Source: a virus. Taken from it: a stretch of DNA of 64,000 nt. The stretch lies in IMG/VR virus record IMGVR_UViG_3300034418_009484, positions 1-64,000 of that record, one strand, 5' to 3'. The position numbers were made by a program, and so were the translations under genes. Below the pieces are notes generated by a model. The model was not told the DNA's origin, did no database searches, and saw only the letters and a program-made list of their open reading frames with translations. Each line of letters begins with the position of its first letter. Positions within the stretch are counted from its first letter, which is position 1. Below, in pieces: positions 1-64,000 of the stretch.

Positions 1-414
1 GAAATAGGTTTGCCCGATGCAGTTATTGACAATACAAGTGAAGGCAGTACACTAGTTATGTTGAAGGGGGCAACAAACATGGCCCCAGTATTATTAGAAA
101 TAGAACTTGATAAAGTAGATTATAGGTCTGCTAATTGGTCAAAGTTTGATGCTTCTACTGGACAAATTGTTATAGGCACAGTGGACACAGCAACAAACTC
201 TCACACACCAACAACGACAGTGTTTCAAGCAGACGATATAACAGAAGCAACGGCAGATCATTATAATAGTAGGTTGATTATATTTACTTCTGGTGTGCTT
301 ATTGGGCAAGCCACCACTATTACAGACTATTCAGCAGTTGGCGGAATAGGACAATTCACTGTTTCTACAATGACAGACGCTCCATCAAATGATGATACTT
401 TCATTATAGTGTAA
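1..414 (+). CDS. Virion structural protein, 5'-truncated by the window edge
   Basis: Frame is open from base 1 (EIGLPD...). T/D/S-rich, beta-strand-like; sits at the start of the structural arm. Confidence 0.55.
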   Translation, partial: EIGLPDAVIDNTSEGSTLVMLKGATNMAPVLLEIELDKVDYRSANWSKFDASTGQIVIGTVDTATNSHTPTTTVFQADDITEATADHYNSRLIIFTSGVLIGQATTITDYSAVGGIGQFTVSTMTDAPSNDDTFIIV

Positions 415-429
415 ACGTAGAGAAAATTT

Positions 430-2502
430 ATGTCAATAACACAACTGGGCTTAACGGGTACTCCTTCAAAACAGTATTCCGTAAGTCCAAAAAGAGCGGC
501 AACAACAGTAACCAAATCTATTGGAACTTCCAGTAGAGATTACTCTACGATGACCGCATGGGAAGCAGACCTAGACAACACTTTGGTGTATGTTTCTGGC
601 GATGATGCCGTGGGCGAGTGTTATAATGATTCAGATTTTACGGAGACTATTACTGTTAGCGGAGGTAGTACAGTAGGTCTTACTTCTGTTGCTTTAACAG
701 CAGCTAGTACAGAGAGGCATAATGGGACTGCTGGAACGGGGGTGAGGGTTCTGGGAGCATACACAGCATCCGTCAGCGGGAACAACACGATTCAGAGAAG
801 AATAGAATGGATTGAATATGATTATAATGGAAATAGTGGTGCTTCCTTCGTTGTGAGTGTTGCAGGGTTTGGAAATCCTGGCAACGCAACGGTATCTCAA
901 TTAATTGTTCATGATGCTCAGAACTCAGGTAGTACCTGTTCTGGAATCAAAACGGGTGACAAAGATGGCGATATTTTAAATTGTATTATATATGACATAA
1001 GATGTTCAAACGGTTTTAGTGCGGGAGCCTTGGGAGTATCTTGTTCCGTTTTTGGTTATGATTATAATATTCTTAATTGCACCGTTTATAATATAATCAA
1101 CGATAATGGTTCTGGGTCTGCGTTATGTTATTCTGGATTGGATGACGATCTTAGTAAAACGATGAAAAACTGTATTGGCATGGGCGTTGGAGGAACGTCA
1201 AGCGGTACAAAACAATGCTTCGCCTCAACGACCACCGTGAATGCAGATTACTCTCACAACCTATCATCCGACACTAGCGCTCCCGGCGCTAGTTCTGTCA
1301 CAAATTCTGTTACCGCAGATCAATTTGTTTCCATTGTATCTGGCTCAGAAGATCTCCATCTCAAATCAGGATCAGACGCTATCGGTGCGGGAGTAGATTT
1401 GGGAACAACCCCAGACGGAGTTCAGTACGATATAGACGGAGTTGATCGCGATGCTCGCGGAACAACGTGGGATATAGGTGCGGATCAAGCTGCTGGAACA
1501 GTTGGAAAAACCATTGGTACGTCTTCTCGCGATTATTCTACGATGACTCTTTGGGAAGCAGACCTAGACTCTGCGGGTTATCAAAGCGGTGACGATGCCG
1601 TAGGAGAATGTTATAATGATAGCACTTTTGATGAATCTGTTACTATAGATGGTGGAAGCACTGTTGGTTTAAATTCTTGCACCCTAACGGTCGCAAATGG
1701 AGAAAAACACGATGGAACCGCTGGTAATGGAGTAAGAATAGTAAGAACCGCAAACAGTTCATATATTATAAATAATACTGGATCTACACAAACAGAAATT
1801 TCTTGGCTTGAAATTGACGCTAATGGCTTTAATGCTACAGGAATGTGTAGAGGGGAGACGGATTCGGTTACATCATCTAGATTAAAAAATTTAATTGCTC
1901 ACGGTCAAAGCGGGGCTTCTAGTTTTAATGGATTTTTATTAAATAGAGGTAGTAGTTATTGCTTAAATAATATTCTTTATGATTGCATTAATACTCTTTC
2001 TGGCGGCGGTGGAAATGGATTTAAATCTGGATCTAGTACAGAGAATTGGCACAATAATACATGTTATCTTGTAAAAAGTGGAGTCTCACACACTTCTGGA
2101 TTTTTTTATGGTATGAGTTTTGCTTCTATAACTGCCTCAAATAATATATCTGTAGATTCTGGGACAGACGGCACAGCGACCGGAGCGGATTTTACTGGAA
2201 CTAGTGATTACAGTTTGTCGTCTGATTCTTCTGCGTCAGGAACCTCCGTATTAACAAACAAAACCTCTACCAATCAATTCGTCTCCATCGTTGGCGGTTC
2301 CGAGGATCTCCATCTTAAAGCTGGTGCAGATGCCATCGGTGCGGGAGTTGACTTAGGAACAACGCCAACTGGTGTAAATATAGATATAAACGGATTTGAC
2401 AGGGACTCGATAGATGTTGCTTGGGATATTGGCGCTCACCAATTTACAACAACTTTAAGTAATATATCAAATGCGTTAATTGCTTTTTTCCTTGATTTTT
2501 AA
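430..2502 (+). CDS. Virion adhesin/depolymerase-like protein with two tandem right-handed beta-helix (pectin-lyase-like) units
   Basis: Two units of about 330 aa, each starting K[ST]IGTSSRDYSTMTxWEADLD and ending EDLHLKxGxDAIGAGVDLGTTP...WDIGAxQ. Asn/Cys ladder motifs ILNCIIYD, ILNCTVYN, LNNILYD. Confidence 0.7.
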   Translation: MSITQLGLTGTPSKQYSVSPKRAATTVTKSIGTSSRDYSTMTAWEADLDNTLVYVSGDDAVGECYNDSDFTETITVSGGSTVGLTSVALTAASTERHNGTAGTGVRVLGAYTASVSGNNTIQRRIEWIEYDYNGNSGASFVVSVAGFGNPGNATVSQLIVHDAQNSGSTCSGIKTGDKDGDILNCIIYDIRCSNGFSAGALGVSCSVFGYDYNILNCTVYNIINDNGSGSALCYSGLDDDLSKTMKNCIGMGVGGTSSGTKQCFASTTTVNADYSHNLSSDTSAPGASSVTNSVTADQFVSIVSGSEDLHLKSGSDAIGAGVDLGTTPDGVQYDIDGVDRDARGTTWDIGADQAAGTVGKTIGTSSRDYSTMTLWEADLDSAGYQSGDDAVGECYNDSTFDESVTIDGGSTVGLNSCTLTVANGEKHDGTAGNGVRIVRTANSSYIINNTGSTQTEISWLEIDANGFNATGMCRGETDSVTSSRLKNLIAHGQSGASSFNGFLLNRGSSYCLNNILYDCINTLSGGGGNGFKSGSSTENWHNNTCYLVKSGVSHTSGFFYGMSFASITASNNISVDSGTDGTATGADFTGTSDYSLSSDSSASGTSVLTNKTSTNQFVSIVGGSEDLHLKAGADAIGAGVDLGTTPTGVNIDINGFDRDSIDVAWDIGAHQFTTTLSNISNALIAFFLDF
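505..2445 (+). repeat. Intragenic tandem duplication (units approx. 505-1491 and 1495-2445)
   Basis: Unit ends are near-identical in amino acid sequence; cores are divergent. Confidence 0.85.
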
Positions 2503-2515
2503 TTAGAGGTATAAA

Positions 2516-2695
2516 ATGCTTGGATTTCAACCTATATCAAGCGATCCGATATCTACTATTGAACTTATAGGAACACTGTTAATAGTGTTTAATAGGAAAA
2601 TTCCTATAGATACTCAAGGAGAAATAAATCCAAATATAAAAACTTTTGATTGGATTCTTAATGTTAGAGATTCAGTATGGAATATAAAATGTTAA
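2516..2695 (+). CDS. Small hypothetical virion protein (59 aa), absent from the ORF track
   Basis: GAGGT upstream of ATG; MLGFQPISSDPIST...KIPIDT...WILNVRDSVWNIKC*; fills the gap between two + genes. Confidence 0.7.
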   Translation: MLGFQPISSDPISTIELIGTLLIVFNRKIPIDTQGEINPNIKTFDWILNVRDSVWNIKC

Positions 2696-2705
2696 AGGTA
2701 AAAAT

Positions 2706-3443
2706 ATGAGTATAGTACCATCAGATATTGTTATTTATTCAAGCCAAAACATGCCTCAAGATGATTCTTCAGTTGCTGGAGGCGTAATAAATAGTGGTAT
2801 AAGAGTTGTATTTCAAGATGTTACAAATACTGGCGTAATAAATGCCGTAAGTGATAACGCATTAGATACTGGTAATATAACTGTAGTAGGCAGAGATGTT
2901 GTTGGCATCATTACTAGTGATACATTTCAATTAAATGGTATAACGCCCGTTGCAGGAACTCAAAATTTTGAAAGAATAATATCTTGTTCTGTAGATCAAA
3001 TAGCTAGTGGAAATATATCTGTAAGTGGAAATATATCTTTAGGATCAATATATCAGAATGAAAGTGGATTTACAAGACCATTTTATAATGCAACTGCTAA
3101 TCCTAATGGTGGTGCAGATAAAGTATTATATGAGAAGGTATTTATTAAGAATAATAACACAACCAATGCTCTACTTGATGCTACAGTTCAAGAAATTTCG
3201 TCTGGTTTATATTCAAAAATTCAATTTGGATTGGAAAAAGGTCAAAATTATAATGAGTCAGTTGCTAATAGGCTAACCGCCCCAACAGGCGTAACTTCTT
3301 ATGGTAGCGGTATTAGTGGTGTTTCAAATACTAATATATCTCCTTTGGATGCTCAAGGAGTTTGGTTAAAATTTGATCTAAATGCAGGCGATTCTGCACA
3401 AGATAGTTTTTATCAGTTGCAAATAGCAGGAGGTACTACATAA
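2706..3443 (+). CDS. Putative virion structural protein
   Basis: 245 aa, S/G/N/T-rich; TAATG coupling to the next gene. Confidence 0.55.
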   Translation: MSIVPSDIVIYSSQNMPQDDSSVAGGVINSGIRVVFQDVTNTGVINAVSDNALDTGNITVVGRDVVGIITSDTFQLNGITPVAGTQNFERIISCSVDQIASGNISVSGNISLGSIYQNESGFTRPFYNATANPNGGADKVLYEKVFIKNNNTTNALLDATVQEISSGLYSKIQFGLEKGQNYNESVANRLTAPTGVTSYGSGISGVSNTNISPLDAQGVWLKFDLNAGDSAQDSFYQLQIAGGTT

Positions 3444-3850
3444 TGCCTACTCCTTTAACAGTTGAAAAAAATTTTATTGGGTTAAGAGTTGATTCTATTG
3501 CGTCTGTTTTACTTGATTACAAGATACCTATAGAAAATATTTCTTTTGCGTCTGTAGTAATTTCGCCAGAAATACCTATTGAAAATATTGCTTCTATATT
3601 AGAGGCAAATAATATTCCTGTAGAAATACAATCAGATGTAGTTTTAATAACAACTGATAAAAACATACCTATTGAAGTTATATCACAAATAATATCTAAT
3701 AATGATATACCTGTTGAAGTATTTAGAGATATTGATGGTGACTCTATTTGGAGCTTGAATAAGAGGGGTATATTATGGGGGATGAGCGAAAGACAAATTA
3801 TTTGGAATATTGAAAATTTTGGTGTACTTTGGGTTAGAGAAGATAAATAA
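3443..3850 (+). CDS. Hypothetical protein with five IP[IV]E repeats
   Basis: KIPIEN, EIPIEN, NIPVEI, NIPIEV, DIPVEV, then a Trp-periodic C-terminus. Confidence 0.6.
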   Translation: MPTPLTVEKNFIGLRVDSIASVLLDYKIPIENISFASVVISPEIPIENIASILEANNIPVEIQSDVVLITTDKNIPIEVISQIISNNDIPVEVFRDIDGDSIWSLNKRGILWGMSERQIIWNIENFGVLWVREDK

Positions 3851-3874
3851 TTTAAATTAATTTGGAGTATTTAA

Positions 3875-4195
3875 ATGAGTGTTACCGCTAGTCAAGAACT
3901 TTGCAAGCAGCCTGCTGAAAAGAGAAGGTTTGCTATGGAGTTTTCGAGCTTGCTAGGCTCAAGTGAAACTATCTCAACTATTAATTCAATTAATTCTGAA
4001 ACAATTAATGGAGATACTTCAGATTTACTTATAACTGTTCCTGCTATTGTTGATGGGTTTGCAACAGATAGCCGAGTTCAAGTATGGATTCAGCAAGGAA
4101 CTTCCGGTTTAAAGTATAGAATAGAAATTTTAGTAACTACTTCTGATGGTCAAATATTAGAAGGTGACGGTATTTTAAAAGTAACAGACAGGTAA
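3875..4195 (+). CDS. Phage fibre-tail adaptor-like protein
   Basis: KQPAEKRRFAMEFSSLL...VWIQQGTSGLKYRIEILVTTSDGQILE matches the remembered KxPxE...GxxYxi...TTsxG small phage Ig-like family. Confidence 0.55.
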   Translation: MSVTASQELCKQPAEKRRFAMEFSSLLGSSETISTINSINSETINGDTSDLLITVPAIVDGFATDSRVQVWIQQGTSGLKYRIEILVTTSDGQILEGDGILKVTDR

Positions 4196-4199
4196 AAAC

Positions 4200-4742
4200 A
4201 TGGCAAGTTGGCAAAATACTAGTTTGATTATGTTACGCACTATGTTGAATGATGTAGGATGCGGTGAAACAAAATATTCAAACTCAAGGCTTGAGCAGTT
4301 ATTAATAACTTCTGCTTATTTTCTTCCTATTGATATAAATTTTAATAGTAATTATGTAGTAGATGTTGAGCAAAATACAATTTCTCCTGATCCTATTAAT
4401 CAAGATGATGGAACAGAATTTATTAACTTTATGGTTTTACGAGCGGCCTGTATTGCTGATGAAGGCAATTTTAGAAACGCTGCATTGCTACAGGGCGTTA
4501 CCGCTAGGTGTGGTCCTGCTGTGTTGCAGACTAGTAGTTATGGTCAATATTTAAAAGACCTTTTAACAGAAGGTCCGTGTAAAACTTATGAAGATTTGAA
4601 AAATGAATATAACTTTAGTTATGAAGGAAGAAAAATTATTAGAGCAGTTATGTCTCCGTTTGTATCTAATGATTTTTATCCTCCTATGAATGATGGTGGT
4701 TTCGGACAATTAGATACACAGAACCCACATAGAAGTAGATAA
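4200..4742 (+). CDS. Putative head-tail adaptor protein
   Basis: N-terminal LRTMLND...YSNSRLEQLL pattern typical of connector proteins; position before neck genes. Confidence 0.5.
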   Translation: MASWQNTSLIMLRTMLNDVGCGETKYSNSRLEQLLITSAYFLPIDINFNSNYVVDVEQNTISPDPINQDDGTEFINFMVLRAACIADEGNFRNAALLQGVTARCGPAVLQTSSYGQYLKDLLTEGPCKTYEDLKNEYNFSYEGRKIIRAVMSPFVSNDFYPPMNDGGFGQLDTQNPHRSR

Positions 4743-4761
4743 TAAAATTTTGGAGTAAAAA

Positions 4762-4971
4762 ATGACTATTATATATCAGCCTAAAGGCTCAGGTACTGAA
4801 CATAAAGAAGGTACTATCGTTGTAAATTCACCAAGGGGCGCTTCTGCTGCTTCCGGCATTACATCTAATTATACAATTGATACTTATGTTACAAATTTAC
4901 CAACAACTGGTACTATAAACGATAAATATGATATTAGATTTACTGGTTGCGGTGATGTTTGTGGAAGTTAA
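4762..4971 (+). CDS. Hypothetical protein (69 aa)
   Basis: GGAG upstream; in operon. Confidence 0.6.
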   Translation: MTIIYQPKGSGTEHKEGTIVVNSPRGASAASGITSNYTIDTYVTNLPTTGTINDKYDIRFTGCGDVCGS

Positions 4972-4973
4972 AT

Positions 4974-5498
4974 ATGAATGCTTTTTCAGGAATAATCAAT
5001 AGCGATTTTAAGAATCTATTTAATAATGCTATTTCTGCATTGCTATATGACGATTCTTGCACACTGCCATGTACTTTATACTATGGTGTTACCAAGTATG
5101 AAGATTGTGTAAATTGTGTGTATGATCCTATTGGGCAAAAATCTTCTAATAGATTTCAAGATGGTGGTCCTATTCCATTTCCTTTTGGAAGTATATGTCC
5201 AATGTGTAATGGGAATGGTAAAAAACCAGTTGAAACTTCGGAAGATATAAATTTAATGATAATTTGGAATGTAAAAGAATTTGTAAATTTTGGTACTGTA
5301 AATGATGGTACTGACGACATGATTCAAACTATTACTTTTGCAACAAATACTCCTAAGTTAGTTAGAGCTAAAGAAATAATTGTAGCAAGTGATATAGAAG
5401 AATATACAAGACATAGATTTGAAAGAGCCTCTATGCCAAAACCGTGCGGCTTAGGAAATACTACATTTGTTGAATGTATTTGGAAAAGGTCAGGGTAA
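4974..5498 (+). CDS. Putative head-closure/neck protein with Cys motifs
   Basis: ATG at 4974 preferred to TTG at 4959. CxNC...CPMCNGNG motif; synteny. Confidence 0.45.
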   Translation: MNAFSGIINSDFKNLFNNAISALLYDDSCTLPCTLYYGVTKYEDCVNCVYDPIGQKSSNRFQDGGPIPFPFGSICPMCNGNGKKPVETSEDINLMIIWNVKEFVNFGTVNDGTDDMIQTITFATNTPKLVRAKEIIVASDIEEYTRHRFERASMPKPCGLGNTTFVECIWKRSG

Positions 5499-6133
5499 TG
5501 AGTATACAGGCAAAAATTGAATTGCCAAATTTTGATTCAGAATTTGATAAAAATATTAAAAAAGAAATAACAAATATTATATTGAAAAATATTAATGGGG
5601 TTGTTTCTAATATAGAAAAAAGATTAAAGATAATTGTTAAAAACTTAATAGAATCTTCGCCAGAATATAGCTCTATTAAAAGTGGTGATTTAAAAGGCGA
5701 GCTTGGAATTGTTTCTTCCAGTTCTATTGATGCAATAATAAGTAAATTTGTAGAAAGCGTAAAAGTTGAATACAAAAAGAATAAAGGATTTGGAAATATT
5801 GTTATAAAGATAATAAACTCAGATTATTCTGATGTTTTAACATTACCAGAAGCTTCTTATGTTTATTCTTCTAAACGTGGAGGTGGTGTTATTGAATGGC
5901 TACGTTGGTTGCTTCTTGAAGGCACTTCAATAATAGTTACTGAATATGATTTTGAAGCAGGACCGAGAGGTAGAACTGGTAGGGGTATAATGGTGAAAAA
6001 AATTGGCGGTTGGTCAGTTCCGGTAGAATTTGCTGGAACTGCCACTGACAATTTTGTTACACGTTCGTTATCTTCAATACAGGATGATATAGATATTACC
6101 GTAAGGCAAGAGATTACCAAAGGTTTAAAATAA
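5498..6133 (+). CDS. Putative neck/tail-completion protein
   Basis: TAATG-coupled start at 5498. WLRWLLLEG...GRTG...W.VP.EFAGT..NFVTR; synteny. Confidence 0.45.
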   Translation: MSIQAKIELPNFDSEFDKNIKKEITNIILKNINGVVSNIEKRLKIIVKNLIESSPEYSSIKSGDLKGELGIVSSSSIDAIISKFVESVKVEYKKNKGFGNIVIKIINSDYSDVLTLPEASYVYSSKRGGGVIEWLRWLLLEGTSIIVTEYDFEAGPRGRTGRGIMVKKIGGWSVPVEFAGTATDNFVTRSLSSIQDDIDITVRQEITKGLK

Positions 6134-7092
6134 TGGCTGTTTGTGGATTTAATAAAAGACTTAATAAGCATGTTACCAATATAGGTACTAGCTTATTAAC
6201 ATCTCAAATTGAGACTAACTTAAAAAGCTATTTAGATTGGGGATTATTAGGCGTTGGTTCATTTTCAAATGTAAATATTCCAACTTCTGGTGCTTTTGGT
6301 GGAACTTTTGATAAACTTAGGCTAGTTGACGATCCTTCATATATAGACGGTCAAGTTTGGGAAAGTCCAAGAAAAGATTGGGTTTGGGAAACTGGTGTTT
6401 ATTATGACACTCAACCAACAAATATTTCTGGCGTAAATGTTAATGGTATTTTTTACGGTACTGGAGATGCTACATATGGACATCATTATAATTATCCATT
6501 AGGAAGGGTTGTTTTCGATTCTGCTATACCAGTAAATAGTAATGTTCAATTAGAATATTCGTATCGAAATGTTCAAACATATATAGCGGATCAAGCTCCG
6601 TGGTGGGATGAAATTCAATACGGATCTTATAGGGTTGACGATTCTACTTTATATGATGTTGGATCAGGAAATTGGCAAATATTATCTAATCATAGAGTTC
6701 AACTTCCAGCGGTTGTTTTAGAAGCAACTTCTAGAAGGTCGTTTAAGCCTTATGAATTAGGCACTGTGAGTAATTTTGTATACACAGATGTTTTATTTCA
6801 TATACTATCTGAATCAAGATGGTGGAGAAATCAATTGGTTGATATAATTTCTCTAGAAAAAGATAGAAGTATATGGCTTTATGATAATAATCAAGTTGCT
6901 AGTGCTACTGGATATCCTTTAGATCATAGAGGCATGAAAGTTTCTAGTCCATTAATGTATCCTTATTTAGTTGATAATTACAGATATAAAATGGCTAGAT
7001 TTTTTAATATGGCTGTAACTGAAATGGAAAGTCCTAATAGCAGGCTGCATAGAGCAACAGTTAGGGCTACTTTTGAGATTGTTATGGCTTGA
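6133..7092 (+). CDS. Putative tail terminator/completion protein
   Basis: QLPAVVLE...YELG motif; immediately upstream of the major tail gene. Confidence 0.45.
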   Translation: MAVCGFNKRLNKHVTNIGTSLLTSQIETNLKSYLDWGLLGVGSFSNVNIPTSGAFGGTFDKLRLVDDPSYIDGQVWESPRKDWVWETGVYYDTQPTNISGVNVNGIFYGTGDATYGHHYNYPLGRVVFDSAIPVNSNVQLEYSYRNVQTYIADQAPWWDEIQYGSYRVDDSTLYDVGSGNWQILSNHRVQLPAVVLEATSRRSFKPYELGTVSNFVYTDVLFHILSESRWWRNQLVDIISLEKDRSIWLYDNNQVASATGYPLDHRGMKVSSPLMYPYLVDNYRYKMARFFNMAVTEMESPNSRLHRATVRATFEIVMA

Positions 7093-7100
7093 TTTTTTTA

Positions 7101-7122
7101 AATTGGTGTATTTAATTTAAGG
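7101..7122 (+). promoter_or_regulatory. Candidate phage promoter (GGTGTA + AT-rich)
   Basis: GGTGTATTTAATTTAAGG upstream of the tail tube gene; similar motifs at 56782, 58124 and 59854 on the - strand. Confidence 0.45.
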
Positions 7123-7178
7123 TAAATAAAAAAATACAATTCCTACCTATTAAAGATAAGATAACTAGGAGATAAATA

Positions 7179-8327
7179 ATGGCTAATAATAATAGAATTT
7201 ATTACCCTATGCAACAGGTTGCTTTTCGTAAGCCTGGAACCACTGTATATCGTGAAGCGCATGGGGTTCAAAGTGTTGCTATTACAACAACATTTAATCT
7301 TGAACAAGCTTTTGAGCTTGGTCAACTTGCGATTTATGAAAATATTGAAGGTATTCCAAATGTTGAAGTTACTCTAAATAAAGTTTTAGATGGATATCCG
7401 CTTTTATATTGTTTGGCTACAGCTACTAATGCTGCTGGTACTACCATTGAAAAGCCACAATTGGTTCAAAGGGCAGTTGGTGAAACTGTCATGAGTTTGG
7501 GCATTTGGCCTGAAACACAAGAAGCTGTATCGGGTCTTCCTTCCACATTTTGTGAAATGTCAGGCTTGACCGTTTCTTCTGTTAGTTATACATTCCCAAG
7601 TGAAGGTAACTTTACAGAAGATCTTAGTCTTGCTGGATTTAATAAAGTCTGGAGTACTTATGTTACTGGTGCTTCAGAATGCGAAGCTCCGTGGGCAACT
7701 GGAAGTCCAACTGGCGCTCCTAGTTTTCAAGATAATGCAGACGCCCCGATTGGTTCTGGCGGTGTAAACCAAAGAGAAAATATGATTTGGGCCATTAGTA
7801 ATCAGCAGGCCAGTTCAGCAGGAGGTGGAGATTATGGTATTCTTCCAACTGATATTCCTGGCGTTCAAGGATCTGGTTTCTTAAATAGAAGTATTGCTCA
7901 TATTTCTAACGTTTCAGTTAGTACAGACTTTTCTAGAGAAGACTTGTTTGAATTAGGTTCCAGAAGCCCTTATGCTAGAACAGTTACTTTCCCTGTTGAA
8001 GTCACATGTTCTATTGATGTTATTTCTGTTTCTGGTGACTTGGTTAATGCTTTAGACAATTGTAATGCAGACGTTGCATGTGAAACACCATCTAACTTGA
8101 GCGATCAAAAAATTAGATTGGCAACTTGCGAAGGCACTAGAATTTATCTTGGAGAAAAAAATAAATTATCTTCTGTCAGTTATGGTGGAGGTGATGCTGG
8201 TGGTGGAAATGTTACAGTAACGTATGAATATCAGACATTCAATGACTTTACTGTTCTTCATTCTGGCGATAATTTTAACACATCAGGTCAAGATATTTGG
8301 TCGAAACGTAGTAATTATTTGACTTAA
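7179..8327 (+). CDS. Major tail (tube) protein
   Basis: Strong AGGAG RBS and its own terminator. Two related halves (EQAFELGQ / EDLFELGS); upstream of chaperones and TMP. Confidence 0.65.
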   Translation: MANNNRIYYPMQQVAFRKPGTTVYREAHGVQSVAITTTFNLEQAFELGQLAIYENIEGIPNVEVTLNKVLDGYPLLYCLATATNAAGTTIEKPQLVQRAVGETVMSLGIWPETQEAVSGLPSTFCEMSGLTVSSVSYTFPSEGNFTEDLSLAGFNKVWSTYVTGASECEAPWATGSPTGAPSFQDNADAPIGSGGVNQRENMIWAISNQQASSAGGGDYGILPTDIPGVQGSGFLNRSIAHISNVSVSTDFSREDLFELGSRSPYARTVTFPVEVTCSIDVISVSGDLVNALDNCNADVACETPSNLSDQKIRLATCEGTRIYLGEKNKLSSVSYGGGDAGGGNVTVTYEYQTFNDFTVLHSGDNFNTSGQDIWSKRSNYLT

Positions 8328-8360
8328 TAAATAACTGATGTTTGAGATAAATAAATTAAG

Positions 8361-8396
8361 AGGGGAGGGAGGTTGTCTCCTTTCCCTTTTTATTTT
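8361..8396 (+). terminator. Intrinsic terminator
   Basis: AGGGGAGGGAG-gttgt-CTCCTTTCCCT, an 11-bp stem with GU pairs, followed by TTTTATTTT. Confidence 0.75.
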
Positions 8397-8408
8397 AGGA
8401 AATAGGAT

Positions 8409-9467
8409 ATGGACCAACAAAAGAAATTTTCATTAATAAATAGAATATCTACTGGAATAATATTTCAATCAGTAGAAGGAAACCTCTATAAATTATTGCC
8501 TCCTGATAATGAAATCAAGGCATTATCTGAATTTGTATATCAAGAAATGTTATACAATACAAAGTTTGACCAATTAATAAATAAAAGTCAAGCATCTTAT
8601 TTTCTGCAAAAAAAGAATATTTGGATTCCTTCTGATGAAAAAAAATTAGAAGATAATAACAAATTTATTGACGAATTAAAAATAGCTTTGTATAAATCTC
8701 TATATAATAATAAAGAACAGAAGCAGATTAGAAAAAAAATATCAATTGTTCAAAAAAATATTAATAAGCTATTAATGGCAAAACATTCACTTGATTATAT
8801 GACTTTAGAAAATTTTTCTGAAACTATAAGGGATGAATTTTTAATTGCTAATTGTATTCATACTTTAGATAATCAAAAGGTTTACAACTATAATAATTTT
8901 TGGCAAAGCGATTCAACTATTTTAAATAAATTTACAACCTTTATTCAAATGAATGTTATATCTTCTGAGGAGTATAGGGAAATAGCTAGGTCTGAGCCAT
9001 TTAGATCATTATGGCTAATAAGTAAAAGTGATATTTTTTCTAAACCTTCTTTAGAATTAACATTAGATCAAAAGAATATGATTTTATATTCTAAGATGTA
9101 TGATAATGTATATGAAAGCCAGGATAGACCCTCTGATGAAGTTATAGAAGATGATTTGATGCTAGACGGATGGTTTTCATTTCAAAAGAAAAAGAATGAG
9201 TTAGAAAGAAAGCAAAAAGAAGTTGATGATCTACTCAACAAAAAAGGATCAAATTCTGGTGCTGGGGATGTTTTTGTTATGAGTCCTAGCAGAGATGAGG
9301 CTAAAAGGGTTAGCGAATTAAATGATTTGAATGCTAAGATGAAATTAAAGCAAAGAAGAAATCAGATTGAAAAACAAGGAGTAGTTTCAGAAGAAAAGTT
9401 TGCAGATGTAAAAATGGATTTAAGAAATCAGGCTATGCAAAAAATGGCTAATAGATTTAAAGGATAG
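8409..9467 (+). CDS. Hypothetical protein, possible tail assembly factor
   Basis: 352 aa, helical and K-rich; lies between tube and TMP genes. Confidence 0.5.
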   Translation: MDQQKKFSLINRISTGIIFQSVEGNLYKLLPPDNEIKALSEFVYQEMLYNTKFDQLINKSQASYFLQKKNIWIPSDEKKLEDNNKFIDELKIALYKSLYNNKEQKQIRKKISIVQKNINKLLMAKHSLDYMTLENFSETIRDEFLIANCIHTLDNQKVYNYNNFWQSDSTILNKFTTFIQMNVISSEEYREIARSEPFRSLWLISKSDIFSKPSLELTLDQKNMILYSKMYDNVYESQDRPSDEVIEDDLMLDGWFSFQKKKNELERKQKEVDDLLNKKGSNSGAGDVFVMSPSRDEAKRVSELNDLNAKMKLKQRRNQIEKQGVVSEEKFADVKMDLRNQAMQKMANRFKG

Positions 9468-9469
9468 TT

Positions 9470-9784
9470 ATGAATGATAAAGAGTATAAAGATTTTTCAA
9501 AAAAAAGATTTTCAAATAATTTAGATAAAAAATTTAATACAACAATTATTGGTTCTTTAGCTAAATTTGAAGAGAATTTTGGTTTTTTGTGGGGTCATGG
9601 AATTCCTTATGCGGATTTAACAGATCAGCAAAAAGAGTTCAGAAAGATTTGGAAAAAGACAAGAATTTCTATATTAGATTCTGGTCATTCTAATTTGAGA
9701 GCTTGTCAAAGCGAGTTAAACCAATACGATGTTCATTGGAACAAGTATGTTACTAATTTAATTAATTTTAATTCTGAGGAATAA
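9470..9784 (+). CDS. Hypothetical protein
   Basis: 104-aa ORF in operon. Confidence 0.6.
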   Translation: MNDKEYKDFSKKRFSNNLDKKFNTTIIGSLAKFEENFGFLWGHGIPYADLTDQQKEFRKIWKKTRISILDSGHSNLRACQSELNQYDVHWNKYVTNLINFNSEE

Positions 9785-9796
9785 TAGGGGATAAGT

Positions 9797-10687
9797 ATGA
9801 GTTCTAAGATTGAAAAGAAAAAAGAAAAAAGAGATTTTGAAGTTGATGGTGTTAAGTATTCTGTAATAAGACCTAATATTCAAATTTTAACAGGAGCAAA
9901 TAAGATTAGAAGGGAAACTTTTAATCAAGAGCTTGAGGCTGGTTCTTTACTAAGAGATCAGCTTGAAGAAGAGCTTCGCAAAAGAGAGCTTTGGAGTGAT
10001 GAAAGAGAAGCTAATTATCAAAGGCTTAGGGTAGAGATAGTAGATAGAGAATATAAATTGGCTGCTGGTGGTATAAAGCTTTCAGAAGCAAAGCAATTAG
10101 CATTGGAAATGAAACAAAAACGAGAAGAAATGGTAGAGCTACTATCTTCTAGAACAGATTTGGACTCAAACACTTGTGAAGGACGAGCAGATGCAATGAG
10201 ATTTAATTATCTTTTTGCTAATTGTTTGGTGTATTCAGATAGTGGAGAAAAGTATTTTAAGAATGGCTTAAATGACTATCTTTTAAATCAAGAAGATTTG
10301 GTTGGTTTGGTTGGAGCATCGGAATTCTTTTATCTGATTTCTGAGACAGATCAAGTTGATGATAAATTACCTGAAAATAAATTTTTAAAACAATTTAATT
10401 TTGTAAATGAAAAATATCAACTAGTTGATAAAGAAGGTAGATTGGTCGATCAAGAAGGTAAACATATTGATGAAAATGGAAATCTTATTGAATGGTTGAA
10501 TGATAAAGATTTTATTTATGTTGATATAAATGGTAGACAACTAGATGATGATGGCAACTTTAAAGTTGAATTTTCTCCATTCCTAGATGACGAAGGCAAT
10601 CCTATTGGATTAGAAGAAGATAAAACTGTAAAAAAAACAACGGCACGACGAAAAAAAACATCTCCTAAAAAAGAGGAAGTAGTTTAG
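9797..10687 (+). CDS. Putative tail assembly chaperone
   Basis: Directly upstream of TMP; acidic, coiled-coil, with DxxG short repeats near the C-terminus. Confidence 0.5.
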   Translation: MSSKIEKKKEKRDFEVDGVKYSVIRPNIQILTGANKIRRETFNQELEAGSLLRDQLEEELRKRELWSDEREANYQRLRVEIVDREYKLAAGGIKLSEAKQLALEMKQKREEMVELLSSRTDLDSNTCEGRADAMRFNYLFANCLVYSDSGEKYFKNGLNDYLLNQEDLVGLVGASEFFYLISETDQVDDKLPENKFLKQFNFVNEKYQLVDKEGRLVDQEGKHIDENGNLIEWLNDKDFIYVDINGRQLDDDGNFKVEFSPFLDDEGNPIGLEEDKTVKKTTARRKKTSPKKEEVV

Positions 10688-10705
10688 GAGAAGTTAACTT
10701 TGGGT

Positions 10706-10747
10706 AAGCGATCTTTTTTGATTATTAATCAAGATGGGTCGCTTTTT
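10706..10747 (+). terminator. Terminator/attenuator-like hairpin before the TMP gene
   Basis: AAGCGATCT..TTGATTA / TAATCAA..GGGTCGCTT stem ending in a T5 run. Confidence 0.6.
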
Positions 10748-10766
10748 GCTTATGAGGTAATATAAA

Positions 10767-13700
10767 ATGGCTTTTAATATAAATGCACAGGTTGTTCTAA
10801 GCGGTCCTAAAAATATAAAGACCGTAAGAAGTAATATAAAAAAACAATTATCTGGAATAACAACAAATGTAAAAGTTGATTTAAGTAAAGCTGCAAATAC
10901 AAATTTATCTAACTTAAATAAACAGCTAAAAACAACAAATTCTATATTAAAGCAAGTTGCTTCAAGCGCAACGACTGCTAATAAGCAAATATCTAGTCTT
11001 TCCAAAGGTATAAATCAAGCTTCTACTAGTGCTGGTAATTTAGGTAGAAATGCCAATAACCTATCAAATTCTTTTAATAATGTTACTAAGTCTGTTGCTC
11101 AATCTAGGGGAGAAATAGAAAATTTTGGTAGGGATGCTGCACTAGCTATTCGTAGATTCTCTGCTTTTACTATTGCTACTGGCGCTGTATTTGGATTTAT
11201 CAGAGCAGTAAAAGAAGGTATTAAAGACTCAATTGAGTTTGAAAGACAATTATCTAGAATTGTTCAAGTTACTGGAGCAACAGATAAACAAATCAAAGGT
11301 TTAGAGTCAACTATTGATGGATTGGCAGCAACTTTAGGTTTAAATTCAAATGAATTAGCAAAAACTTCTGTTACGTTGGCGCAAACTGGTCAGACAATAG
11401 ATCAGGTAAGAAAGTCTTTAACTGCTATTAGTAAAGCTAGTTTAGCACCTACATTTGGTAATATTCAAGATACCACAGAGGGTGTTATCGCTGCTCTAAA
11501 TCAATTTCAGATTAGTGCAGATAGAACAGAAGCGGTTCTTGGTTCTTTGAATGCTGTTTCTAAAAGATTTGCTGTTGAATCTGAAGATTTGATTTCTGTT
11601 ATTCGTCGTGCTGGTGGTGTTTTTGCTACTGCTGCTGGAGATATTGCAGAACCAGAAAAGGCTCTTGCTGAACTTGTTGGTATTTTTACTGCTGTAAGAT
11701 CTACGACTAGAGAAAGTGCAGATACTATTGCAACTGGTCTTAGAACTATCTTTAGTAGAATTCAAAGAAAAGGAACTATTGAATTTTTAAAGAACTTCAA
11801 TATTGAACTTACAAATGCCCAAGGTCAATTTGTAGGTTTCTTTGAAGGTTTTAGAAGAATTGCTGAAGGACTAAATGATATACAAAGAAGGGGCGATACT
11901 ATTACTCTGGGTAGAGTAGTAGAAGAATTGGGTGGTATCCGTCAAATTGGAAAAATCTTACCTGCTATTCAACAATTTACTAAGGCCGAAGAAGCTAGAG
12001 CAGTTGCTTTAGCCGGTACTGAAAGTATTACAAAAGATGTTGCTATTGCTACGCAAACATTAGCAGTTCAAATACAGCAGTTGCAAGCAAGATTTCAAAC
12101 GTTAATTAAAGATATTTCTCAGTCTACAACTTTTCAAAGATTAGCTTCTTTTGCTCTTAGTACAGCGAATGCATTTATTACTTTGGCAGATGCTTTAAGA
12201 CCTGTTATTCCTTTATTAACTACTTTTGCTACAATTAAAATTGGTGGAGCAGCATTAGAATTTGCTCAAGGTTTCGTTGGAGGTATTAAAAAGGGTGGTG
12301 GAGCAGGAGGTGTAGGCAAGGGCTTATCTGGCGCTATTACAGGTCAGGGTGGAGGTGGAGGTCAGCTTAATCTGAAACCTTTGCAAACTGCCTTAACAGC
12401 AAATACAAATAGTGTTAATACTAATACTAGCTCTGTAAATCAAAATACAAACTCATCAACTACTTTAACTACTTCTGTAAGAACTTTAGATTCCAGTGTA
12501 AAAGCTTTAACAACAGCTATTAGTAGATCTAGCCTTACTGGTGGCGGCGGTACTTTAGGAAGAAGAAGAAGGGCTTTGGGTGGATCTATACCAAGATTCC
12601 AAAAGGGTGGTTTTGTAAATGGGCCTGGACACGCTCAGGGTGGTGTTATAGCGGAGCTTGAAGGTGGTGAATTTGTTGTTCCTAAAAAACAGGTTCAGAA
12701 ATTTGCAAGAGGTGGTAAAAAATCTAAGCTTAATAAAAAGAATGCTTATATATTTGATTTTGACGATACTCTTGCTACTACAGAAGCTAAAGGGTTTAAA
12801 GAATTTAGCGATCCTAAATTTGTTAAAAGTGCATCTGCAACAAGATATGCTTCTTTAGCAAAACGTAGGGCTTCACAAGGCGATGATATACATGTTTTAA
12901 CTGCTAGGTTTGGTGGAGGTGGAATTAGAGAAGCTATTGCTGATTTTATGGCAAAGAATGGAATAGCAACAAAAAGTGTTATTGCTGTTGGTGGTGCGTT
13001 TCCAAAAGATAGAGAACCTGGGAAAAGACCTGGGACAACAAGAAAATTAAGTACTGCTTCAAAGAAAGCCAAAGTATTATCTAAACTTTCTAATAATTAT
13101 AATAAAATAACATTTCTTGATGATAATGCTGAAAATCTTATACAGGCAGCTAAGGTTAAAGGAGTTTCTTCTGTAGAAGCGAAAGAGTCAAAACTGTTTA
13201 AAAATAGAAAGGCTCTTGGTGGAATTATACAAAAGCTTGCTGTTGGAGGAAAAGTCAAGGCAGGCGAACTTAGAATTGGTGATATTTTAGACACTGGAGA
13301 AATTGTAAAAGCCGCTTTAAAAACAGGTAATCGACAGAGAAGAAAAATAAATCTAACATTAGAGAAAGATGGTGTTAGGAAAACAGAACGGGTTGAGTTC
13401 TCTAAGCTGTTTGGTTTAAAGAGCAGAGGAAAAGGTATATCTCCAATAAAACTTAATAGCGGGGGAATTATACAAAAGTTTGAACTTGGAGGTCTTACAA
13501 GAAATGCAGTAAGAAACCCCGGAAGAAACCCATTAAGCGATATTTTTCAGGTTAATCAAGCGGCTGGTGCTAAATTACCTATACAAAATACTAAACAATT
13601 TGGTTCTTTCTTAAAGAAAAAGTTCGGCAATAAAGTTTCTGCGGCAGATTTCGGAGAATTTTCACCCACCGAACAAAAAGCTCTAGTTAAAGAATTTAGA

Positions 13701-16700
13701 GGTGGAGAGTCAGCACCTAAACAACCTAAACAACCAAAACAACCAAAACAAGATGGAGATCCAGATAATCTTACTTCGATAAGTGGAAAACTAGGAAGGG
13801 GTCGTGGTGCTAGAATTGTAGGAGCGCAGATTCAAGGTGTTCCTTTTGGTGTTACGTTCTTAAATAACCCACCATCCAAATTGCAACAAACAATTAATGG
13901 TGTTTTGAAGGATGGTAACCAAACAGGAAAGTCTACACTAAACAAGCTTATTATAAAAGAGCTTCAAAGATTTGGTGGTCCTGCCACTAGAGATAAAACT
14001 AAAAGATTTGGAATAAAATCTGGCGCACAACTTTCAGCGCCAAACGCACAGATTGGAACTTTTAAATCTAATGGTAAAAAGGCTTTTGAAGATGAGGTAG
14101 AAGGTGGTATTCCTCCAATTTTTGAAAATGCTACTAGAAATTTCTTTGAATCTGCTGGTATTTCTGGTCCTGCACCTAAATTCTCCCTTAATCAACTTGT
14201 TAGTAAATCTGCCGTTGGTTCTATTACTGGTCAATTCTTTGAGGCATTTACTAGGTCTGTAGGTAATCAGCCTATTTTGACTGGCGCTCAAGATGATGCG
14301 GATGACATTTTTGATTTCAGATCAAAACCTCAAAATGCAGACGCACTTTTTACTAAATTTGCATTGCCAAATGAATTTAAGAATACAGGTAGTAGCACAG
14401 AAAATATTAGAAATGCTATTTCCAAATCTTTCTCTTTGCCCGGAACTTTGGTTGATTTTCAAACAGAAGTATTTAAATTAAATCAACAAAGTGCTAATAG
14501 AGGCGGCGAGATAAATAATGCCAATGCAATATTAACTCCCGGTGAGGCTGTATTCGGTGCTAAGAAAGCTTCTCAAATAGGAATTTCTAATTTAAGTAGG
14601 TTAAATAAAACAGGAGATGCTTCTGGGTTAAATATTTCTAACTCTGATTTTTCTATTGTTCCCGGTAGTGGAAATAGTGATACTGTTCCTGCAAGTCTTG
14701 AGCCTGGGTCTTTTGTTATTAAAAAATCTTCTACACAAGAAGGTTTGCAGACTTTTAATTCTGGTGGCAAAGTTCAAAGATTCCAAGGGGGTGGAAGTAA
14801 AGGTGGAGGTCTTGGTGGTGGTATTACTCAGTTGGCTTTGTTTGCTAGTTTTGCGGATTTGGGCGAAAGCGCTAATCAATTAATAACATTATTCTTTGGT
14901 TTAGAAACTGTTTTAGGTTTATTTGGAAAAGATCTTAGTGATTTAGGTAAGAGTTTTAAAAAACAAAACAAAGCTTTAACAGATTTGTCTTCTCAACAAA
15001 GAAAAGAAGCAAAAAAAGTTAGAGGAAGACTTAAAGCTCCTATTAGGGGAGCAAAAGTTAGCGGATTAACAGCTTCAGCATCTAGGGCAGCAAGATTAAA
15101 AGCAGTAAGATCTGTTAGAGGTACTGGTGGATTTGGAACCGCAGGAAGGTTTGGAAGAACTGCTGCTAAAATTGGTGGCAAAGGTGGTCTTGTTGCTATT
15201 GTTGCATCGCTTTTGGTTGATCCAATAACACAGGCCATAAAAACTGGTTTTGGAGAAGTAGAACTTGAAACGGGACAAAGAGGTTTTAGAGGCCCAGGAG
15301 GTTTAGAGACTGCTCAAGCTATTGGTACTGGCAGCGGTGCTGTATCTGGCGCTTTAGCTGGTGCTGGTTTAGGTATTGCTGGAGGTCCAGTAGGAGCTTT
15401 AATAGGGGGTATTGCTGGTGCTGCTGTTGGTGGTATAAAAGGATTTTTTGATGCAGCATCGGCTCAATTAGAATTTCAGGCTTTTGACCAATTTAATAAT
15501 GCTTTGGGTAAATCTACTGAATTAATAGATGAATTTAATAAAAATGCTAGTGTAGAAAATTTAGGTAAATTAAATCAAGCTACTGCTGAAGTGTTTTCAA
15601 GTTTTGAAAGATTAGCTAAAAATACAATTGAAGCAAGAGAAACATCATTTAGTAGTCAATTACTTGGTGGATTAGATACAAATATTTTTGATAGTTTCAG
15701 TACTGCTTCTGGTCTTTATGAAAAAAGTGTTTTTCTTTTTGATAAAGCTGCTCAGTTTTTTGGTCGTGGTACTAGCGATCTTGTTAAAAGTATTGAAAAA
15801 TCAGCAACAGCACAAAAAAGAGGTGGTTTGTTTGGTGATATTCTTGCTGGTATTGCACCTCGAATTGATAAAATAGCCAGTGCTAATATTAAAGGTATTG
15901 AAGCAACATTTAATGCTATACCTTTAGATCAATTAAAAGCCTTAGATTTTAACGATATTGATTCTTTAGATGCAGTAAAAGATCAACTAAAAGATCTTGG
16001 CGTTGAGGCGAAAGATGCTGAAATTGTTCTTGGAAATTTAGAAGCAGCTTTAACACTTCAAGGTATTAATGATATATCTTCTGAATTACCAGAGGCTGCT
16101 AGAAAAGCATTCTTAGGAGCGGCAAGTGAAGCTTTAGCAGCAGGAACTAGTATCGCTGATGCAGTAGAACTAGCATTTTCACCTGACCAATTAGTTAGAC
16201 TTGGAATAACCGCTGAGAATGCTAAACAAATAGTTGAACAATTAAATAATACAATTGGTGAAGAAGCAGTTGCTGAATTAATAGCTTATCAAAAAGAACA
16301 GGTTGAGCTTAGTAGAATTTTATCAGAAACTTCTAGGGAAATAGATGCTTTTGGTGCTGCGTTAAATTTATTGTCTGGTGGTATTGCTGGTATTGGTTCT
16401 GATTTTTCTACACTTCTTGGAAATATACAATCAGATCTTGATGCCAGTCTTAGTAATGATTTCACGGTAAGGAGACAACAAGCTCCTAATGTGTTTGAAA
16501 ATGTCACAGGAAGACTGCCTGATGAAATCAATAACGCCGTAAATAATTTAGGAAAGATTCTAAATACAGATGTATTAGATGGTGCTGGTAAAATTGTAAA
16601 CTTGCAAAATGAGTTACCTAGAGCATTAAAAGATACTGTTACTGCTTTAGCATCGCAAACTTCTGGAGGTATTAGTGGTGCTGGTCAATTTACAGACGAA

Positions 16701-19700
16701 CAAATATTAGATGAATTTAAAAATGCGATAACAGAATTTGATAAACTGCCATCATTTGTTCAGCAAAACCTTGAAGCTACTTTACGAGGCATCGTAGGTG
16801 GGAGTAGACAGGGAGAAGGAGGAAAAGGAGCAGTATCCTTACAGAAATTATTAGAAGAAGGTAATTTTGACCAACTAAATCAGATATCAGTAGAATTTGC
16901 TGAAAATCTTTCTGAAATACAAAGTGCTGTAAATGATTTTCAAAATGCTATTGCGCAAGGCGCTAATAATATTAAGAAAATTAATAATTTAAGATTAAGA
17001 ACTGACTTAGAAATTAACGCTAAGAGACAGTCTTTTGAAGATAGATTTGGTCAATTCTTGAATCAAACTGTTGACGAAAGAGCCAAGGCTGAGAAAAGAT
17101 TAAGAGATACTATTGATACACAATTGCGTGCTGGCACTGGTGGTCCTGGCATTGGTGCTGGAGGTATTGATGCTGATGCTTTAGCTAGAAGAAGGGAAAA
17201 ATTACTACAAACAAGAGATAATTTACAAAAGCAACTGGAAAATCCTGAACTTGGTCAAGCTGAATTTGATTCTTTAACTAAGGCTCTTGGTGATAACGCT
17301 TCTAAATTAGATGGTACAACAGCAGCATTAAAAACATTATCAGAAGATGTAACACAGCTTGAAGCTGTAGAAGGAGAATTAGCAAAGATACAAGAATCTA
17401 GATTAACAGGAAGGGAAAGAGCAAGACTATTTGCTTCTAGAGCGCAAGATGCATCAACTCCAGCAGAATTTGCCAAATTATTTCAAGATTTTCTTGCGCC
17501 AACAATTGCCATTGCTAAAGCACAACAGGGTGGTCCTATTGGTTTTGGAGAAGCTGCTGCTATATTAGGAGATCCGCAACAGATTAAAGATGTTTTTGGT
17601 TTTGATGATGCTCAAATAGAGTCTATATTAGCCGGAACAACACAGGGAATTGGTGATACTTTTGCTAATCTTTTAGCTTCATTTGGTGTCGGTAGAAATG
17701 CTGCTCCTATTGCTAGAGGTTTGTTTGGGGCTGGTGCTACAGAAGCGGGGTCTACTGCTAAAGAACAAGAACTTCTTGCCGAAGCTGCTAGGTTACAGCT
17801 TGAAAGAGAACAGGCACTTCTTGCATTAAGAGATCAAAATATAACTTCTGCCGAAACACTTCAGCAACAGTTTTCTGATCTTATTGGAACAACTTCTCAG
17901 TCTCTTACCAATCTTATTGCTAAGGCTCAAGAATTAAGAAGTTCATCTGTTATACCTCCTTCTGCTGGTTCAGAACAGCAAGCAGAACAAGATATAGCTC
18001 AAGTTTTTAGAAATGCAGTTAAACCTTTAGATAGTACTGGCGCTGAATTAAGTAATGCTGCTAGTAGTTTACAAAGAGCAGCACAGGCTATACAAGAGGC
18101 TGTTAAAGCGCCAGAAGTAAAACCTGTTAAAAAAATCAGTGAAACTGCTATAAATCAAAACATTCCTCCTTCGTTTCCGGTGTTACGACGTCAAAACGGA
18201 GGTTCTATATTTAAACCAAGAGGAACAGACACAGTTCCTGCCATGTTGACTCCTGGCGAATATGTAGTAAATGCAAAAGCTGTAAAAAAAGGATCGAATC
18301 TTCAGTTATTAAAAGATATAAATGATGGTAAGGTTACTATTCCAAAATTTGCTAAAGGTGGAATGGTTGGTTATTTTGATAGAGGGGCTTTAGTACCATC
18401 GGAAGATGAATTTATATTACAGGAATTAGTAAAGCGAGAAGACAAAAGTATTTTAGATGCGACTAAAACTATTCCTAATCTAAGAACTCCTTCGCGAGAA
18501 TCAGTTGAAAAGTCGGCTGCTGATAAATTATCAGAATTAAAAAGACAAGGGTTTAATCAAGATGCTAGCAAGCTTGCTGGTGTGTCAAGCAGTATTCAGA
18601 AAACTTCTGGGTCTTTCGGTTCAGGAACAGATGATAAACTTCTTGATTTTTTCACATTGTTAAATCAAATTTCTGCTCAAGAAATTGAACGTAAAGATAA
18701 AATAAGGAATTCAGCCGCAGGGGAACGCGCAACTGATCTTTTAAGCTTACCTTTAGAGCTACCCTTTCTTCCAGAAAAGATTTTTGAAACAACGACAGGA
18801 ACAGATCTACGTAAATTTTCACAAACTCTAGATCCATTCGCAGTGGATGAAGATCGAAATCAAAAAGGTATAAGAAGTCTAGCAAATAAATCTTCAGATC
18901 AGATTATAGGTGGGTTTGCAAATCTCGTTCAAGGAGGAATTAATAGCGTAATTGGTCGTGATCCAACCGATTTACTAGATCAGATTGATTTTGCTGCGGT
19001 GGGTCGTGGTGACGGTTCAGCAAGTTTTGACGATATACAATTAGCAGAAATACTTGAATTGCAAAAAAAGGCTGCTGAAGGTATTTTAAAAAGCAGGACC
19101 AGTTTGCAAAGCAATGAAAATTTAAGCAGTCTTAGTAATCTAAGACTTTTTGGGAACGACGAGGATTTTAGAGCGGCGGGTGGCACTTTTAAAGATAGTG
19201 GAGAAAGAAATATTTTACCCGAAGAAGAAGCTTTGTCTAATTTTTTAGCTATAAGAAGAAAGGCAGATCAAGATACACTTGCAGAATTTCGTAAAAAAAA
19301 TCCCACCAATATTGATCCTAATCTTATTATACCAGCAGGACAAACGCCAGAAGATTTTATACAAACTGATAGAGGCGATACAAGTGTAGCAGGTTTGCTA
19401 AAGAGGGCGCCAAATATTATTAGCAATGAAGGCATTAGAGATTCAATTTCAGGCTCAACACAACAGGAAAGGTTGGAGGCAGCGAAAAAAAGAAATGAGG
19501 CTTTCTTTGCTGATAAGAAAAAATTGGATACTACTAAAACAAAAAATACAAGCAAGTTTGGTGAGATGGGACAAAGCTTTGGAGAGGCTGCTCCTTTTCT
19601 AGAAAATGTTCAATCTGGTAGAATTTCTGGACTAGCCCCTTTAATACCATCACTGCCTCGTTCACAATTTAGCAATGATGAGAAGTATCAAGATTATAGG

Positions 19701-21044
19701 CAAAAATTAAGAGAAGAAAAGTTTGGTAATGAGTCTGGAAGGCTTGAAGCCCAGTTTAAGGCACAAGAGCAAACTAAACCACAAATAAAACAAATTCAAA
19801 AAGAAATAGCAAAAACAATACCAGGGTCTACGAGAAGGAAAGAACTTGAAAAACAATTATCAGAACTTGAGAATCCTAAAATTTCTTCTAAGAAACAGGC
19901 TTCACCAAGATCAAAACAAGGTAGCATTACCAAGGGTAAACCTGAGAGATCAAAGGTTAGTACTATCAATGGTAAAGCTATAACGGACAAAAGTGGAAAG
20001 GTCATAAAACCAATCAAAGATTCGCCTTTTATTAACAAGCCGACCACCTTAACTTCAGATGAGTTAGCTGCTAAAAGAGAGGCGTTTTTAAGCACAAAGC
20101 CACAAAGTAAAGCTGAGTCACCGCCTGAAAGAGAAAAGAAAGAGCAAGAAGCTAGAATAAAGAGACAACAACAACCACAAAGTCAAGCACCCTCAAGTGG
20201 CTCTAAAGTTGACCAGCCCACACAGTTAACTGCTCCACCGCAACGCAAGATAACGCGAGAACGAATTGAGCAAACGAAAGGCTTTGACTTCAAAGCTGCT
20301 ACACGAAGGGCCATAGATGCTGATGAAAGAGCCAAGGCTGAGAAAAGACTAAGAGATACTAATGCTCCTGAAGGATCAAATCGACTTTTAGACACTAAAT
20401 ACAGTGCTCCTGGTCTTGAGAATGTAGACCCAGTGACACTTGCTGGCGGGCAAGCACAATTCGCTGACCAACAAGCTCGATCAACAGCGGTACGACAAAG
20501 GCAACGTAATGCTCCTGCAAGTATACCAACAGATTTACCTGCAACTTTAGGATTACCTCCACAACAAGAACCAGCAACAAATCTACAACAACAAGAAAAT
20601 TTAAGAAGCAGACAAGCAAGAATACGAAGAACACAGGGTGAAGGAGCAGCATCTAGATTTGGACAAACTTTTGGATTAAGAAATAGTGGTCCTGGGCAAA
20701 GAGCAGGATTGCCTGGAGGTCAAGGCCAAGGTCAAGCTGGCGCTCAAGATTTTACTGCTTTTTCAGATTCAGTAGCAAAGCTACAGGAAACCACTAAATC
20801 ATTAACAGCATTTGCAACTCAATTAAATACTGCTGCTGATAAATTAGCACAATTACAAACTATTGAAGTTAGTTTAAATGCCAGAGTTGAACCAATTCAG
20901 GTTATATTAAATGGGGCAAGTATTATTAATGAATTTGGTGATACTGCTAAGAAAGAGATATATAATCAGCTTGTAACTAAATTAGAAGACGAATTTGTTA
21001 AGAAAACTCCTGATGGCAGTATAAATGAACCGACACTTGGATGA
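10767..21044 (+). CDS. Tail tape measure protein (3425 aa) with embedded enzyme domains
   Basis: TP901-type core (FERQLSRI..., LNAVSKRFAV, ELVGIFTAVRSTTRESADTIATGLRTIFSRI), glycine zipper, long helical tracts, DTVPAMLTPGEYVV motifs and an internal HAD domain. Confidence 0.9.
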   Translation: MAFNINAQVVLSGPKNIKTVRSNIKKQLSGITTNVKVDLSKAANTNLSNLNKQLKTTNSILKQVASSATTANKQISSLSKGINQASTSAGNLGRNANNLSNSFNNVTKSVAQSRGEIENFGRDAALAIRRFSAFTIATGAVFGFIRAVKEGIKDSIEFERQLSRIVQVTGATDKQIKGLESTIDGLAATLGLNSNELAKTSVTLAQTGQTIDQVRKSLTAISKASLAPTFGNIQDTTEGVIAALNQFQISADRTEAVLGSLNAVSKRFAVESEDLISVIRRAGGVFATAAGDIAEPEKALAELVGIFTAVRSTTRESADTIATGLRTIFSRIQRKGTIEFLKNFNIELTNAQGQFVGFFEGFRRIAEGLNDIQRRGDTITLGRVVEELGGIRQIGKILPAIQQFTKAEEARAVALAGTESITKDVAIATQTLAVQIQQLQARFQTLIKDISQSTTFQRLASFALSTANAFITLADALRPVIPLLTTFATIKIGGAALEFAQGFVGGIKKGGGAGGVGKGLSGAITGQGGGGGQLNLKPLQTALTANTNSVNTNTSSVNQNTNSSTTLTTSVRTLDSSVKALTTAISRSSLTGGGGTLGRRRRALGGSIPRFQKGGFVNGPGHAQGGVIAELEGGEFVVPKKQVQKFARGGKKSKLNKKNAYIFDFDDTLATTEAKGFKEFSDPKFVKSASATRYASLAKRRASQGDDIHVLTARFGGGGIREAIADFMAKNGIATKSVIAVGGAFPKDREPGKRPGTTRKLSTASKKAKVLSKLSNNYNKITFLDDNAENLIQAAKVKGVSSVEAKESKLFKNRKALGGIIQKLAVGGKVKAGELRIGDILDTGEIVKAALKTGNRQRRKINLTLEKDGVRKTERVEFSKLFGLKSRGKGISPIKLNSGGIIQKFELGGLTRNAVRNPGRNPLSDIFQVNQAAGAKLPIQNTKQFGSFLKKKFGNKVSAADFGEFSPTEQKALVKEFRGGESAPKQPKQPKQPKQDGDPDNLTSISGKLGRGRGARIVGAQIQGVPFGVTFLNNPPSKLQQTINGVLKDGNQTGKSTLNKLIIKELQRFGGPATRDKTKRFGIKSGAQLSAPNAQIGTFKSNGKKAFEDEVEGGIPPIFENATRNFFESAGISGPAPKFSLNQLVSKSAVGSITGQFFEAFTRSVGNQPILTGAQDDADDIFDFRSKPQNADALFTKFALPNEFKNTGSSTENIRNAISKSFSLPGTLVDFQTEVFKLNQQSANRGGEINNANAILTPGEAVFGAKKASQIGISNLSRLNKTGDASGLNISNSDFSIVPGSGNSDTVPASLEPGSFVIKKSSTQEGLQTFNSGGKVQRFQGGGSKGGGLGGGITQLALFASFADLGESANQLITLFFGLETVLGLFGKDLSDLGKSFKKQNKALTDLSSQQRKEAKKVRGRLKAPIRGAKVSGLTASASRAARLKAVRSVRGTGGFGTAGRFGRTAAKIGGKGGLVAIVASLLVDPITQAIKTGFGEVELETGQRGFRGPGGLETAQAIGTGSGAVSGALAGAGLGIAGGPVGALIGGIAGAAVGGIKGFFDAASAQLEFQAFDQFNNALGKSTELIDEFNKNASVENLGKLNQATAEVFSSFERLAKNTIEARETSFSSQLLGGLDTNIFDSFSTASGLYEKSVFLFDKAAQFFGRGTSDLVKSIEKSATAQKRGGLFGDILAGIAPRIDKIASANIKGIEATFNAIPLDQLKALDFNDIDSLDAVKDQLKDLGVEAKDAEIVLGNLEAALTLQGINDISSELPEAARKAFLGAASEALAAGTSIADAVELAFSPDQLVRLGITAENAKQIVEQLNNTIGEEAVAELIAYQKEQVELSRILSETSREIDAFGAALNLLSGGIAGIGSDFSTLLGNIQSDLDASLSNDFTVRRQQAPNVFENVTGRLPDEINNAVNNLGKILNTDVLDGAGKIVNLQNELPRALKDTVTALASQTSGGISGAGQFTDEQILDEFKNAITEFDKLPSFVQQNLEATLRGIVGGSRQGEGGKGAVSLQKLLEEGNFDQLNQISVEFAENLSEIQSAVNDFQNAIAQGANNIKKINNLRLRTDLEINAKRQSFEDRFGQFLNQTVDERAKAEKRLRDTIDTQLRAGTGGPGIGAGGIDADALARRREKLLQTRDNLQKQLENPELGQAEFDSLTKALGDNASKLDGTTAALKTLSEDVTQLEAVEGELAKIQESRLTGRERARLFASRAQDASTPAEFAKLFQDFLAPTIAIAKAQQGGPIGFGEAAAILGDPQQIKDVFGFDDAQIESILAGTTQGIGDTFANLLASFGVGRNAAPIARGLFGAGATEAGSTAKEQELLAEAARLQLEREQALLALRDQNITSAETLQQQFSDLIGTTSQSLTNLIAKAQELRSSSVIPPSAGSEQQAEQDIAQVFRNAVKPLDSTGAELSNAASSLQRAAQAIQEAVKAPEVKPVKKISETAINQNIPPSFPVLRRQNGGSIFKPRGTDTVPAMLTPGEYVVNAKAVKKGSNLQLLKDINDGKVTIPKFAKGGMVGYFDRGALVPSEDEFILQELVKREDKSILDATKTIPNLRTPSRESVEKSAADKLSELKRQGFNQDASKLAGVSSSIQKTSGSFGSGTDDKLLDFFTLLNQISAQEIERKDKIRNSAAGERATDLLSLPLELPFLPEKIFETTTGTDLRKFSQTLDPFAVDEDRNQKGIRSLANKSSDQIIGGFANLVQGGINSVIGRDPTDLLDQIDFAAVGRGDGSASFDDIQLAEILELQKKAAEGILKSRTSLQSNENLSSLSNLRLFGNDEDFRAAGGTFKDSGERNILPEEEALSNFLAIRRKADQDTLAEFRKKNPTNIDPNLIIPAGQTPEDFIQTDRGDTSVAGLLKRAPNIISNEGIRDSISGSTQQERLEAAKKRNEAFFADKKKLDTTKTKNTSKFGEMGQSFGEAAPFLENVQSGRISGLAPLIPSLPRSQFSNDEKYQDYRQKLREEKFGNESGRLEAQFKAQEQTKPQIKQIQKEIAKTIPGSTRRKELEKQLSELENPKISSKKQASPRSKQGSITKGKPERSKVSTINGKAITDKSGKVIKPIKDSPFINKPTTLTSDELAAKREAFLSTKPQSKAESPPEREKKEQEARIKRQQQPQSQAPSSGSKVDQPTQLTAPPQRKITRERIEQTKGFDFKAATRRAIDADERAKAEKRLRDTNAPEGSNRLLDTKYSAPGLENVDPVTLAGGQAQFADQQARSTAVRQRQRNAPASIPTDLPATLGLPPQQEPATNLQQQENLRSRQARIRRTQGEGAASRFGQTFGLRNSGPGQRAGLPGGQGQGQAGAQDFTAFSDSVAKLQETTKSLTAFATQLNTAADKLAQLQTIEVSLNARVEPIQVILNGASIINEFGDTAKKEIYNQLVTKLEDEFVKKTPDGSINEPTLG
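12741..13200 (+). other. HAD-superfamily phosphatase domain inside the TMP
   Basis: Motif I YIFDFDDTL, motif II VLTAR, motif III Lys (SKKAKVL), motif IV ITFLDDNAENL. Confidence 0.85.
13716..13751 (+). repeat. 9-nt tandem repeat encoding (PKQ)4 linker
   Basis: CCTAAACAA x2 then CCAAAACAA x2. Confidence 0.9.
17072..17112 (+). repeat. Direct repeat copy 1 (DERAKAEKRLRDT)
   Basis: 39/41 nt identical to 20321-20361. Confidence 0.9.
20321..20361 (+). repeat. Direct repeat copy 2 (DERAKAEKRLRDT)
   Basis: 39/41 nt identical to 17072-17112. Confidence 0.9.
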
Positions 21045-21068
21045 ATAGCTTAATATGAAAGGTAAACA

Positions 21069-22667
21069 ATGGCAACTGTTATGAAATATGGCGATTATCA
21101 ATTTCGCCCAGTTCCACTACTAGATATTTCTAAAACTCCTATTAAGTTAGGAAATGATTATAACGCTTTGGGCAATGAATATCAAGTTGTTTTAGATGGA
21201 GATATATTATTAACTACTGGTAATATAGCTTCTGGAACTCATCAAGTTTTTACAGAAATAAATGAATTAAAAGATGCTTTTGCTCAAGATGGCAAACTTT
21301 TTGTAGCTTATTGTTCTGGAGTAGGAGGAACAGAAGAAAAATTATTTGTTAGTGGATATCCTATTGTAGATGATGTCAGCATAAATGTAGAAAGTGATAA
21401 TTATACTAGAAGGGCAGGATTTAATATAAGTCTTAAAATGCCTTCTTTATCAGGGGTGTTTGATGGTTTAAATACTGGTAATGGATATATAGGACTTCAA
21501 TCAAATACAGGAATTTTTCTTTCTGATTTTTCTGAGAGCTATGATGCTTCTATTAGAGATGATTATTTTCCAGCTATTACCCATTGGACTCAAGGATCAT
21601 GTAACAATAAAGAAGAATATCCTGTAGTATTAGATATTAATAGACAAGTAAGTGCAAAAGTAAGACCTGTTTATTCTGGTGGTCAAGTAGTATTTAATTT
21701 AGAAAGCGGCGTTCAGTTTATTAATGACTATTTAAATGCAAATACACAATTTGATTATACAGGCATTGTAGGAATAACCTCAACTACTTTACCTAGATAT
21801 AATCTTAAAAGAGAAGTTTCTGTTAATAAATTTGATTGGACAATTGATGCGACAGAATCTTATGTGGCTATTAATTATGATGAAAATACTTATGCTCCTG
21901 ATACTGGAGCTATAGAAACTTATACTGTAGATGTTAGTCGTTCTGATTATATATCAACTGTTACAGTTCAAGGAGAAATACAAGGTTTAGCATTAACTAG
22001 TTTTGATGGAGGTACAATAGCAGAAACTTCTGAAAATAGAGAAGGCTTTATATCTACTCAAAGTGCTTATTCAAATGCTAGGGCATTTTTAACTGGTATA
22101 AATGATTTAACATTCTGTAGAGCATCAGAAGTTTTTGCAGAAAATTCAGGGTTTTTATATGGCGATTCTACTTGTAGGGCATCACCTCTTACCTTAATTA
22201 ATAAGGTGTCAAATTCAACGATTGGCGTTAATCCTGTTAATGGACTAATAACATATAGTATATCTTATAATAATAGTCTTCAAAATTGCTTTAGCATTAA
22301 TCCTTGTATTTTATCTTCTAATGCAACAATTACAGACAATTTAGCAACAGATGTTTTTGCATCACAAACAATAATTGGTAGAGGTGCGCTTGGTCCGATA
22401 TTGCAAGATATTAATGCGAGTACTGCTAGAGTTAAACAATTAAATGTAGAACTTGTTGTGCCTCCTTCTACGGGTTGCGATACACTTATTGCTATTACTG
22501 GTGATATTCCATTGACTGAAGTTGATTCATTAATAAGTTTAATATCTGGAGATTTAGTAACTAATTATGATCAAGTTTTTGTTTCAACAAATACACAAAA
22601 TTGGAATTTTACACAAGGAAGATATACAAGAACAGTTGCTTGGACATATAATGATTGTGAGAACTAA
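21069..22667 (+). CDS. Putative distal tail/tail-tip protein
   Basis: First gene after the TMP; beta-rich. Confidence 0.5.
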   Translation: MATVMKYGDYQFRPVPLLDISKTPIKLGNDYNALGNEYQVVLDGDILLTTGNIASGTHQVFTEINELKDAFAQDGKLFVAYCSGVGGTEEKLFVSGYPIVDDVSINVESDNYTRRAGFNISLKMPSLSGVFDGLNTGNGYIGLQSNTGIFLSDFSESYDASIRDDYFPAITHWTQGSCNNKEEYPVVLDINRQVSAKVRPVYSGGQVVFNLESGVQFINDYLNANTQFDYTGIVGITSTTLPRYNLKREVSVNKFDWTIDATESYVAINYDENTYAPDTGAIETYTVDVSRSDYISTVTVQGEIQGLALTSFDGGTIAETSENREGFISTQSAYSNARAFLTGINDLTFCRASEVFAENSGFLYGDSTCRASPLTLINKVSNSTIGVNPVNGLITYSISYNNSLQNCFSINPCILSSNATITDNLATDVFASQTIIGRGALGPILQDINASTARVKQLNVELVVPPSTGCDTLIAITGDIPLTEVDSLISLISGDLVTNYDQVFVSTNTQNWNFTQGRYTRTVAWTYNDCEN

Positions 22668-22694
22668 TTTTATTAAAATAAGGAATAAATAAGA

Positions 22695-25600
22695 ATGCCT
22701 TGCCAACAAAATATAACCGGACCATTTTTAAGACATCAGTTTCTTGGAGCAACTGTAAAAAGTTGGACTTGTAGTGCTGGTTTAAATCAAGAAGGAACTA
22801 CAGTAACAATACAGTTAGTCGAAGATACTTGCCCTGCCTATCAGGGGGTTGTTTTTAATGCTTCTAATAGAGTTCCTGAATTAAAAACATTAACCGACAG
22901 TTTTGTTTATCCTCCAGTTGGTACTCCTGTAATATTTAGGTATGCAATGCCAGACGGTGCTGGAGGTATAGATGTTGATACTGGTTTTGAATATGCAGGA
23001 TTTGTAAGAAACTGGACTGAAAGTAAAGATTCTAATGGTAATCCTATATTTAATGTTCAGTTAGGTGATGCTGGATTTTTATTAGAGAATCTTCAAGTTA
23101 TTATGGCAGACAATGCCGAGAATGTTCCTATCCAGCTAAATACTTTAAATGCATTTGGAGCTTTGCAATACACCGCAGCTTATCTAGGTTCTGTATGCAG
23201 CACCCCAGGAAACCCTGGTGCTATAAGTCCAGCGGTAAATGATAAAGGTATGGTATTAGCAGATTTAATAGCAATGCTTCATTTGCTATGTTCAAATAAT
23301 AATGTTCAACTTCCAGAAGTCAATAATTATAATCCTGGCGGTAGAATTTTTTATAGTGTAAAACCTTTCGATAAAACTCCTACTTCTGATGTTTTAGATA
23401 GTGTGGTTAATGAAGATGAATTTTTAGCTTTTCATCTTGATTTAACAGACCTTCCTTCAATGCCAAGTGACTATAGGGTTTCTGGTCCAACAGCTTCTGT
23501 TTATGATATTGTGTCTGAAGTTTGTACAGATGCGGGTCATGATTTTTATACTGAACTATTACCAGTTAGAGCATCTGGTGGAACTGAATTTATTATTAAA
23601 ATCAGAACGATAGATAGAACTTTAAATCCAGTAGAAAATGCCATACCAGATTTTGTTAATTATAAAAAAACTTTATATCCTGATTATCAAGGTGGTATTA
23701 TTTCTGCTACTTCTGGGCTAGAAAGCAGAAATGAACCTACTAATTATTATTTATATGGCGCTCCAGTTAGAGTTCCTATGGTTGAGACTTCTAACTTTAT
23801 GGTTCCGTTTTTTGGATATGATAGTAATGGAGCAATGAATCAGGTTAATGTTGGGGGTGGATTATCGGTAACATTAGACACTTCAAAGTTAAATCAATCT
23901 TTAAATACATCTGTAGGTTCGACTATAACTATTTCAGAAGCTGAAATTCAAGCAGCTTTATCTGATTTTGATTCTTGGCAAGCAGTTTCACATGCTGCTA
24001 ATGGAAATGTAAAAAGTTATTTAGATAGCATTAACCAGCTTGCAAGAGTAGATTTCGATGCTTTAGAGGCAGCAATACAGGGGGGAAAACCCGTTGTTGA
24101 TATACAAAAACCTTCTTCTTCTCAATCAGAAAATGATCTTAGATCCGCTAATGCAAATGACGCTAGTAAATTATATGAATTTATAAAGTCTTATTGTGAT
24201 GAATATTACGGCAAACAGTTTTATGTGGATGCAACTAATCAAGTATGCAAGTCTACAATATTTAGTTTATCGGCAGGATATCAGTATGATTTTGATCCAT
24301 CTTCAGAAGGGTGCTGGACAGAAAATGCTAATGTTGGTGGAGATATTAATGGGAACACTTTAGACTTAGCTAATAACACTGCTGCTTCAGATTTCTTTAG
24401 AGATAAGGATGGAAAATTTCAAGCAATATTGCAATATCCTATTGCGGGCGCTACTAGTATTGATGGATTAACTTCAAGTTTAGTGCCAGATCCTAGCAAA
24501 TTAGATGACGGAGAATATATAAAAGAAGGTTCTAACTTATTTATTAAGGTGGAATTTACCCCTCAATGGCTGAATGGAACTCCTTTATCTCCAAGTGATA
24601 CAAGTGCTATAGGTGTTGTAGTAAAAACAAAAGCTCCTATTGTAAATTATTTAGGAGATACGAATTATTATGAGGGTTTTAATGGTAGCGCATTAGCACT
24701 TCAAAAAGCTTCAAAAACCCCGCCATCAAACATACGTGTTGGAGACAGAGGAATGATTGTTTTTGGTGCAATACCTCAAGCTGTCGCTCCTACTAAAGTT
24801 ATGGTTCCTTTAAAATCTAATATGGCTGTATATGGTCCTTATTATACCGTACCAGACCCTAACGATCCAAATGATTTTGAAGTTCTTAGGGGGACTATTT
24901 TAGAACAAGACGAGGGGCTTTCTCCTTGGGAGTATGGAGGAACAGTTTATATGGAGGCTGTTGCTAAAGCTAAAGTAACAAATGCCGTAACAGAAATGAT
25001 TCAAAATGAAAGAGGTTCTGTAAATTTTGCTGGCGTTCCAGAAGCACCTTTGAACTCTGAATTATTAATTGAAACAAATAATGATCAAAGATTTACTGAT
25101 AGATTATTTAAGAATAGAACTGCATTTTATAACGGTGTAAGCGCAATCATTCCTACCTTGGCATTTTTAAATTATAGTATGCCAAAGTTTGATGGTAGCA
25201 ATGGTCCAATCATTTCAAATATAACTGCTAATATTACTCCAGAAGGTTTTACTACTCAATATCAATTTAATACTTATAGTCCTCAATTCGGTAAATTTGC
25301 AAAATTAAATGCTGATAGATTAAAAAGACAAGGAAGAAATAGATTATCATTTAATAGAAAACTAAGAGCTTTGCTAGGAGGCACTCAGTTAAAACTAGAG
25401 AATAAGAGATATAATAATAATTTTATAGGAAGATCAGATAGAACCCCAAAGTCTGCACATCATGTTTTGATGCAAAGATATGTAGATCAAGGAAGTTCTA
25501 ATAGGATTGAATCTAATTCTCAAGCTATTAAAGAAATAAATGTTTTGTTTAGTGATAGTACACATTATCAAGATGTTGCACTTATGTCATGGGATGGTAT

Positions 25601-27746
25601 ATTCAGACCTGTTTCAAAAGCTGGAGATGGAGGATTACCTCGATATATTAATATTAGCTCTGAAACTCCATGTGATATTCCGACTCCCGACAGAAGTAAA
25701 CTTATTGATCCTCCTACAATAGATGATCGTGAGCCGGTATCACCAACAGTATATCTTGAATCTTTAGATATTAATAAAGATTATCTAGACCCATTGGCAA
25801 ATGCAACAGATTCATTAATAATGGATACTCGTAGTAATAGCTCTACTAGTGGTCACAATATGGAAGTTGTTGGTAGAGGTTCTAATATTCCTGATCCTGA
25901 TGATGGATGGTCTGTTCAAAAAAATAATAGTACTGCATCTGATTATAGATTTCTTGCTATGAGAGGACCAATCATGCTCCAACAGTGGGGATATGACTTG
26001 CAAGGAAAGCCTGTTCCGAATGCAGCAGATGTTGAAGCTGATACTGAAGCAGGTACTTTTGTAAAACAGAATTTGAAAGATAAATTTACTACTAATTGGT
26101 TGTCAAAACCAAAAACTTGGCCTGTCGCTCCTATTGATTTAAGGCTTGATAGAGACAGGGGTGTTTGGACCATTCCAATTCCAAGAGATATTATACATCT
26201 TAAATCTACAGAGGATAAGTGTGTTGGAGAAAATGGCTGTATTAGTGGAGTGTTTGAAAATGCTGGCAATATATATTATGACGATGGAACACCTCAATCT
26301 GCTTCTAACAAGAAGATCGAAGCTTGCTGGCCTTGGACTACTCATGCTATGCCAAGTGGTAAAGTAGATGACAAAATGCCCGTTTATTGGGATCAAAACG
26401 ATTGTAAATATTACATAATGCCTTGGAATAGATTAGATGTATCATATGCTACTAGATCATGCGATGGAGAATATGGCGCACCAACTGAACTAAAAGATAT
26501 TAAAAAAATAAATTTTAGAGGTTGTGAAGGTTTAAAAATAAGCGGATCTGTTACTGATGACTGTCTTAAAACATTGGACGTAACACTTGCATCTTCTAAT
26601 CCTAGAGTTTTTGGTCCAAGTAACGATTTTGGATATGTTAGTAGAATTAATTTTAGCGGTTGCTTTTTTGAGGTCGCTACTTCTGGAGATGCTAGTCCCG
26701 ATCAAGAAGATGACTGCTGTTCTTCTGCTATTAATGTTAAAGTCAAGGGTTTATCAGTAGATGGAACTACTTCTTGTTACGATGGTGATCCAGTGGCAGG
26801 AACAGATGTAGAAAAAATTGTTTTTAACAATGCTAGTGTTACTACTGGAGAGCGTACATCTGAAGGATGTGTTACAGCCACGGTTGACGTAGGTATTTCT
26901 GGATATACAACGACCGCCTGTGAACGGAATTACTTATGTGGTGATACAGTACCAGCAGAGGGTTTTGTTACTAGAAATATTGTAGGTGGATATGGAATTA
27001 AGATAGAGACTAGTATATGTAATCCTGAGTTTCCTTGTGTTCTTGGAATTAGTTCAGAAAGACAAATCTCTCTCGGTGTGGATCAAAAGGGAAGTATGAT
27101 GACCCGTCAGTTGGCTGGTTGTAGTACAGGTGTTGCTGGGTCTTATTCTGATGGTGATTTAGCAGGTGTTTATAGCTATTCTGATCGTATTCCTTCCTGT
27201 AATTTTAATTCAATTCATGCTGGCGCTGGAATTGGATTGACTTCTAAAAAGAAACTAGGGGGAGATGATTGCGCTGCTGTTATATTTAGTAATTTACAAA
27301 TATGTGGTTCAAATGAATGTGTGACTTCGCCTGCTGGTCAGTGCAAATCTAGTTTTGGTCTTCAAGTTTCAGCAATTTACTTTGAGACAGAATTCAATAA
27401 TTTTTATGCTGGCGATGCGGGCGGAACTTGTAGCTGTTCGGTAGGTGAAGGCTCCGCAGGAGGTGCTGGCGGTATAGATGGTTCAGATTACAGTGAGCTT
27501 GCGGGAATTAAATTAGACACTTCTGGAGATCCATGGAGAATTGCTGTTATAACTGGATTATGTGTTACTAAGGATGGCGGTTATGTAAAAGAAATAGAGG
27601 CATTCAGTACTGAATTGAATGGATGGCAAACCTGCGCTGGTACGGACGACCAACAAGACGGACGAAAGTTTTATTGGATTCAGAATGACCCTGGAGCAAG
27701 CGCACAAATAGGTGGTAAGAACCTGGGAAAAATTAATCCATGTTAA
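22695..27746 (+). CDS. Large tail-tip/hub protein with Cys-rich C-terminal (receptor-binding?) region
   Basis: 1683 aa. Hub-like N-terminus (FLGATVKSW...TIQLVED) and ISNITANITPEGFTTQYQF motif; last ~500 aa dense in Cys and Gly. Confidence 0.55.
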   Translation: MPCQQNITGPFLRHQFLGATVKSWTCSAGLNQEGTTVTIQLVEDTCPAYQGVVFNASNRVPELKTLTDSFVYPPVGTPVIFRYAMPDGAGGIDVDTGFEYAGFVRNWTESKDSNGNPIFNVQLGDAGFLLENLQVIMADNAENVPIQLNTLNAFGALQYTAAYLGSVCSTPGNPGAISPAVNDKGMVLADLIAMLHLLCSNNNVQLPEVNNYNPGGRIFYSVKPFDKTPTSDVLDSVVNEDEFLAFHLDLTDLPSMPSDYRVSGPTASVYDIVSEVCTDAGHDFYTELLPVRASGGTEFIIKIRTIDRTLNPVENAIPDFVNYKKTLYPDYQGGIISATSGLESRNEPTNYYLYGAPVRVPMVETSNFMVPFFGYDSNGAMNQVNVGGGLSVTLDTSKLNQSLNTSVGSTITISEAEIQAALSDFDSWQAVSHAANGNVKSYLDSINQLARVDFDALEAAIQGGKPVVDIQKPSSSQSENDLRSANANDASKLYEFIKSYCDEYYGKQFYVDATNQVCKSTIFSLSAGYQYDFDPSSEGCWTENANVGGDINGNTLDLANNTAASDFFRDKDGKFQAILQYPIAGATSIDGLTSSLVPDPSKLDDGEYIKEGSNLFIKVEFTPQWLNGTPLSPSDTSAIGVVVKTKAPIVNYLGDTNYYEGFNGSALALQKASKTPPSNIRVGDRGMIVFGAIPQAVAPTKVMVPLKSNMAVYGPYYTVPDPNDPNDFEVLRGTILEQDEGLSPWEYGGTVYMEAVAKAKVTNAVTEMIQNERGSVNFAGVPEAPLNSELLIETNNDQRFTDRLFKNRTAFYNGVSAIIPTLAFLNYSMPKFDGSNGPIISNITANITPEGFTTQYQFNTYSPQFGKFAKLNADRLKRQGRNRLSFNRKLRALLGGTQLKLENKRYNNNFIGRSDRTPKSAHHVLMQRYVDQGSSNRIESNSQAIKEINVLFSDSTHYQDVALMSWDGIFRPVSKAGDGGLPRYINISSETPCDIPTPDRSKLIDPPTIDDREPVSPTVYLESLDINKDYLDPLANATDSLIMDTRSNSSTSGHNMEVVGRGSNIPDPDDGWSVQKNNSTASDYRFLAMRGPIMLQQWGYDLQGKPVPNAADVEADTEAGTFVKQNLKDKFTTNWLSKPKTWPVAPIDLRLDRDRGVWTIPIPRDIIHLKSTEDKCVGENGCISGVFENAGNIYYDDGTPQSASNKKIEACWPWTTHAMPSGKVDDKMPVYWDQNDCKYYIMPWNRLDVSYATRSCDGEYGAPTELKDIKKINFRGCEGLKISGSVTDDCLKTLDVTLASSNPRVFGPSNDFGYVSRINFSGCFFEVATSGDASPDQEDDCCSSAINVKVKGLSVDGTTSCYDGDPVAGTDVEKIVFNNASVTTGERTSEGCVTATVDVGISGYTTTACERNYLCGDTVPAEGFVTRNIVGGYGIKIETSICNPEFPCVLGISSERQISLGVDQKGSMMTRQLAGCSTGVAGSYSDGDLAGVYSYSDRIPSCNFNSIHAGAGIGLTSKKKLGGDDCAAVIFSNLQICGSNECVTSPAGQCKSSFGLQVSAIYFETEFNNFYAGDAGGTCSCSVGEGSAGGAGGIDGSDYSELAGIKLDTSGDPWRIAVITGLCVTKDGGYVKEIEAFSTELNGWQTCAGTDDQQDGRKFYWIQNDPGASAQIGGKNLGKINPC

Positions 27747-27777
27747 TAAGTTTTTTAAAATTTAAAAGGAAATTAAA

Positions 27778-28029
27778 ATGAGTTTAAATAAAGAAGAAAT
27801 GAAAATTTTAGATGAAGCTATTAATGATCTAGAAAAAGAAGAAGATATCAATTTAAAAAATTATAATGCTAAAGATCCAGAAGGGCTTGGAGATTCATTA
27901 GAGAAAGTTTTCGGCAAGTTTGGGATCAACGAAGAATTTATTGGTAAGGCTATGGGAATTGGAGGGTGTGGCTGTAGTAAAAGAAAGAAATTTCTCAATA
28001 AGATTTTCCCTTATAGAAAGAAAGAATAA
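27778..28029 (+). CDS. Small phage protein with GLGD...CGCxxRxxxLN motif
   Basis: EGLGDSLEKV...GGCGCSKRKKFLN. Confidence 0.7.
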   Translation: MSLNKEEMKILDEAINDLEKEEDINLKNYNAKDPEGLGDSLEKVFGKFGINEEFIGKAMGIGGCGCSKRKKFLNKIFPYRKKE

Positions 28030-28031
28030 CA

Positions 28032-28328
28032 ATGACAGAAAAACTTACAGATAAAGAGAAAAAGATTTCTGCAATAGCCATATGGGTTTGGAGAAACTTA
28101 TTGGCCTCTGGAATTATTCTAGTATGTTTTGGTTTCTTATACAACAAATGCGAACAGATAGAAGATAATGTTATAGAGGTAAGCACCGTATTAAAAGAGA
28201 GAATACGTGTAGAAAGAGGAGATTACGGATGGCAATCAGCCAGCTACAGTGAGGTAGCAATAACTCCAGAAAAAATGAAAGAAGGAACACAGGTAAGAGA
28301 GCATATAAGTAATTTTGCAGATAAATAA
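28032..28328 (+). CDS. Hypothetical single-pass membrane protein
   Basis: Hydrophobic LLASGIILVCFGFLY segment; last gene of the + arm. Confidence 0.55.
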   Translation: MTEKLTDKEKKISAIAIWVWRNLLASGIILVCFGFLYNKCEQIEDNVIEVSTVLKERIRVERGDYGWQSASYSEVAITPEKMKEGTQVREHISNFADK

Positions 28329-28375
28329 AAATAGCCAGTAGCTGTAAATTTATAAATGACAACCACTGACTATTT
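28323..28375 (-). terminator. Terminator at the convergence of the two arms
   Basis: On the - strand AAATAGTCAGTGGTTGT pairs with ACAGCTACTGGCTATTT (17 bp with GU), followed by a T-rich tract. Confidence 0.75.
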
Positions 28376-28387
28376 CATCAAATTAAC

Positions 28388-28777
28388 TTATGATGTTTTG
28401 AATTTGAAAAATCCATTGTTAGGCAGAAATCCGTTATGCTTTTCAGCATACTCTTGTTCATCTTTTCTTTGCTCTTTTTGAGCATCGGATAGATGATCCC
28501 ACCTAATTTTTGGATAAACAAAGTTATTATCTTCTGTAGTGCTATAAACAAGTTTAGCTTTACATCCAATATCTTGACAAACGACTTCAAGCCATTTGCT
28601 TTTCTTTGCGGCTGTACGAACTACAAATTTTACATCCTTGCAGCCACACATTCCACATTTCGCAACTGAAAAAACTTCTTGAACTCTTGCAATTTGTTTG
28701 AAAAGTTCCGGCTCTGTATCAGCAGATACGTCGAACCATAAATTGTCAGATGCTTTTACTCTAGCAGTAATTGCCAT
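28388..28777 (-). CDS. Hypothetical Zn-ribbon protein
   Basis: CGMC...C-x4-C. Confidence 0.6.
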   Translation of the reverse strand: MAITARVKASDNLWFDVSADTEPELFKQIARVQEVFSVAKCGMCGCKDVKFVVRTAAKKSKWLEVVCQDIGCKAKLVYSTTEDNNFVYPKIRWDHLSDAQKEQRKDEQEYAEKHNGFLPNNGFFKFKTS

Positions 28778-28779
28778 AA

Positions 28780-29550
28780 TTAAACTCCAAATTCTTCTTC
28801 CCAGTTATCGTTGTAACCAACAAATTCTTCGGGAGTTCCCTCTCGTTGAAAGCTGGACAACTTATTAATCATAAGACGACCTTCTAGATTTTTAACCTCT
28901 CTGATTGATTCAACCTTATCTGAATTAGGATACGATCTAACAAATTTGATTAGATCAACATCATTTCTTTTGCACATTGTTTTAATTGCAACAATTTGTT
29001 GATCATTAATAGGCTCTTTAAGAGTTTTGTTATCATCGTCATCGCTATTAGCAAGCTCTTCTGCTGTTTGAACACGAATCTTTAATGCTCTTCTTAAAGC
29101 TTTTCCTTCTGCTCTGGTACATGCTGTAGAGACTAAGTGTTGATTAAACGGAGATGGAAGTCTTTCTCCTACAACATCAACACATGCGCTAACAGTAATT
29201 AAATCATCTCCCATTTCCCATTTTGCAAGACCTTCTCTGGTATTATCATATTTTCTAATTCTTAAAGTATGTTTAGCAGAAGCTTTTCCAGAAAATGCAA
29301 GTTTTGGTATTTCTAAAATTTCTGTATCAGATTCAACTATTTCTCCAAATACTTTTTCTGTCACTCTCCTGAGTCCGTCAGTCGTAGGAGCGCCACTAAT
29401 TAATTCATGATTAGCTAATTGATCTAGAACATATTCAACCCATTTTGGATCTGTAGGCTTGGGTACTTTTGGTTCTTCTTTTATTTGAACTTCATCTTCA
29501 ACAATTTCCTCAACCATTTCCTCTACCATATTCTTTTTAGACTTGCTCAT
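28780..29550 (-). CDS. Putative single-strand annealing protein (Rad52/ERF-like)
   Basis: PTTDGLRRV...STACTRAEGKALRRAL...TAEEL, plus a C-terminal INDQQI helical module typical of phage SSAPs. Confidence 0.45.
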   Translation of the reverse strand: MSKSKKNMVEEMVEEIVEDEVQIKEEPKVPKPTDPKWVEYVLDQLANHELISGAPTTDGLRRVTEKVFGEIVESDTEILEIPKLAFSGKASAKHTLRIRKYDNTREGLAKWEMGDDLITVSACVDVVGERLPSPFNQHLVSTACTRAEGKALRRALKIRVQTAEELANSDDDDNKTLKEPINDQQIVAIKTMCKRNDVDLIKFVRSYPNSDKVESIREVKNLEGRLMINKLSSFQREGTPEEFVGYNDNWEEEFGV

Positions 29551-30341
29551 ATTTCAAAATACCTCTTTCCTTCTTCTGGGAATTGCTTTTCAACTAAATC
29601 AATTATCTTTTGTAATTCGTTCAAGATATACCTATGGAATCTTTGAGAACCTCTTTTAACTAATTTTACTCTGACTAAAATCATTCCAGAAGATAAAATC
29701 AATCCGTTTTTAGCTAAATCAGCAGCTTGTCTTTTTTTTAACTTTTCTTCACCATAAACTGGTTCAAAATGCATAGGTCCATCTACTTCGATAGCCATAC
29801 TTATATTTCTTATGTAAAGATCTATATGGAACTTTTCATTTTTTAATATATGTTCCTTATGCCTATCTACTCTATACCCTTTTGAAATTAGATATTCAAA
29901 CATCTCTTTTTCTAGTTTAGAGCCTGTTCTAGCGGCCTCTTGGATCGCCTGACCGCCTTTCTTTAAAAATTCGGCCTTTTCCTCGTCTGTTTTTTTATTC
30001 CAGCATTTTCTGGCAATTTCAGACCTGTATTCTAGTTCCGATTCATTCATCGAATCCCAAACTGCACCTTGACTTTCACTTATTTTAAATTTGGTTTCAT
30101 CTGAATGTTTCTTTCCTTCTGTCGGATGCTTTGTTCTTCCTTCTTTTAATGCTATTTTTTGAGCCTCTGATTTATCTCTAGATTTTATTCCTAGTTTCTT
30201 AGCATCTCTTTTTACTTTGTTTGGATATGTTTCTAGCATTTTTGCTATCTCACTCCAACTTTTTTTATCTTCATGATAATGCTTTTCATAATAAGCTTTT
30301 CTTATAGAAGAAAGATCAGTAAAAAATTTTTCTTTACTCAT
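29547..30341 (-). CDS. Putative homing endonuclease: HTH + NUMOD3-like + Vsr/DUF559-like nuclease
   Basis: KSWSEIAKML (HTH), GKKHSDETKFKIS (NUMOD3), SKLE...IDLY...AIEVDGPMH. Confidence 0.7.
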   Translation of the reverse strand: MSKEKFFTDLSSIRKAYYEKHYHEDKKSWSEIAKMLETYPNKVKRDAKKLGIKSRDKSEAQKIALKEGRTKHPTEGKKHSDETKFKISESQGAVWDSMNESELEYRSEIARKCWNKKTDEEKAEFLKKGGQAIQEAARTGSKLEKEMFEYLISKGYRVDRHKEHILKNEKFHIDLYIRNISMAIEVDGPMHFEPVYGEEKLKKRQAADLAKNGLILSSGMILVRVKLVKRGSQRFHRYILNELQKIIDLVEKQFPEEGKRYFEI

Positions 30342-30796
30342 TCTATCACCTTTAATAATTCATCTGGATTCCAATTGTATACTGTTCCAATTGTTGGTTT
30401 GAATAATTTTGTTAGGATTTCGCTATATGAAGAACTTTTTGATATAATATTCATTTCTTCATTAAAAAATATATTGCTTATTTGTTCATTGTTAAAATTT
30501 TCTAAATTCATCCATTCTAATTTGTTTAAATATAAATACTTCTTAAAAGCACATAAAGAATTTAAACAGCATTGAGAATTAAACAGTGAAGTAGCTATCA
30601 GGTGTCCTTTAAATGAAAATAAAGATTCCGCTTGAAGAACACTAAAATTAGCATGGCTAATTAATTTGCTATTTGAATTTTGGAACAAGAATAGATAACA
30701 CCTATTTGTTTTTGATAATTCATTTAAGCATTTTACTATATTATAAGAATCAACATTTTCTTCTAATGAGTTTACTATTACTCCTATTTCTTTCAT
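30338..30796 (-). CDS. Glycosyltransferase-like (GT-B N-terminal half), divergent
   Basis: LIATSLFNS...KYLYLNKLEW resembles GT4 N-domains; cluster context. Confidence 0.35.
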   Translation of the reverse strand: MKEIGVIVNSLEENVDSYNIVKCLNELSKTNRCYLFLFQNSNSKLISHANFSVLQAESLFSFKGHLIATSLFNSQCCLNSLCAFKKYLYLNKLEWMNLENFNNEQISNIFFNEEMNIISKSSSYSEILTKLFKPTIGTVYNWNPDELLKVIE

Positions 30797-31572
30797 AATT
30801 TCATTTCCTCTATAATCATTTTAGCATAATCTTTATAAGTCTTAATATTTTTTTCAATTTTAAATTCTTGTGTTTTATTGACCACTTTTTTACAGATGGA
30901 AAATAATTCTTGTGTATTATTCCACTGGTATTCTTTTTTCTCGTCTTTAATATTAAATGATATAGGTAATATTTCCGAAGATAGACATGTCATATCCCAT
31001 TCATCATTTAATGATATTATTGCTTTTGTAGATTTAAAAACATTGTTGTAATCCGCTTCGCCAATGTTGCCAATATAGTATGGTGAATTAACTTTGTGTT
31101 TACCAATAATTTTTAAATTGAAGTTATCTCCTATTAGATTTAGAATATTATTTATATCCATACTTGTTTTTAACGTATTTGAAATAAATATAAAATCTGA
31201 ATCAAATTTATTATCAAACTTTCCTTCATCTGTAATCATTACATCATTATGCAAGAAGGGCATAAAGTTTTCTTCTTTTTCATTAAATGCATTTATTATG
31301 TAGTCAAATAAATGGTCAAATTTTGGATCAGTTGGCTTGTCTTTTATTAGGCATATCTTTATATTTGGATTTTCTGCTTTTACATAGTCTATGTATATGT
31401 AATCTAAGCTAGAACTATCAACGAATATTAAATCTGGCTTAGATATTTCTATAAAGTCAAATATATTTTGTTTTCTTAAATTTACAAAAAATGCTTCATT
31501 TATTAACTTTTCTATTGCTTGTGCAAATCCAATTATTTTTGGATTATCTGTAGCAGTAAAATATATTCTCAT
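30793..31572 (-). CDS. Glycosyltransferase-like (CgeB/GT-B-like), divergent
   Basis: KPDLIFVD...DFIFIS...YNNVFKSTKAIIS. Confidence 0.4.
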   Translation of the reverse strand: MRIYFTATDNPKIIGFAQAIEKLINEAFFVNLRKQNIFDFIEISKPDLIFVDSSSLDYIYIDYVKAENPNIKICLIKDKPTDPKFDHLFDYIINAFNEKEENFMPFLHNDVMITDEGKFDNKFDSDFIFISNTLKTSMDINNILNLIGDNFNLKIIGKHKVNSPYYIGNIGEADYNNVFKSTKAIISLNDEWDMTCLSSEILPISFNIKDEKKEYQWNNTQELFSICKKVVNKTQEFKIEKNIKTYKDYAKMIIEEMKL

Positions 31573-32282
31573 ATTATTCCTTTTACTAATTCTATGTCTT
31601 TATAACTGTCAATATCAATTACCTTGGCGTTTTTATCATTAAAAACATTGATTGATCCACCGTAATTAATGATACTGTTTATAACTTCAAAACCAAATAG
31701 GTTATAGTTATCTGGATTCCAACATATTTTTTTTAATAGTTTTAATTCGTATCCCTTAAAAAATGATATTTGCCCCCATTTAATTTCTAGGTCATACATC
31801 ATATTTTCTACTGTAAGTCTGTTATTTATGGTACATCCCACTTCATTTTTTTTCATGATATTTTTTGACGCAACAATTCCAGAATGATTAAATTTAATAC
31901 ATTCCAAACATTCGTTATTAAATATCAAGTCTCCATATATCACCAATACATTATTTTTTGAGGCTCTTAATCCTATTCCTATAGACCTTGCTACGTTAGT
32001 AGAGTCATACGATTCATTTTCAATTTTAACAATACTATCTGGAGAATAATCCATTAATTCATCAGACTTAAATCCTGTTATTAATATTATGTTTGCTTCT
32101 GGAAAAAACTTTTTTATTTTTTCTAATTGTAAATCTAATATTGTTTTTTCTTTATAGACTTTTATTAAAGATTTTGCCCCATAGGATTTCATCCTTTTGC
32201 CTAATCCGGCAGCGGGGATTATTATGTCTAATTCTGAAAAATTTAGATCTTGTTTTATATTTCTAGAGTATCGTCTTGACAT
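31569..32282 (-). CDS. Sugar/choline-phosphate nucleotidyltransferase (NTP_transf, LicC-like)
   Basis: IIIPAAGLGKRMKS...KSLI, VIYGDLIF, DIDSYKD. Confidence 0.8.
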   Translation of the reverse strand: MSRRYSRNIKQDLNFSELDIIIPAAGLGKRMKSYGAKSLIKVYKEKTILDLQLEKIKKFFPEANIILITGFKSDELMDYSPDSIVKIENESYDSTNVARSIGIGLRASKNNVLVIYGDLIFNNECLECIKFNHSGIVASKNIMKKNEVGCTINNRLTVENMMYDLEIKWGQISFFKGYELKLLKKICWNPDNYNLFGFEVINSIINYGGSINVFNDKNAKVIDIDSYKDIELVKGII

Positions 32283-32643
32283 ATCTAAACACAGGTTCTG
32301 ATAAATGATCTATTAATTTACTACTTAAACTTGTTTGAATTTGTTTTATTATGTTAGGATTAAAAGGATTTACATTATTTGATTTTTTTAAAAAGTATGG
32401 GAATGAATCAATATATTGATTTTCTAACCTTTGAGTATAATATTCGTTAAATTCATTTTGCAATAAAACGTCTGTTGTTAGCATAACCTTATTGTCATCA
32501 TCCATAATTTTATTAACTATATCATAGTAAGAATTTTTGATAAAAACTCCATCCTTAATTATACATACTAATGTGTCATTTGGAATTTCTTCCCACTTAG
32601 AATTATTGTCTTGATCTAAATTGATTACTTTAAACTTGGACAT
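32263..32643 (-). CDS. Hypothetical protein (possible degenerate GT-A fragment)
   Basis: Overlapping gene within the glyco cluster. Confidence 0.45.
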   Translation of the reverse strand: MSKFKVINLDQDNNSKWEEIPNDTLVCIIKDGVFIKNSYYDIVNKIMDDDNKVMLTTDVLLQNEFNEYYTQRLENQYIDSFPYFLKKSNNVNPFNPNIIKQIQTSLSSKLIDHLSEPVFRYVKTIL

Positions 32644-33455
32644 ATATCAGTCGCCTCAAAAATAAATTTACTAGCATCGGGTTCGTACTTTAATATTTTA
32701 TCTTCTAAATTAATTTTAAATGCATTCCCTCCATGCTTTTCATGAGCAACCTTACTAACAATCATTCCGTTTAAATTATCTACAGGATTTGCAAAACAAA
32801 GCTGTTTCATTTTAATTAAAATAGCATCATTCAAATCTTTACTAAAACTATCAGGAACACTAAAATTAGTATTGAATACAACATAAAATGGATATGGATG
32901 TTTTTTACTTCCATCAAAAGTCACATCTACTAAATCCCTATCTGATAATTCATTATCGTATACGTTTTTCAAAGAATATTGATGAAAAGAATATGACTTT
33001 AATAACTCTAGTATCTGACTAGGTTTTATAGATTTTTCCCCATTTGATTCTATGTATGAGTTATACTGCTTGTTTATTACAGTGATTAATGAAGGTTTTA
33101 TTTCTTGTGTATTTAATTGATTTAAGATTGATTTCAAATCTTGATATGTTGAATTTTTTTCTAAAAATAACATGACTTGATATGATACTTTTGTTTGCAT
33201 CTCTACTATTTTTTTCCAATTTTTATTGGAATATTTTTTCATTAGTTCTTCGTGTCTATAAAATAGACATAGCCTACCATTGATTACTTTATACATATTT
33301 CCATCTGAATGGTTAAGCTCTAACACTTCTACGTCTGCATTTTCATAATCTTCTAATTTTTTTAAATCACATCCTATTTGTTTGTTTTCTTTTATTATAG
33401 AAAAAACACAATTTCTACAAGATGTGTGTACTTGATTTAATTCTACAGGTTCCAT
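32625..33455 (-). CDS. Hypothetical protein with N-terminal Cys cluster
   Basis: TSCRNCVF...GC...LCLFYR. Confidence 0.55.
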   Translation of the reverse strand: MEPVELNQVHTSCRNCVFSIIKENKQIGCDLKKLEDYENADVEVLELNHSDGNMYKVINGRLCLFYRHEELMKKYSNKNWKKIVEMQTKVSYQVMLFLEKNSTYQDLKSILNQLNTQEIKPSLITVINKQYNSYIESNGEKSIKPSQILELLKSYSFHQYSLKNVYDNELSDRDLVDVTFDGSKKHPYPFYVVFNTNFSVPDSFSKDLNDAILIKMKQLCFANPVDNLNGMIVSKVAHEKHGGNAFKINLEDKILKYEPDASKFIFEATDICPSLK

Positions 33456-33841
33456 TAGACTTTCCTTGTTGCTTCAATATTAAAAACTGAATTGTTAACA
33501 TTCATAAATTCTATCTTCCATCCTTTTTCTTCAAAAAAATTCTTTAGTTCTGCAACCGTATAGAAAGATTTTGTTTTTGAAAGATATTCATTTGAATAAG
33601 GATAATTTTCATGTAAAATTTTTACACAAACATCTAAAATATCAATTCCAGAAATCCTTATTTTGCCATTAATTCTTAATTTACTACAGACAATATTCAA
33701 AAAATCTTTCTCTTCAAAACCTAATACATTATCTACATATATTTGAGTAAAAAATGAATCTGGAATATTCATTAATTCACTTGTAGTTATATCATTATGA
33801 TTTTCTTTGTTAGTGGTTATTCTTATATTATTTTCAATCAT
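33455..33841 (-). CDS. Truncated SAM-methyltransferase-like protein
   Basis: IPDSFFTQIY...VL...KLRINGKIRI resembles the second half of a class I MTase; no GxG motif I. Confidence 0.35.
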   Translation of the reverse strand: MIENNIRITTNKENHNDITTSELMNIPDSFFTQIYVDNVLGFEEKDFLNIVCSKLRINGKIRISGIDILDVCVKILHENYPYSNEYLSKTKSFYTVAELKNFFEEKGWKIEFMNVNNSVFNIEATRKV

Positions 33842-34800
33842 TAGTATCCTCTTATGTAATTTGTTTCAGAAGCATATCTAAAAATATTTTCCCATGATGT
33901 TTTAAATTTTTCTTGTCCGCAACAATAATTATCTACAAAATTTTCTGCGTTTTTTATTACATTCTTTTCAACTGCAAGATGATAAATAGCATCACATGTC
34001 TGATGTGCTACTATTACTTTGGGCAGATCATTAGGCAGTCCTATTATAATCGCATTTTTTAAAAGATATTCTAAATCAAAACATTCTTCTTTTGTAAGAT
34101 TAGGAATTATTACTGGTATTGATGATCTCATGCAGGTTAGTAGCAGATGGTCAATATTATTAAATAAATGCAGATAAACTTTTGCTTTGTTAATATCTTT
34201 TGTAATAAATTCTTTATTTAATCCTATTCTTGATAAATAAATATCTGGTATTTTAGGATCTACAAAAATAGAAGAAGGATTTTTGACATCTATTTTTTCT
34301 GGAATTAAATTAGGAATAATCATATTGATTGACTCTTGCCCATACATCCAAGAGTTCATAATTAATTCATTTGTATGAACATTAACTAATCCGTGTTTCT
34401 TTATAGATTCTTGTTTAGAAAATTCATTAGGTGTTCCAAATAATTTGCGACCTACTGATATGGAACTACAATCATCAATAGATATTAAGTTAATATTTAA
34501 TTGATTAGAAATTTTTCTTCCTATATCGTAAGACTCATTTCTTCTAAAGGTTAAAACTAAGTCTATAAATTTACATTTAAGATTATTAAGATCTGTAATA
34601 AAATTCAAATTATATGGTTTTATTTGAGGATTAAACCATTGTGGACCTCCTTCTAAGCTTTTAAATAAATAAAAATTGTGATTTGAGTTATTACATAGAT
34701 TTTTAATATAATCATCTTCATATTGATTTATTATTAGTATATTTAATTTTCTTTCAATATTGTCAGCAATTGCATTTTCTATAATTTTTTCTATATACAT
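33841..34800 (-). CDS. Glycosyltransferase-like (GT-B), divergent
   Basis: LNILII N-terminus; AKVYLHL...LLTCMRSSIPVI (degenerate EAM.G.PVI); FKTSWENIF. Confidence 0.45.
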   Translation of the reverse strand: MYIEKIIENAIADNIERKLNILIINQYEDDYIKNLCNNSNHNFYLFKSLEGGPQWFNPQIKPYNLNFITDLNNLKCKFIDLVLTFRRNESYDIGRKISNQLNINLISIDDCSSISVGRKLFGTPNEFSKQESIKKHGLVNVHTNELIMNSWMYGQESINMIIPNLIPEKIDVKNPSSIFVDPKIPDIYLSRIGLNKEFITKDINKAKVYLHLFNNIDHLLLTCMRSSIPVIIPNLTKEECFDLEYLLKNAIIIGLPNDLPKVIVAHQTCDAIYHLAVEKNVIKNAENFVDNYCCGQEKFKTSWENIFRYASETNYIRGY

Positions 34801-35849
34801 ATTAGTTGTTTAGCCTTATCAATAAATGACTTATGAATTTCCTGTGAATAATCAGACACTAATGATTTATTTTCTTTTATTCTATATCCATCAAATGCCA
34901 TTTTCATTTTATTGCTTAAATCAGCAGATGAAGGTATCGTGTAATAGTTTTTATGTTTATAAAAATTGCTTTTAGTGCTACCCACAGAAATTTCATAATG
35001 TGATTTAATCTGGTAGTCATAGTTATTCAATAGTTTTACATTATCTAAGCATAAGCAAATTTTATTTTGATAAATAGATTTCAAAAAATTTATATCTGGC
35101 TTTGCATTAAAATTAACATGTATGTAAAAGTCTGAAAATTTATGGGACCAGTCTATTTCATCTTCGGAATTGGCAATTGCTACCGTTGGATAAAGTTCTT
35201 TAGATGAATATAAATTCATTTTTTCTTTAAATTCATTTATAAAATTTAGCAGATTTTTATCTGATGAATATAGAATTAAGGCAACATCATCTAATGATGT
35301 AAATGTAGAGTAGTAGGCTGATAGTATTTGATTTATTCCGCTCTTAGAATTTGTTGAAACTTCTGCATAGAATGTTTTTTTATTTCCTAAACTAATGTCT
35401 ATTTTTTTATCTTTAATAGACGAAAGATTAACTGGATATGTATCAAAATTAAATATCTCTGTTTTTACTCCAGACTTTTTTAAAATTTCCTTTTCATGTT
35501 CTGAAAATACTACGATAGTATCGAATAGATTTAAATTTGAAACCCATCCTACATAGCTAATATCATGTTCAATAGAAGTCACCACTATATTTTTTTTGAA
35601 TTTTCCATGATAGACTAAATTGTTTGGTATTCCATGCTGTATTAATATTTCAGGTTTTGAAACTTTTCTTTTTTCAAATTCAAATATTTCTCCATTGATT
35701 ACAGAGTCAATAGATTGATTATACCATATATTTCTAGATGAAAGATTATTTTTATCTTCAATACAAAAAGCCAAGTTGTCTAATAAAGCCTTGCTTATTT
35801 TACCCCACGAATCAGTTTGTCTATAGGGTCCAATATATAAAATGCTCAT
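34791..35849 (-). CDS. Glycosyltransferase-like (GT4), divergent
   Basis: ILYIGPYRQTDSWG; KSGINQILSAYYSTFT..DDVALIL. Confidence 0.55.
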   Translation of the reverse strand: MSILYIGPYRQTDSWGKISKALLDNLAFCIEDKNNLSSRNIWYNQSIDSVINGEIFEFEKRKVSKPEILIQHGIPNNLVYHGKFKKNIVVTSIEHDISYVGWVSNLNLFDTIVVFSEHEKEILKKSGVKTEIFNFDTYPVNLSSIKDKKIDISLGNKKTFYAEVSTNSKSGINQILSAYYSTFTSLDDVALILYSSDKNLLNFINEFKEKMNLYSSKELYPTVAIANSEDEIDWSHKFSDFYIHVNFNAKPDINFLKSIYQNKICLCLDNVKLLNNYDYQIKSHYEISVGSTKSNFYKHKNYYTIPSSADLSNKMKMAFDGYRIKENKSLVSDYSQEIHKSFIDKAKQLICI

Positions 35850-37459
35850 TTAACATCTCCAGAATTATTTGTCAATTTAAGTCTTAGCTGATCTATATTA
35901 AATCTTTTTATAGCTTGATTTCTAAATTCTTTAAATACAGATTCTTGTGTAATTCTATCTAGAGTCTTATCAAAAATCCTTACTTCTAAATTTAATGATT
36001 TTATATATTGCATCATTTTATAATTGTAAAGATGATATTGGTCTTGCAATAACTCTGAAAATATCCATTCCATAAACTGAACATTATTTAAGTTTTTAGG
36101 ATAATCACTTGGTATTTCTTTTATTAACTGTTTAAAATTCCAAGGTAGTTTTTTATTGTTTGTTAAATCAAACCATTTTTCCCATACCTTAGCTGTTTTA
36201 TCCCAATCGTATTTTTCTACACATAATGATCTAGTTCTAAGTCTTTTTTGTTTTATTTTATCAGGACTTATTTTAACAAAGTCTTTCATTATTTTTAATA
36301 GTCTTTCATTATTTGGTCCTGATCTATCAGCATTAGTTTCAATTTCCCTATAAAGATTTGGCGATATAGGAAATCCATCAGTACTTAATACTATATCTTC
36401 CATAGCAGAATAATCTATAGAGGCTATAGGAACGCCACATGCAGCAGCTTCCACTTGAGGCATACCAAAACCTTCACAAATTGCATATTGAATATATAGG
36501 TCCATTAGATTGTAAATATTAATTAAATCTTTATGTTCAATTCCATCAGAAACGCCTGGGAATACACAAGATTTATTTCCACATCTTTTACAAACTGTTA
36601 TCGCGTCTTTATATATCGAACTAAAATAATGATTACATAACCTGCATTTATATGTACATAAAATTTTTGATCCTAATCCAAATTCTGTAATTAAATCTGA
36701 AAACTCCCATCCCATTTTTTCTGGATAGCTGGTATGTATATACAAGTATGATTTGTTAGAAATCTCTACGGGACTTGTTTTTAAAAACTCATTAAATGTT
36801 TTCATTAGTTCAGGAAACATCTTACGTTTTTGGTTTCTCATTACTGTCCCAAAAATAATACTATCTTCTGGAAGACCAAAAGATTTTTTATGTTTTCCTT
36901 TATTAGGAATAATATCAAGTTCATTTTTATTAACTCCTGGGTAAGCACAATCTACAGGGATTATTCTTCCATTCGTTTGATTTTTAATAGTTTTTATTCC
37001 ATATTCTGAATAGGCTAAAAGAGTATCGCATCTATTAAAAAGATTATAAATCCAATCGGTCTTTTGTGGTGCGCTATCTATTGTGGGCATCCATACCCAA
37101 TTAAAAAATGGTAGAAGTGCGCTATCTGATATATATGCATCCATCCAGGGGTCACGATATGTGGCAACTATATCTGGTTGAAATTGAACGCAAATTTCAT
37201 CAAACTTTAAAACACCCCATTGAACCAATGGTTGTTTGTGATGCTCCGCATATTCTTTTTCATTATTCTCTGGTGCTACACCAACAACTTTCCATTTACA
37301 ATCTTTAAATTCTGAAGTTCTTGCATAACATGCTAATTCTAATATTTCATATTTATTAGTTGCATGAAGTCTACTTATAACCTCTTTTGAATATGTCCCA
37401 AATCCAGAAGCTAGTTTGTGTGACTCTGTTAGAAAGAGTATTCTTTTTTTTCTATTCAT
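35846..37459 (-). CDS. GT4 glycosyltransferase with Zn-ribbon insertion
   Basis: SGFGTY, RNQKRK, EGFGMPQVEAAACGVP; insertion CRLC-x13-CKRC. Confidence 0.85.
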   Translation of the reverse strand: MNRKKRILFLTESHKLASGFGTYSKEVISRLHATNKYEILELACYARTSEFKDCKWKVVGVAPENNEKEYAEHHKQPLVQWGVLKFDEICVQFQPDIVATYRDPWMDAYISDSALLPFFNWVWMPTIDSAPQKTDWIYNLFNRCDTLLAYSEYGIKTIKNQTNGRIIPVDCAYPGVNKNELDIIPNKGKHKKSFGLPEDSIIFGTVMRNQKRKMFPELMKTFNEFLKTSPVEISNKSYLYIHTSYPEKMGWEFSDLITEFGLGSKILCTYKCRLCNHYFSSIYKDAITVCKRCGNKSCVFPGVSDGIEHKDLINIYNLMDLYIQYAICEGFGMPQVEAAACGVPIASIDYSAMEDIVLSTDGFPISPNLYREIETNADRSGPNNERLLKIMKDFVKISPDKIKQKRLRTRSLCVEKYDWDKTAKVWEKWFDLTNNKKLPWNFKQLIKEIPSDYPKNLNNVQFMEWIFSELLQDQYHLYNYKMMQYIKSLNLEVRIFDKTLDRITQESVFKEFRNQAIKRFNIDQLRLKLTNNSGDVK

Positions 37460-37913
37460 TACAGTTTGCTTTTCTCAATTTTTTTACTAAGTTGTAAAAT
37501 TTATTTTTTACAGAAGAAGAAGACTGATCTAAGATATTACAAATTTCTCTAAATTTATATCCTTCTACCCTTAAACTTAATATCAGTTTTTCATCTCTTG
37601 TCATTTCATTAGTATAACATTCCCATAATTCATTATCAAGATTTCTTGAATAAAATTTATCAGAAACGTCTTGCAAAGATATATTTTTATGTTTATTATA
37701 ATTCTTTATTTCTCTTATTATAGACCACCTGATTGGTCGCCAAGCATATGTAGATATGACATTTCCAGATTTTACATCATATTTTTTTAAAGCTTTCCAT
37801 AAACCTATTCTTCCAGCATCCATATAATCTTGACGTTCTGTATAATTTTTAGGTTCAAAAGAATTTACAATCTTAGCTACCAAACCCATGTTTTCTTCTA
37901 TTAATTCATCCAT
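37452..37913 (-). CDS. Phage RNA polymerase sigma factor (sigma70 regions 2 and 4)
   Basis: LIEENMGLV...DYMDAGRIGLWKA...STYAWRPIR; EGYKFREIC HTH. Confidence 0.85.
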   Translation of the reverse strand: MDELIEENMGLVAKIVNSFEPKNYTERQDYMDAGRIGLWKALKKYDVKSGNVISTYAWRPIRWSIIREIKNYNKHKNISLQDVSDKFYSRNLDNELWECYTNEMTRDEKLILSLRVEGYKFREICNILDQSSSSVKNKFYNLVKKLRKANCNE

Positions 37914-37926
37914 TCATTTATCCTTA

Positions 37927-39549
37927 TTATATGCATTGATTCAATTTTTGTACACTTTTTAATAAAAAACTTCCTTTCTTTTTGTCTCTATTTCCTCTAA
38001 ACAATAATATTTTTCCAATAGAAACCTTATCTTTTATTACTTTCCAATCTTCTGAAAAAACTGTGACACTATCTAAACAGCATGTATTATCACTGATTTT
38101 TAGAAAAGCCATTACAGTGCCTTTATTTGGACCTCCTTTTATTTTCCATTCTCTAATATCTGTTACTTGTGCAGCAATAGCTATTGTTTTACATTCAAAT
38201 CCTTTAATATATTCTCTGCAAGTACAATTAGCATCAATGATATCATATTCATCAATTTCTGAGCAAGTAAGCTCGATACCAAGAAGATCTCTTTCTTGTT
38301 TTGCTCTCCAAGACCATTTATCAATAAGTTCATATGGTGGAGACTCAAGACTTATAATAGAGCTTTTAATAAAATCTATATTTTTATCTGTCCATGCAGT
38401 TCTTCTTCTAATCTTAATATCATCAATAAGTCTTTCTAGTCCCTCTTTAAAAGTCTTAGACTTATCTTCTGATAAAAACTTCTTGTCTCTATCTTTAATT
38501 TCTTTATAAATATTAAAGTCATAAAGCATCTTTGATCTATGTAGTCCATAACAATCAAAAACACCAGCTTTAATCATAGACTCAAATGAATTTGATTTAA
38601 TAAATCTTCCAAGCCTCATTAAAAATTCTTCCCATTCCATTTCAGCTACATTAATATTATTAGTGGTAATGTAGCCGTGGAGTTGGTCGTAAACGCTTTG
38701 CCCAACATTTTTTACATTAACGATTCCAAATGTTGGTTTATTATCAATCAATTTAAATTTAGCACTTAAATTCTTGATAGAAGGAGGAATAATATCAATA
38801 TCCATTATTCTAGCATTATTAACTAATTCGCTTATTTCATCAAACGGTTTTGGTTTACCGTCAGCATGTCTTAAATAAGAAGTAAAAAATGCTCTGGGAA
38901 AATGTGCTTTTGCATAAGCTGTTTGATATCCATTGTAAGCATAGCTAATACTATGACTTTTGTTGAATGAATATTTTTGCGATTTTTCAATCCAGCTAAA
39001 AATTTCCTCTGCTTCTTCCTCTGTAAACTTTCCTACCTCTTTTGCTCCTGTAAAAAACTCTTTCTTAACTTGAGCCATGAGGTCAACCTTTTTCTTACCA
39101 ATAGCCTTTCTAAGATTGTCTGCTTGTTGCAAAGAGAATCCTGCAACTAGTTGTGCAATCTGCATAGCCTGTTCCTGATAAACCAGAATGCCATATGTGC
39201 TTTTAAGAACAGGTTCTAGGTCGTTATGGAAATATTCAACAGGGTCTTTTTTAGATTTTCTATCAATATAATGCTGAGTTAATGATTTACCATCAACAAT
39301 AGCATCGCCGCACCCCGGCCTAATGATAGCAATAAGATCTGAAAGTTCTTCAATACTTCTTGGTTTTACTTCTTTAGCTTTGCTTTGTCCAAGTTGAGAC
39401 TCAAGCTGAAAAACACCTTTTGTATTTCCTTCACATATCATATCCCATGTTCTATCACAGTCTAATGGCATATCTTCAATGTTAGGATTAAATACAGGCA
39501 ATCCCTTATCATTTTTTTCAAATTTACATCCACATGGGAATTCAATCAT
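37927..39549 (-). CDS. dnaE: DNA polymerase III alpha, C-terminal part (fingers, HhH, OB)
   Basis: TKGVFQLES, IIRPG, TYGILVYQEQ, ADNLRKAIGKK, YSFNKSHS, MAFLKISD. Confidence 0.92.
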   Translation of the reverse strand: MIEFPCGCKFEKNDKGLPVFNPNIEDMPLDCDRTWDMICEGNTKGVFQLESQLGQSKAKEVKPRSIEELSDLIAIIRPGCGDAIVDGKSLTQHYIDRKSKKDPVEYFHNDLEPVLKSTYGILVYQEQAMQIAQLVAGFSLQQADNLRKAIGKKKVDLMAQVKKEFFTGAKEVGKFTEEEAEEIFSWIEKSQKYSFNKSHSISYAYNGYQTAYAKAHFPRAFFTSYLRHADGKPKPFDEISELVNNARIMDIDIIPPSIKNLSAKFKLIDNKPTFGIVNVKNVGQSVYDQLHGYITTNNINVAEMEWEEFLMRLGRFIKSNSFESMIKAGVFDCYGLHRSKMLYDFNIYKEIKDRDKKFLSEDKSKTFKEGLERLIDDIKIRRRTAWTDKNIDFIKSSIISLESPPYELIDKWSWRAKQERDLLGIELTCSEIDEYDIIDANCTCREYIKGFECKTIAIAAQVTDIREWKIKGGPNKGTVMAFLKISDNTCCLDSVTVFSEDWKVIKDKVSIGKILLFRGNRDKKKGSFLLKSVQKLNQCI

Positions 39550-40235
39550 AATTCTATTCCAGAAAAACTATTTTTAAATTTGTCAACAGAAGATTGTTTT
39601 CTATGAAATTTCATAAACCTAGTAATTATAGCAGCTTCTTCAAGAACGTCAACTAAGGCATCATGAGCCACTCCTGTAGCTTTCATGCCAAAAAACTTTC
39701 TCCAAGTATCCATCTTATAATCGAACGGTTCTTCAAGGTTTTCAAACCACCAGAACAAATTATCCATAGCATCTAGCTTAGTGACTTCTGAAAATGGCAT
39801 TTTAATTTTATGTTTTTCACAAAGTCTTTTAGCTATGGGAATATCAAACCCTGTAATATTATACCCTGCGGGAATTGGTTGAGGGAACCATTGCCCAGGT
39901 TTTTTATCAACTGTATATTTTGAACACCATGTAGAAAAGTTTTTCCATGCGACTTTTTCTGTAACTCCTGTTTTCCATTTGTCTAATATTTCTTCAAAAG
40001 ACACGCCATAGTTATCTGCGTGCCATTGAATTGTTTTTTCTCGCTCATCTGTTAAATATTCTTTTTTATTGATACCATCTGGTTTGATAACAATATTAAA
40101 TGATTGATCTTTTTTTACTTCTAAAGTTTCTGGATCAATAGGTACAGCGGCTAGTTGGACAGGATTACACGTTTCTCGGTCTGGAGAGTCCGTTTCAAAA
40201 TCAAAACAAATAATCCATCTAGTATTTTTAGGCAT
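39546..40235 (-). CDS. DEDDh 3'-5' exonuclease (DnaQ/epsilon-like)
   Basis: ExoI DFET, ExoII GYNITGFD, ExoIII HDALVD. Confidence 0.88.
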   Translation of the reverse strand: MPKNTRWIICFDFETDSPDRETCNPVQLAAVPIDPETLEVKKDQSFNIVIKPDGINKKEYLTDEREKTIQWHADNYGVSFEEILDKWKTGVTEKVAWKNFSTWCSKYTVDKKPGQWFPQPIPAGYNITGFDIPIAKRLCEKHKIKMPFSEVTKLDAMDNLFWWFENLEEPFDYKMDTWRKFFGMKATGVAHDALVDVLEEAAIITRFMKFHRKQSSVDKFKNSFSGIEL

Positions 40236-40263
40236 ATTTATTCTCCCTTTTATTTATATTCAT

Positions 40264-42141
40264 TTATTCTCCACTAACTATGTTTACAACATCCATAACT
40301 TTATCTAACCCTCTAATTGCTAAACAGTCTAATTTTAAAAGTCCAACTTCCTCACAGCTTGGACCTTCAAAACCAGCCAACATTCCTTTTCCTTTATTAT
40401 CTAAAACCATTGGGCAAGACTTGCTAATTGGATCATTAGAAACAACAATTCCAGCAGCGTGTTTTCCTGCAATAATTTTAGTATGCTCTATACGAATAGC
40501 TTGCTCAAATATCTTTGCGAATCTCCCCTCTAGTTTATTATCCTTCCCTAAGTAGCACCAGTTCTTTAATTTATCTGGAGTATTTTCTAATGCCCAAATA
40601 ATACTTGATGAATATCCATATTCTTCTTCGATATCTTGCAGTTCGTCTGAAACACTTGCTGGCTCAGGCAGACACTTTGTAATTGCCTTTTGTTCTTCAA
40701 AACTAATATTTCCTCTCGCCGCCATAGTTCTAGTTAATGCTGCCTTACCTTTTAATTTTTGGAATGTAATAATTTGGGCAACATTTTCTTCGCCATATTT
40801 ATTTTTAATATATTCAATTGTTTCTTCTCTAGCGGCTTTAGGAATATCGAAGTCGATATCAGGCCAGGATATTTTACCAGGGGCATTTCTACCCGCATTA
40901 TAAAATCTTTCAAAGATTAGATTATATGGTATAGGATCTACCTGTGTGATACTCAAAAGATTAGAAACCATACATCCAGCAGCACTTCCTCTACCGGGAC
41001 CAGTTATATAACCCTTGCTTCTTACGAATTGAAGAATATCGTCTACAATTAAAAAATAGCTTGATAAACCGATAGATGTAAATATATCTAATTCGTTATT
41101 AACTCTTGCTCCATATTCAGAAAATTCCTTAGATTTATTATCTATGTTTATCATCTTTTTTTTCCAACCATCTCTGCATAATTTTCTTAAATATTCTTCT
41201 GGATTCATATTGCCAGGACATTTAAATTCTGGAGGTTGTGGAGATTTTGTAATATCATAATCTTCACACATATCCAAAATAAGATTTGTATTTTGAAGTT
41301 CTTCGTCGGTATGAAATACTTTCATATCATCATAAGATGGTATATGATAATTATTAGACAAAAATGAAGTCTTCAAAACATTGCTTGCTGCACCACTTTT
41401 TAATTCTCTTTGCACTTGGCTTATAGTCTTTTTTAGAGCAGTGCATAAGAGAACTCTTTGGTCCTCTGCGTCTTCTCTCCTGCAATAATGAGCATCAGGA
41501 GTTGCAACACAAGGTATATTAGTGATTTTAGAAATTTCCCTAAGAGCATTGGCTACTGTACCAGCAAATTTATTAATCTTTGAGTCGATCAATTGAATTT
41601 CAATAAAGAAATTTCCTTTACCAAACATCAACTCTAAATCTTTAGCTTTTGCAACACCCTTTTTCATCCAGTCAGGATCTAGTCTTTCGCCTTCTGTTAT
41701 TGCATTGGCTAATGTAGAGCCTAAGTGACCGCTAAATGAAACTAAGTTCTTTTGTGAAGCAACGCAAGCCAAGATATCAGTATCAATCCTTGGCTTATGA
41801 TAAAAGTGTTCTTTTTTATTAGAGATAGAAACCAAGGATAATAGGTCGTTCCACCCCTTTGCATTTTTAGCTATAATAACTTGATGATTTAATTTTCTGT
41901 TATCTTTAACTTTTTCAGTAACAAGACCATTGCAAATGTACATTTCACAACCCAACAATGGTTGAAAGCCTGATGATCTTAATTCATTTGAAAAATCAAC
42001 AGCGCCGCTTACATTTCCATGATCCGTTAATGCACAAGAAGTAGAACCTATTTCTTCTATTCTATCTGATATTTCATTGCACTTGCTAAGTCCATCAAGT
42101 AGTGAGTACTCACTATGTACATGCAATGGGGTGTATTTCAT
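40264..42141 (-). CDS. dnaE: DNA polymerase III alpha, N-terminal part (PHP, palm, thumb)
   Basis: HVHSEYSLLDG, TDHG, DAHY, GPGRGSAAG, PDIDFD, GKHAAG, GLLKLDCL. Confidence 0.93.
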   Translation of the reverse strand: MKYTPLHVHSEYSLLDGLSKCNEISDRIEEIGSTSCALTDHGNVSGAVDFSNELRSSGFQPLLGCEMYICNGLVTEKVKDNRKLNHQVIIAKNAKGWNDLLSLVSISNKKEHFYHKPRIDTDILACVASQKNLVSFSGHLGSTLANAITEGERLDPDWMKKGVAKAKDLELMFGKGNFFIEIQLIDSKINKFAGTVANALREISKITNIPCVATPDAHYCRREDAEDQRVLLCTALKKTISQVQRELKSGAASNVLKTSFLSNNYHIPSYDDMKVFHTDEELQNTNLILDMCEDYDITKSPQPPEFKCPGNMNPEEYLRKLCRDGWKKKMINIDNKSKEFSEYGARVNNELDIFTSIGLSSYFLIVDDILQFVRSKGYITGPGRGSAAGCMVSNLLSITQVDPIPYNLIFERFYNAGRNAPGKISWPDIDFDIPKAAREETIEYIKNKYGEENVAQIITFQKLKGKAALTRTMAARGNISFEEQKAITKCLPEPASVSDELQDIEEEYGYSSSIIWALENTPDKLKNWCYLGKDNKLEGRFAKIFEQAIRIEHTKIIAGKHAAGIVVSNDPISKSCPMVLDNKGKGMLAGFEGPSCEEVGLLKLDCLAIRGLDKVMDVVNIVSGE

Positions 42142-42604
42142 TTAATTCCTCTATCTTTATTTTGCAACAGTTAAACTTAATTTCCATACCATTTGATTCA
42201 TCAACTTCGCCTTTTTTCAGATTAATTGATTTCTTAAAATAGTCTTTTTTATCAATCCATCCAGCAATCCATGCTCTTTTTGGAACATCGTTAATAAATT
42301 GTACTCTGACAAAAATATACCTATCAAATTTTTGTCTAGAATTATAGCTTTTAACTATACATTCGTGATAAGGTTTTGGTTCAGTGTTAGTTATATCTGT
42401 TTTTACTCTATAGGAATTTTCTTCACAGATTAAATGGTAATCTTTATTTTCTTTTTCTGAACATTCTAATATAGACTTAAGTATTTCTAATCCTATTAGA
42501 TCTTTTATTGTAAAATAATCTACTGATGATTTTATTAATCCTTTTTCAAAAGCTTTTTGACAAGAATTTTTAATAATATCTTTTGTTATTTTTACTTCTA
42601 GCAT
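42113..42604 (-). CDS. Hypothetical protein, degenerate PD-(D/E)xK-like fold
   Basis: RVKT...DRYIFV...AWIAGWI pattern; the acidic catalytic residues are not evident. Confidence 0.4.
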   Translation of the reverse strand: MLEVKITKDIIKNSCQKAFEKGLIKSSVDYFTIKDLIGLEILKSILECSEKENKDYHLICEENSYRVKTDITNTEPKPYHECIVKSYNSRQKFDRYIFVRVQFINDVPKRAWIAGWIDKKDYFKKSINLKKGEVDESNGMEIKFNCCKIKIEELNEIHPIACT

Positions 42605-43695
42605 TAGTCTTGAACCTTTCCCCCACCAGAACCATATCTTCCATGAGTATGATCTGGATGAATATAATTTTCAGTAACCCATTCAATTCCATTCTTTTTA
42701 ATCATATATCTAATTTGTTCACATTTTGTCATAATCTCACCATATTTTGTTCTTTGCCCTGGTCTTTTTTCTACAATAGGCAATACGTTTTTAGAATCTT
42801 CAAAGCTAGTCATTCCACAATGACATAAATATTTACAGAAAAATCCTTGCTTTGGATTTACTTCTGGAATAGTTTTTGGCTCTTTTGTATCTCTGATATA
42901 TTCAAATCTTTTACGAATTATTTCTTCTGTTCTTTCTAAATCAGAATCTTGGTAATGCACCGTAAATGGACCTCCTTGATTGATAAAGTAGATTGACATT
43001 AGAAATGTCTCAACATCTGGATACATATGTTTACAAGCATAATGATACAGTCTTAATTGAGGATTGTCAAACAGATTTTCTTGAGTATATTCTTTCCCTG
43101 TTGCCCAGTCTTTTCTTTGTCCAGTTTTCCAATCAATAACTTCATAGACACCATCACCTAAATCAGCTATTAAATCTATAGTCCCTTTTAGTGCTAAATT
43201 ACCAGACAGTCCATGTTCTTCATAATTATACTTTGCCCAAGGTTTATCAATTTCAAAATCAAAGTGAGGCTCTGCATCAACAACATCTCTATTTCTAGGA
43301 TCAAACATTCCTTTTCTATACTTTAAGGCTTTCCATGCCCAACTAACGCAGTCTTCAAAGTCTTTATTTGTCCATGCTTTTTTACCAACATGATAGTCAA
43401 ATATTTTTATATAATGCTCATACACCCTAGCGCCAATACTGTTAAGGTATTCTGGATCATAATTGTCAGTAAATACTTCTCCGATATCCTCATCATCAAT
43501 TACTTTAATTCCTTCTTGAGATGCCTTTTTACATAGAGCGGTTATCTCTAGGATTTTGTGAGTAATTGTTCCTTTGTCTGCTTTCTTATTTCCATCTCCT
43601 CTTAAACCTAAAACATATTCTGTGTAAAATTGCATTTCACAAGTTCTATGAGAATTAAAAGAACTGCTTCTAAAATAAACTATAGGAATTCCCAT
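42604..43695 (-). CDS. Cas4/RecB-like PD-(D/E)xK exonuclease
   Basis: SSF...C, GTITHKILE, GTIDLI, VIDWKTG, QLRLY, C-terminal CKYLC. Confidence 0.85.
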   Translation of the reverse strand: MGIPIVYFRSSSFNSHRTCEMQFYTEYVLGLRGDGNKKADKGTITHKILEITALCKKASQEGIKVIDDEDIGEVFTDNYDPEYLNSIGARVYEHYIKIFDYHVGKKAWTNKDFEDCVSWAWKALKYRKGMFDPRNRDVVDAEPHFDFEIDKPWAKYNYEEHGLSGNLALKGTIDLIADLGDGVYEVIDWKTGQRKDWATGKEYTQENLFDNPQLRLYHYACKHMYPDVETFLMSIYFINQGGPFTVHYQDSDLERTEEIIRKRFEYIRDTKEPKTIPEVNPKQGFFCKYLCHCGMTSFEDSKNVLPIVEKRPGQRTKYGEIMTKCEQIRYMIKKNGIEWVTENYIHPDHTHGRYGSGGGKVQD

Positions 43696-43696
43696 A

Positions 43697-44524
43697 TTAA
43701 ACTCCTAAGTCAGTTAGGTATTTACAATTTAATGAAGTTAACGCTCCATAAATAGCTTTGTTTTGTTCTGGAATATCCATTTTTGTATTGTCTATCACTT
43801 TACTACATAAGCTAAATTTAATCTTTTCGCTACTATGCTTGTCTTTTGATTTATAAATATCTCTTTTTAATCCAATAACAATACCAAGCTCATCCTTTAT
43901 CTTTTTAATTTCATTATCAAATCTTACATCTGAGATCAATGCTATTTTTGGATTATCTTCTTCTATTTTTTTCATTAAAGAATTAACCCATATATCTTTA
44001 TACATTTTACGCATTACATCCGTACCGAGGAATTGCATAAATTCGCGAGCGGTCATTGGACCTTCCCCTAATTTAATATTAAAATCTTCTGGATTCTGAG
44101 TATACCCAGCAGCAACGCCACCTTGCCTCATTGACCATTCATGTGGAGTCATCACTCCCGGCATGTTTTCCCACAACAAATGTTCCTGTAGCTGATTCTT
44201 CTGCTCGTCTGTTCCATATACTTGAGAATGCTTAATTCCAAAAACATCTACACAGATTCTTTTAAGCTCTCCTGCCAAAGAATAAATTTTTACATCATTA
44301 AAATTATTCATTACAGCAGCAACATTTACATCTGGTTGTCTAAATTCCATCCATTCTTTGTCATTGCTTTCTCCAAAAACATCTGAAACTTCTATAACAC
44401 CCTTATCATTTAGCCTTGCCTTTTGACAAACGCCATTTTCTATCAATTTTAACATCAAGACAAAATTACAGCATGTGTCTTTTCCGCTTTGTTTTTTTCC
44501 TGCAAAACCAATTAATTGAGTCAT
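43697..44524 (-). CDS. Deoxynucleoside monophosphate kinase
   Basis: GFAGKKQSGKDT, REFMQFLGTDVMR, ISDVRFDNE, HSSE. Confidence 0.88.
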   Translation of the reverse strand: MTQLIGFAGKKQSGKDTCCNFVLMLKLIENGVCQKARLNDKGVIEVSDVFGESNDKEWMEFRQPDVNVAAVMNNFNDVKIYSLAGELKRICVDVFGIKHSQVYGTDEQKNQLQEHLLWENMPGVMTPHEWSMRQGGVAAGYTQNPEDFNIKLGEGPMTAREFMQFLGTDVMRKMYKDIWVNSLMKKIEEDNPKIALISDVRFDNEIKKIKDELGIVIGLKRDIYKSKDKHSSEKIKFSLCSKVIDNTKMDIPEQNKAIYGALTSLNCKYLTDLGV

Positions 44525-45666
44525 TTATAAATCTCCTTTGCCTTATTAATCCAAGGTCTAATATCTTCGGTTATTTCGTTAGTATTCATTTCTCCAACAT
44601 CCTGTTTATTTATATCTAAAGTATAAACACGATATGATTTTTCACATTGTTCTTTGATTTTTTGAGCAGCTTTTTGACCAGCTTCATTTTCATCATTGTC
44701 CATTATAATTATAATCGACAATGCCCCAGATTCGTCTATTAATTGTTTTTGAGGATTGTTCAAAACTGTGCCAAACAGGGCTACAGAATTATGTATGCCT
44801 GCTTCTTCTAGTCTCCAAACATTTCCTGGCGATTCAACTATAACAATTACTCCAGATTCTAATATATGATCTTTTGCTTTATAAAAGTTATACAACGATT
44901 TCTCTTTTTGAAACCCTTTTGAATGCCTCCATTTTGGAAAATGATAGCATTGTTTATTTGGGTCATGATATGATTTACATTCTTTACATTGCTCAAAAAT
45001 ACTTCTAGCGGTAAATCCTACTATCATATCGCCATCGTCATCATAGATTGGAACAACGGCTCTGTTAAAAAATTCTTTACCATAAGTGTTACAATTTCCA
45101 ACGTCATAGTCATCTAATACCTCAATAGTATATCCTCTGTTAAGAAAATATTTTGAAGGTATTTCGACTCGCTTTCTATAAAACTCTTTATCAATAGTTC
45201 CACTTAATTTGTTTTTAGATAAAGTGTTTACAACCTTGCAAAATTCATGATTACCTACATTTAATGACTGTGATTTTATTTGTCCAAAATCTAACTTATA
45301 TCTATTTAATAGAAATTCAACTGTTTCATTAAACCCAACAGTTTTGTCCCCTGGTACTTTCCAATTATATTGAACATTAGAAAGTGCGCCTCTTATCATA
45401 CTAAGAAGAGAAGTTCCAAAATGTTTTTCGCAACCATGAGTTCTGCATTTAAAGTGGACCCTATAATCTGCATCGTAGTATAAATTTAATGCAGTTTTAT
45501 TATCACCTCCATGTATAAAGCAATTTGAAAAAAATACTTTTTGACCTTTATGATATTCAGCTTCAAAATATTCGTAAATATCTTCAATATTATCTAAAAC
45601 TATATCAGTTAACTGATTTAATTTCCCTTGATCTTTATATTTAAAATGCGATATCTTCTTCATCAT
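44521..45666 (-). CDS. dnaG: DNA primase (DnaG-type, Zn-binding + TOPRIM)
   Basis: CFIHGGDN...CRTHGC; YFLNRG; NRAVVPI; VGFTAR; VIVE...MDND..AG. Confidence 0.85.
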   Translation of the reverse strand: MMKKISHFKYKDQGKLNQLTDIVLDNIEDIYEYFEAEYHKGQKVFFSNCFIHGGDNKTALNLYYDADYRVHFKCRTHGCEKHFGTSLLSMIRGALSNVQYNWKVPGDKTVGFNETVEFLLNRYKLDFGQIKSQSLNVGNHEFCKVVNTLSKNKLSGTIDKEFYRKRVEIPSKYFLNRGYTIEVLDDYDVGNCNTYGKEFFNRAVVPIYDDDGDMIVGFTARSIFEQCKECKSYHDPNKQCYHFPKWRHSKGFQKEKSLYNFYKAKDHILESGVIVIVESPGNVWRLEEAGIHNSVALFGTVLNNPQKQLIDESGALSIIIIMDNDENEAGQKAAQKIKEQCEKSYRVYTLDINKQDVGEMNTNEITEDIRPWINKAKEIYK

Positions 45667-47092
45667 TTACTTCATCTTCGGTTCTACTATTGGCTAATTC
45701 TTGTGCGGTCGGACCTTCTATTAATTTAGCATAAGCTCCTTGCATCATTACATTAATATAATCGCCTCCAGACAAGCCTTCTCCATGTCTAGAAATAATT
45801 GGAACAAGTTTTCTATTACCATTAGATATTCCGTCTTGAGCTATTTCTTCGTCTGACTTTTCTTTATAAATAGTAAAATTAGAACATAGCCACATAATCC
45901 TATCTGAACCACTTGCAGCATCTGTAGATTCCTTTGTAATACCGTCCCTATTCAATTGAATAAAAGAAAGGATAGGAATCTCGTATCTTAAAGCAAAGTT
46001 ATGTAGAGAGGTCATCATGAACCCCAGAAGCTGAAATTCTTTTAGATCTGTCTTTGCTAGTTCGGATGCTTCCATAAGCTTCAGATAATCATATACAATA
46101 ACACAATCATTTGCTTTACCTTCTGCATTCAAACCAACTGTTTTTGCCAGCCATCTTCTCATAATAGAGACTTGATCTTCAAATGCTCTGCCTCCAATAT
46201 TTTTATGATAAAAGGGAATATTTTTTAGCTCTTTTGCTAATTCCAATATAGAATTCTTTTGGAATGGGTTATCTGCGAATTTTCCAGTCTCAATTTCATT
46301 GATACTAGATTTAGCATGATTACTGAATGATGACATTGCACCGCCTCTATTCTGCTGATCTTTTTTAGTCATTTCAGTATCAAGATATAAAACAGGAACA
46401 CCTCGTTTAGCAATATCAAATCCCATATTTAAACCGATAAGACTTTTGCCAACTTTTGTCCTAGCTCCAATGACATTAACAGTCCCCTTCCTTAATCCGC
46501 CTCCAATAGCAAAATCATATTTATTAAAGCCTGTAGGAATACCAATCTGATCTACTCTATTTTCGGCTCTATCAATTAAATATTCATCTAAATCTCCGAA
46601 TAAAAGTTCTGGAGCATCGTCTTGATCGTTTAGCAAAGAAGTAAAATCAAAAATTGATTCTTCTGCCATACCAAGAATATGAGATATAGGTTCATCGCCT
46701 TTAATATGAAGATACTTTTCTTTAGTTTCTTCAAGTTGATCGTACATCATTCTAGCTATTTGAAGCTTTCTTATCTTTGCGCCAAACTTTCTTATGTTTT
46801 GAAACGCAACAGGAAACTTTAAAACAGCACCTAAATGAGATAGCTCATTATTATTCGTAAAGAATGTATCAAGACCTATTTCTTTAGCAGAAGAAAGAAC
46901 AGACGCAACATCTATAACCCTTGTATCGTCTTGTTCTATTAGTCTTTTTACACACGAATAGATAACAGAATTAGAATCAACAGTGAATGTATTTTCATTT
47001 ATTATGTCTGCTACGTCATAGTAAGCTTCTGTGCCATATTTACACACACCAGCTAAAACTGCACGTTCCGCAGCAGGATCTGACAAAATCAT
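45641..47092 (-). CDS. dnaB: Replicative DNA helicase
   Basis: AERAVLA, GIPTGF, GARTKVGKS, TEM, YDYL, QLNR. Confidence 0.92.
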   Translation of the reverse strand: MILSDPAAERAVLAGVCKYGTEAYYDVADIINENTFTVDSNSVIYSCVKRLIEQDDTRVIDVASVLSSAKEIGLDTFFTNNNELSHLGAVLKFPVAFQNIRKFGAKIRKLQIARMMYDQLEETKEKYLHIKGDEPISHILGMAEESIFDFTSLLNDQDDAPELLFGDLDEYLIDRAENRVDQIGIPTGFNKYDFAIGGGLRKGTVNVIGARTKVGKSLIGLNMGFDIAKRGVPVLYLDTEMTKKDQQNRGGAMSSFSNHAKSSINEIETGKFADNPFQKNSILELAKELKNIPFYHKNIGGRAFEDQVSIMRRWLAKTVGLNAEGKANDCVIVYDYLKLMEASELAKTDLKEFQLLGFMMTSLHNFALRYEIPILSFIQLNRDGITKESTDAASGSDRIMWLCSNFTIYKEKSDEEIAQDGISNGNRKLVPIISRHGEGLSGGDYINVMMQGAYAKLIEGPTAQELANSRTEDEVNDEEDIAF

Positions 47093-47096
47093 TAAT

Positions 47097-47564
47097 TTAT
47101 CTCCCTTGACAACAACAAGAATTGCATTTCCATCTTTCTACACTTCCCACTAGATTTCTAGAAACATTAAAATCTTTTAGGCATGTACTACACCTTACAT
47201 CTATAAGTGTACTTGGTCTTTTACCTTTTCGTTTAGGCTGGGTATTTTTTCTTGAAACTTCATCTTCTTTAGAGGCTTTTGCAAGTTCTTTTTGTTCTGT
47301 AGCGTCAAGACAAATATTTTTCATAAAATCTTCAAACTTGTTTTTTCTTTTACCTATTTTCATAGGTGTTTTTTTTGAATACTTATTTGGTTGGGCTGTT
47401 TGATTATTTTTAGATTTCTTCTTCTTTTTGTTATATCCTGAACCCCTCCTTTTTATTACATGTCTGTGTTGTTCTTCTTCTTTTTCTTCTTCTCCAATTA
47501 ATTGTTTTAATTCTTCTTCACTTAATTTTTCTAATATTTTAGCAATTAATTCTTTTTTATTCAT
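47097..47564 (-). CDS. Basic hypothetical protein with C-terminal Zn ribbon
   Basis: CSTC...WKCNSC. Confidence 0.6.
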   Translation of the reverse strand: MNKKELIAKILEKLSEEELKQLIGEEEKEEEQHRHVIKRRGSGYNKKKKKSKNNQTAQPNKYSKKTPMKIGKRKNKFEDFMKNICLDATEQKELAKASKEDEVSRKNTQPKRKGKRPSTLIDVRCSTCLKDFNVSRNLVGSVERWKCNSCCCQGR

Positions 47565-48046
47565 TTCATAGCCTTTGCCATTTGTAGATTCTTATAAAGA
47601 TCACTCATGTTCTTAGCAGAAGATGCAAGATAAGTCAATCTATCTGCTCTTTGTTTAGCGTAATTTTTTAGCTTTAATAAATCATTTGCATAATCATTAT
47701 TTTTAACAGCTTGATTATATTGACTTTCCCAAGAGCCTCTGTATTGTAGTTCTTCACCAGCAATAGTTTTCTTTAGAAGGTTGTCTGCCCAGTTGACTCT
47801 TGACATTTCTCTATTAAAACATCTCTGGATATGAAACGAAAGACCACCAAGCATCAGTGCTGCTTCTCCACACTCTTGGATACTAAGCTTTTCTATTTGA
47901 TTTCTGTCCATAGAGAGATATTTTTTAGCTTCGTCATCTATGGATTTTTCTGTAAACTTTGATAGACCTATTGATAATTCATACTCGTCTAGTATTTCAT
48001 CAATCCTGTTCATCCTGCCTAGCGGTGATTTATCCGATTCAGCCAT
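47561..48046 (-). CDS. Putative recombination mediator (UvsY-like)
   Basis: 161-aa all-helical protein two genes downstream of recA; call rests on size, helicity and synteny. Confidence 0.4.
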   Translation of the reverse strand: MAESDKSPLGRMNRIDEILDEYELSIGLSKFTEKSIDDEAKKYLSMDRNQIEKLSIQECGEAALMLGGLSFHIQRCFNREMSRVNWADNLLKKTIAGEELQYRGSWESQYNQAVKNNDYANDLLKLKNYAKQRADRLTYLASSAKNMSDLYKNLQMAKAMK

Positions 48047-48429
48047 TCCTCTTCCTTTTCATTGTAGGGTAGTTCTATGTATGTTATGTTGTTTAACTCA
48101 CACCATTCTTTCTTATCTGCATCGTTCTTCCTTTGATTTATAAAATCTTGCGCAGAAACATGAAACATACTATTAAATTTATAATGCTGCTGACCGTGAA
48201 CTTCAACAGCAAGTTTTACCTTATTGATATAGAAGTCCAAGTATTGGGTCTTTCCCGGCCTTGCATTAATTGGAACTTCTTCTAAAATCTGAATGGTGGG
48301 GAAAAGACCATACAATATCCTTCTGGCATTGATATGAAGTTGTGATCTTCTTCTGCTGTCAGAAGCACTAACTATATCACCCCTCAGTTTCCAGTTAGAA
48401 GTATTGCCATATAAATCTTTTACTTTCAT
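48019..48429 (-). CDS. Vsr/DUF559-like endonuclease
   Basis: LDFYI...AVEVHGQQHY...DADKKEWC. Confidence 0.75.
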   Translation of the reverse strand: MKVKDLYGNTSNWKLRGDIVSASDSRRRSQLHINARRILYGLFPTIQILEEVPINARPGKTQYLDFYINKVKLAVEVHGQQHYKFNSMFHVSAQDFINQRKNDADKKEWCELNNITYIELPYNEKEEEWLNRINHR

Positions 48430-49418
48430 CCCATTCCAATCATTTCAAAAACCTGCTGCCTAAGATCATTATAGTAGGATGGGTTATCTTCTAGATAAGT
48501 GGCAAAGTTAGACATTCCTTGAACCTTTTCGCCATTAGGAAGAGTAATCCAAGTCTTACCTTCGACAACGCCAAAGTCTTTAGCTAGCTCTGCAAGCTCA
48601 TATTCATTCCAGATACCATGCCCGTATTTAATAATACTTGTAACCTTTTGTCCCGGCGCACCAATCGCAGAGTTTTCAACAATCCAGTTAACCTTCTGGC
48701 CTATTTGTGTTTCTCCCTGCATGAGAGGTTGTTTGTGAGTAGCCCATAGTTTCACATCTTGAGCATATTTAAGTGCATTGCCTGACTTCTCTACTTTAGT
48801 TTTACCTGCGCCAAACTTCTGGATATTAGCCATAAGATGAGTGATACCAACAAGCGTCACTCTATTAATTGGAAGTACGTTTGCAAATCTTCTAGTAAAC
48901 TTGCTTAGATAACGATTCATTGCAGCAACCTGTGTATCTGTAATATCTGCAACCAATTCTGCTTCTGCTGCTAGTGCAGAGAACGAATCAATAACACATA
49001 CAGCATGAGGTTCATTATGAATAATGTTATCAAAGATACCTAGATACTTTTCACCAGAAAGAATATTTCCCTTTGTAGAACCAACAATTTTGAATAATTC
49101 TGATGAATAATCAAGTCCTCTAATACCTTCTAGGTCACGCTTCTTGAGCCTACCTTCAACATTTCCATAATAGATATTTCTATCTTTTTTATTTTCTGTT
49201 TTCACATTTTGTGCATTTTTACAAAACTGTAAAGCATGTACAGTCTTACCAATTTTTTCTGGACCTGTCATGATAAACAGGCATCCTTCTGGCACTCCCC
49301 CACCTAAAGCAATATCAATTTTAGGACTAACTGAAATAATAGGCGGTGGATTTTCAACTATGTGAGATGCATCAAGAAGAACATCGCCGTATTCTTTAAT
49401 AATATCTGTTTGTGTCAT
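48426..49418 (-). CDS. recA: RecA/UvsX-like recombinase
   Basis: IDIALGGGVPEG, GPEKIGKT, VIDSFSAL, SGNALKY. Confidence 0.88.
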   Translation of the reverse strand: MTQTDIIKEYGDVLLDASHIVENPPPIISVSPKIDIALGGGVPEGCLFIMTGPEKIGKTVHALQFCKNAQNVKTENKKDRNIYYGNVEGRLKKRDLEGIRGLDYSSELFKIVGSTKGNILSGEKYLGIFDNIIHNEPHAVCVIDSFSALAAEAELVADITDTQVAAMNRYLSKFTRRFANVLPINRVTLVGITHLMANIQKFGAGKTKVEKSGNALKYAQDVKLWATHKQPLMQGETQIGQKVNWIVENSAIGAPGQKVTSIIKYGHGIWNEYELAELAKDFGVVEGKTWITLPNGEKVQGMSNFATYLEDNPSYYNDLRQQVFEMIGMG

Positions 49419-49849
49419 TCAAGATCCTCTAGTTTTGAAATAATAGATTTTTTCTTATTGTTACTTTCGTATGTTTCTTTCTCTGAGAAATCATACTCTA
49501 TTTTCTTTGCAATCTCTCTAGCAATGTCTTCTTTTGCTTTATATTCCTTAATAACATTTTCAAGAAATGGGTTTCTTAAAGAATAAGTTCTCCACATTCT
49601 TTTGTCTTTTAATGCTGCTATTATAGAATGTTCTCCATATTTTTTCAATAACTTATTAGCTAAAGTTATTTGATATTTATAGAATTTACGCCATTCATTC
49701 AACTCCCAAAATTTTATTGGGAGTTCTTTTTTATCAATTTTCGCTTTCTTTTCACAGATTACTTCTGTAATATATTGCGCGGCGTGTACAAACTTTTCTG
49801 GAGAATATCTAGAAGGATATTTACTTTTTTTAGTTTGTTTTTTACTCAT
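49415..49849 (-). CDS. Hypothetical protein
   Basis: 144 aa, ATGA-coupled to recA. Confidence 0.65.
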   Translation of the reverse strand: MSKKQTKKSKYPSRYSPEKFVHAAQYITEVICEKKAKIDKKELPIKFWELNEWRKFYKYQITLANKLLKKYGEHSIIAALKDKRMWRTYSLRNPFLENVIKEYKAKEDIAREIAKKIEYDFSEKETYESNNKKKSIISKLEDLE

Positions 49850-50207
49850 CTTCTGAAATAGTATGAATGTTCTTTTTTACATCTTTAGACAACCTGAGAG
49901 AACGCATTTCATCTGATCTTGCAGATTCGTTTGGAGTCATGATAGTGACACCTTTATTTTTTTTACCCTCAGTTTCATGAACAAAATGAGTACTAGTTTT
50001 ATCTGCTTTTGCAAATCTTTTTTCATTTACAGCAGCATCTTGTTCAACAGTATTATTTTCATAAGGATCAATATTATCAGAATATTTTTTTACTGTTCTA
50101 GAATCTCTTTTTAAAAAGACAGAAATTTCTTCAACAGATTTTCCCTCCATTACCATTTTTTCAATACAGTAAATTTCAATATCAGAGATTTTATTTCCTT
50201 TAGTCAT
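49842..50207 (-). CDS. HTH-containing protein
   Basis: GKSVEEISVFLKRDSRTVKKY. Confidence 0.55.
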   Translation of the reverse strand: MTKGNKISDIEIYCIEKMVMEGKSVEEISVFLKRDSRTVKKYSDNIDPYENNTVEQDAAVNEKRFAKADKTSTHFVHETEGKKNKGVTIMTPNESARSDEMRSLRLSKDVKKNIHTISEDE

Positions 50208-50608
50208 ACCACTTCCCTTTCTGCGTTATTAAGCCAAGCCGAATTTTTAGTTTTTAAATAATTTCTGTATAGATCAAAAACTTTTTTACTAGTAGGTTTT
50301 AATACCCATTCAGGTTTTCCAGCATGTCTCATTTGAGATTTCTGCTTTCCTTCACTATACATACCGATAGGATCATAAAGTTTTCCGTACTTTCCTCTTT
50401 TAACATAGTAGGTTACTTTTTTACCTTGTACAAGTTCTGCCGCAAATACATTATGAAGCATAAAGATATCCATATCGTCGTCTTCTTCTAATTCTAATAA
50501 AGGAAATCCTGATTCATCTTCTGTTTCATGCATACCCCAAAAGGTATATGCTTTAATAGCAATATCCTTACTTTTATTATTCTTCGCATTAATCTTAAAT
50601 TCACTCAT
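50204..50608 (-). CDS. Hypothetical protein
   Basis: Coupled ORF in operon. Confidence 0.6.
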   Translation of the reverse strand: MSEFKINAKNNKSKDIAIKAYTFWGMHETEDESGFPLLELEEDDDMDIFMLHNVFAAELVQGKKVTYYVKRGKYGKLYDPIGMYSEGKQKSQMRHAGKPEWVLKPTSKKVFDLYRNYLKTKNSAWLNNAEREVV

Positions 50609-50985
50609 TTATTTTTCCTTTTATTATCAATTTCTGTTTTTGAAAGTCTTTCTGAATTTTCATATCCCCCCATAGTCATTCCTTCTGGAAGTTTTTCTTC
50701 AAGAGTATTTCTCTTTTTAGTTTTAAAATCTTCTCTCATTCCTTCAACAGTTTGTTTTCCAAGTTTCTTACATCTTTTGTCTGCTAGTTCTCCCAAGGTC
50801 GTTGCTTCATGCATTCCTTTAATGTAGTTTGGAGTTATGTTATCTGCTAAAAAATCTCTATGAATTTTCTTGCTTTTACAGGATGGGCATTTTGATTTTT
50901 TTAATTCCGATTCATATTCTTTTACATGAAAAAACCTTTCAAATGTCCTATCGCATTTATCGCACCTAAAACTATACTCTGGCAT
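50605..50985 (-). CDS. FmdB-family Zn-ribbon protein
   Basis: MPEYSFRCDKC...CPSCKS. Confidence 0.8.
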   Translation of the reverse strand: MPEYSFRCDKCDRTFERFFHVKEYESELKKSKCPSCKSKKIHRDFLADNITPNYIKGMHEATTLGELADKRCKKLGKQTVEGMREDFKTKKRNTLEEKLPEGMTMGGYENSERLSKTEIDNKRKNK

Positions 50986-51212
50986 TATTCTTCCTCTTGT
51001 TTATTCAAAAAATATTTTTTTATATCTAAGCATTTTTTACAATAAATTTTTGCTGTTCTTATTTCAATTCCGTCTTTTGAAAGCTTTAGCCTAAAACCCT
51101 CTTGATCTTTCCTATATCTTCCTTCGACTTCTACATCAGGTATTATAACCGTGACTTTATCGCTATTTTTTAACATTCTATTACAATTATCACATTTTTT
51201 ATATTCGTACAT
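50985..51212 (-). CDS. Small Zn-finger protein
   Basis: ATG at 51212 (after the hairpin) preferred; CDNC...YCKKC. Confidence 0.6.
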   Translation of the reverse strand: MYEYKKCDNCNRMLKNSDKVTVIIPDVEVEGRYRKDQEGFRLKLSKDGIEIRTAKIYCKKCLDIKKYFLNKQEEE

Positions 51213-51223
51213 GTTGTATCCAT

Positions 51224-51282
51224 AAAAAAACGCGCCCTTTATTAACGTCATTTTACCTGAGCAAAAGAGAGGTTAGGCGCGT
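51224..51282 (-). terminator. Extended hairpin with T7 tail
   Basis: On the - strand ACGCGCC/GGCGCGT outer stem, TAAC/GTTA and TTTTGC/GTAAAA inner stems, then a T run. Confidence 0.65.
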
Positions 51283-51285
51283 GTG

Positions 51286-51498
51286 TTATTTGTCTATGTA
51301 AATTGAAATATCTTTTTTAAATTTAATTGAGTATCCCTTTTTGCCCTCAGAAAATTCAATTGAATCTGCTATAGAAGAAACTATTGGAATAATCTTATCT
51401 AAAGTTTCTCTTGACATATTAATGTTTTCTAAAACCTTTTCGACAATTAAATCTGAAATCCAAGAGTTTCCATATTCTTCTTTGTCTTTTTCACTCAT
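51286..51498 (-). CDS. Hypothetical protein
   Basis: 70 aa, coupled. Confidence 0.55.
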   Translation of the reverse strand: MSEKDKEEYGNSWISDLIVEKVLENINMSRETLDKIIPIVSSIADSIEFSEGKKGYSIKFKKDISIYIDK

Positions 51499-51790
51499 CT
51501 TTTCTCAATAAATGCCAAACTTCATCTAATTTTTCACATGCATTATCTAAACCTGATTTTTTACACAGTCTGTAAAACTCTTCCCACTCCTTAACCAAAT
51601 CTAGTATAGAAGGATCTTCTACAACTGGTGGAGGGACAACAGGTTTTTCTCTCTTGGTAAAATTTTTAAATAAATCCACAACTTGTGATAAAAAAGGTTT
51701 TAATGAAGGTAGAACTAAAATAAGACCACCTCCAAGTAATAGCATTATTACGGGATCTATACCCCTTATGTAATTAATAATTTCATTCAT
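51491..51790 (-). CDS. Single-pass membrane protein
   Basis: VIMLLLGGGLILVL then a Pro-rich linker. Confidence 0.6.
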   Translation of the reverse strand: MNEIINYIRGIDPVIMLLLGGGLILVLPSLKPFLSQVVDLFKNFTKREKPVVPPPVVEDPSILDLVKEWEEFYRLCKKSGLDNACEKLDEVWHLLRKDE

Positions 51791-51978
51791 TATTTTGTTT
51801 CTCTAACTGTGTCACCAACGATCCATGCTATAACGATACTAACAACACTAAGCAAATGTTCTGTATCCAATGTTACTCCAAAAACTTCTGATCCTACGAC
51901 AGCAACCAAACCTATAGCAGCAGCCCAGAATCTTCTTGATTTTAATAATGATAAAAACTTAGTCATTTTTTTCTCCAA
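51790..51978 (-). CDS. Holin-like two-TM protein
   Basis: LKSRRFWAAAIGLVAV...VSIVIAWIVG; KSRKFW-type start typical of small phage holins. Confidence 0.55.
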   Translation of the reverse strand: MEKKMTKFLSLLKSRRFWAAAIGLVAVVGSEVFGVTLDTEHLLSVVSIVIAWIVGDTVRETK

Positions 51979-52306
51979 TTTGTTCGTTAACTAACATAAA
52001 AATATCTTTTTTATTTGTTTTATTGAAACTGTCTTTCAAAGAATCAAGTAAATACTCTCTTTCTTTTTTTCCTTTTAAATTTTTTCTAACAGATCTCCAT
52101 AAAGCGAACCTTGTAATTGGCCCCATTTTATTCAAAGCAGACGATGTTGACTCGGTGGTTCCATATATTTTATATAAAAATTTAATTACCTGCATAACAA
52201 TATTGGCTACAGTTATAATAGTCAAAATGTCTAATGAATAATTTTCTTTTTTTGCATTTGATGCAGCTTTTTTAGAAACTAAAAAGCAAAAATCTTCTAA
52301 ATTCAT
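51959..52306 (-). CDS. Hypothetical protein with hydrophobic segment
   Basis: ILTIITVANIVMQVI. Confidence 0.55.
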   Translation of the reverse strand: MNLEDFCFLVSKKAASNAKKENYSLDILTIITVANIVMQVIKFLYKIYGTTESTSSALNKMGPITRFALWRSVRKNLKGKKEREYLLDSLKDSFNKTNKKDIFMLVNEQIGEKND

Positions 52307-52309
52307 TTT

Positions 52310-53083
52310 CTACCTTCCAAATAGCCTACTAAAAATACTTCTTCTTGGTCTAATACAATTGCCAGAAGGACATGAACCACTTTGGTTTTGAATATAAACT
52401 GGTTCAGTATAAATCACTTGAGAATAACCACATTTAGGATTATGATTACAGTCTTGTCCTGACTCTACACATGGACATGGACTTCTATGCCCGTCTCCAT
52501 GTATAACATAACCCTTACCCTCACATATACACTCTTCTACTGGATTTGGAGGTACAGGATCATCATCGTCATCATTATTATAATCTTTAATTGCCTTTAA
52601 TGTTTTTTCTTTATATTCCTCAAACACTGAATCATACTCTGGAATATACATTTTCCATGCAAAACCGTAAAATAAATCCTTTAATTTTTTTCTTTCTTCA
52701 TTCGTTATTGGTTCACTCTCATCTTGCTTTCCAACAACTTTAGACATAATACCAGAAGCGGTAATAGACCACTCAGGATATTTACCACTATTTTCACCTT
52801 TAAGAACCTCATCACCCAAATACTTTAAGTAGTACTGAAGTTGTAAGTTTGTTTTTATATCTAATTCATCATACTGTTGCCACATAGCATAAAACATACC
52901 TGAATATTCAGCAGAGTCTCTATTGTCTATTTCATATAAAGATGAAACCAAATCTACTATTTCTTCACTAGGTTTTTGTAATTTATCTGGCATAGGATTC
53001 TCTTTTTCATAAAAGGATAGGAATATAGCTAATCCAATCAATAAGCATCCTAAAATTAATTTGAAATTTAAATTCATGACCAA
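52310..53083 (-). CDS. Membrane-anchored/exported protein with Cys-rich tail
   Basis: N-terminal TM segment; CICEGKG...GDGH..PCPC...CPSGNC...RRSIFSRLFGR. Confidence 0.6.
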   Translation of the reverse strand: MVMNLNFKLILGCLLIGLAIFLSFYEKENPMPDKLQKPSEEIVDLVSSLYEIDNRDSAEYSGMFYAMWQQYDELDIKTNLQLQYYLKYLGDEVLKGENSGKYPEWSITASGIMSKVVGKQDESEPITNEERKKLKDLFYGFAWKMYIPEYDSVFEEYKEKTLKAIKDYNNDDDDDPVPPNPVEECICEGKGYVIHGDGHRSPCPCVESGQDCNHNPKCGYSQVIYTEPVYIQNQSGSCPSGNCIRPRRSIFSRLFGR

Positions 53084-54003
53084 TCTCCTAAGCCATAATC
53101 AGGAAGTTGTTTAGCAGGAAAACCGTTTACATCACTAAATACAAAAGACCCTCTAGCGTTTAAAATAGCCCTAGCATCTTTCTCTCTAACCCAAAAACTT
53201 CCGTCAGGTTGCCCATGTCTCTTAGGACCACCGTTCCATTTTCCCCAGCTATTTTGAATTAAAAATAAAGTTTCATCATATATTTCTCTAGTATCATCAC
53301 AGGCTATCCAGGCCATTGCGTGCGCCCAAGATCCTTTTCTAACAGATATTCCATTTTTATCCCTAGAAGATGAAAATCCTACCATGCTACAACAAGATAG
53401 GGCATAACCGTTAGCTAAAGCATCTCTAGCTTCTTCTACTGTACTCACCAACGAAATTGTTTTAACCTGATGTTTTCTTGCCTCTGTCTTGTAAATTTCA
53501 TTCGGAATTCTTTTTTTTGCTCCTAAAGATGAATTATAATTTGATAAATTAACTAATTCATAATCTTTTCTTATTAAGATGCCTCCTTGCTGATTTACAT
53601 ATTTAGCAGCACCAGAACAGGTCATTCCTTGACCCATATGACTTCTAGATTGATATATAGCCTCTGTAGCACCCCTAGCAATAAAATTTTCTGCCTGACC
53701 TTTAATATCAATTTCTACAGCCCTTGTGACATCAATAGCATTGCGAGTTGCATGAGATACGCAATCTCCAGTTGTTTGCCTTTCTGCTGGACCAAAACCC
53801 TTATCAAATTTTAGTAACGATTTGAAAGGAAGGCTTAGTTTGCCCTCACCAGAAGAATCTAAATCATAAGCAGCAGCCCCAAATAAAGGGGAACTTAATT
53901 CTGCCAATAATTGCTTTGTTTCTTCTGGGTCGCATTCTGCACCAACAAAACCATGTTCATACGCATCTACTAATTCTTTAGTATTTTTAAATTTAGAAAC
54001 CAT
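53074..54003 (-). CDS. Papain-like (C1) cysteine peptidase
   Basis: Oxyanion Q and catalytic Cys in RQTTGDCVSHA; His in WAHAM; Asn in QNSWG. Confidence 0.85.
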   Translation of the reverse strand: MVSKFKNTKELVDAYEHGFVGAECDPEETKQLLAELSSPLFGAAAYDLDSSGEGKLSLPFKSLLKFDKGFGPAERQTTGDCVSHATRNAIDVTRAVEIDIKGQAENFIARGATEAIYQSRSHMGQGMTCSGAAKYVNQQGGILIRKDYELVNLSNYNSSLGAKKRIPNEIYKTEARKHQVKTISLVSTVEEARDALANGYALSCCSMVGFSSSRDKNGISVRKGSWAHAMAWIACDDTREIYDETLFLIQNSWGKWNGGPKRHGQPDGSFWVREKDARAILNARGSFVFSDVNGFPAKQLPDYGLGDWS

Positions 54004-54018
54004 AATATTAATACCTAT

Positions 54019-56529
54019 CTAACATTTGGACCAACCACATTTTGTACAAGTAACACATCCTTCCTGCCTAATCAATGAGTCTTGTTCACATTCTGGACAA
54101 TATCCCTCTTCCTCTGATCCATCTGGTATATATTTTTTTAATGCTCTTGCCATACTCTTTGCAAAAGAATTCATATCTCCTTTTACTTTCTCTAATTGTT
54201 GAACAATCATTTGAGTATCTGCACCGCTTCTAAGTGCTGTAGAAGTCATTCTTGTCAAAGCATCTTCTTCTTCACTACAAGTTTGATTTATCGGAGAAAG
54301 CTCAAGACCATCTTCTAAGATTGCTTTATAAACACCTTTTGGACGACCTAGTTTTATGATTTTTCCGGTTTTAATTTTTTTGTCGATAAATCCATTTTTA
54401 CCAGCAAACACCTCATATACCTGACCTTCATATAGCCCAACAAGAACAAAGTATTCTTCACCTTTTACTTTTATATGATAAACATCACATTTTAGTTCTT
54501 TTGGTCTTTCCTCTGGGAGTTTTTCTTCTTTATTATCAATAGAAGAATTAGCAGAAAGAACAGCAGTCATTGTTCCTGCTCTATAGGTCGTAAATCCTTT
54601 TATTCCTTTTTTCCATGCCTTATTGTAAACTTCTTTAAAGTCTTCATATGGATAATCATTTGGTAGATTGATTGTTTTAGAAATAGCTGAATCAACCCAA
54701 TTAGCAAATATTGACATTGTATTAACATGAGAATCAACATCAAGATCCATAGTGCAAGACGCCCAATTAGCATCAGCAGACCATTTTTTATTCCTCCTTA
54801 AATAAGATACACCATAATCTTCTATCCATTCTTCTTTTAAAAGACCTCTTGTACGATCAAATTTCCACACTTTCCCTTCAAATTCTGTTGCAAGAAGATT
54901 CTCATCCCCTTCTTTTACCCATTTCCAATCAGTATGAGGACTTCCATTATATTTTTCTAAATCAAATTTTTTATTTTCCCAGTCAACATTTTTAGGACTT
55001 GCCAAGCCATCTGGAACCGTTGGTTGAATAGATGTTCTAAAATATCCATGCATAAATAGAGGTTCAAGACCACCGCTGACTAAGTTTGCATAACAAGAAC
55101 TATTGCCAGTCGGCTGAATAGAAGTAACGTGTGAGTTTCTTATTCCATATTTTTTTATTAGTCCAACCGTATCAACATTTAAATTTTTAATAAATTCGCC
55201 ATCAAGATACTTATCTTTATCGAATAGGGGAAAAGCTCCTTTTTCTTTAGCTAAAAATGAAGAAGCTTTGTATGCTTCATTTGTAAAAAACCTCATAAGA
55301 TTTTCTGTCATTTCTAAAGCTTTCTTGCTTCCATACTTTACCCTAGCCATCATCAATGCTGAACCATACCCCATAACACCAAGACCTATTCTTCTTTTAT
55401 CAATCAGATTTTTCTTTTGAGATTTTAGAGGAACATTTGTTTTGTCATTAACATTATCCATAAATCTTATCGCAATATGTATACATCTTTCTAACTCATC
55501 ATATTTCCAGTCTTTATTTTCTGGATCAATAAAATGAACTAAATTAATAGACCCTAACAAACAAACACCCCCGATGGGTAATACCTGTTCACCACATGGG
55601 TTTGTAGCATTAATATTTTCACAATAATGAAGATTGTTCATCTTGTTCATATTGTCAATAAAAAGAACCCCCGGTTCATTTCTATTATATGTATTATCCA
55701 TAATTAGATTCCACAAATCTCTTGCAGAATCAAAGGTGTGGTAGGGAACGCATGGAGATTTATCGCTTTCGTCACTAGCCTCTGCCAGTTTTACCCATTT
55801 TTTAAGATCTCCATCCCATTCTTTTTTATAAAGATTTGGGTAATCTTCATAGTTTGGAAACCATAAAAACCATGCTTGGTCTTTTTTAACAGCTTCCATA
55901 AAATCATCTGTACATAAAACAGACATATTAAATTTAGATAACCGTCCTGGCGTTCTTTTTGCTTCAATATATTCAATAATATCTGGATGCCAGCAACTCA
56001 TAGTTACCATTTGCGCACCCTTTCTGATAAAATTCTTTTGGTCTTTTCTTGACTTTTTGCTTGATCCTGCTGTAATAATCTCTGATGATTTGTCCCATAA
56101 CTCTAAGAACTTTACAGAACCGGGAGACTGGTTTGCAATTCCTCCAATATGTGAACCGCAAGGACGCATTACATCTGCACAAAATCCATAGCCTCCTTCG
56201 CTTTTTAAAATTTGTGCTTGTTTAGTTAGTGTAGAATAAATACCTTCGATAGAATCCAGATCAGTACCTTCAAAACCGTCAACAAAACAATTAATATAAG
56301 TCGTTCCCTTTAATCCAGTTCCAGCATTGCTTGTAATTCTTCCGCCTGGAACAAATTTAAAATCTTCTAATATCTCATAAAACCTTTCTTCATATTTTTC
56401 TTTTTCTACTTCAACTGATGCTAAGTCTTTCGCAACTCTTCTCCAAGTGTCTTCAATATTTTTATCATCTCCAAATTTATATTTCTGATACCATGTTTCT
56501 TCTGAAAATGAATTTGTAAATCTTGACAT
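54019..56529 (-). CDS. nrdJ: Class II (B12-dependent) ribonucleotide reductase
   Basis: PGGRI, NCF, RKGAQM, EPG, TNPCGEQ, CLLGS, IQPTG, TTYR; TSCPD-like region and C-terminal CPEC...CxxC.WSKC; no nrdB nearby. Confidence 0.88.
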   Translation of the reverse strand: MSRFTNSFSEETWYQKYKFGDDKNIEDTWRRVAKDLASVEVEKEKYEERFYEILEDFKFVPGGRITSNAGTGLKGTTYINCFVDGFEGTDLDSIEGIYSTLTKQAQILKSEGGYGFCADVMRPCGSHIGGIANQSPGSVKFLELWDKSSEIITAGSSKKSRKDQKNFIRKGAQMVTMSCWHPDIIEYIEAKRTPGRLSKFNMSVLCTDDFMEAVKKDQAWFLWFPNYEDYPNLYKKEWDGDLKKWVKLAEASDESDKSPCVPYHTFDSARDLWNLIMDNTYNRNEPGVLFIDNMNKMNNLHYCENINATNPCGEQVLPIGGVCLLGSINLVHFIDPENKDWKYDELERCIHIAIRFMDNVNDKTNVPLKSQKKNLIDKRRIGLGVMGYGSALMMARVKYGSKKALEMTENLMRFFTNEAYKASSFLAKEKGAFPLFDKDKYLDGEFIKNLNVDTVGLIKKYGIRNSHVTSIQPTGNSSCYANLVSGGLEPLFMHGYFRTSIQPTVPDGLASPKNVDWENKKFDLEKYNGSPHTDWKWVKEGDENLLATEFEGKVWKFDRTRGLLKEEWIEDYGVSYLRRNKKWSADANWASCTMDLDVDSHVNTMSIFANWVDSAISKTINLPNDYPYEDFKEVYNKAWKKGIKGFTTYRAGTMTAVLSANSSIDNKEEKLPEERPKELKCDVYHIKVKGEEYFVLVGLYEGQVYEVFAGKNGFIDKKIKTGKIIKLGRPKGVYKAILEDGLELSPINQTCSEEEDALTRMTSTALRSGADTQMIVQQLEKVKGDMNSFAKSMARALKKYIPDGSEEEGYCPECEQDSLIRQEGCVTCTKCGWSKC

Positions 56530-56561
56530 TAAAATCCTACTCCTATGTACATAAAATTAAA

Positions 56562-56589
56562 GACCCATCTCGTTTTTGCGAAATGGGTC
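56562..56589 (-). promoter_or_regulatory. Hairpin in the nrdJ leader (terminator/attenuator-like)
   Basis: On the - strand GACCCATTTCG-caaaaa-CGAGATGGGTC then TTTAATTTT, about 30 nt before the nrdJ ATG. Confidence 0.6.
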
Positions 56590-56604
56590 GTAATTATTTT
56601 TTAA

Positions 56605-56730
56605 AAAGCAACACATGGGTTAACTAAATATACAAGTAATTTATAATTGTTTAATATTGAGTTAATAACTTTTAATAATTGTTTACTTCTAGTATTTAGC
56701 TTAATAATATTAGTCGAGATGTGTTGCTTT
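56605..56730. repeat. 12-bp perfect inverted repeat enclosing an AT-rich stem-loop
   Basis: AAAGCAACACAT (56605-56616) / ATGTGTTGCTTT (56719-56730), with nested CTAAATA/TATTTAG and AAGTAA/TTACTT. Confidence 0.8.
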
Positions 56731-56818
56731 AACCTAATGTAAAAATTACAACTAAGCTTAATTTCTCGACCATTATTATTATACACCTTGAAATTTGTAA
56801 TAGATTATTTAAATTTTA

Positions 56819-57031
56819 TTATCCGTATTTTTTTACGTTCTTATGAACGCAGTCACAATATGTTAAATTTTCAATTAATTTTTCATTCTTTTTAATTGTG
56901 CCATTTAAACTTGTATAGGTTTTATTTATTCCTCTACCTAGACATTTCTTACATTTAGAAGAAGCATACATATCTGCAACATCATAATCTATTGTAGTTG
57001 TGTATGTAAAGCCTTTTGATTTATTTTTCAT
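56819..57031 (-). CDS. Small Zn-binding protein
   Basis: CKKCLGRG...CDC; GGAG RBS. Confidence 0.65.
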   Translation of the reverse strand: MKNKSKGFTYTTTIDYDVADMYASSKCKKCLGRGINKTYTSLNGTIKKNEKLIENLTYCDCVHKNVKKYG

Positions 57032-57043
57032 TTATATCTCCAC

Positions 57044-57079
57044 AAAAAAAGCGAGGTGCAACATTTAATTGTACCTCGC
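57044..57079 (-). terminator. Intrinsic terminator
   Basis: GCGAGGTACAA...TTGCACCTCGC followed by T7 on the - strand. Confidence 0.85.
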
Positions 57080-57103
57080 GATTCGTTAAATTATAAGAAA
57101 AAA

Positions 57104-57424
57104 CTATTTTTCTTTTTTACTACCAGTTACACTATTATTATTTGCTAATGTAGTTACAATGCTTGTCATAATATCAATTTTAGAATTCAAGTTTGATTCT
57201 AATCTATCAATTTTCTGTTCAATCTTGTTATCAAAAGTATCTAGTTTTCTCTCCATAACATCCAATCTACGATTAATTTCGGCATTAACCTTTTCTTCCA
57301 ATACCGTCAATTGTTTATTATGAGATACCACTGTTTTTAATAACCATACTATTACAGGTAAAAAAACAAGAGCAGCAATTTCCAATAGTATTTTAATAGT
57401 ATCTAAAAAGCTGTTATCTAGCAT
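57104..57424 (-). CDS. TM + coiled-coil protein
   Basis: ILLEIAALVFLPVIVWLL then heptads. Confidence 0.6.
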   Translation of the reverse strand: MLDNSFLDTIKILLEIAALVFLPVIVWLLKTVVSHNKQLTVLEEKVNAEINRRLDVMERKLDTFDNKIEQKIDRLESNLNSKIDIMTSIVTTLANNNSVTGSKKEK

Positions 57425-57456
57425 AATATCTCCTGCTATTGCTATAAGAGAATTAA

Positions 57457-58050
57457 TTACCAGTTAGTTTTTGCTTTATATTCATCTTGAACTGGGTCTG
57501 GGCTACCATCCCTATAGACTAATTCGCCTGGAATAGCCTGCGATGGATTAGCAGAGTTATCTGTTCCAGAGGTAGCGAGTGTTGCTGATGTATCTCCAGT
57601 AAGTGAGATATCCCATCCGCCTGCATCGCCTACAGTAACAGCAGGACTAAATACTCCTGAGTATTCATTCCAACCACCTGTTCTAACAGCAGTCTTATAA
57701 TAGTAAGTGCTAATATTTTGCATTTGATGAATAGAATCACTAGCATTAGCCGAATTTGAAGCGCCTGCAAGTAATACATTATTTGAAACGCCAGCAAGGT
57801 CGGTTGTTACTCTTACAATAACTTGATCTCCAGCATTAAAAGCACCACCAGCAAGTGGAGATTCAACATCTGAAAGACCAGAAACAACAGTAATATAAGT
57901 TGATCGACCTAAATTTACTGCATCTGAAACAAATTTTGTATCTGTAACTGTACCAGCCGCTCTAATCGTTCCAACGTCATTGTTTCCGCTAGAAGGTAAA
58001 CCATTAACCAACACATCATCTGCGCCAGTTGAAATATTCCAATTTGACAT
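57457..58050 (-). CDS. Putative virion structural protein
   Basis: ATG at 58050 preferred. G/A/S/T-rich composition like the + arm genes; C-terminal AIPGELVY. Confidence 0.5.
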   Translation of the reverse strand: MSNWNISTGADDVLVNGLPSSGNNDVGTIRAAGTVTDTKFVSDAVNLGRSTYITVVSGLSDVESPLAGGAFNAGDQVIVRVTTDLAGVSNNVLLAGASNSANASDSIHQMQNISTYYYKTAVRTGGWNEYSGVFSPAVTVGDAGGWDISLTGDTSATLATSGTDNSANPSQAIPGELVYRDGSPDPVQDEYKAKTNW

Positions 58051-58112
58051 AATAAAACCCTTTATCAAATTGATTTTAAATTCCTAAAGATCCAACAAAT
58101 AAAATCCTATCC

Positions 58113-58742
58113 TTAATTATAATTACACCAAAAGTCTATATTGTATATTCTAATACCAAATATATTACTTCTTTTTAAGATATTTACTTGTTGTTCATTC
58201 CAAAAATAACCATTAAAAATAGTATTAATATTAACTTTTTTTTCAATTATTTTGCAGTTTATTAAAGTATCTACGAATTGTTCATGATGATAACCTATGG
58301 TTGGATAACAAAATTCAATTCCTAAATCGTTTAAATATTTTGCTGTTCCAACTATATCTTTACTAAGCCTATTGTCTATAAAAACTCTGAGAGTAGCATT
58401 ATAATCTCTACAAATATTTATTGCTGATTTTATTTCTTTTTCTAACTCTTTATGCTTTGATTGAAAAAGATAATTATTCATAACATAGTCAATTGATTTT
58501 ACCCCTCCTTTTACAGCATTTAATACAGAATGATTTTTTGTTTTTGTTGATGAATATCCAGATGGATAATCAATAGGCACGGAACAAACAACTGCTTCTG
58601 GTATAAAATTCTTAATTTCATGATACATATGTATAGGCAGACATACACCATTGACATTACTATCAATAGCTTTAAATACGAAAGAGAGTTCTTTGTTATA
58701 ATCTTCTATGTTTTTATTATAAACACAATATTCAATATACAT
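58113..58742 (-). CDS. Deoxyribose-phosphate aldolase (DeoC)-like protein, probably inactive
   Basis: GVCLP, IDYPSG..STKTK, AVKGGVKSIDYVMN match DeoC; the KVIxE and KTSTG motifs are replaced by RVFID and YPTIG. Confidence 0.6.
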   Translation of the reverse strand: MYIEYCVYNKNIEDYNKELSFVFKAIDSNVNGVCLPIHMYHEIKNFIPEAVVCSVPIDYPSGYSSTKTKNHSVLNAVKGGVKSIDYVMNNYLFQSKHKELEKEIKSAINICRDYNATLRVFIDNRLSKDIVGTAKYLNDLGIEFCYPTIGYHHEQFVDTLINCKIIEKKVNINTIFNGYFWNEQQVNILKRSNIFGIRIYNIDFWCNYN

Positions 58743-59350
58743 TATTTTACAATACCATCAATAAATCCATAATAAATAGCATCTTCTGGAGTCATATACC
58801 AGTCTCCATTATTCATCTTTCTTTTCAGATATGCTTTAGTTTTAGCTAAGTTATATCCTCTTTCTTTAAAGAACTGTCCCTTTTGAGATTTTTCTGAATA
58901 AATAGCTATCATTACTGACCCTAGATGTTTTTCAAAAGAGGCTAGATTTTGAGAACTTAGATAATGACCTCCTATGTCACTATTTCCCCAATGAACCATA
59001 AACGCAGAATTTTTAGTTAAAAGTCTTTTGTTTGCAGCTTGCATTATTATAGTACCCATAGAACAAACCTGAGAATATCCTATAATCGTTGTTTTACACT
59101 TTGAATTTTTTATTGCATCATATATTCCCATTCCAGAATACCAGCACCCTCCAACAGTTTGCAAGTGTATTGTTATAGGCTCTTTGTTTTGACCTTTAAG
59201 GAAATTTATATTCTTGACAAAGTTTTGAACCATTCTGTGGTCTACACCACCAGATTCTCCAGAATCATCGAATTCATTTATATAGATCTCCCTATTTTTT
59301 ACATCTATTCCATAAAGATGCAGTTCGCTTACGGTATCTCTCTGATTCAT
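58742..59350 (-). CDS. clpP: ClpP-like serine protease
   Basis: TVGG, CSMG (Ser), FMVH (His), DWYMTPEDAIYYGFIDGI. Confidence 0.85.
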   Translation of the reverse strand: MNQRDTVSELHLYGIDVKNREIYINEFDDSGESGGVDHRMVQNFVKNINFLKGQNKEPITIHLQTVGGCWYSGMGIYDAIKNSKCKTTIIGYSQVCSMGTIIMQAANKRLLTKNSAFMVHWGNSDIGGHYLSSQNLASFEKHLGSVMIAIYSEKSQKGQFFKERGYNLAKTKAYLKRKMNNGDWYMTPEDAIYYGFIDGIVK

Positions 59351-59361
59351 TATATCACCTA

Positions 59362-59820
59362 TTAGTTTGAAACAGAATCAATCAATGCCTTCTTTACTCC
59401 GTTCATTATTTCTCTATCTTCAAACATCATTCCAATCCCTAATCTAAATCTATAAGGCGTTAATATATCAATTGACTCTACACCTTTACAATTTTCTATA
59501 ATTTCATAATGTTTTTCTAATAATTTAAAATTACAATGTCCTACCCATAATTTAAAATGATTACTAGCCAAACTTTGTTCTGTTATAGGAAGTATCCCAA
59601 AAGGAGTCATTATTGTTTTATAAGGTTGCTCATAAAAATCTTCAATTAATTCTTCTTCTAAAAATTCTTCTTTAAATTCTTCAACAGTTTCCCTATATTT
59701 TTGTTTTACCTTTTCTGCTTCTTCATTATTATAAGCATCTACCCATGCTGACCAATAAATATCATAAGTATTAGGTTCTGGCAATGAAGAAAAATCGTTT
59801 TTTGCCATAACTGTCTCCAA
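59362..59820 (-). CDS. Hypothetical protein
   Basis: WVGHCNF...GVESIDILTPYRF; acidic N-terminus. Confidence 0.6.
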   Translation of the reverse strand: METVMAKNDFSSLPEPNTYDIYWSAWVDAYNNEEAEKVKQKYRETVEEFKEEFLEEELIEDFYEQPYKTIMTPFGILPITEQSLASNHFKLWVGHCNFKLLEKHYEIIENCKGVESIDILTPYRFRLGIGMMFEDREIMNGVKKALIDSVSN

Positions 59821-59864
59821 TTTTAAGTTAATAATAGTTATTACTAATGTAAATACACTAAATT

Positions 59865-60272
59865 TTACTTCATATCTTTAAAATTAAAAACCATAGAAGC
59901 GTTAACAGCAACTTTATTTTTATCATTTCTAGATATATCATTTAGGTTTTCTAAACACAAAGCAATTTTTTGATTATAAATTAATCTCTCTTCATCATCG
60001 GAAGCCCATTCTTCAATAGAGTTTGAAATAAAAGAATTTAAATTGCCCTCGCTTATGTGCAATATAATAAAAGATAAAACTTCGGCAGATTTATCAGAAA
60101 GGTCTTTTATATCAGACTCAACAAGAAAACTACCATCTTCTGCATCAAATTTTATTGATATTTGACCACTTTCATAAGAGCATTCTTCTTCTTGCTCTTC
60201 TTGTTCTTCTTGAACTATTTCTTTATTGTTAAAAAAAGATATGTTAAATATTTTATTAATAAAACTTTTCAT
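59865..60272 (-). CDS. Acidic hypothetical protein
   Basis: 135-aa ORF in operon. Confidence 0.55.
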   Translation of the reverse strand: MKSFINKIFNISFFNNKEIVQEEQEEQEEECSYESGQISIKFDAEDGSFLVESDIKDLSDKSAEVLSFIILHISEGNLNSFISNSIEEWASDDEERLIYNQKIALCLENLNDISRNDKNKVAVNASMVFNFKDMK

Positions 60273-60274
60273 TT

Positions 60275-61342
60275 TTAAGTTGAACCATCAAAATGAGTAC
60301 GATTTACCATAACTGCTTTAGAGCATTTTGACAAATCTTTTAGCGATGTTGCTCCAAGGTAGGCGCAACAACTTCTAAGTCCACCACATATTTCATTCAT
60401 TATATTTTTAACTGGTCCTTTATATGCAATTTTTTTAACCCTCCCCTCGCTTGCTTTATAATTAGCCATACCTCCATTATGTTTGTTCTGGGCTTTTTCT
60501 GAGGACATACCATAGAAAATCAAGCTTTTCTTTTCTAAGTTGGGCAAATATTCCCACTCACCTTCGCACTCGTCTGCTCCTGCCAGCATACCACCAAGCA
60601 TGACAAAATCTGAATTGGCAGCAAATGCCTTACAAACATCTGCCGGTATTCTACATCCTCCATCAGCACATATTAATCCCATTCTTTTCTCATCGCTTTT
60701 CAATCCATGAGCGGCATGACTACACTCTATTATAGCAGACAATTGAGGATATCCGACACCAGTTTTTAGTCTAGTAGTACAGGCTGATCCTGGCCCAATC
60801 CCAACTTTAACAATATCAACACCTCCATGCAGAATTAATTCGGAAACCATCTCTGGAGTACAAACATTTCCAGCCATAATAATCGGCTTAGAACCATAAT
60901 CAAATGAATTCCTTACATCTGAACACCATTCAACAAATTTTTCTGTATATCCGTTCGCAATATCAATGCAGATATTTGGACACCATCCCAACTTATAAAC
61001 TACTTCATTAACTTTTACTAGATCTTCTTTTTTCATCCCTATGCTCATCCAAACATTTGAACAGCAATCAGAATATTCATAAAAAGAAAGTATTTTTTCA
61101 GCAGTATAATGTTTATGTAAACAAGTTATTGCATTAAAATTCAACAATTCGGAACCCATTGAAAAAGTTCCAGTAGTATCCATATTGGCTGCCATGATTG
61201 GCAAACCATTCCATTCTTTGTTTGAATGAAAAAATTTATATGTTCTGTCAAGTTTTACATCTTTTCTGGATGCATTCGGACTTCTACTTGGAACCAATAG
61301 AATATCATCAAAATCTAATTTTATATCGTTTGAAATTTTCAT
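60275..61342 (-). CDS. guaC: GMP reductase
   Basis: KLDFDDILL, AANMDTTG, DIANGY, KVGIGPGSACTTR, GYPQLSA, FYGMSS, ASEG; no CBS domains. Confidence 0.9.
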   Translation of the reverse strand: MKISNDIKLDFDDILLVPSRSPNASRKDVKLDRTYKFFHSNKEWNGLPIMAANMDTTGTFSMGSELLNFNAITCLHKHYTAEKILSFYEYSDCCSNVWMSIGMKKEDLVKVNEVVYKLGWCPNICIDIANGYTEKFVEWCSDVRNSFDYGSKPIIMAGNVCTPEMVSELILHGGVDIVKVGIGPGSACTTRLKTGVGYPQLSAIIECSHAAHGLKSDEKRMGLICADGGCRIPADVCKAFAANSDFVMLGGMLAGADECEGEWEYLPNLEKKSLIFYGMSSEKAQNKHNGGMANYKASEGRVKKIAYKGPVKNIMNEICGGLRSCCAYLGATSLKDLSKCSKAVMVNRTHFDGST

Positions 61343-61896
61343 TATTGTCCAGAACTCCCAAATCCTTTTTTGCCTCTATCGCTATTAGAAAGCTCATCTA
61401 CCTCGACTAAATGAATGTCTGGAACTCTTTGAAATAAAATTTGAGCTATTCTATCTCCTTTTTTTATTGTAACACTTGGATCGTTTTCATCAGCAAACAA
61501 TTGTAATTGGTTATTTGTATTGTACAGACATACCATTATTTCGCCTCTATACCCAGAGTCAACAACTCCTGCTAGTACATCAAGACCCTTTTTTACAGAA
61601 AGTCCAGATCTAGGCCAAATCAAACCAACCCATTCGTCTGGTATTTGTAACGATATTCCAGTCTTAACTATTTTTCTTTGACCTCCAGCAATAACAACAT
61701 CTTCTGTTGAATACAAATCCCATCCAGCATCAGATAGATTTGATCTAGTTGGCATCTTAGATTCTTTTGATAATAATTTTGCCCTAACTTTTCTAGAAAA
61801 TTCATTAGCACCACTATCTATTCTTTTTAATTTATTAAGCATTTTAATGCTTTCATTCAATTGTTTTAGTCTCGCGTCATTATCTGGATGATTCAT
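61342..61896 (-). CDS. dut: Trimeric dUTPase
   Basis: AGWDL, PRSG, GVVDSGYRGEI, RIAQ, RGKKGFGSSG. Confidence 0.95.
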   Translation of the reverse strand: MNHPDNDARLKQLNESIKMLNKLKRIDSGANEFSRKVRAKLLSKESKMPTRSNLSDAGWDLYSTEDVVIAGGQRKIVKTGISLQIPDEWVGLIWPRSGLSVKKGLDVLAGVVDSGYRGEIMVCLYNTNNQLQLFADENDPSVTIKKGDRIAQILFQRVPDIHLVEVDELSNSDRGKKGFGSSGQ

Positions 61897-61899
61897 ATA

Positions 61900-62982
61900 T
61901 TATTCTCCAAAAATTATTTTTTTAACTTTATCGCTAGAATTTTTCCAAGACAATTCTTTGGAAGTTTCTATTCCATGTTGATTTACTTTAAAAGGGTTGT
62001 CTTTCCAAGAATTATACTCTGTTTTAAATGCATTAACTAATTGCTCATAAGAATTTCCTTCTAAGGATGCCCATGTTCCGTTATCTCCTATAAACCATTT
62101 TCCATCATAAATAGATTCTTCTTGTTCTATATCTATAAGATTACAATTTTGATTATTGCAAAATTCAGTATGAGCAGAATAATTCGTTGTAATTATTTGT
62201 TTACCCATAGCCATCATTTCTAAAATTTCTAGATTCCAACCTTCTGATCTTGCTGGAAAAACACCACAATAAACATTAGATATTATATCAGCCAGTTCTT
62301 CTTGCCATTGTACCCTTGGTATTAATTTAATTCTATCTTCTCTATATTTAGATTCCCAATAGCCTTTTTCTTCTTGATTTAGAAATGGATTTTCTGTCAT
62401 CATCCATAGTTCAACATCGTGGTTCATTGGAAAAGCATCTTTAAAAGCCCCGCATAAAACGTCATGACCTTTTCTTACTTCCCATTTACCGCAATTAAAG
62501 AAAATGCATTTAGAGGTATTTGGTTTATTTAATTGTTCATTGAAGATATTCCTATCAACACCGCAAGGAACAACATGCACATAAGAACCTACATATTTAT
62601 CAACTATTTCTTTAGCCCATTTTGATGATACAATAATTTCATCCGCAGATTGCAAATGACTTCTTCTTCTATTATCAAATTTATTTACTTCAAAAAAAGG
62701 CCAAGCAACAAACTTTCCTTTTCCAATCCTATCTGCCAATTGATTTTCATGCCAGATTTTTAATGTTGGTAGAGTAGCGTCAAATAGGTCTTGCTTTTGT
62801 ATTGAATCTTGCAGAAAAAACTTTTCACTATCTTGGATTAAGCATGGAGGTGAAACTTGATTAGCTATTGGAAACAATGTTGTATCAACATCTGGATCTG
62901 AATTTAGACTTTTCCATATATTGTATCCTACGACTCCATACCCTAAACTGTTTATAGGTGCATTTAAATTTAACTTATTCAT
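61900..62982 (-). CDS. GT4 glycosyltransferase
   Basis: LGYG, GKWEVRKGHD, SEGWNLEILEMMAMG. Confidence 0.85.
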   Translation of the reverse strand: MNKLNLNAPINSLGYGVVGYNIWKSLNSDPDVDTTLFPIANQVSPPCLIQDSEKFFLQDSIQKQDLFDATLPTLKIWHENQLADRIGKGKFVAWPFFEVNKFDNRRRSHLQSADEIIVSSKWAKEIVDKYVGSYVHVVPCGVDRNIFNEQLNKPNTSKCIFFNCGKWEVRKGHDVLCGAFKDAFPMNHDVELWMMTENPFLNQEEKGYWESKYREDRIKLIPRVQWQEELADIISNVYCGVFPARSEGWNLEILEMMAMGKQIITTNYSAHTEFCNNQNCNLIDIEQEESIYDGKWFIGDNGTWASLEGNSYEQLVNAFKTEYNSWKDNPFKVNQHGIETSKELSWKNSSDKVKKIIFGE

Positions 62983-63045
62983 TTATTTCCTAATAAAAAA
63001 AGATGCAATAAAAATTGCTATTGCTAATTCAATCATAGTTGCTCC

Positions 63046-63080
63046 AAAAAAAAATCCATGTGAACATTAGCCCACATGGA
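63046..63080 (-). terminator. Intrinsic terminator
   Basis: TCCATGTGGGC-taat-GTTCACATGGA followed by T9 on the - strand. Confidence 0.8.
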
Positions 63081-63109
63081 ATTATACTTTAGGATTCTGA
63101 ATTATGGAC

Positions 63110-63517
63110 TTAATTTTTAAGCCATTCTTTCATAAAAGAAGCATTTTTTGAACCAATGAATCTTTTAATTTCGTTCCATCTTTTTAATTTCTCACTCCAT
63201 GAATATTTAACAACTAAAGGAATAGTTGTTGGCTTTGAGTAGTCTATCCACATTTTAGTTGTTTTATCTTTTTTTTCAATATCTAAAATGTAGTATTTAA
63301 TTTTTTCCGACTCTACATACTCTTTCATTTCTTGAGATTTCATAATATTTTTTAATTGCCTACATGGACCACACCAGTCTGCACTAAATTGAATTACTAT
63401 CTCTTTTTTAATATCTTTTGAGTTTACTGGTTGTTCAGCACAACCTTTTTTACAGTTATTCCCACCACAACATGCCATGATTAATATCCCTAGAATCATT
63501 AATTTTTTTTTGAACAT
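63110..63517 (-). CDS. Thioredoxin-family protein with putative lipoprotein signal
   Basis: FSADWCGPC, cis-Pro TIP; N-terminal KKK + hydrophobic + LIMAC. Confidence 0.8.
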   Translation of the reverse strand: MFKKKLMILGILIMACCGGNNCKKGCAEQPVNSKDIKKEIVIQFSADWCGPCRQLKNIMKSQEMKEYVESEKIKYYILDIEKKDKTTKMWIDYSKPTTIPLVVKYSWSEKLKRWNEIKRFIGSKNASFMKEWLKN

Positions 63518-63518
63518 T

Positions 63519-63671
63519 TTACTTGCTCTTGTAAGGACAATGTTTACAATTATTATTACAACATTTTCCTCTTGACTTCAAGAACTTTTCCGTAAATACA
63601 ACTTTATTATCTACTATGTAGTAGTCTATATTTTCAATAAGCTTTTTATTATCTTGGACCTTGTTGACCAT
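63519..63671 (-). CDS. DUF5522-like Cys-rich small protein
   Basis: DYYI...VFTE.FL..RG.CC.N.C.HCPY; internal ATG at 63671 preferred. Confidence 0.7.
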   Translation of the reverse strand: MVNKVQDNKKLIENIDYYIVDNKVVFTEKFLKSRGKCCNNNCKHCPYKSK

Positions 63672-63939
63672 TATAAAAATTAAATGTTTGAACTTGAGGA
63701 ATGTGATAAAAACCATAATTTATTCCCATTCTAACATGCCTTCTATATGGATCAACATATACAGGACCGACATTCAAAGATGTTCCTTGAGGCAACCAAA
63801 CAACATAAGGTTGATAATAAACCCTGGGAGGATTATATCTGTAGTCATGGGGATGCTGATGATTTTGCCAAGGCCAATGAGCCTCTGCTGTAGCAGCAAA
63901 TAATAAAACGCCTAATAAACCAATAATTAAATTTCTCAT
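63649..63939 (-). CDS. Small secreted protein
   Basis: Signal peptide MRNLIIGLLGVLLFAATAEA; YQPYVVWLPQGTSLNV...RRHVRM. Confidence 0.7.
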   Translation of the reverse strand: MRNLIIGLLGVLLFAATAEAHWPWQNHQHPHDYRYNPPRVYYQPYVVWLPQGTSLNVGPVYVDPYRRHVRMGINYGFYHIPQVQTFNFYNGQQGPR

Positions 63940-64000
63940 ACAATCTCCTTTAAAATGTTTTTAGAATCTTCCTTGACTATATCATGCGGACGACCATCAA

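Follow-up and report, generated by a model that had tools for sequence, protein, structure and literature searches.

The window analyzed here (64,000 nucleotides, positions 1 to 64,000 of IMG/VR record IMGVR_UViG_3300034418_009484) belongs to a large uncultured tailed phage whose tape measure protein (TMP) consists of a conserved backbone with cargo. Copies and half-copies of a conserved junction unit, U, fence a cargo region, with the N-terminal TMP core before it and the hydrophobic segments after it; this region holds one module (M) plus optional cassettes, here a capless HAD phosphatase. Comparison with homologous TMP sequences shows that such cassettes come, go, and change position among TMPs at the glycine-glycine (GG) motifs found at these junctions. 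An initial annotation of the same DNA had described this arrangement and had read the motifs as insertion and/or cleavage boundaries in a vehicle for delivering effectors; the observation is confirmed, and the interpretation is supported in part, for the insertion boundaries.

The TMP is encoded by a single open reading frame (Table 1), and its identification as a TMP in the initial annotation holds. The protein scores 72.2 bits for PF10145 (PhageMin_Tail; aa 183 to 372), for which the curated cut-off is 33.2, and also matches eight PHROG TMP families, and its length and hydrophobic segments (called from Kyte-Doolittle windows of 19 residues with a score of ≥1.5) are as expected of a TMP. Its N-terminal core shares 41 to 68% identity (best segment) across 13 related viral contigs. 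Segment order is kept in TMPs: N-terminal core, U, M, U, segments of approximately 1,100 aa, U, and a short tail. The tail following the last U is of unusual length in the window TMP (888 aa versus a median of 131 aa among 263 TMPs), and its conservation is limited to the last ~76 aa, which are shared with contig L003. None of the ten open reading frames neighboring the TMP gene matched a Pfam or PHROG family, leaving the tail-gene context of this gene unproven. The cargo region used as a query for related loci found no relative, and a megablast search of the region against known phages returned zero matches.

Table 1. Features of the tape measure gene, in window coordinates
Feature	Position	Strand	Evidence
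Tape measure protein gene (P0001), 3425 aa	10767..21044	+	Single ORF
PhageMin_Tail core, aa 183-372, within conserved N-terminal core aa 1-~590	11313..11882	+	
U1 (aa 599-657), with a paired motif at its N-edge, a diverged core, and a motif at its C-edge	12561..12737	+	Profile E 1e-9
Capless HAD phosphatase cassette (predicted), aa 658-813, motifs I (DxDxT), II, III, IV	12738..13205	+	
Paired motif and 65-residue basic module (aa 814-894), the latter opening with a decayed U	13206..13448	+	
Second orphan paired motif, aa 895-909	13449..13493	+	
M module, aa 910-1243, includes PKQ repeat	13494..14495	+	
Conserved core of M, aa 1150-1210	14214-14396	+	
U2', aa 1244-1286	14496..14624	+	Profile E 5e-10
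U2, aa 1297-1346, paired motif at its end	14655..14804	+	Profile E 1e-14
Glycine-zipper-like hydrophobic segments that may span the membrane, aa 1466-1560	15162..15446	+	Kyte-Doolittle
U3, aa 2472-2537, canonical copy, first row of alignment A1	18180..18377	+	Profile E 1e-24
C-terminal 888 residues after U3, low-complexity, K/Q/E-rich	18378..21041	+	

All of the GG motifs listed in the initial annotation are present in frame in the open reading frame at 10767-21044. The pattern [RK]xxxGG occurs 16 times in the window TMP, compared with 4.3 ± 2.0 in 2,000 shuffles, none of which reached 16; the narrower pattern [RK][FLR]xxGG occurs 10 times versus 0.8 expected. Across the wider family, enrichment of the preceding basic residue is only moderate (30% versus 12% background), and the firm consensus is (F/Y)-A-x-G-G-x-V. 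These motifs form the N- and C-edges of U, a unit of ~55 residues with a conserved core (alignment A1), and the paired motif is an extended N-edge of U. Four significant copies of U, edged by motifs on both sides, were identified in the window TMP with a profile derived from homologous TMPs, which also gave a marginal match to a decayed copy at aa 812 to 847 (E of 0.026 for this one sequence). The U1 variant is also present in L003, L005, and L007 and is predicted by AF2, with low confidence, to be a beta-hairpin plus a helix.

The distribution of U is wide. The same profile matches lambda gpH once (aa 732 to 785; E of 1.5e-5) and the mycobacteriophage Douge TMP gp16 twice; in all, 23,394 protein clusters contain U, giant TMPs carry as many as 11 copies each, and no Pfam family matched the unit. 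We set aside a role for U as a muralytic element because lambda has U, yet its virions are reported to be without such activity (PMC12617516).

The motifs do bracket modules foreign to a ruler, as had been noted, and the HAD among them is supported by its predicted fold. HAD motifs I (DxDxT), II (S/T), III (K), and IV (DD) align with those of the stand-alone HADs P0257 and P0258, and the same four motifs align with seven TMP-borne copies. The AF2 model has a core pLDDT of 80 to 88, and Foldseek matched it with probability 1.0 to the phosphatase of T4 Pnkp (5uj0_A; TMt of 0.62), GmhB, and AphA. By sequence, the Pfam matches (HAD_2, 13.4 bits; HAD_PNKP, 12.3 bits) fell under the cut-off, and PHROG matches were likewise only subthreshold. 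We assign the cassette with moderate confidence, limited by a shallow alignment, to the HAD superfamily with a predicted Rossmannoid fold; the model resembles most closely phosphatases that act on nucleic acid ends or sugar bisphosphates. DNA composition gave no sign that the HAD is a recent import.

Structure prediction by module, proposed in the initial annotation, was informative for the HAD but not for the other two modules: AF2 confidence was low for the 65-residue basic module, and M had a mean pLDDT of 52 and no strands at its motifs. Pfam matched nothing in either module or in the C-terminal tail. The 65-residue module has no homolog among the 263 TMPs, and on either side of it lie DNA-level direct repeats (13218-13249 and 13461-13492; 84% identical over 32 nt) that sit within the motifs. 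M, in contrast, belongs to a conserved family, being homologous to slot 1 of L003, L009, L014, and P0002-P0007. Five of its positions are near-invariant where aligned (G1155, E1159, D1183, D/E1203, and K1205), and E, D, and (D/E)xK follow one another as in PD-(D/E)xK nucleases, near-invariant among the ~74% of the 229 M-family members that align there. M had no match to the PDB by sequence and no usable lead in the atlas. These residues appear enzyme-like; the initial annotation had seen a nuclease-like motif at the end of this ~330-aa module, but a nuclease fold is unsupported.

The reading of the motifs as insertion boundaries is borne out by large indels among the 263 TMPs. Borders fell within 10 residues of a motif in 47% and 67% of cases versus 11% expected, a 4- to 6-fold enrichment that would be inflated if BLAST segments tend to terminate at conserved motifs. 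The enrichment holds at 25 residues (63 to 79% versus 24%), and after collapse to 37 independent insert families, ~50% of borders remain near a motif. Individual cassettes behave accordingly in the homologous TMPs, the comparison that the initial annotation had proposed. The closest TMPs (50 to 60% identical in the core, where they cover the region) do not have the HAD, which is present in seven more distant ones, at slots 1, 2, and 4; among HAD-bearing TMPs, its identity reaches 51%, compared with 40% for the backbone. A strict motif lies on the N-side of seven of the eight HAD cassettes, all eight end in a [KR]-x(2,3)-GG element, and stand-alone HAD homologs are without the GG motif. In at least 12 TMPs, an ADP-ribosyltransferase-like (ART-like) cassette is likewise fenced, most such cassettes showing the HAD pattern, and STS and ExE do not vary across 12 of them. 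Different domains do occupy fenced slots, as had been claimed, but most slots are fixed: M (family 1) occupies slot 1 in 192 of the 263 TMPs.

Other cassette contents were seldom recognizable. Among the best 120 listed, three giant TMPs have a Pfam domain other than PF10145. HExxH and Walker-A-like cassettes read in relatives are leads only, because Pfam matched nothing in the cassette-rich P0091 and P0191 despite motif-level hints. The JGI name of P0097, "glutaredoxin 2," had no support from Pfam and was rejected.

We favor, as the probable explanation, a TMP backbone bearing U-fenced mobile cargo, in which the joints act as processing or docking seams and the cargo is carried in at infection. 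Because TMPs exit the tail ahead of the DNA, the cargo would reach the cell envelope or cytoplasm. The joints would most likely be exposed seams used for processing or docking of the TMP, either as the tail matures or at ejection, since two TMPs are cut close to such sequences. Lambda gpH matures to gpH* plus gpHC (Hendrix and Casjens 1974; Tsui and Hendrix 1983; as recounted in PMC12617516), and the mass of gpH* (78 to 79 kDa; PMC12617516) places the cut just N-terminal of U at about aa 710 to 731, an approximate position taken from gel mass only. T5 pb2 is cut after R1127, splitting off an enzymatic piece, the muralytic pb2C (PMC10038345); the context is FVPR-AEGG, three residues before GG, a likeness seen by eye only, because the U profile does not detect pb2. 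As for a candidate protease, the initial annotation had named phage ClpP and a C1 peptidase; a ClpP-like gene is found in the 92-kb record (~59% complete), but no C1 peptidase matched PF00112, and neither a JAB (Prok-JAB) nor an M23 protease was found in that record. The window TMP contains no HExxH and so offers no zincin-like peptidase of its own.

A bolder version of this scheme, which we hold only tentatively and regard as unlikely, would make (F/Y)AxGG joints general maturation or release sites of TMPs, including lambda gpH, and multi-U TMPs polyproteins that free defense-disarming enzymes before the genome enters. The targets would be nucleic acid- or nucleotide-based defenses, and the freed enzyme would be a Pnkp/GmhB-like phosphatase here and an ADP-ribosyltransferase elsewhere. 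It is possible, although we doubt it, that the joints are instead purely structural, with U a small folded node that would oligomerize, anchor the TMP at the tube lumen or hub, or interact with the tail assembly chaperone while the cassettes stay tethered and uncut; motifs would then mark indel borders because flexible GG linkers tolerate insertions. The predicted shape of U (hairpin plus helix) is consistent with such a node, as are the conserved hydrophobic positions (F/Y, A, and V at +6), which fit packing, and the placement of the last U, typically ~131 aa from the C terminus and near the hub-binding tail. In addition, the Douge and lambda structures order only the extreme TMP C terminus, and no cut has been reported for Douge. 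However, the U models are of low confidence (pLDDT of 53 to 71), both lambda and T5 have their cut in or close to sequences of this kind, and the same linear motif persists beside unrelated domains but is lacking in stand-alone HADs, a pattern typical of a site read by a factor.

The modules might also not be cytoplasmic effectors at all but function in the envelope or during tail assembly, or amount to decaying passengers of a tolerant scaffold. Known TMP-borne enzymes (T5 pb2C, TM4, SPbeta YomI, and P1 Sit) are indeed cell wall hydrolases, GmhB-type HADs work on sugar phosphates of envelope precursors, and M and most slot contents are without a recognizable enzyme family. We nonetheless consider this improbable: the window TMP and the seven others retain all four HAD motifs, and together with the invariant STS and ExE of the ART-like cassettes, they argue for selection on catalysis that is normally intracellular in kind. 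That the motifs are chance products of glycine-rich, low-complexity linkers with no specific role is scarcely credible. GG dipeptides are common in the window TMP (61 versus 34 expected) and glycine runs flank U1, but the motif count exceeds that of every shuffle, and conservation is position specific over thousands of copies, with profile E values down to 1e-24.

In the literature searched, no paper described glycine-fenced TMP cassettes, the motif, or ART or HAD domains in TMPs, which are usually regarded as rulers or channel formers that carry at most a wall hydrolase. As a joint unit, U is conserved and present in more than 23,000 protein clusters, yet unannotated, and its fencing of swappable enzyme cassettes in giant TMPs points to what may be a widespread delivery of premade enzymes with the first-entering protein. 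The joint also provides a concrete and testable candidate for a 50-year-old question, that of the site and mechanism of lambda gpH cleavage, and hints at natural seams for building engineered cargo into phage tails.

Several known systems share parts of this design. By fold, the HAD cassette matches best to the 3'-phosphatase domain of T4 Pnkp and to GmhB, which are capless (C0) HAD phosphatases, with motifs I to IV in common and no cap domain; they differ in sequence (identity of only 13 to 18%), and the window HAD is without a kinase domain and embedded in a TMP. TM4 motif 3, the SLT and M23 domains of SPbeta YomI, and the SLT domain of P1 Sit are likewise enzymes inside a ruler expelled at infection; these are wall hydrolases, whereas the window cargo is a predicted HAD phosphatase and that of its relatives is ART-like, and the YomI domains are not fenced by GG motifs. 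Polyvalent proteins of phages and conjugative elements, which are large, co-delivered with DNA, and combine ART, kinase, GNAT, and peptidase domains, have been proposed to be processed into units, by a zincin peptidase domain (Iyer et al. 2017, PMC5512222); tape measure proteins go unmentioned in that paper, which describes no conserved joint motif. By comparison, the window TMP holds one supported enzyme (HAD) plus M, and relatives add ART-like and other cassettes. T5 pb2 resembles the window TMP in being a TMP that is cut between a hydrophobic stretch and an enzymatic piece, but it has a single C-terminal, wall-acting enzyme in place of internal cassettes. In lambda gpH, a hydrophobic glycine-zipper stretch adjoins U in the same order as in the window TMP; gpH has one U and no enzyme cargo, whereas in the window TMP cargo lies between several copies of U, four of them clear and others decayed.

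The tape measure protein (TMP) of the window is encoded by a single ORF in a 92.4-kb viral record (estimated completeness, 59%) of which the window is part. It carries a PhageMin_Tail domain (aa 183-372, 72 bits), matches eight PHROG tape-measure families, lacks both Cys and Trp, and has only two His residues. A search of 50,697 deposited phages returned no close relative; the best matches were Bacillus phage TMPs at 22-26% identity. The ten large ORFs flanking the gene had no match in Pfam or PHROGs at E ≤ 0.001, and the structural module around the TMP is very divergent. The gene also contains a 41-nt in-frame duplication (17072-17112 and 20321-20361; 39/41 identical, 3,249 nt apart), whose encoded peptide lies at aa 2106 and again at aa 3189; recombination between the copies would remove 1,083 codons.

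The initial annotation had listed glycine motifs in this protein and proposed that they delimit the modules of a polyprotein. Every listed motif is present. The count of [RK]xxxGG is 16, where 4.3 would be expected; none of 2,000 shuffles reached it. We compared the protein with TMPs from 13 related viral contigs, whose N-cores are 41-68% identical to its own; seven of these TMPs are complete (1,956-3,044 aa, two of equal length from different contigs), and one further TMP extends beyond 3,833 aa. In this comparison, the GG motifs are the two edges of one unit of ~55 residues, which we call U. It opens with an edge of the (F/Y)AxGG type; a short spacer rich in glycine leads to the core DTVPAxLTPGEFV, which is followed by a brief helical stretch and the second edge. 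The paired motifs are the extended N-edge of U. To locate U in the window protein, we used a broader profile derived from 400 copies. Two orphan paired motifs on either side of a 65-residue basic module are 84% identical in DNA over 32 nt and look like a duplication or recombination scar.

Features of the TMP, its gene, and the surrounding window
Feature	Position	Strand	Remark
TMP gene	10767-21044	+	single ORF, 3,425 residues
Ten large flanking ORFs	430-10687 and 21069-27746	+	either side of TMP gene; one of 1,683 aa
ClpP-like protease gene	58745-59248	-	PF00574, 71.9 bits
U copies	aa 599-657, 1244-1286, 1297-1346, 2472-2537		match broader U profile
Decayed U copy	aa 812-847		marginal match to broader U profile; start of the 65-residue basic module
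HAD phosphatase cassette	aa 658-813		all four HAD motifs present
Module M	aa 910-1243		homologous to slot 1 of relatives
Hydrophobic segments	aa 1466-1560		

A search of 1.84 billion cluster representatives with the U profile gave 23,394 proteins at E ≤ 0.001, the best being proteins of 2,000-7,900 aa with 4-11 copies each. Giant proteins account for 926 matches; nearly all of those listed carry PF10145 alone. U has no match in Pfam and is covered by two PHROG families of unknown function. Among PDB sequences, the profile matched lambda gpH at aa 732-785 and gp16 of mycobacteriophage Douge at two sites; in the published structures of both phages, the TMP is ordered solely at its extreme C terminus.

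Clustering of inter-U segments from 263 TMPs revealed a conserved order: N-core, U, M, U, segments of ~1,100 residues, further U, and a short tail. The first U begins near residue 509 (median), ~131 residues separate the last U from the C terminus, and module M occupies slot 1, the first stretch between U copies, in 192 of 263. Most slots are thus conserved rather than free cargo bays. The window TMP departs from it twice, with additional slot-1 material and with an 888-residue tail after its last U.

Part of that additional material is the HAD cassette. Where the region is covered, the TMPs whose backbones are nearest to that of the window protein (50-60% core identity) lack the HAD, and seven more distant ones (25-46%) carry it, in slots 1, 2, and 4; the HAD can be as much as 51% identical against a backbone identity of 40%. 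A [KR]-x(2,3)-GG element closes 8/8 HAD cassettes ~20 residues past motif IV, 7/8 have an (F/Y/L)xxGG motif no more than ~15 residues from their start, and wherever a cassette adjoins a U, the fence is the U edge. An ADP-ribosyltransferase-like (ART-like) cassette shows the same pattern in at least 12 TMPs; its STS and ExE are invariant, and the copy in one TMP, P0196 (aa 1293-1520), scores above the PF03496 cutoff. Giant TMPs with ART-like cassettes also include P0185, P0023, P0122, P0097, P0218, P0079, P0020, and others; P0037 has two copies. A conserved Tyr-Ser occupies the usual Arg position.

We also examined 188 insertions of ≥80 aa between TMPs with flanks ≥35% identical. Borders fell within 10 residues of a motif in 47% (left) and 67% (right) of cases versus 11% for random positions, with the caveat that BLAST may draw the ends of its segments toward conserved motifs; the excess remains at 25 residues (63-79% versus 24%). 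After collapse to 37 independent insert families, ~50% of borders still lie within 10 residues. Slot 1 also holds other recurrent fragment families with motifs at their borders. Some of them (families 1, 5, 7, and 24; in P0028, P0037, P0091, P0070, and others) include HExxH or a GSGKT resembling Walker A; Pfam did not recognize the slot-1 cassettes of P0091. Together, these sequence comparisons support motif-fenced, swappable cassettes. The proposal of interchangeable cargo at the motifs is supported for the HAD and ART-like cassettes but not for most slots, which are conserved across the 263 TMPs.

The HAD cassette scores below Pfam thresholds. Its AF2 model has a Rossmannoid core (pLDDT 80-88), and Foldseek matched the T4 Pnkp 3'-phosphatase (5uj0_A, TMt 0.62), GmhB, and AphA. 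It aligns with two stand-alone HAD proteins of 181-185 aa (P0257 and P0258), which have an extra cap segment and no GG motif. In module M, G1155, E1159, D1183, D/E1203, and K1205 are essentially invariant in those of the 229 family members (~74%) whose alignment covers them, and form a PD-(D/E)xK-like pattern, making M a candidate nuclease. AF2 modeled M poorly (pLDDT 52) and placed no strands at the motifs; searches of PDB sequences and of the atlas did not help with nuclease identity. A PKQ-encoding 9-nt tandem repeat (~4 copies, 13715-13750) lies in the N-terminal part of M.

Two other phages offer precedents for TMP cleavage. In lambda gpH, the cut falls within a C-terminal region rich in glycine (PMC12617516); the reported gpH* mass of 78-79 kDa places the cut, as estimated from mass, at ~aa 710-731, immediately N-terminal to U. 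In T5, cleavage of pb2 follows R1127 (PMC10038345), in the context FVPR|AEGG, three residues ahead of GG, and separates the muralytic pb2C. Right after the cut, pb2 aa 1124-1155 resemble a U edge and core by eye only; pb2 gave no match to the U profile. This stretch overlaps a published "metallopeptidase motif." A C1 peptidase had been named as a candidate protease for the window TMP, but PF00112 has no match in the 92-kb record, nor were JAB or M23 peptidases found there. It is plausible that the TMP is a polyprotein cut at the motifs, and likewise that its modules are putative effectors which it delivers.

Cleavage of the lambda and T5 TMPs is already known, as are wall hydrolases carried by TMPs and the concept of the "polyvalent protein"; the paper on the last (Iyer et al. 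2017, PMC5512222) does not mention TMPs. A literature search of incomplete coverage turned up no account of U, the joint unit, or of TMPs that carry HAD or ART cassettes. Fencing of TMP enzyme domains is not universal, since SPbeta YomI carries SLT and M23 domains without motif fences. YomI lacks the U core and has a lone FASGG (aa 2143-2148) ~140 residues from its C terminus, the position where TMPs that bear U have their last copy.

Follow-up and report, generated by a model that had tools for sequence, protein, structure and literature searches.

The window analysed here is the first 64,000 nucleotides of IMG/VR record IMGVR_UViG_3300034418_009484, which derives from an uncultured, marine-type phage. 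A single stop-free open frame at positions 10767-21044, located like all of the features described below on the plus strand, encodes the tail "ruler", or tape measure protein (P0001), of 3,425 residues and is the longest ORF of a co-directional plus-strand block. Residues 183-372 (11313..11882) match the PF10145 PhageMin_Tail core with an E value of 7e-20 and a score of 72.2 bits, the cut-off for this family being 33.2 bits, and the protein additionally matches eight PHROG tape-measure families. The PF10145 score and the great length of the ORF assign P0001 to the tail tape measure proteins of the TP901 type, as an earlier note on this DNA had supposed when it placed a phosphatase inside such a protein. 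The N-terminal core is common to 652 giant relatives. Pfam and PHROG searches with the structural genes that neighbour P0001 gave no match, and neither did tblastn with the phosphatase domain or megablast with the entire gene against a phage genome collection; a single-domain search of viral contigs for related loci was likewise negative. The haloacid dehalogenase (HAD) domain considered below is the sole enzymatic domain recognised in P0001 by Pfam search. A nuclease-like block at residues 1040-1260, a candidate for a PD-(D/E)xK fold, yielded a low-confidence, all-helical model (pLDDT 50.7).

All four HAD motifs are present, in the right order, within residues 659-811 (12741-13200). Motif I (FDFDDTL, residues 663-669; 12753..12773) contains D664 and D666, the predicted nucleophile and predicted general acid/base, respectively, and T668. 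Motif II (LTAR, residues 711-714; 12897..12908) contributes T712 and R714, motif III comprises K766-K767 (13062..13067) at the start of a helix formed by residues 119-131 of the structural model, and motif IV (FLDDN, residues 783-787; 13113-13127), taken together with N790, extends over 13113..13136. The translation therefore carries the DxDx(T/V) signature, the motif II Ser/Thr, the motif III Lys and the motif IV DD pair by which the superfamily is recognised. Conservation was assessed across 78 homologous cluster representatives, comprising 33 stand-alone phage proteins and 45 domains embedded in giant proteins, nearly all of them tape measures. Every one of the 78 has D664, D666, T712, R714, K767, D785 and D786, while T668 is kept in 76 and N790 in 77; among the 32 tape measures found first, every one has the DxDxT pattern with hydrophobic flanks, and 30 have exactly FDFDDTL. 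This invariance, in embedded copies that are otherwise as low as ~27-35% identical, bears out the description of the domain in the earlier note as catalytically complete. The HAD domain is also far better conserved than the sequence that flanks it; that of tape measure P0002, for example, is 91% identical to the P0001 domain, compared with 41% for the N-terminal core. A basic beta-hairpin insert, DREPGKRPGTTRK (residues 748-760; 13008..13046), with strands at model residues 105-107 and 114-116, is variable, being carried by about 32 of the 45 embedded and about 9 of the 33 stand-alone homologues. With a median pI of 9.96 the embedded copies are strongly basic, whereas the stand-alone ones are neutral (6.8).

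An AlphaFold2 model of the domain (pLDDT 91.2, pTM 0.84, with pLDDT above 90 across model residues 11-160) comprises a folded phosphatase core at residues 660-804 (12744..13178) with the five-stranded, Rossmann-like alpha/beta architecture of the HAD superfamily. The model lacks a separate cap domain, its only inserts being a two-helix segment of ~24 residues after motif I and a beta-hairpin of ~20 residues ahead of motif III, so the term cap-less is correct. The profile and structure search that had been suggested as a check thus predicts a HAD fold, and places T4 Pnkp and bacterial Pnkp1 nearest to it. Indeed, the best Foldseek match is the 3'-phosphatase of T4 Pnkp (E 1.3e-6), and Z scores (VIA) are 16.8 for 5uj0, 15.8 for 1ltq and 15.1 for Pnkp1 (4xrp). 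The Pnkp group lies 3-5 Z units above the other HADs, the highest of which is AphA at no more than 12.4, and its lead is seen both in the Foldseek-based comparison and in a Foldseek-independent scan of 48,161 chains. Z was at least 8 for 330 of the best 1,000 Foldseek chains, and all 50 of the entries listed have the HAD fold. The structural matches thus agree with the model in assigning the domain to the superfamily, and the closest similarity is to the Pnkp phosphatase module. A plain single-sequence search of the PDB returned noise only.

The likeness to the T4 enzyme (PseT; PDB 5uj0, 1ltq and 2ia5), which the earlier note had recognised from the motif pattern, extends to the details of this cap-less DxDxT fold. 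Superposition on 5uj0 aligns 133 of 142 T4 residues with an rmsd of 2.2 A, and hhalign of the family profile against PseT gives a probability of 84% (E 7.6e-6) over 166 columns, despite a pairwise identity of just 17-20%. In this alignment D664 and D666 correspond to T4 D165 and D167, T712 and R714 to S211 and R213 of the S211-G-R213 motif, and D785 and D786 to D277 and D278. The lysine pair at 766-767 falls at T4 K258; K767 is the probable equivalent, hhalign being offset by one column so that K258 stands opposite K766. The hairpin before motif III aligns in both proteins, reading REPG in P0001 and REQG in T4. The T4 residues R246, R176 and R279 are presumably contacts for the polynucleotide. 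These positions are not universal, an R246-like hairpin being absent from a third of the embedded copies, K675 (aligned to R176) being variable and the position of R279 being occupied by Asn. Roles of the catalytic T4 residues paired in the alignment, D165 and D167 among them, are documented (PMC3592404).

PHROG 415, annotated as polynucleotide kinase, matches at an E value of 1.3e-6. Together with the hhalign match to PseT, the modelled fold, the structural matches and the motif conservation, this takes the resemblance far past what chance would give. The Pfam HAD_PNKP family (PF25109) gave no match to the domain at E <= 1, nor to the genome at E <= 10, and the stand-alone relatives score 19-23.5 bits against it, below the gathering cut-off of 27.6 bits. 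Because that cut-off is not reached, Pfam does not class the domain as a T4-type 3'-phosphatase. No curated Pfam or NCBIfam model matches the domain at its cut-off, NCBIfam providing only sub-threshold matches to generic HAD subfamilies.

There are also marked differences from the named enzymes. T4 Pnkp has a fused 5'-kinase, which the P0001 domain lacks, and is a soluble protein that is expressed early, whereas the P0001 domain is embedded in a structural protein of the virion and is strongly basic (pI 9.8, compared with 5.5 for the T4 domain). Pnkp1 (4xrp, 4xru), which aligns over 135 residues with an rmsd of 2.7 A, is a kinase-phosphatase that works with ligase and methyltransferase partners in the bacterial Pnkp1-Rnl-Hen1 complex for RNA repair; none of these partners is seen around P0001. 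The 92-kb record, which is ~59% complete, has no match to the AAA_33 P-loop kinase family. Nor was a ligase partner found in it, the search with RNA_lig_T4_1 (Rnl1-type RNA ligase) being negative in the record and in every control genome.

Comparison with related proteins revealed that the domain sits on a discrete cassette. Tape measure relatives P0127, P0128 and P0129 align to P0001 residues 1 to ~645 and then directly to residue 901 onward. Each of the three has one KFxxGG linker, whereas P0001 has two, with ~259 residues between them, which places an in-frame insertion at residues 645-903 with junctions exactly at the linker. Inclusive of both bounding linkers, the cassette (residues 645-909; 12699..13493) consists of KFARGG, the HAD domain, a spacer module and KFELGG. 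The spacer module (residues 821-903; 13227..13475) is ~80 residues in length and has homologous copies of 50-65% identity after the HAD domain in P0002, before it as three tandem copies in P0009, and before it in P0033. The linker coding sequence is itself repeated, as a 32-nucleotide direct repeat at 13218..13249 (GGIIQKLAVGG) and, 84% identical, at 13461..13492 (GGIIQKFELGG), the second copy lying at the downstream edge of the cassette. The 120 relatives nearest to P0001 in their N-terminal core (45-74% identity) all lack the HAD domain, which is present in more distant tape measures at up to 91% identity; the cassette is therefore optional, and the unit of HAD domain and spacer module moves between giant tape measures encoded by uncultured phages. 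In GC and GC3 the cassette does not differ from the remainder of the gene, so its composition gives no sign of recent import.

Fold, motifs, motif conservation, cassette boundaries and tape-measure context are thus established together. What they describe is, to judge from the residues retained and from the modelled fold, an apparently active, catalytically complete and cap-less phosphatase inside a tape measure protein. Homologues elsewhere place the domain in the company of other enzymes. In the polyvalent protein P0082 it lies between an ART-PolyVal ADP-ribosyltransferase domain and a nucleotidyltransferase, and in other tape measures that bear the HAD domain an ADP-ribosyltransferase or a domain related to cytidylyltransferases is present. 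The neighbours of distant stand-alone homologues in IMG/VR contigs form an uninformative set, comprising a family B DNA polymerase, GIY-YIG, an M19 peptidase, a phosphomannomutase and many small ORFs. In GTDB genomes distant stand-alone copies were found only on two Bacteroidota MAG contigs, both short, which assign neither a prophage nor a host. A cultured relative of the phage would probably have a marine Bacteroidota host.

The usual view of tape measure proteins is that they act as rulers and form channels. The only enzymatic exceptions known to us are motifs of peptidoglycan hydrolases and a single published fusion to a polymerase, and a search of the literature found no paper that connects HAD or phosphatase domains with tape measure proteins, or that describes the cassette. 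To these exceptions the present data add a conserved phosphatase, catalytically intact as far as its sequence reveals, which is mobile as a cassette among giant tape measures that many uncultured phages encode and has ADP-ribosyltransferases and nucleotidyltransferase-type domains as sister cassettes in related proteins. The published precedent for delivery of an enzyme by a tape measure is gp96 of the Thermus phage P23-45, a protein of 5,002 residues with a virion RNA polymerase, responsible for transcription of the pre-early genes, as its N-terminal part (PMC10770324). Like P0001, gp96 is a giant tape measure with an enzyme, in its case one that has nucleic acid as its target when infection begins; the polymerase, however, occupies the extreme N-terminus, whereas the phosphatase of P0001 is on an internal cassette. 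A second parallel is with the polyvalent proteins of phages and conjugative elements, which are multi-domain proteins with swappable enzymatic modules that are believed to accompany the DNA into the cell (Iyer et al. 2017, PMC5512222). These have several enzymatic domains, as P0082 does, compared with the one recognised in P0001, and the account of Iyer et al. mentions neither tape measures nor HAD phosphatases.

The preferred interpretation is that P0001 carries an active phosphatase as tape-measure cargo and delivers it to the host, whatever the substrate, to which a probability of roughly 0.55 is assigned. Residues ~660-804 would constitute a Mg2+-dependent, cap-less HAD phosphomonoesterase of T4-Pnkp-like type. 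Since the phosphatase is part of the tape measure, it is expected to reside in the tail lumen, to be ejected and to act ahead of any phage gene expression, the phage thus probably bringing an enzyme made in advance into its host. Each virion would expel a few copies into the cell before or alongside the DNA. Delivery in the virion is in itself reasonably probable, since phages expel their tape measure proteins upon infection and an enzyme fused to one is documented (PMC10770324). Against this interpretation stand the lack of a curated family model that matches at its cut-off, the negative kinase and ligase searches in the ~59% complete record, the variability at the T4 polynucleotide-contact positions and the T5-named clusters that a language-model search places nearest, as well as the small number of enzyme copies expected per virion and the dispensability of the cassette in the closest relatives.

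The substrate may be a macromolecular or nucleotide 3'-phosphate, as is suggested by the open active site and by the nearest structural relatives; macromolecules are the typical substrates of cap-less (C0) HADs, for example Pnkp, Fcp1/Scp1 and MDP-1. The best candidates would be 3'-phosphate or 2',3'-cyclic-phosphate ends of nucleic acids, although this more specific assignment is tentative. A more speculative and rather unlikely extension is that the Pnkp-like phosphatase enters the cytoplasm with the leading end of the genome and clears, prior to phage expression, 3'-phosphate or 2',3'-cyclic-phosphate blocks from nucleic acids cut by host defence nucleases or from the ends of the phage DNA, giant tape measures being general vehicles for swappable counter-defence enzymes. 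The end-healing, anti-defence role put forward in the earlier note is likewise an inferred one, since a kinase or ligase partner was not found in the genome at its present completeness. Were the substrate indeed broken nucleic-acid ends, a T4-style repair activity would have acquired a new timing and a new route. More generally, the cassette makes testable whether long-tailed phages inject ready-made enzymes via the tail lumen.

Other interpretations assume a different substrate. One, which appears doubtful but fares best, is that the enzyme is a mononucleotide phosphatase comparable to T5 Dmp, a 5'-deoxynucleotidase, or to the 5'/3'-nucleotidase AphA, delivered to clear nucleotides or a phosphorylated nucleotide signal at infection. 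T5 Dmp (a deoxynucleoside-5'-monophosphatase of 244 residues) likewise comes from a phage, belongs to the HADs, has the DxDxT and TAR motifs and comes into action as infection begins, albeit as a pre-early expressed and not a packaged protein; 17 of the 30 nearest named clusters in the ESM Atlas carry its family (PF26880 Phage_T5_dNMPase) with scores of 0.93-0.94; AphA comes directly behind the Pnkp group in structural similarity (Z 11.8-12.4); and T4 Pnkp itself hydrolyses 3'-TMP (PMC3592404). However, hhalign against T5 Dmp gives a probability of only 22% (E 9.5e-4) over just 72 N-terminal columns, far short of the match to PseT, and BLASTP detects no match between the domain and Dmp. In addition, a few enzyme molecules per cell are ill-suited to the bulk turnover of nucleotides, and a small substrate would have no cap around it, unless one is supplied by oligomerisation.

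Injection of a phosphoprotein phosphatase resembling MDP-1, Fcp1/Scp1 or the Legionella effector Lem4, which would reset a host signal such as kinase-based abortive infection or envelope stress, is less likely again. An open, cap-less site would suit protein substrates, Lem4 HAD structures are among the Foldseek matches, and the stand-alone relatives touch the Pfam DUF2608 and NIF families. MDP-1 is moreover the best PDB profile match (E 0.0018), restricted to the motif IV region, but its structural Z score of 10.3 is far under that of Pnkp, and no insertion of Fcp/Scp type or targeting domain is seen.

It is improbable that the domain is an envelope enzyme that dephosphorylates lipid A, undecaprenyl, heptose or capsule phosphate during penetration, in parallel with the peptidoglycan hydrolase domains of tape measures. 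To our knowledge the well-documented enzymatic inserts in tape measures all act on the envelope, with the exception of the P23-45 RNA polymerase, which counts in favour of such a role. The second tier of structural neighbours similarly includes the heptose-bisphosphate phosphatase GmhB (Z 11.5-11.7), the lipin/Pah and Nir2 LNS2 lipid phosphatases (Z 9.8-11.3) and the periplasmic AphA, and relatives of the domain have weak Pfam LNS2 matches. However, these neighbours are 4-6 Z units under the Pnkp group, the stand-alone homologues sit among small early-type or replication genes rather than lysis or envelope genes, and the sister cargo domains (ADP-ribosyltransferases and nucleotidyltransferase-related domains) require cytoplasmic co-substrates.

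Finally, it seems most improbable that the domain is without catalytic function in the host and serves to lengthen or bulk out the tape measure as a structural spacer, or in tail assembly only: it is flanked by repeated spacer-like modules and Gly-rich linkers, and the basic pI of embedded copies, set against the neutral stand-alone ones, reflects adaptation to the tape-measure or tail-lumen setting, but the catalytic residues, which a mere spacer would not have kept, are all invariant across the 45 divergent embedded copies, within a domain much better conserved than its flanks.

The source record in IMG/VR, a linear virus contig of 92,392 bp, is estimated to be 59% complete, and positions 1 to 27746 hold a block of co-directional genes on the plus strand. 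The longest member of this block, an uninterrupted ORF at 10767-21044 (+), encodes the 3,425-aa protein P0001, which matched Pfam family PF10145 across aa 183-372 (72.2 bits; cut-off 33.2) and, within its N-terminal 500-850 residues, eight PHROG tape-measure families; it is a tape measure protein. The large structural-block ORFs that flank it at 430-10687 and 21069-27746 (690, 245, 319, 382, 352, 296, 532 and 1,683 aa) gave no matches in Pfam or PHROG at E <= 0.001, and the virion module of this phage appears to be very divergent. Two hydrophobic Gly-rich segments at aa ~1466-1562 (15160-15450; Kyte-Doolittle windows beginning at aa 1466-1475 and 1528-1543) are the sole membrane-like stretches in P0001, and are candidates for its channel-forming part.

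The earlier note described four HAD motifs, in order, inside the tape measure at 12741-13200, and translation bore this out as written: the span corresponds to aa 659-811 and carries, on the plus strand, FDFDDTL (aa 663-669), LTAR (aa 711-714), KK (aa 766-767) and FLDDN (aa 783-787). A minus-strand ORF at 12746-13072 overlaps the HAD-coding stretch and is most readily interpreted as a shadow of the conserved HAD frame. Searched as a single sequence, the domain returned sub-threshold HAD matches only in Pfam, and PHROG 415 ('polynucleotide kinase') with an E value of 1.3e-6. A search of 5.8 billion proteins recovered the domain, at 38-85% identity, in 31 giant tape measures of 2,173-4,667 aa; with P0001 included, the motif-I pattern is present in 32/32 tape measures and exact FDFDDTL in 30/32. 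HMMER, run exhaustively against 1.84 billion cluster representatives, gave 73 matches, including stand-alone phage-type HAD proteins of 137-190 aa. Among 78 cluster representatives (45 embedded and 33 stand-alone), D664, D666, T712, R714, K767, D785 and D786 are invariant and N790 is conserved in 77; judged from its motifs, the embedded domain is catalytically complete. The AlphaFold2 model, with the homologue alignment as input, is confident (pLDDT 91.2, pTM 0.84) and has a five-stranded Rossmann-like core. A short insert of two helices follows motif I, a beta-hairpin precedes motif III, and a cap domain is absent, which upholds the cap-less HAD fold suggested previously.

Comparison of the model with solved structures placed T4 Pnkp 3'-phosphatase (5uj0, 1ltq, 2ia5), AphA and Pnkp1 at the top of the Foldseek matches, in keeping with the likeness to T4 PNK that had been proposed. 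VIA-align scores were Z 16.8 for 5uj0 (rmsd 2.2 A over 133/142 residues), 15.8 for 1ltq and 15.1 for Pnkp1, versus 12.4 for AphA, the best non-Pnkp HAD, and 10-12 for GmhB, HisB-N, Nir2/lipin and MDP-1. Scanning 48,161 representative chains independently of Foldseek left the ranking of HADs unchanged; mammalian PNKP reached only Z 9.9 there. Profile comparison by hhalign gave a probability of 84% against PseT from the T4 record (E 7.6e-6, 166 columns) and only 22% over 72 columns against T5 Dmp; the nearest ESM Atlas clusters are named after T5 5'-deoxynucleotidase. The PseT alignment pairs D664/D666 with D165/D167, T712/R714 with S211/R213, D785/D786 with D277/D278, the hairpin REPG with T4 REQG and KK with K258; R176, R213 and R246 of T4 presumably contact substrate phosphates. 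In T4 Pnkp, D165 is the nucleophile, D167 the acid/base, S211 and K258 contact phosphate and D278 binds Mg2+; the enzyme hydrolyses 3'-TMP and heals ends that bear a 2',3'-cyclic phosphate, a 3'-phosphate or a 2'-phosphate (PMC3592404). Curated Pfam and NCBIfam models nevertheless gave no match at cut-off: HAD_PNKP did not match the domain, its relatives scored 19-23.5 bits, below the 27.6 cut-off, and NCBIfam returned only sub-threshold generic HAD subfamilies. Since structure and profile lie nearest Pnkp, yet no curated model matches at cut-off, the domain is read as an unclassified phage HAD family with the Pnkp phosphatases as its nearest solved relatives.

The domain sits in the tape measure on a mobile, in-frame cassette. 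The close relatives P0127, P0128 and P0129 are collinear with P0001 as far as ~aa 645 and from aa 901 onward; they have a single KFxxGG linker followed by LTRNAVRNPGRNP, where P0001 has KFARGG, ~259 aa, KFELGG and then the same continuation. The insert comprises the HAD and an ~80-aa spacer module, which is bounded by a 32-nt linker-coding repeat; copies of the module, differing in number and order, occur in the HAD-bearing proteins P0002, P0009 and P0033. GC3 is the same in the cassette as elsewhere in the gene. The N-terminal core recovered 652 giant relatives, and HMM and motif searches found no HAD in the best 120 of these (45-74% identity). Across 44 HAD-bearing giants, alignment is limited to the N-terminal core (25-48% identity), the HAD (27-91%) and short PGE[FY]V modules, and P0002 is 91% identical to P0001 in the HAD versus 41% in the core. 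A tree of the domain groups 37 tape-measure copies and 3 fragments in a single clade (support 0.865) that neighbours stand-alone 140-aa proteins; this suggests that the domain was captured a few times and then spread from one tape measure to another. The embedded form is strongly basic (median pI 9.96, net charge +12) and the stand-alone form neutral (median 6.8), a difference read as adaptation to the tape-measure setting.

Apart from the N-terminal core, the HAD and short PGE[FY]V or Gly-Gly linker modules, P0001 has almost no detectable similarity to the other tape measures that bear the HAD. The blocks that it has in common with its closest relatives are aa 901-1392, aa 1812-2473 and the final ~100-160 residues, and the protein resembles a mosaic of blocks that can be exchanged. 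A small module at aa 1040-1260 (13884-14546), common to HAD-bearing and HAD-lacking relatives, has the consensus GxLFE ... FDF ... ExK, with near-invariant G1155, E1159 and D1183 and ExK in the majority. It may be a PD-(D/E)xK nuclease; its AlphaFold2 model, poor and all-helical (pLDDT 50.7), speaks neither for nor against this.

Of 14 HAD-bearing tape measures examined, individual members have a further domain: an ADP-ribosyltransferase, a cytidylyltransferase-related region or DUF6861. ADP-ribosyltransferases require NAD+, which argues that tape measures of this class bring their cargo to the cytoplasm. The cassette is N-terminal to the hydrophobic Gly-rich segments, so the HAD probably occupies the head-proximal part of P0001; with tape measures oriented as usual, this part would be the last to leave the tail and would lie beside the DNA. 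Delivery into the host is a reasonable inference. A literature search found no published description of a HAD phosphatase in a tape measure; a published case of an enzyme fused to one is that of phage P23-45, whose fused virion RNA polymerase transcribes pre-early genes and, as its authors propose, works at the pore that the tape measure forms (PMC10770324). The favoured substrate is nucleic-acid ends with a 3'-phosphate or cyclic phosphate, because the Pnkp group stands clearly apart in structure from every other HAD, the active site is open and cap-less, and the very low copy number expected of the enzyme suits rare macromolecular targets over bulk metabolites. A nucleotide, phosphoprotein or envelope phosphate is a possible substrate instead. 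Neither a kinase nor an RNA ligase was found in the 92,392-bp record, which is an estimated 59% complete.

Fusions of this HAD family also occur in other large phage proteins. The metagenomic protein P0082 (907 aa) combines ART-PolyVal (PF18760), a HAD homologue and an NTP_transf_2 nucleotidyltransferase, a classic polyvalent-protein make-up that may provide a useful second context for the HAD substrate; P0066 is a GNAT-HAD fusion, and P0090/L017 another HAD-bearing giant. Proteins of ~2,960-2,990 aa on two IMG/VR contigs (L027:3923-12799 and L028:3539-12508) have a distant HAD at ~aa 2030-2320, matched by PHROG 415 in L028; neither matched a Pfam or tape-measure family, and they may be other virion giants with HAD cargo. 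One tape-measure relative is annotated to a Crocinitomicaceae MAG, distant stand-alone copies lie on Cytophagales and Flavobacteriaceae MAG contigs, and Tara Oceans is among the sources, all weak hints of a marine Bacteroidota host.
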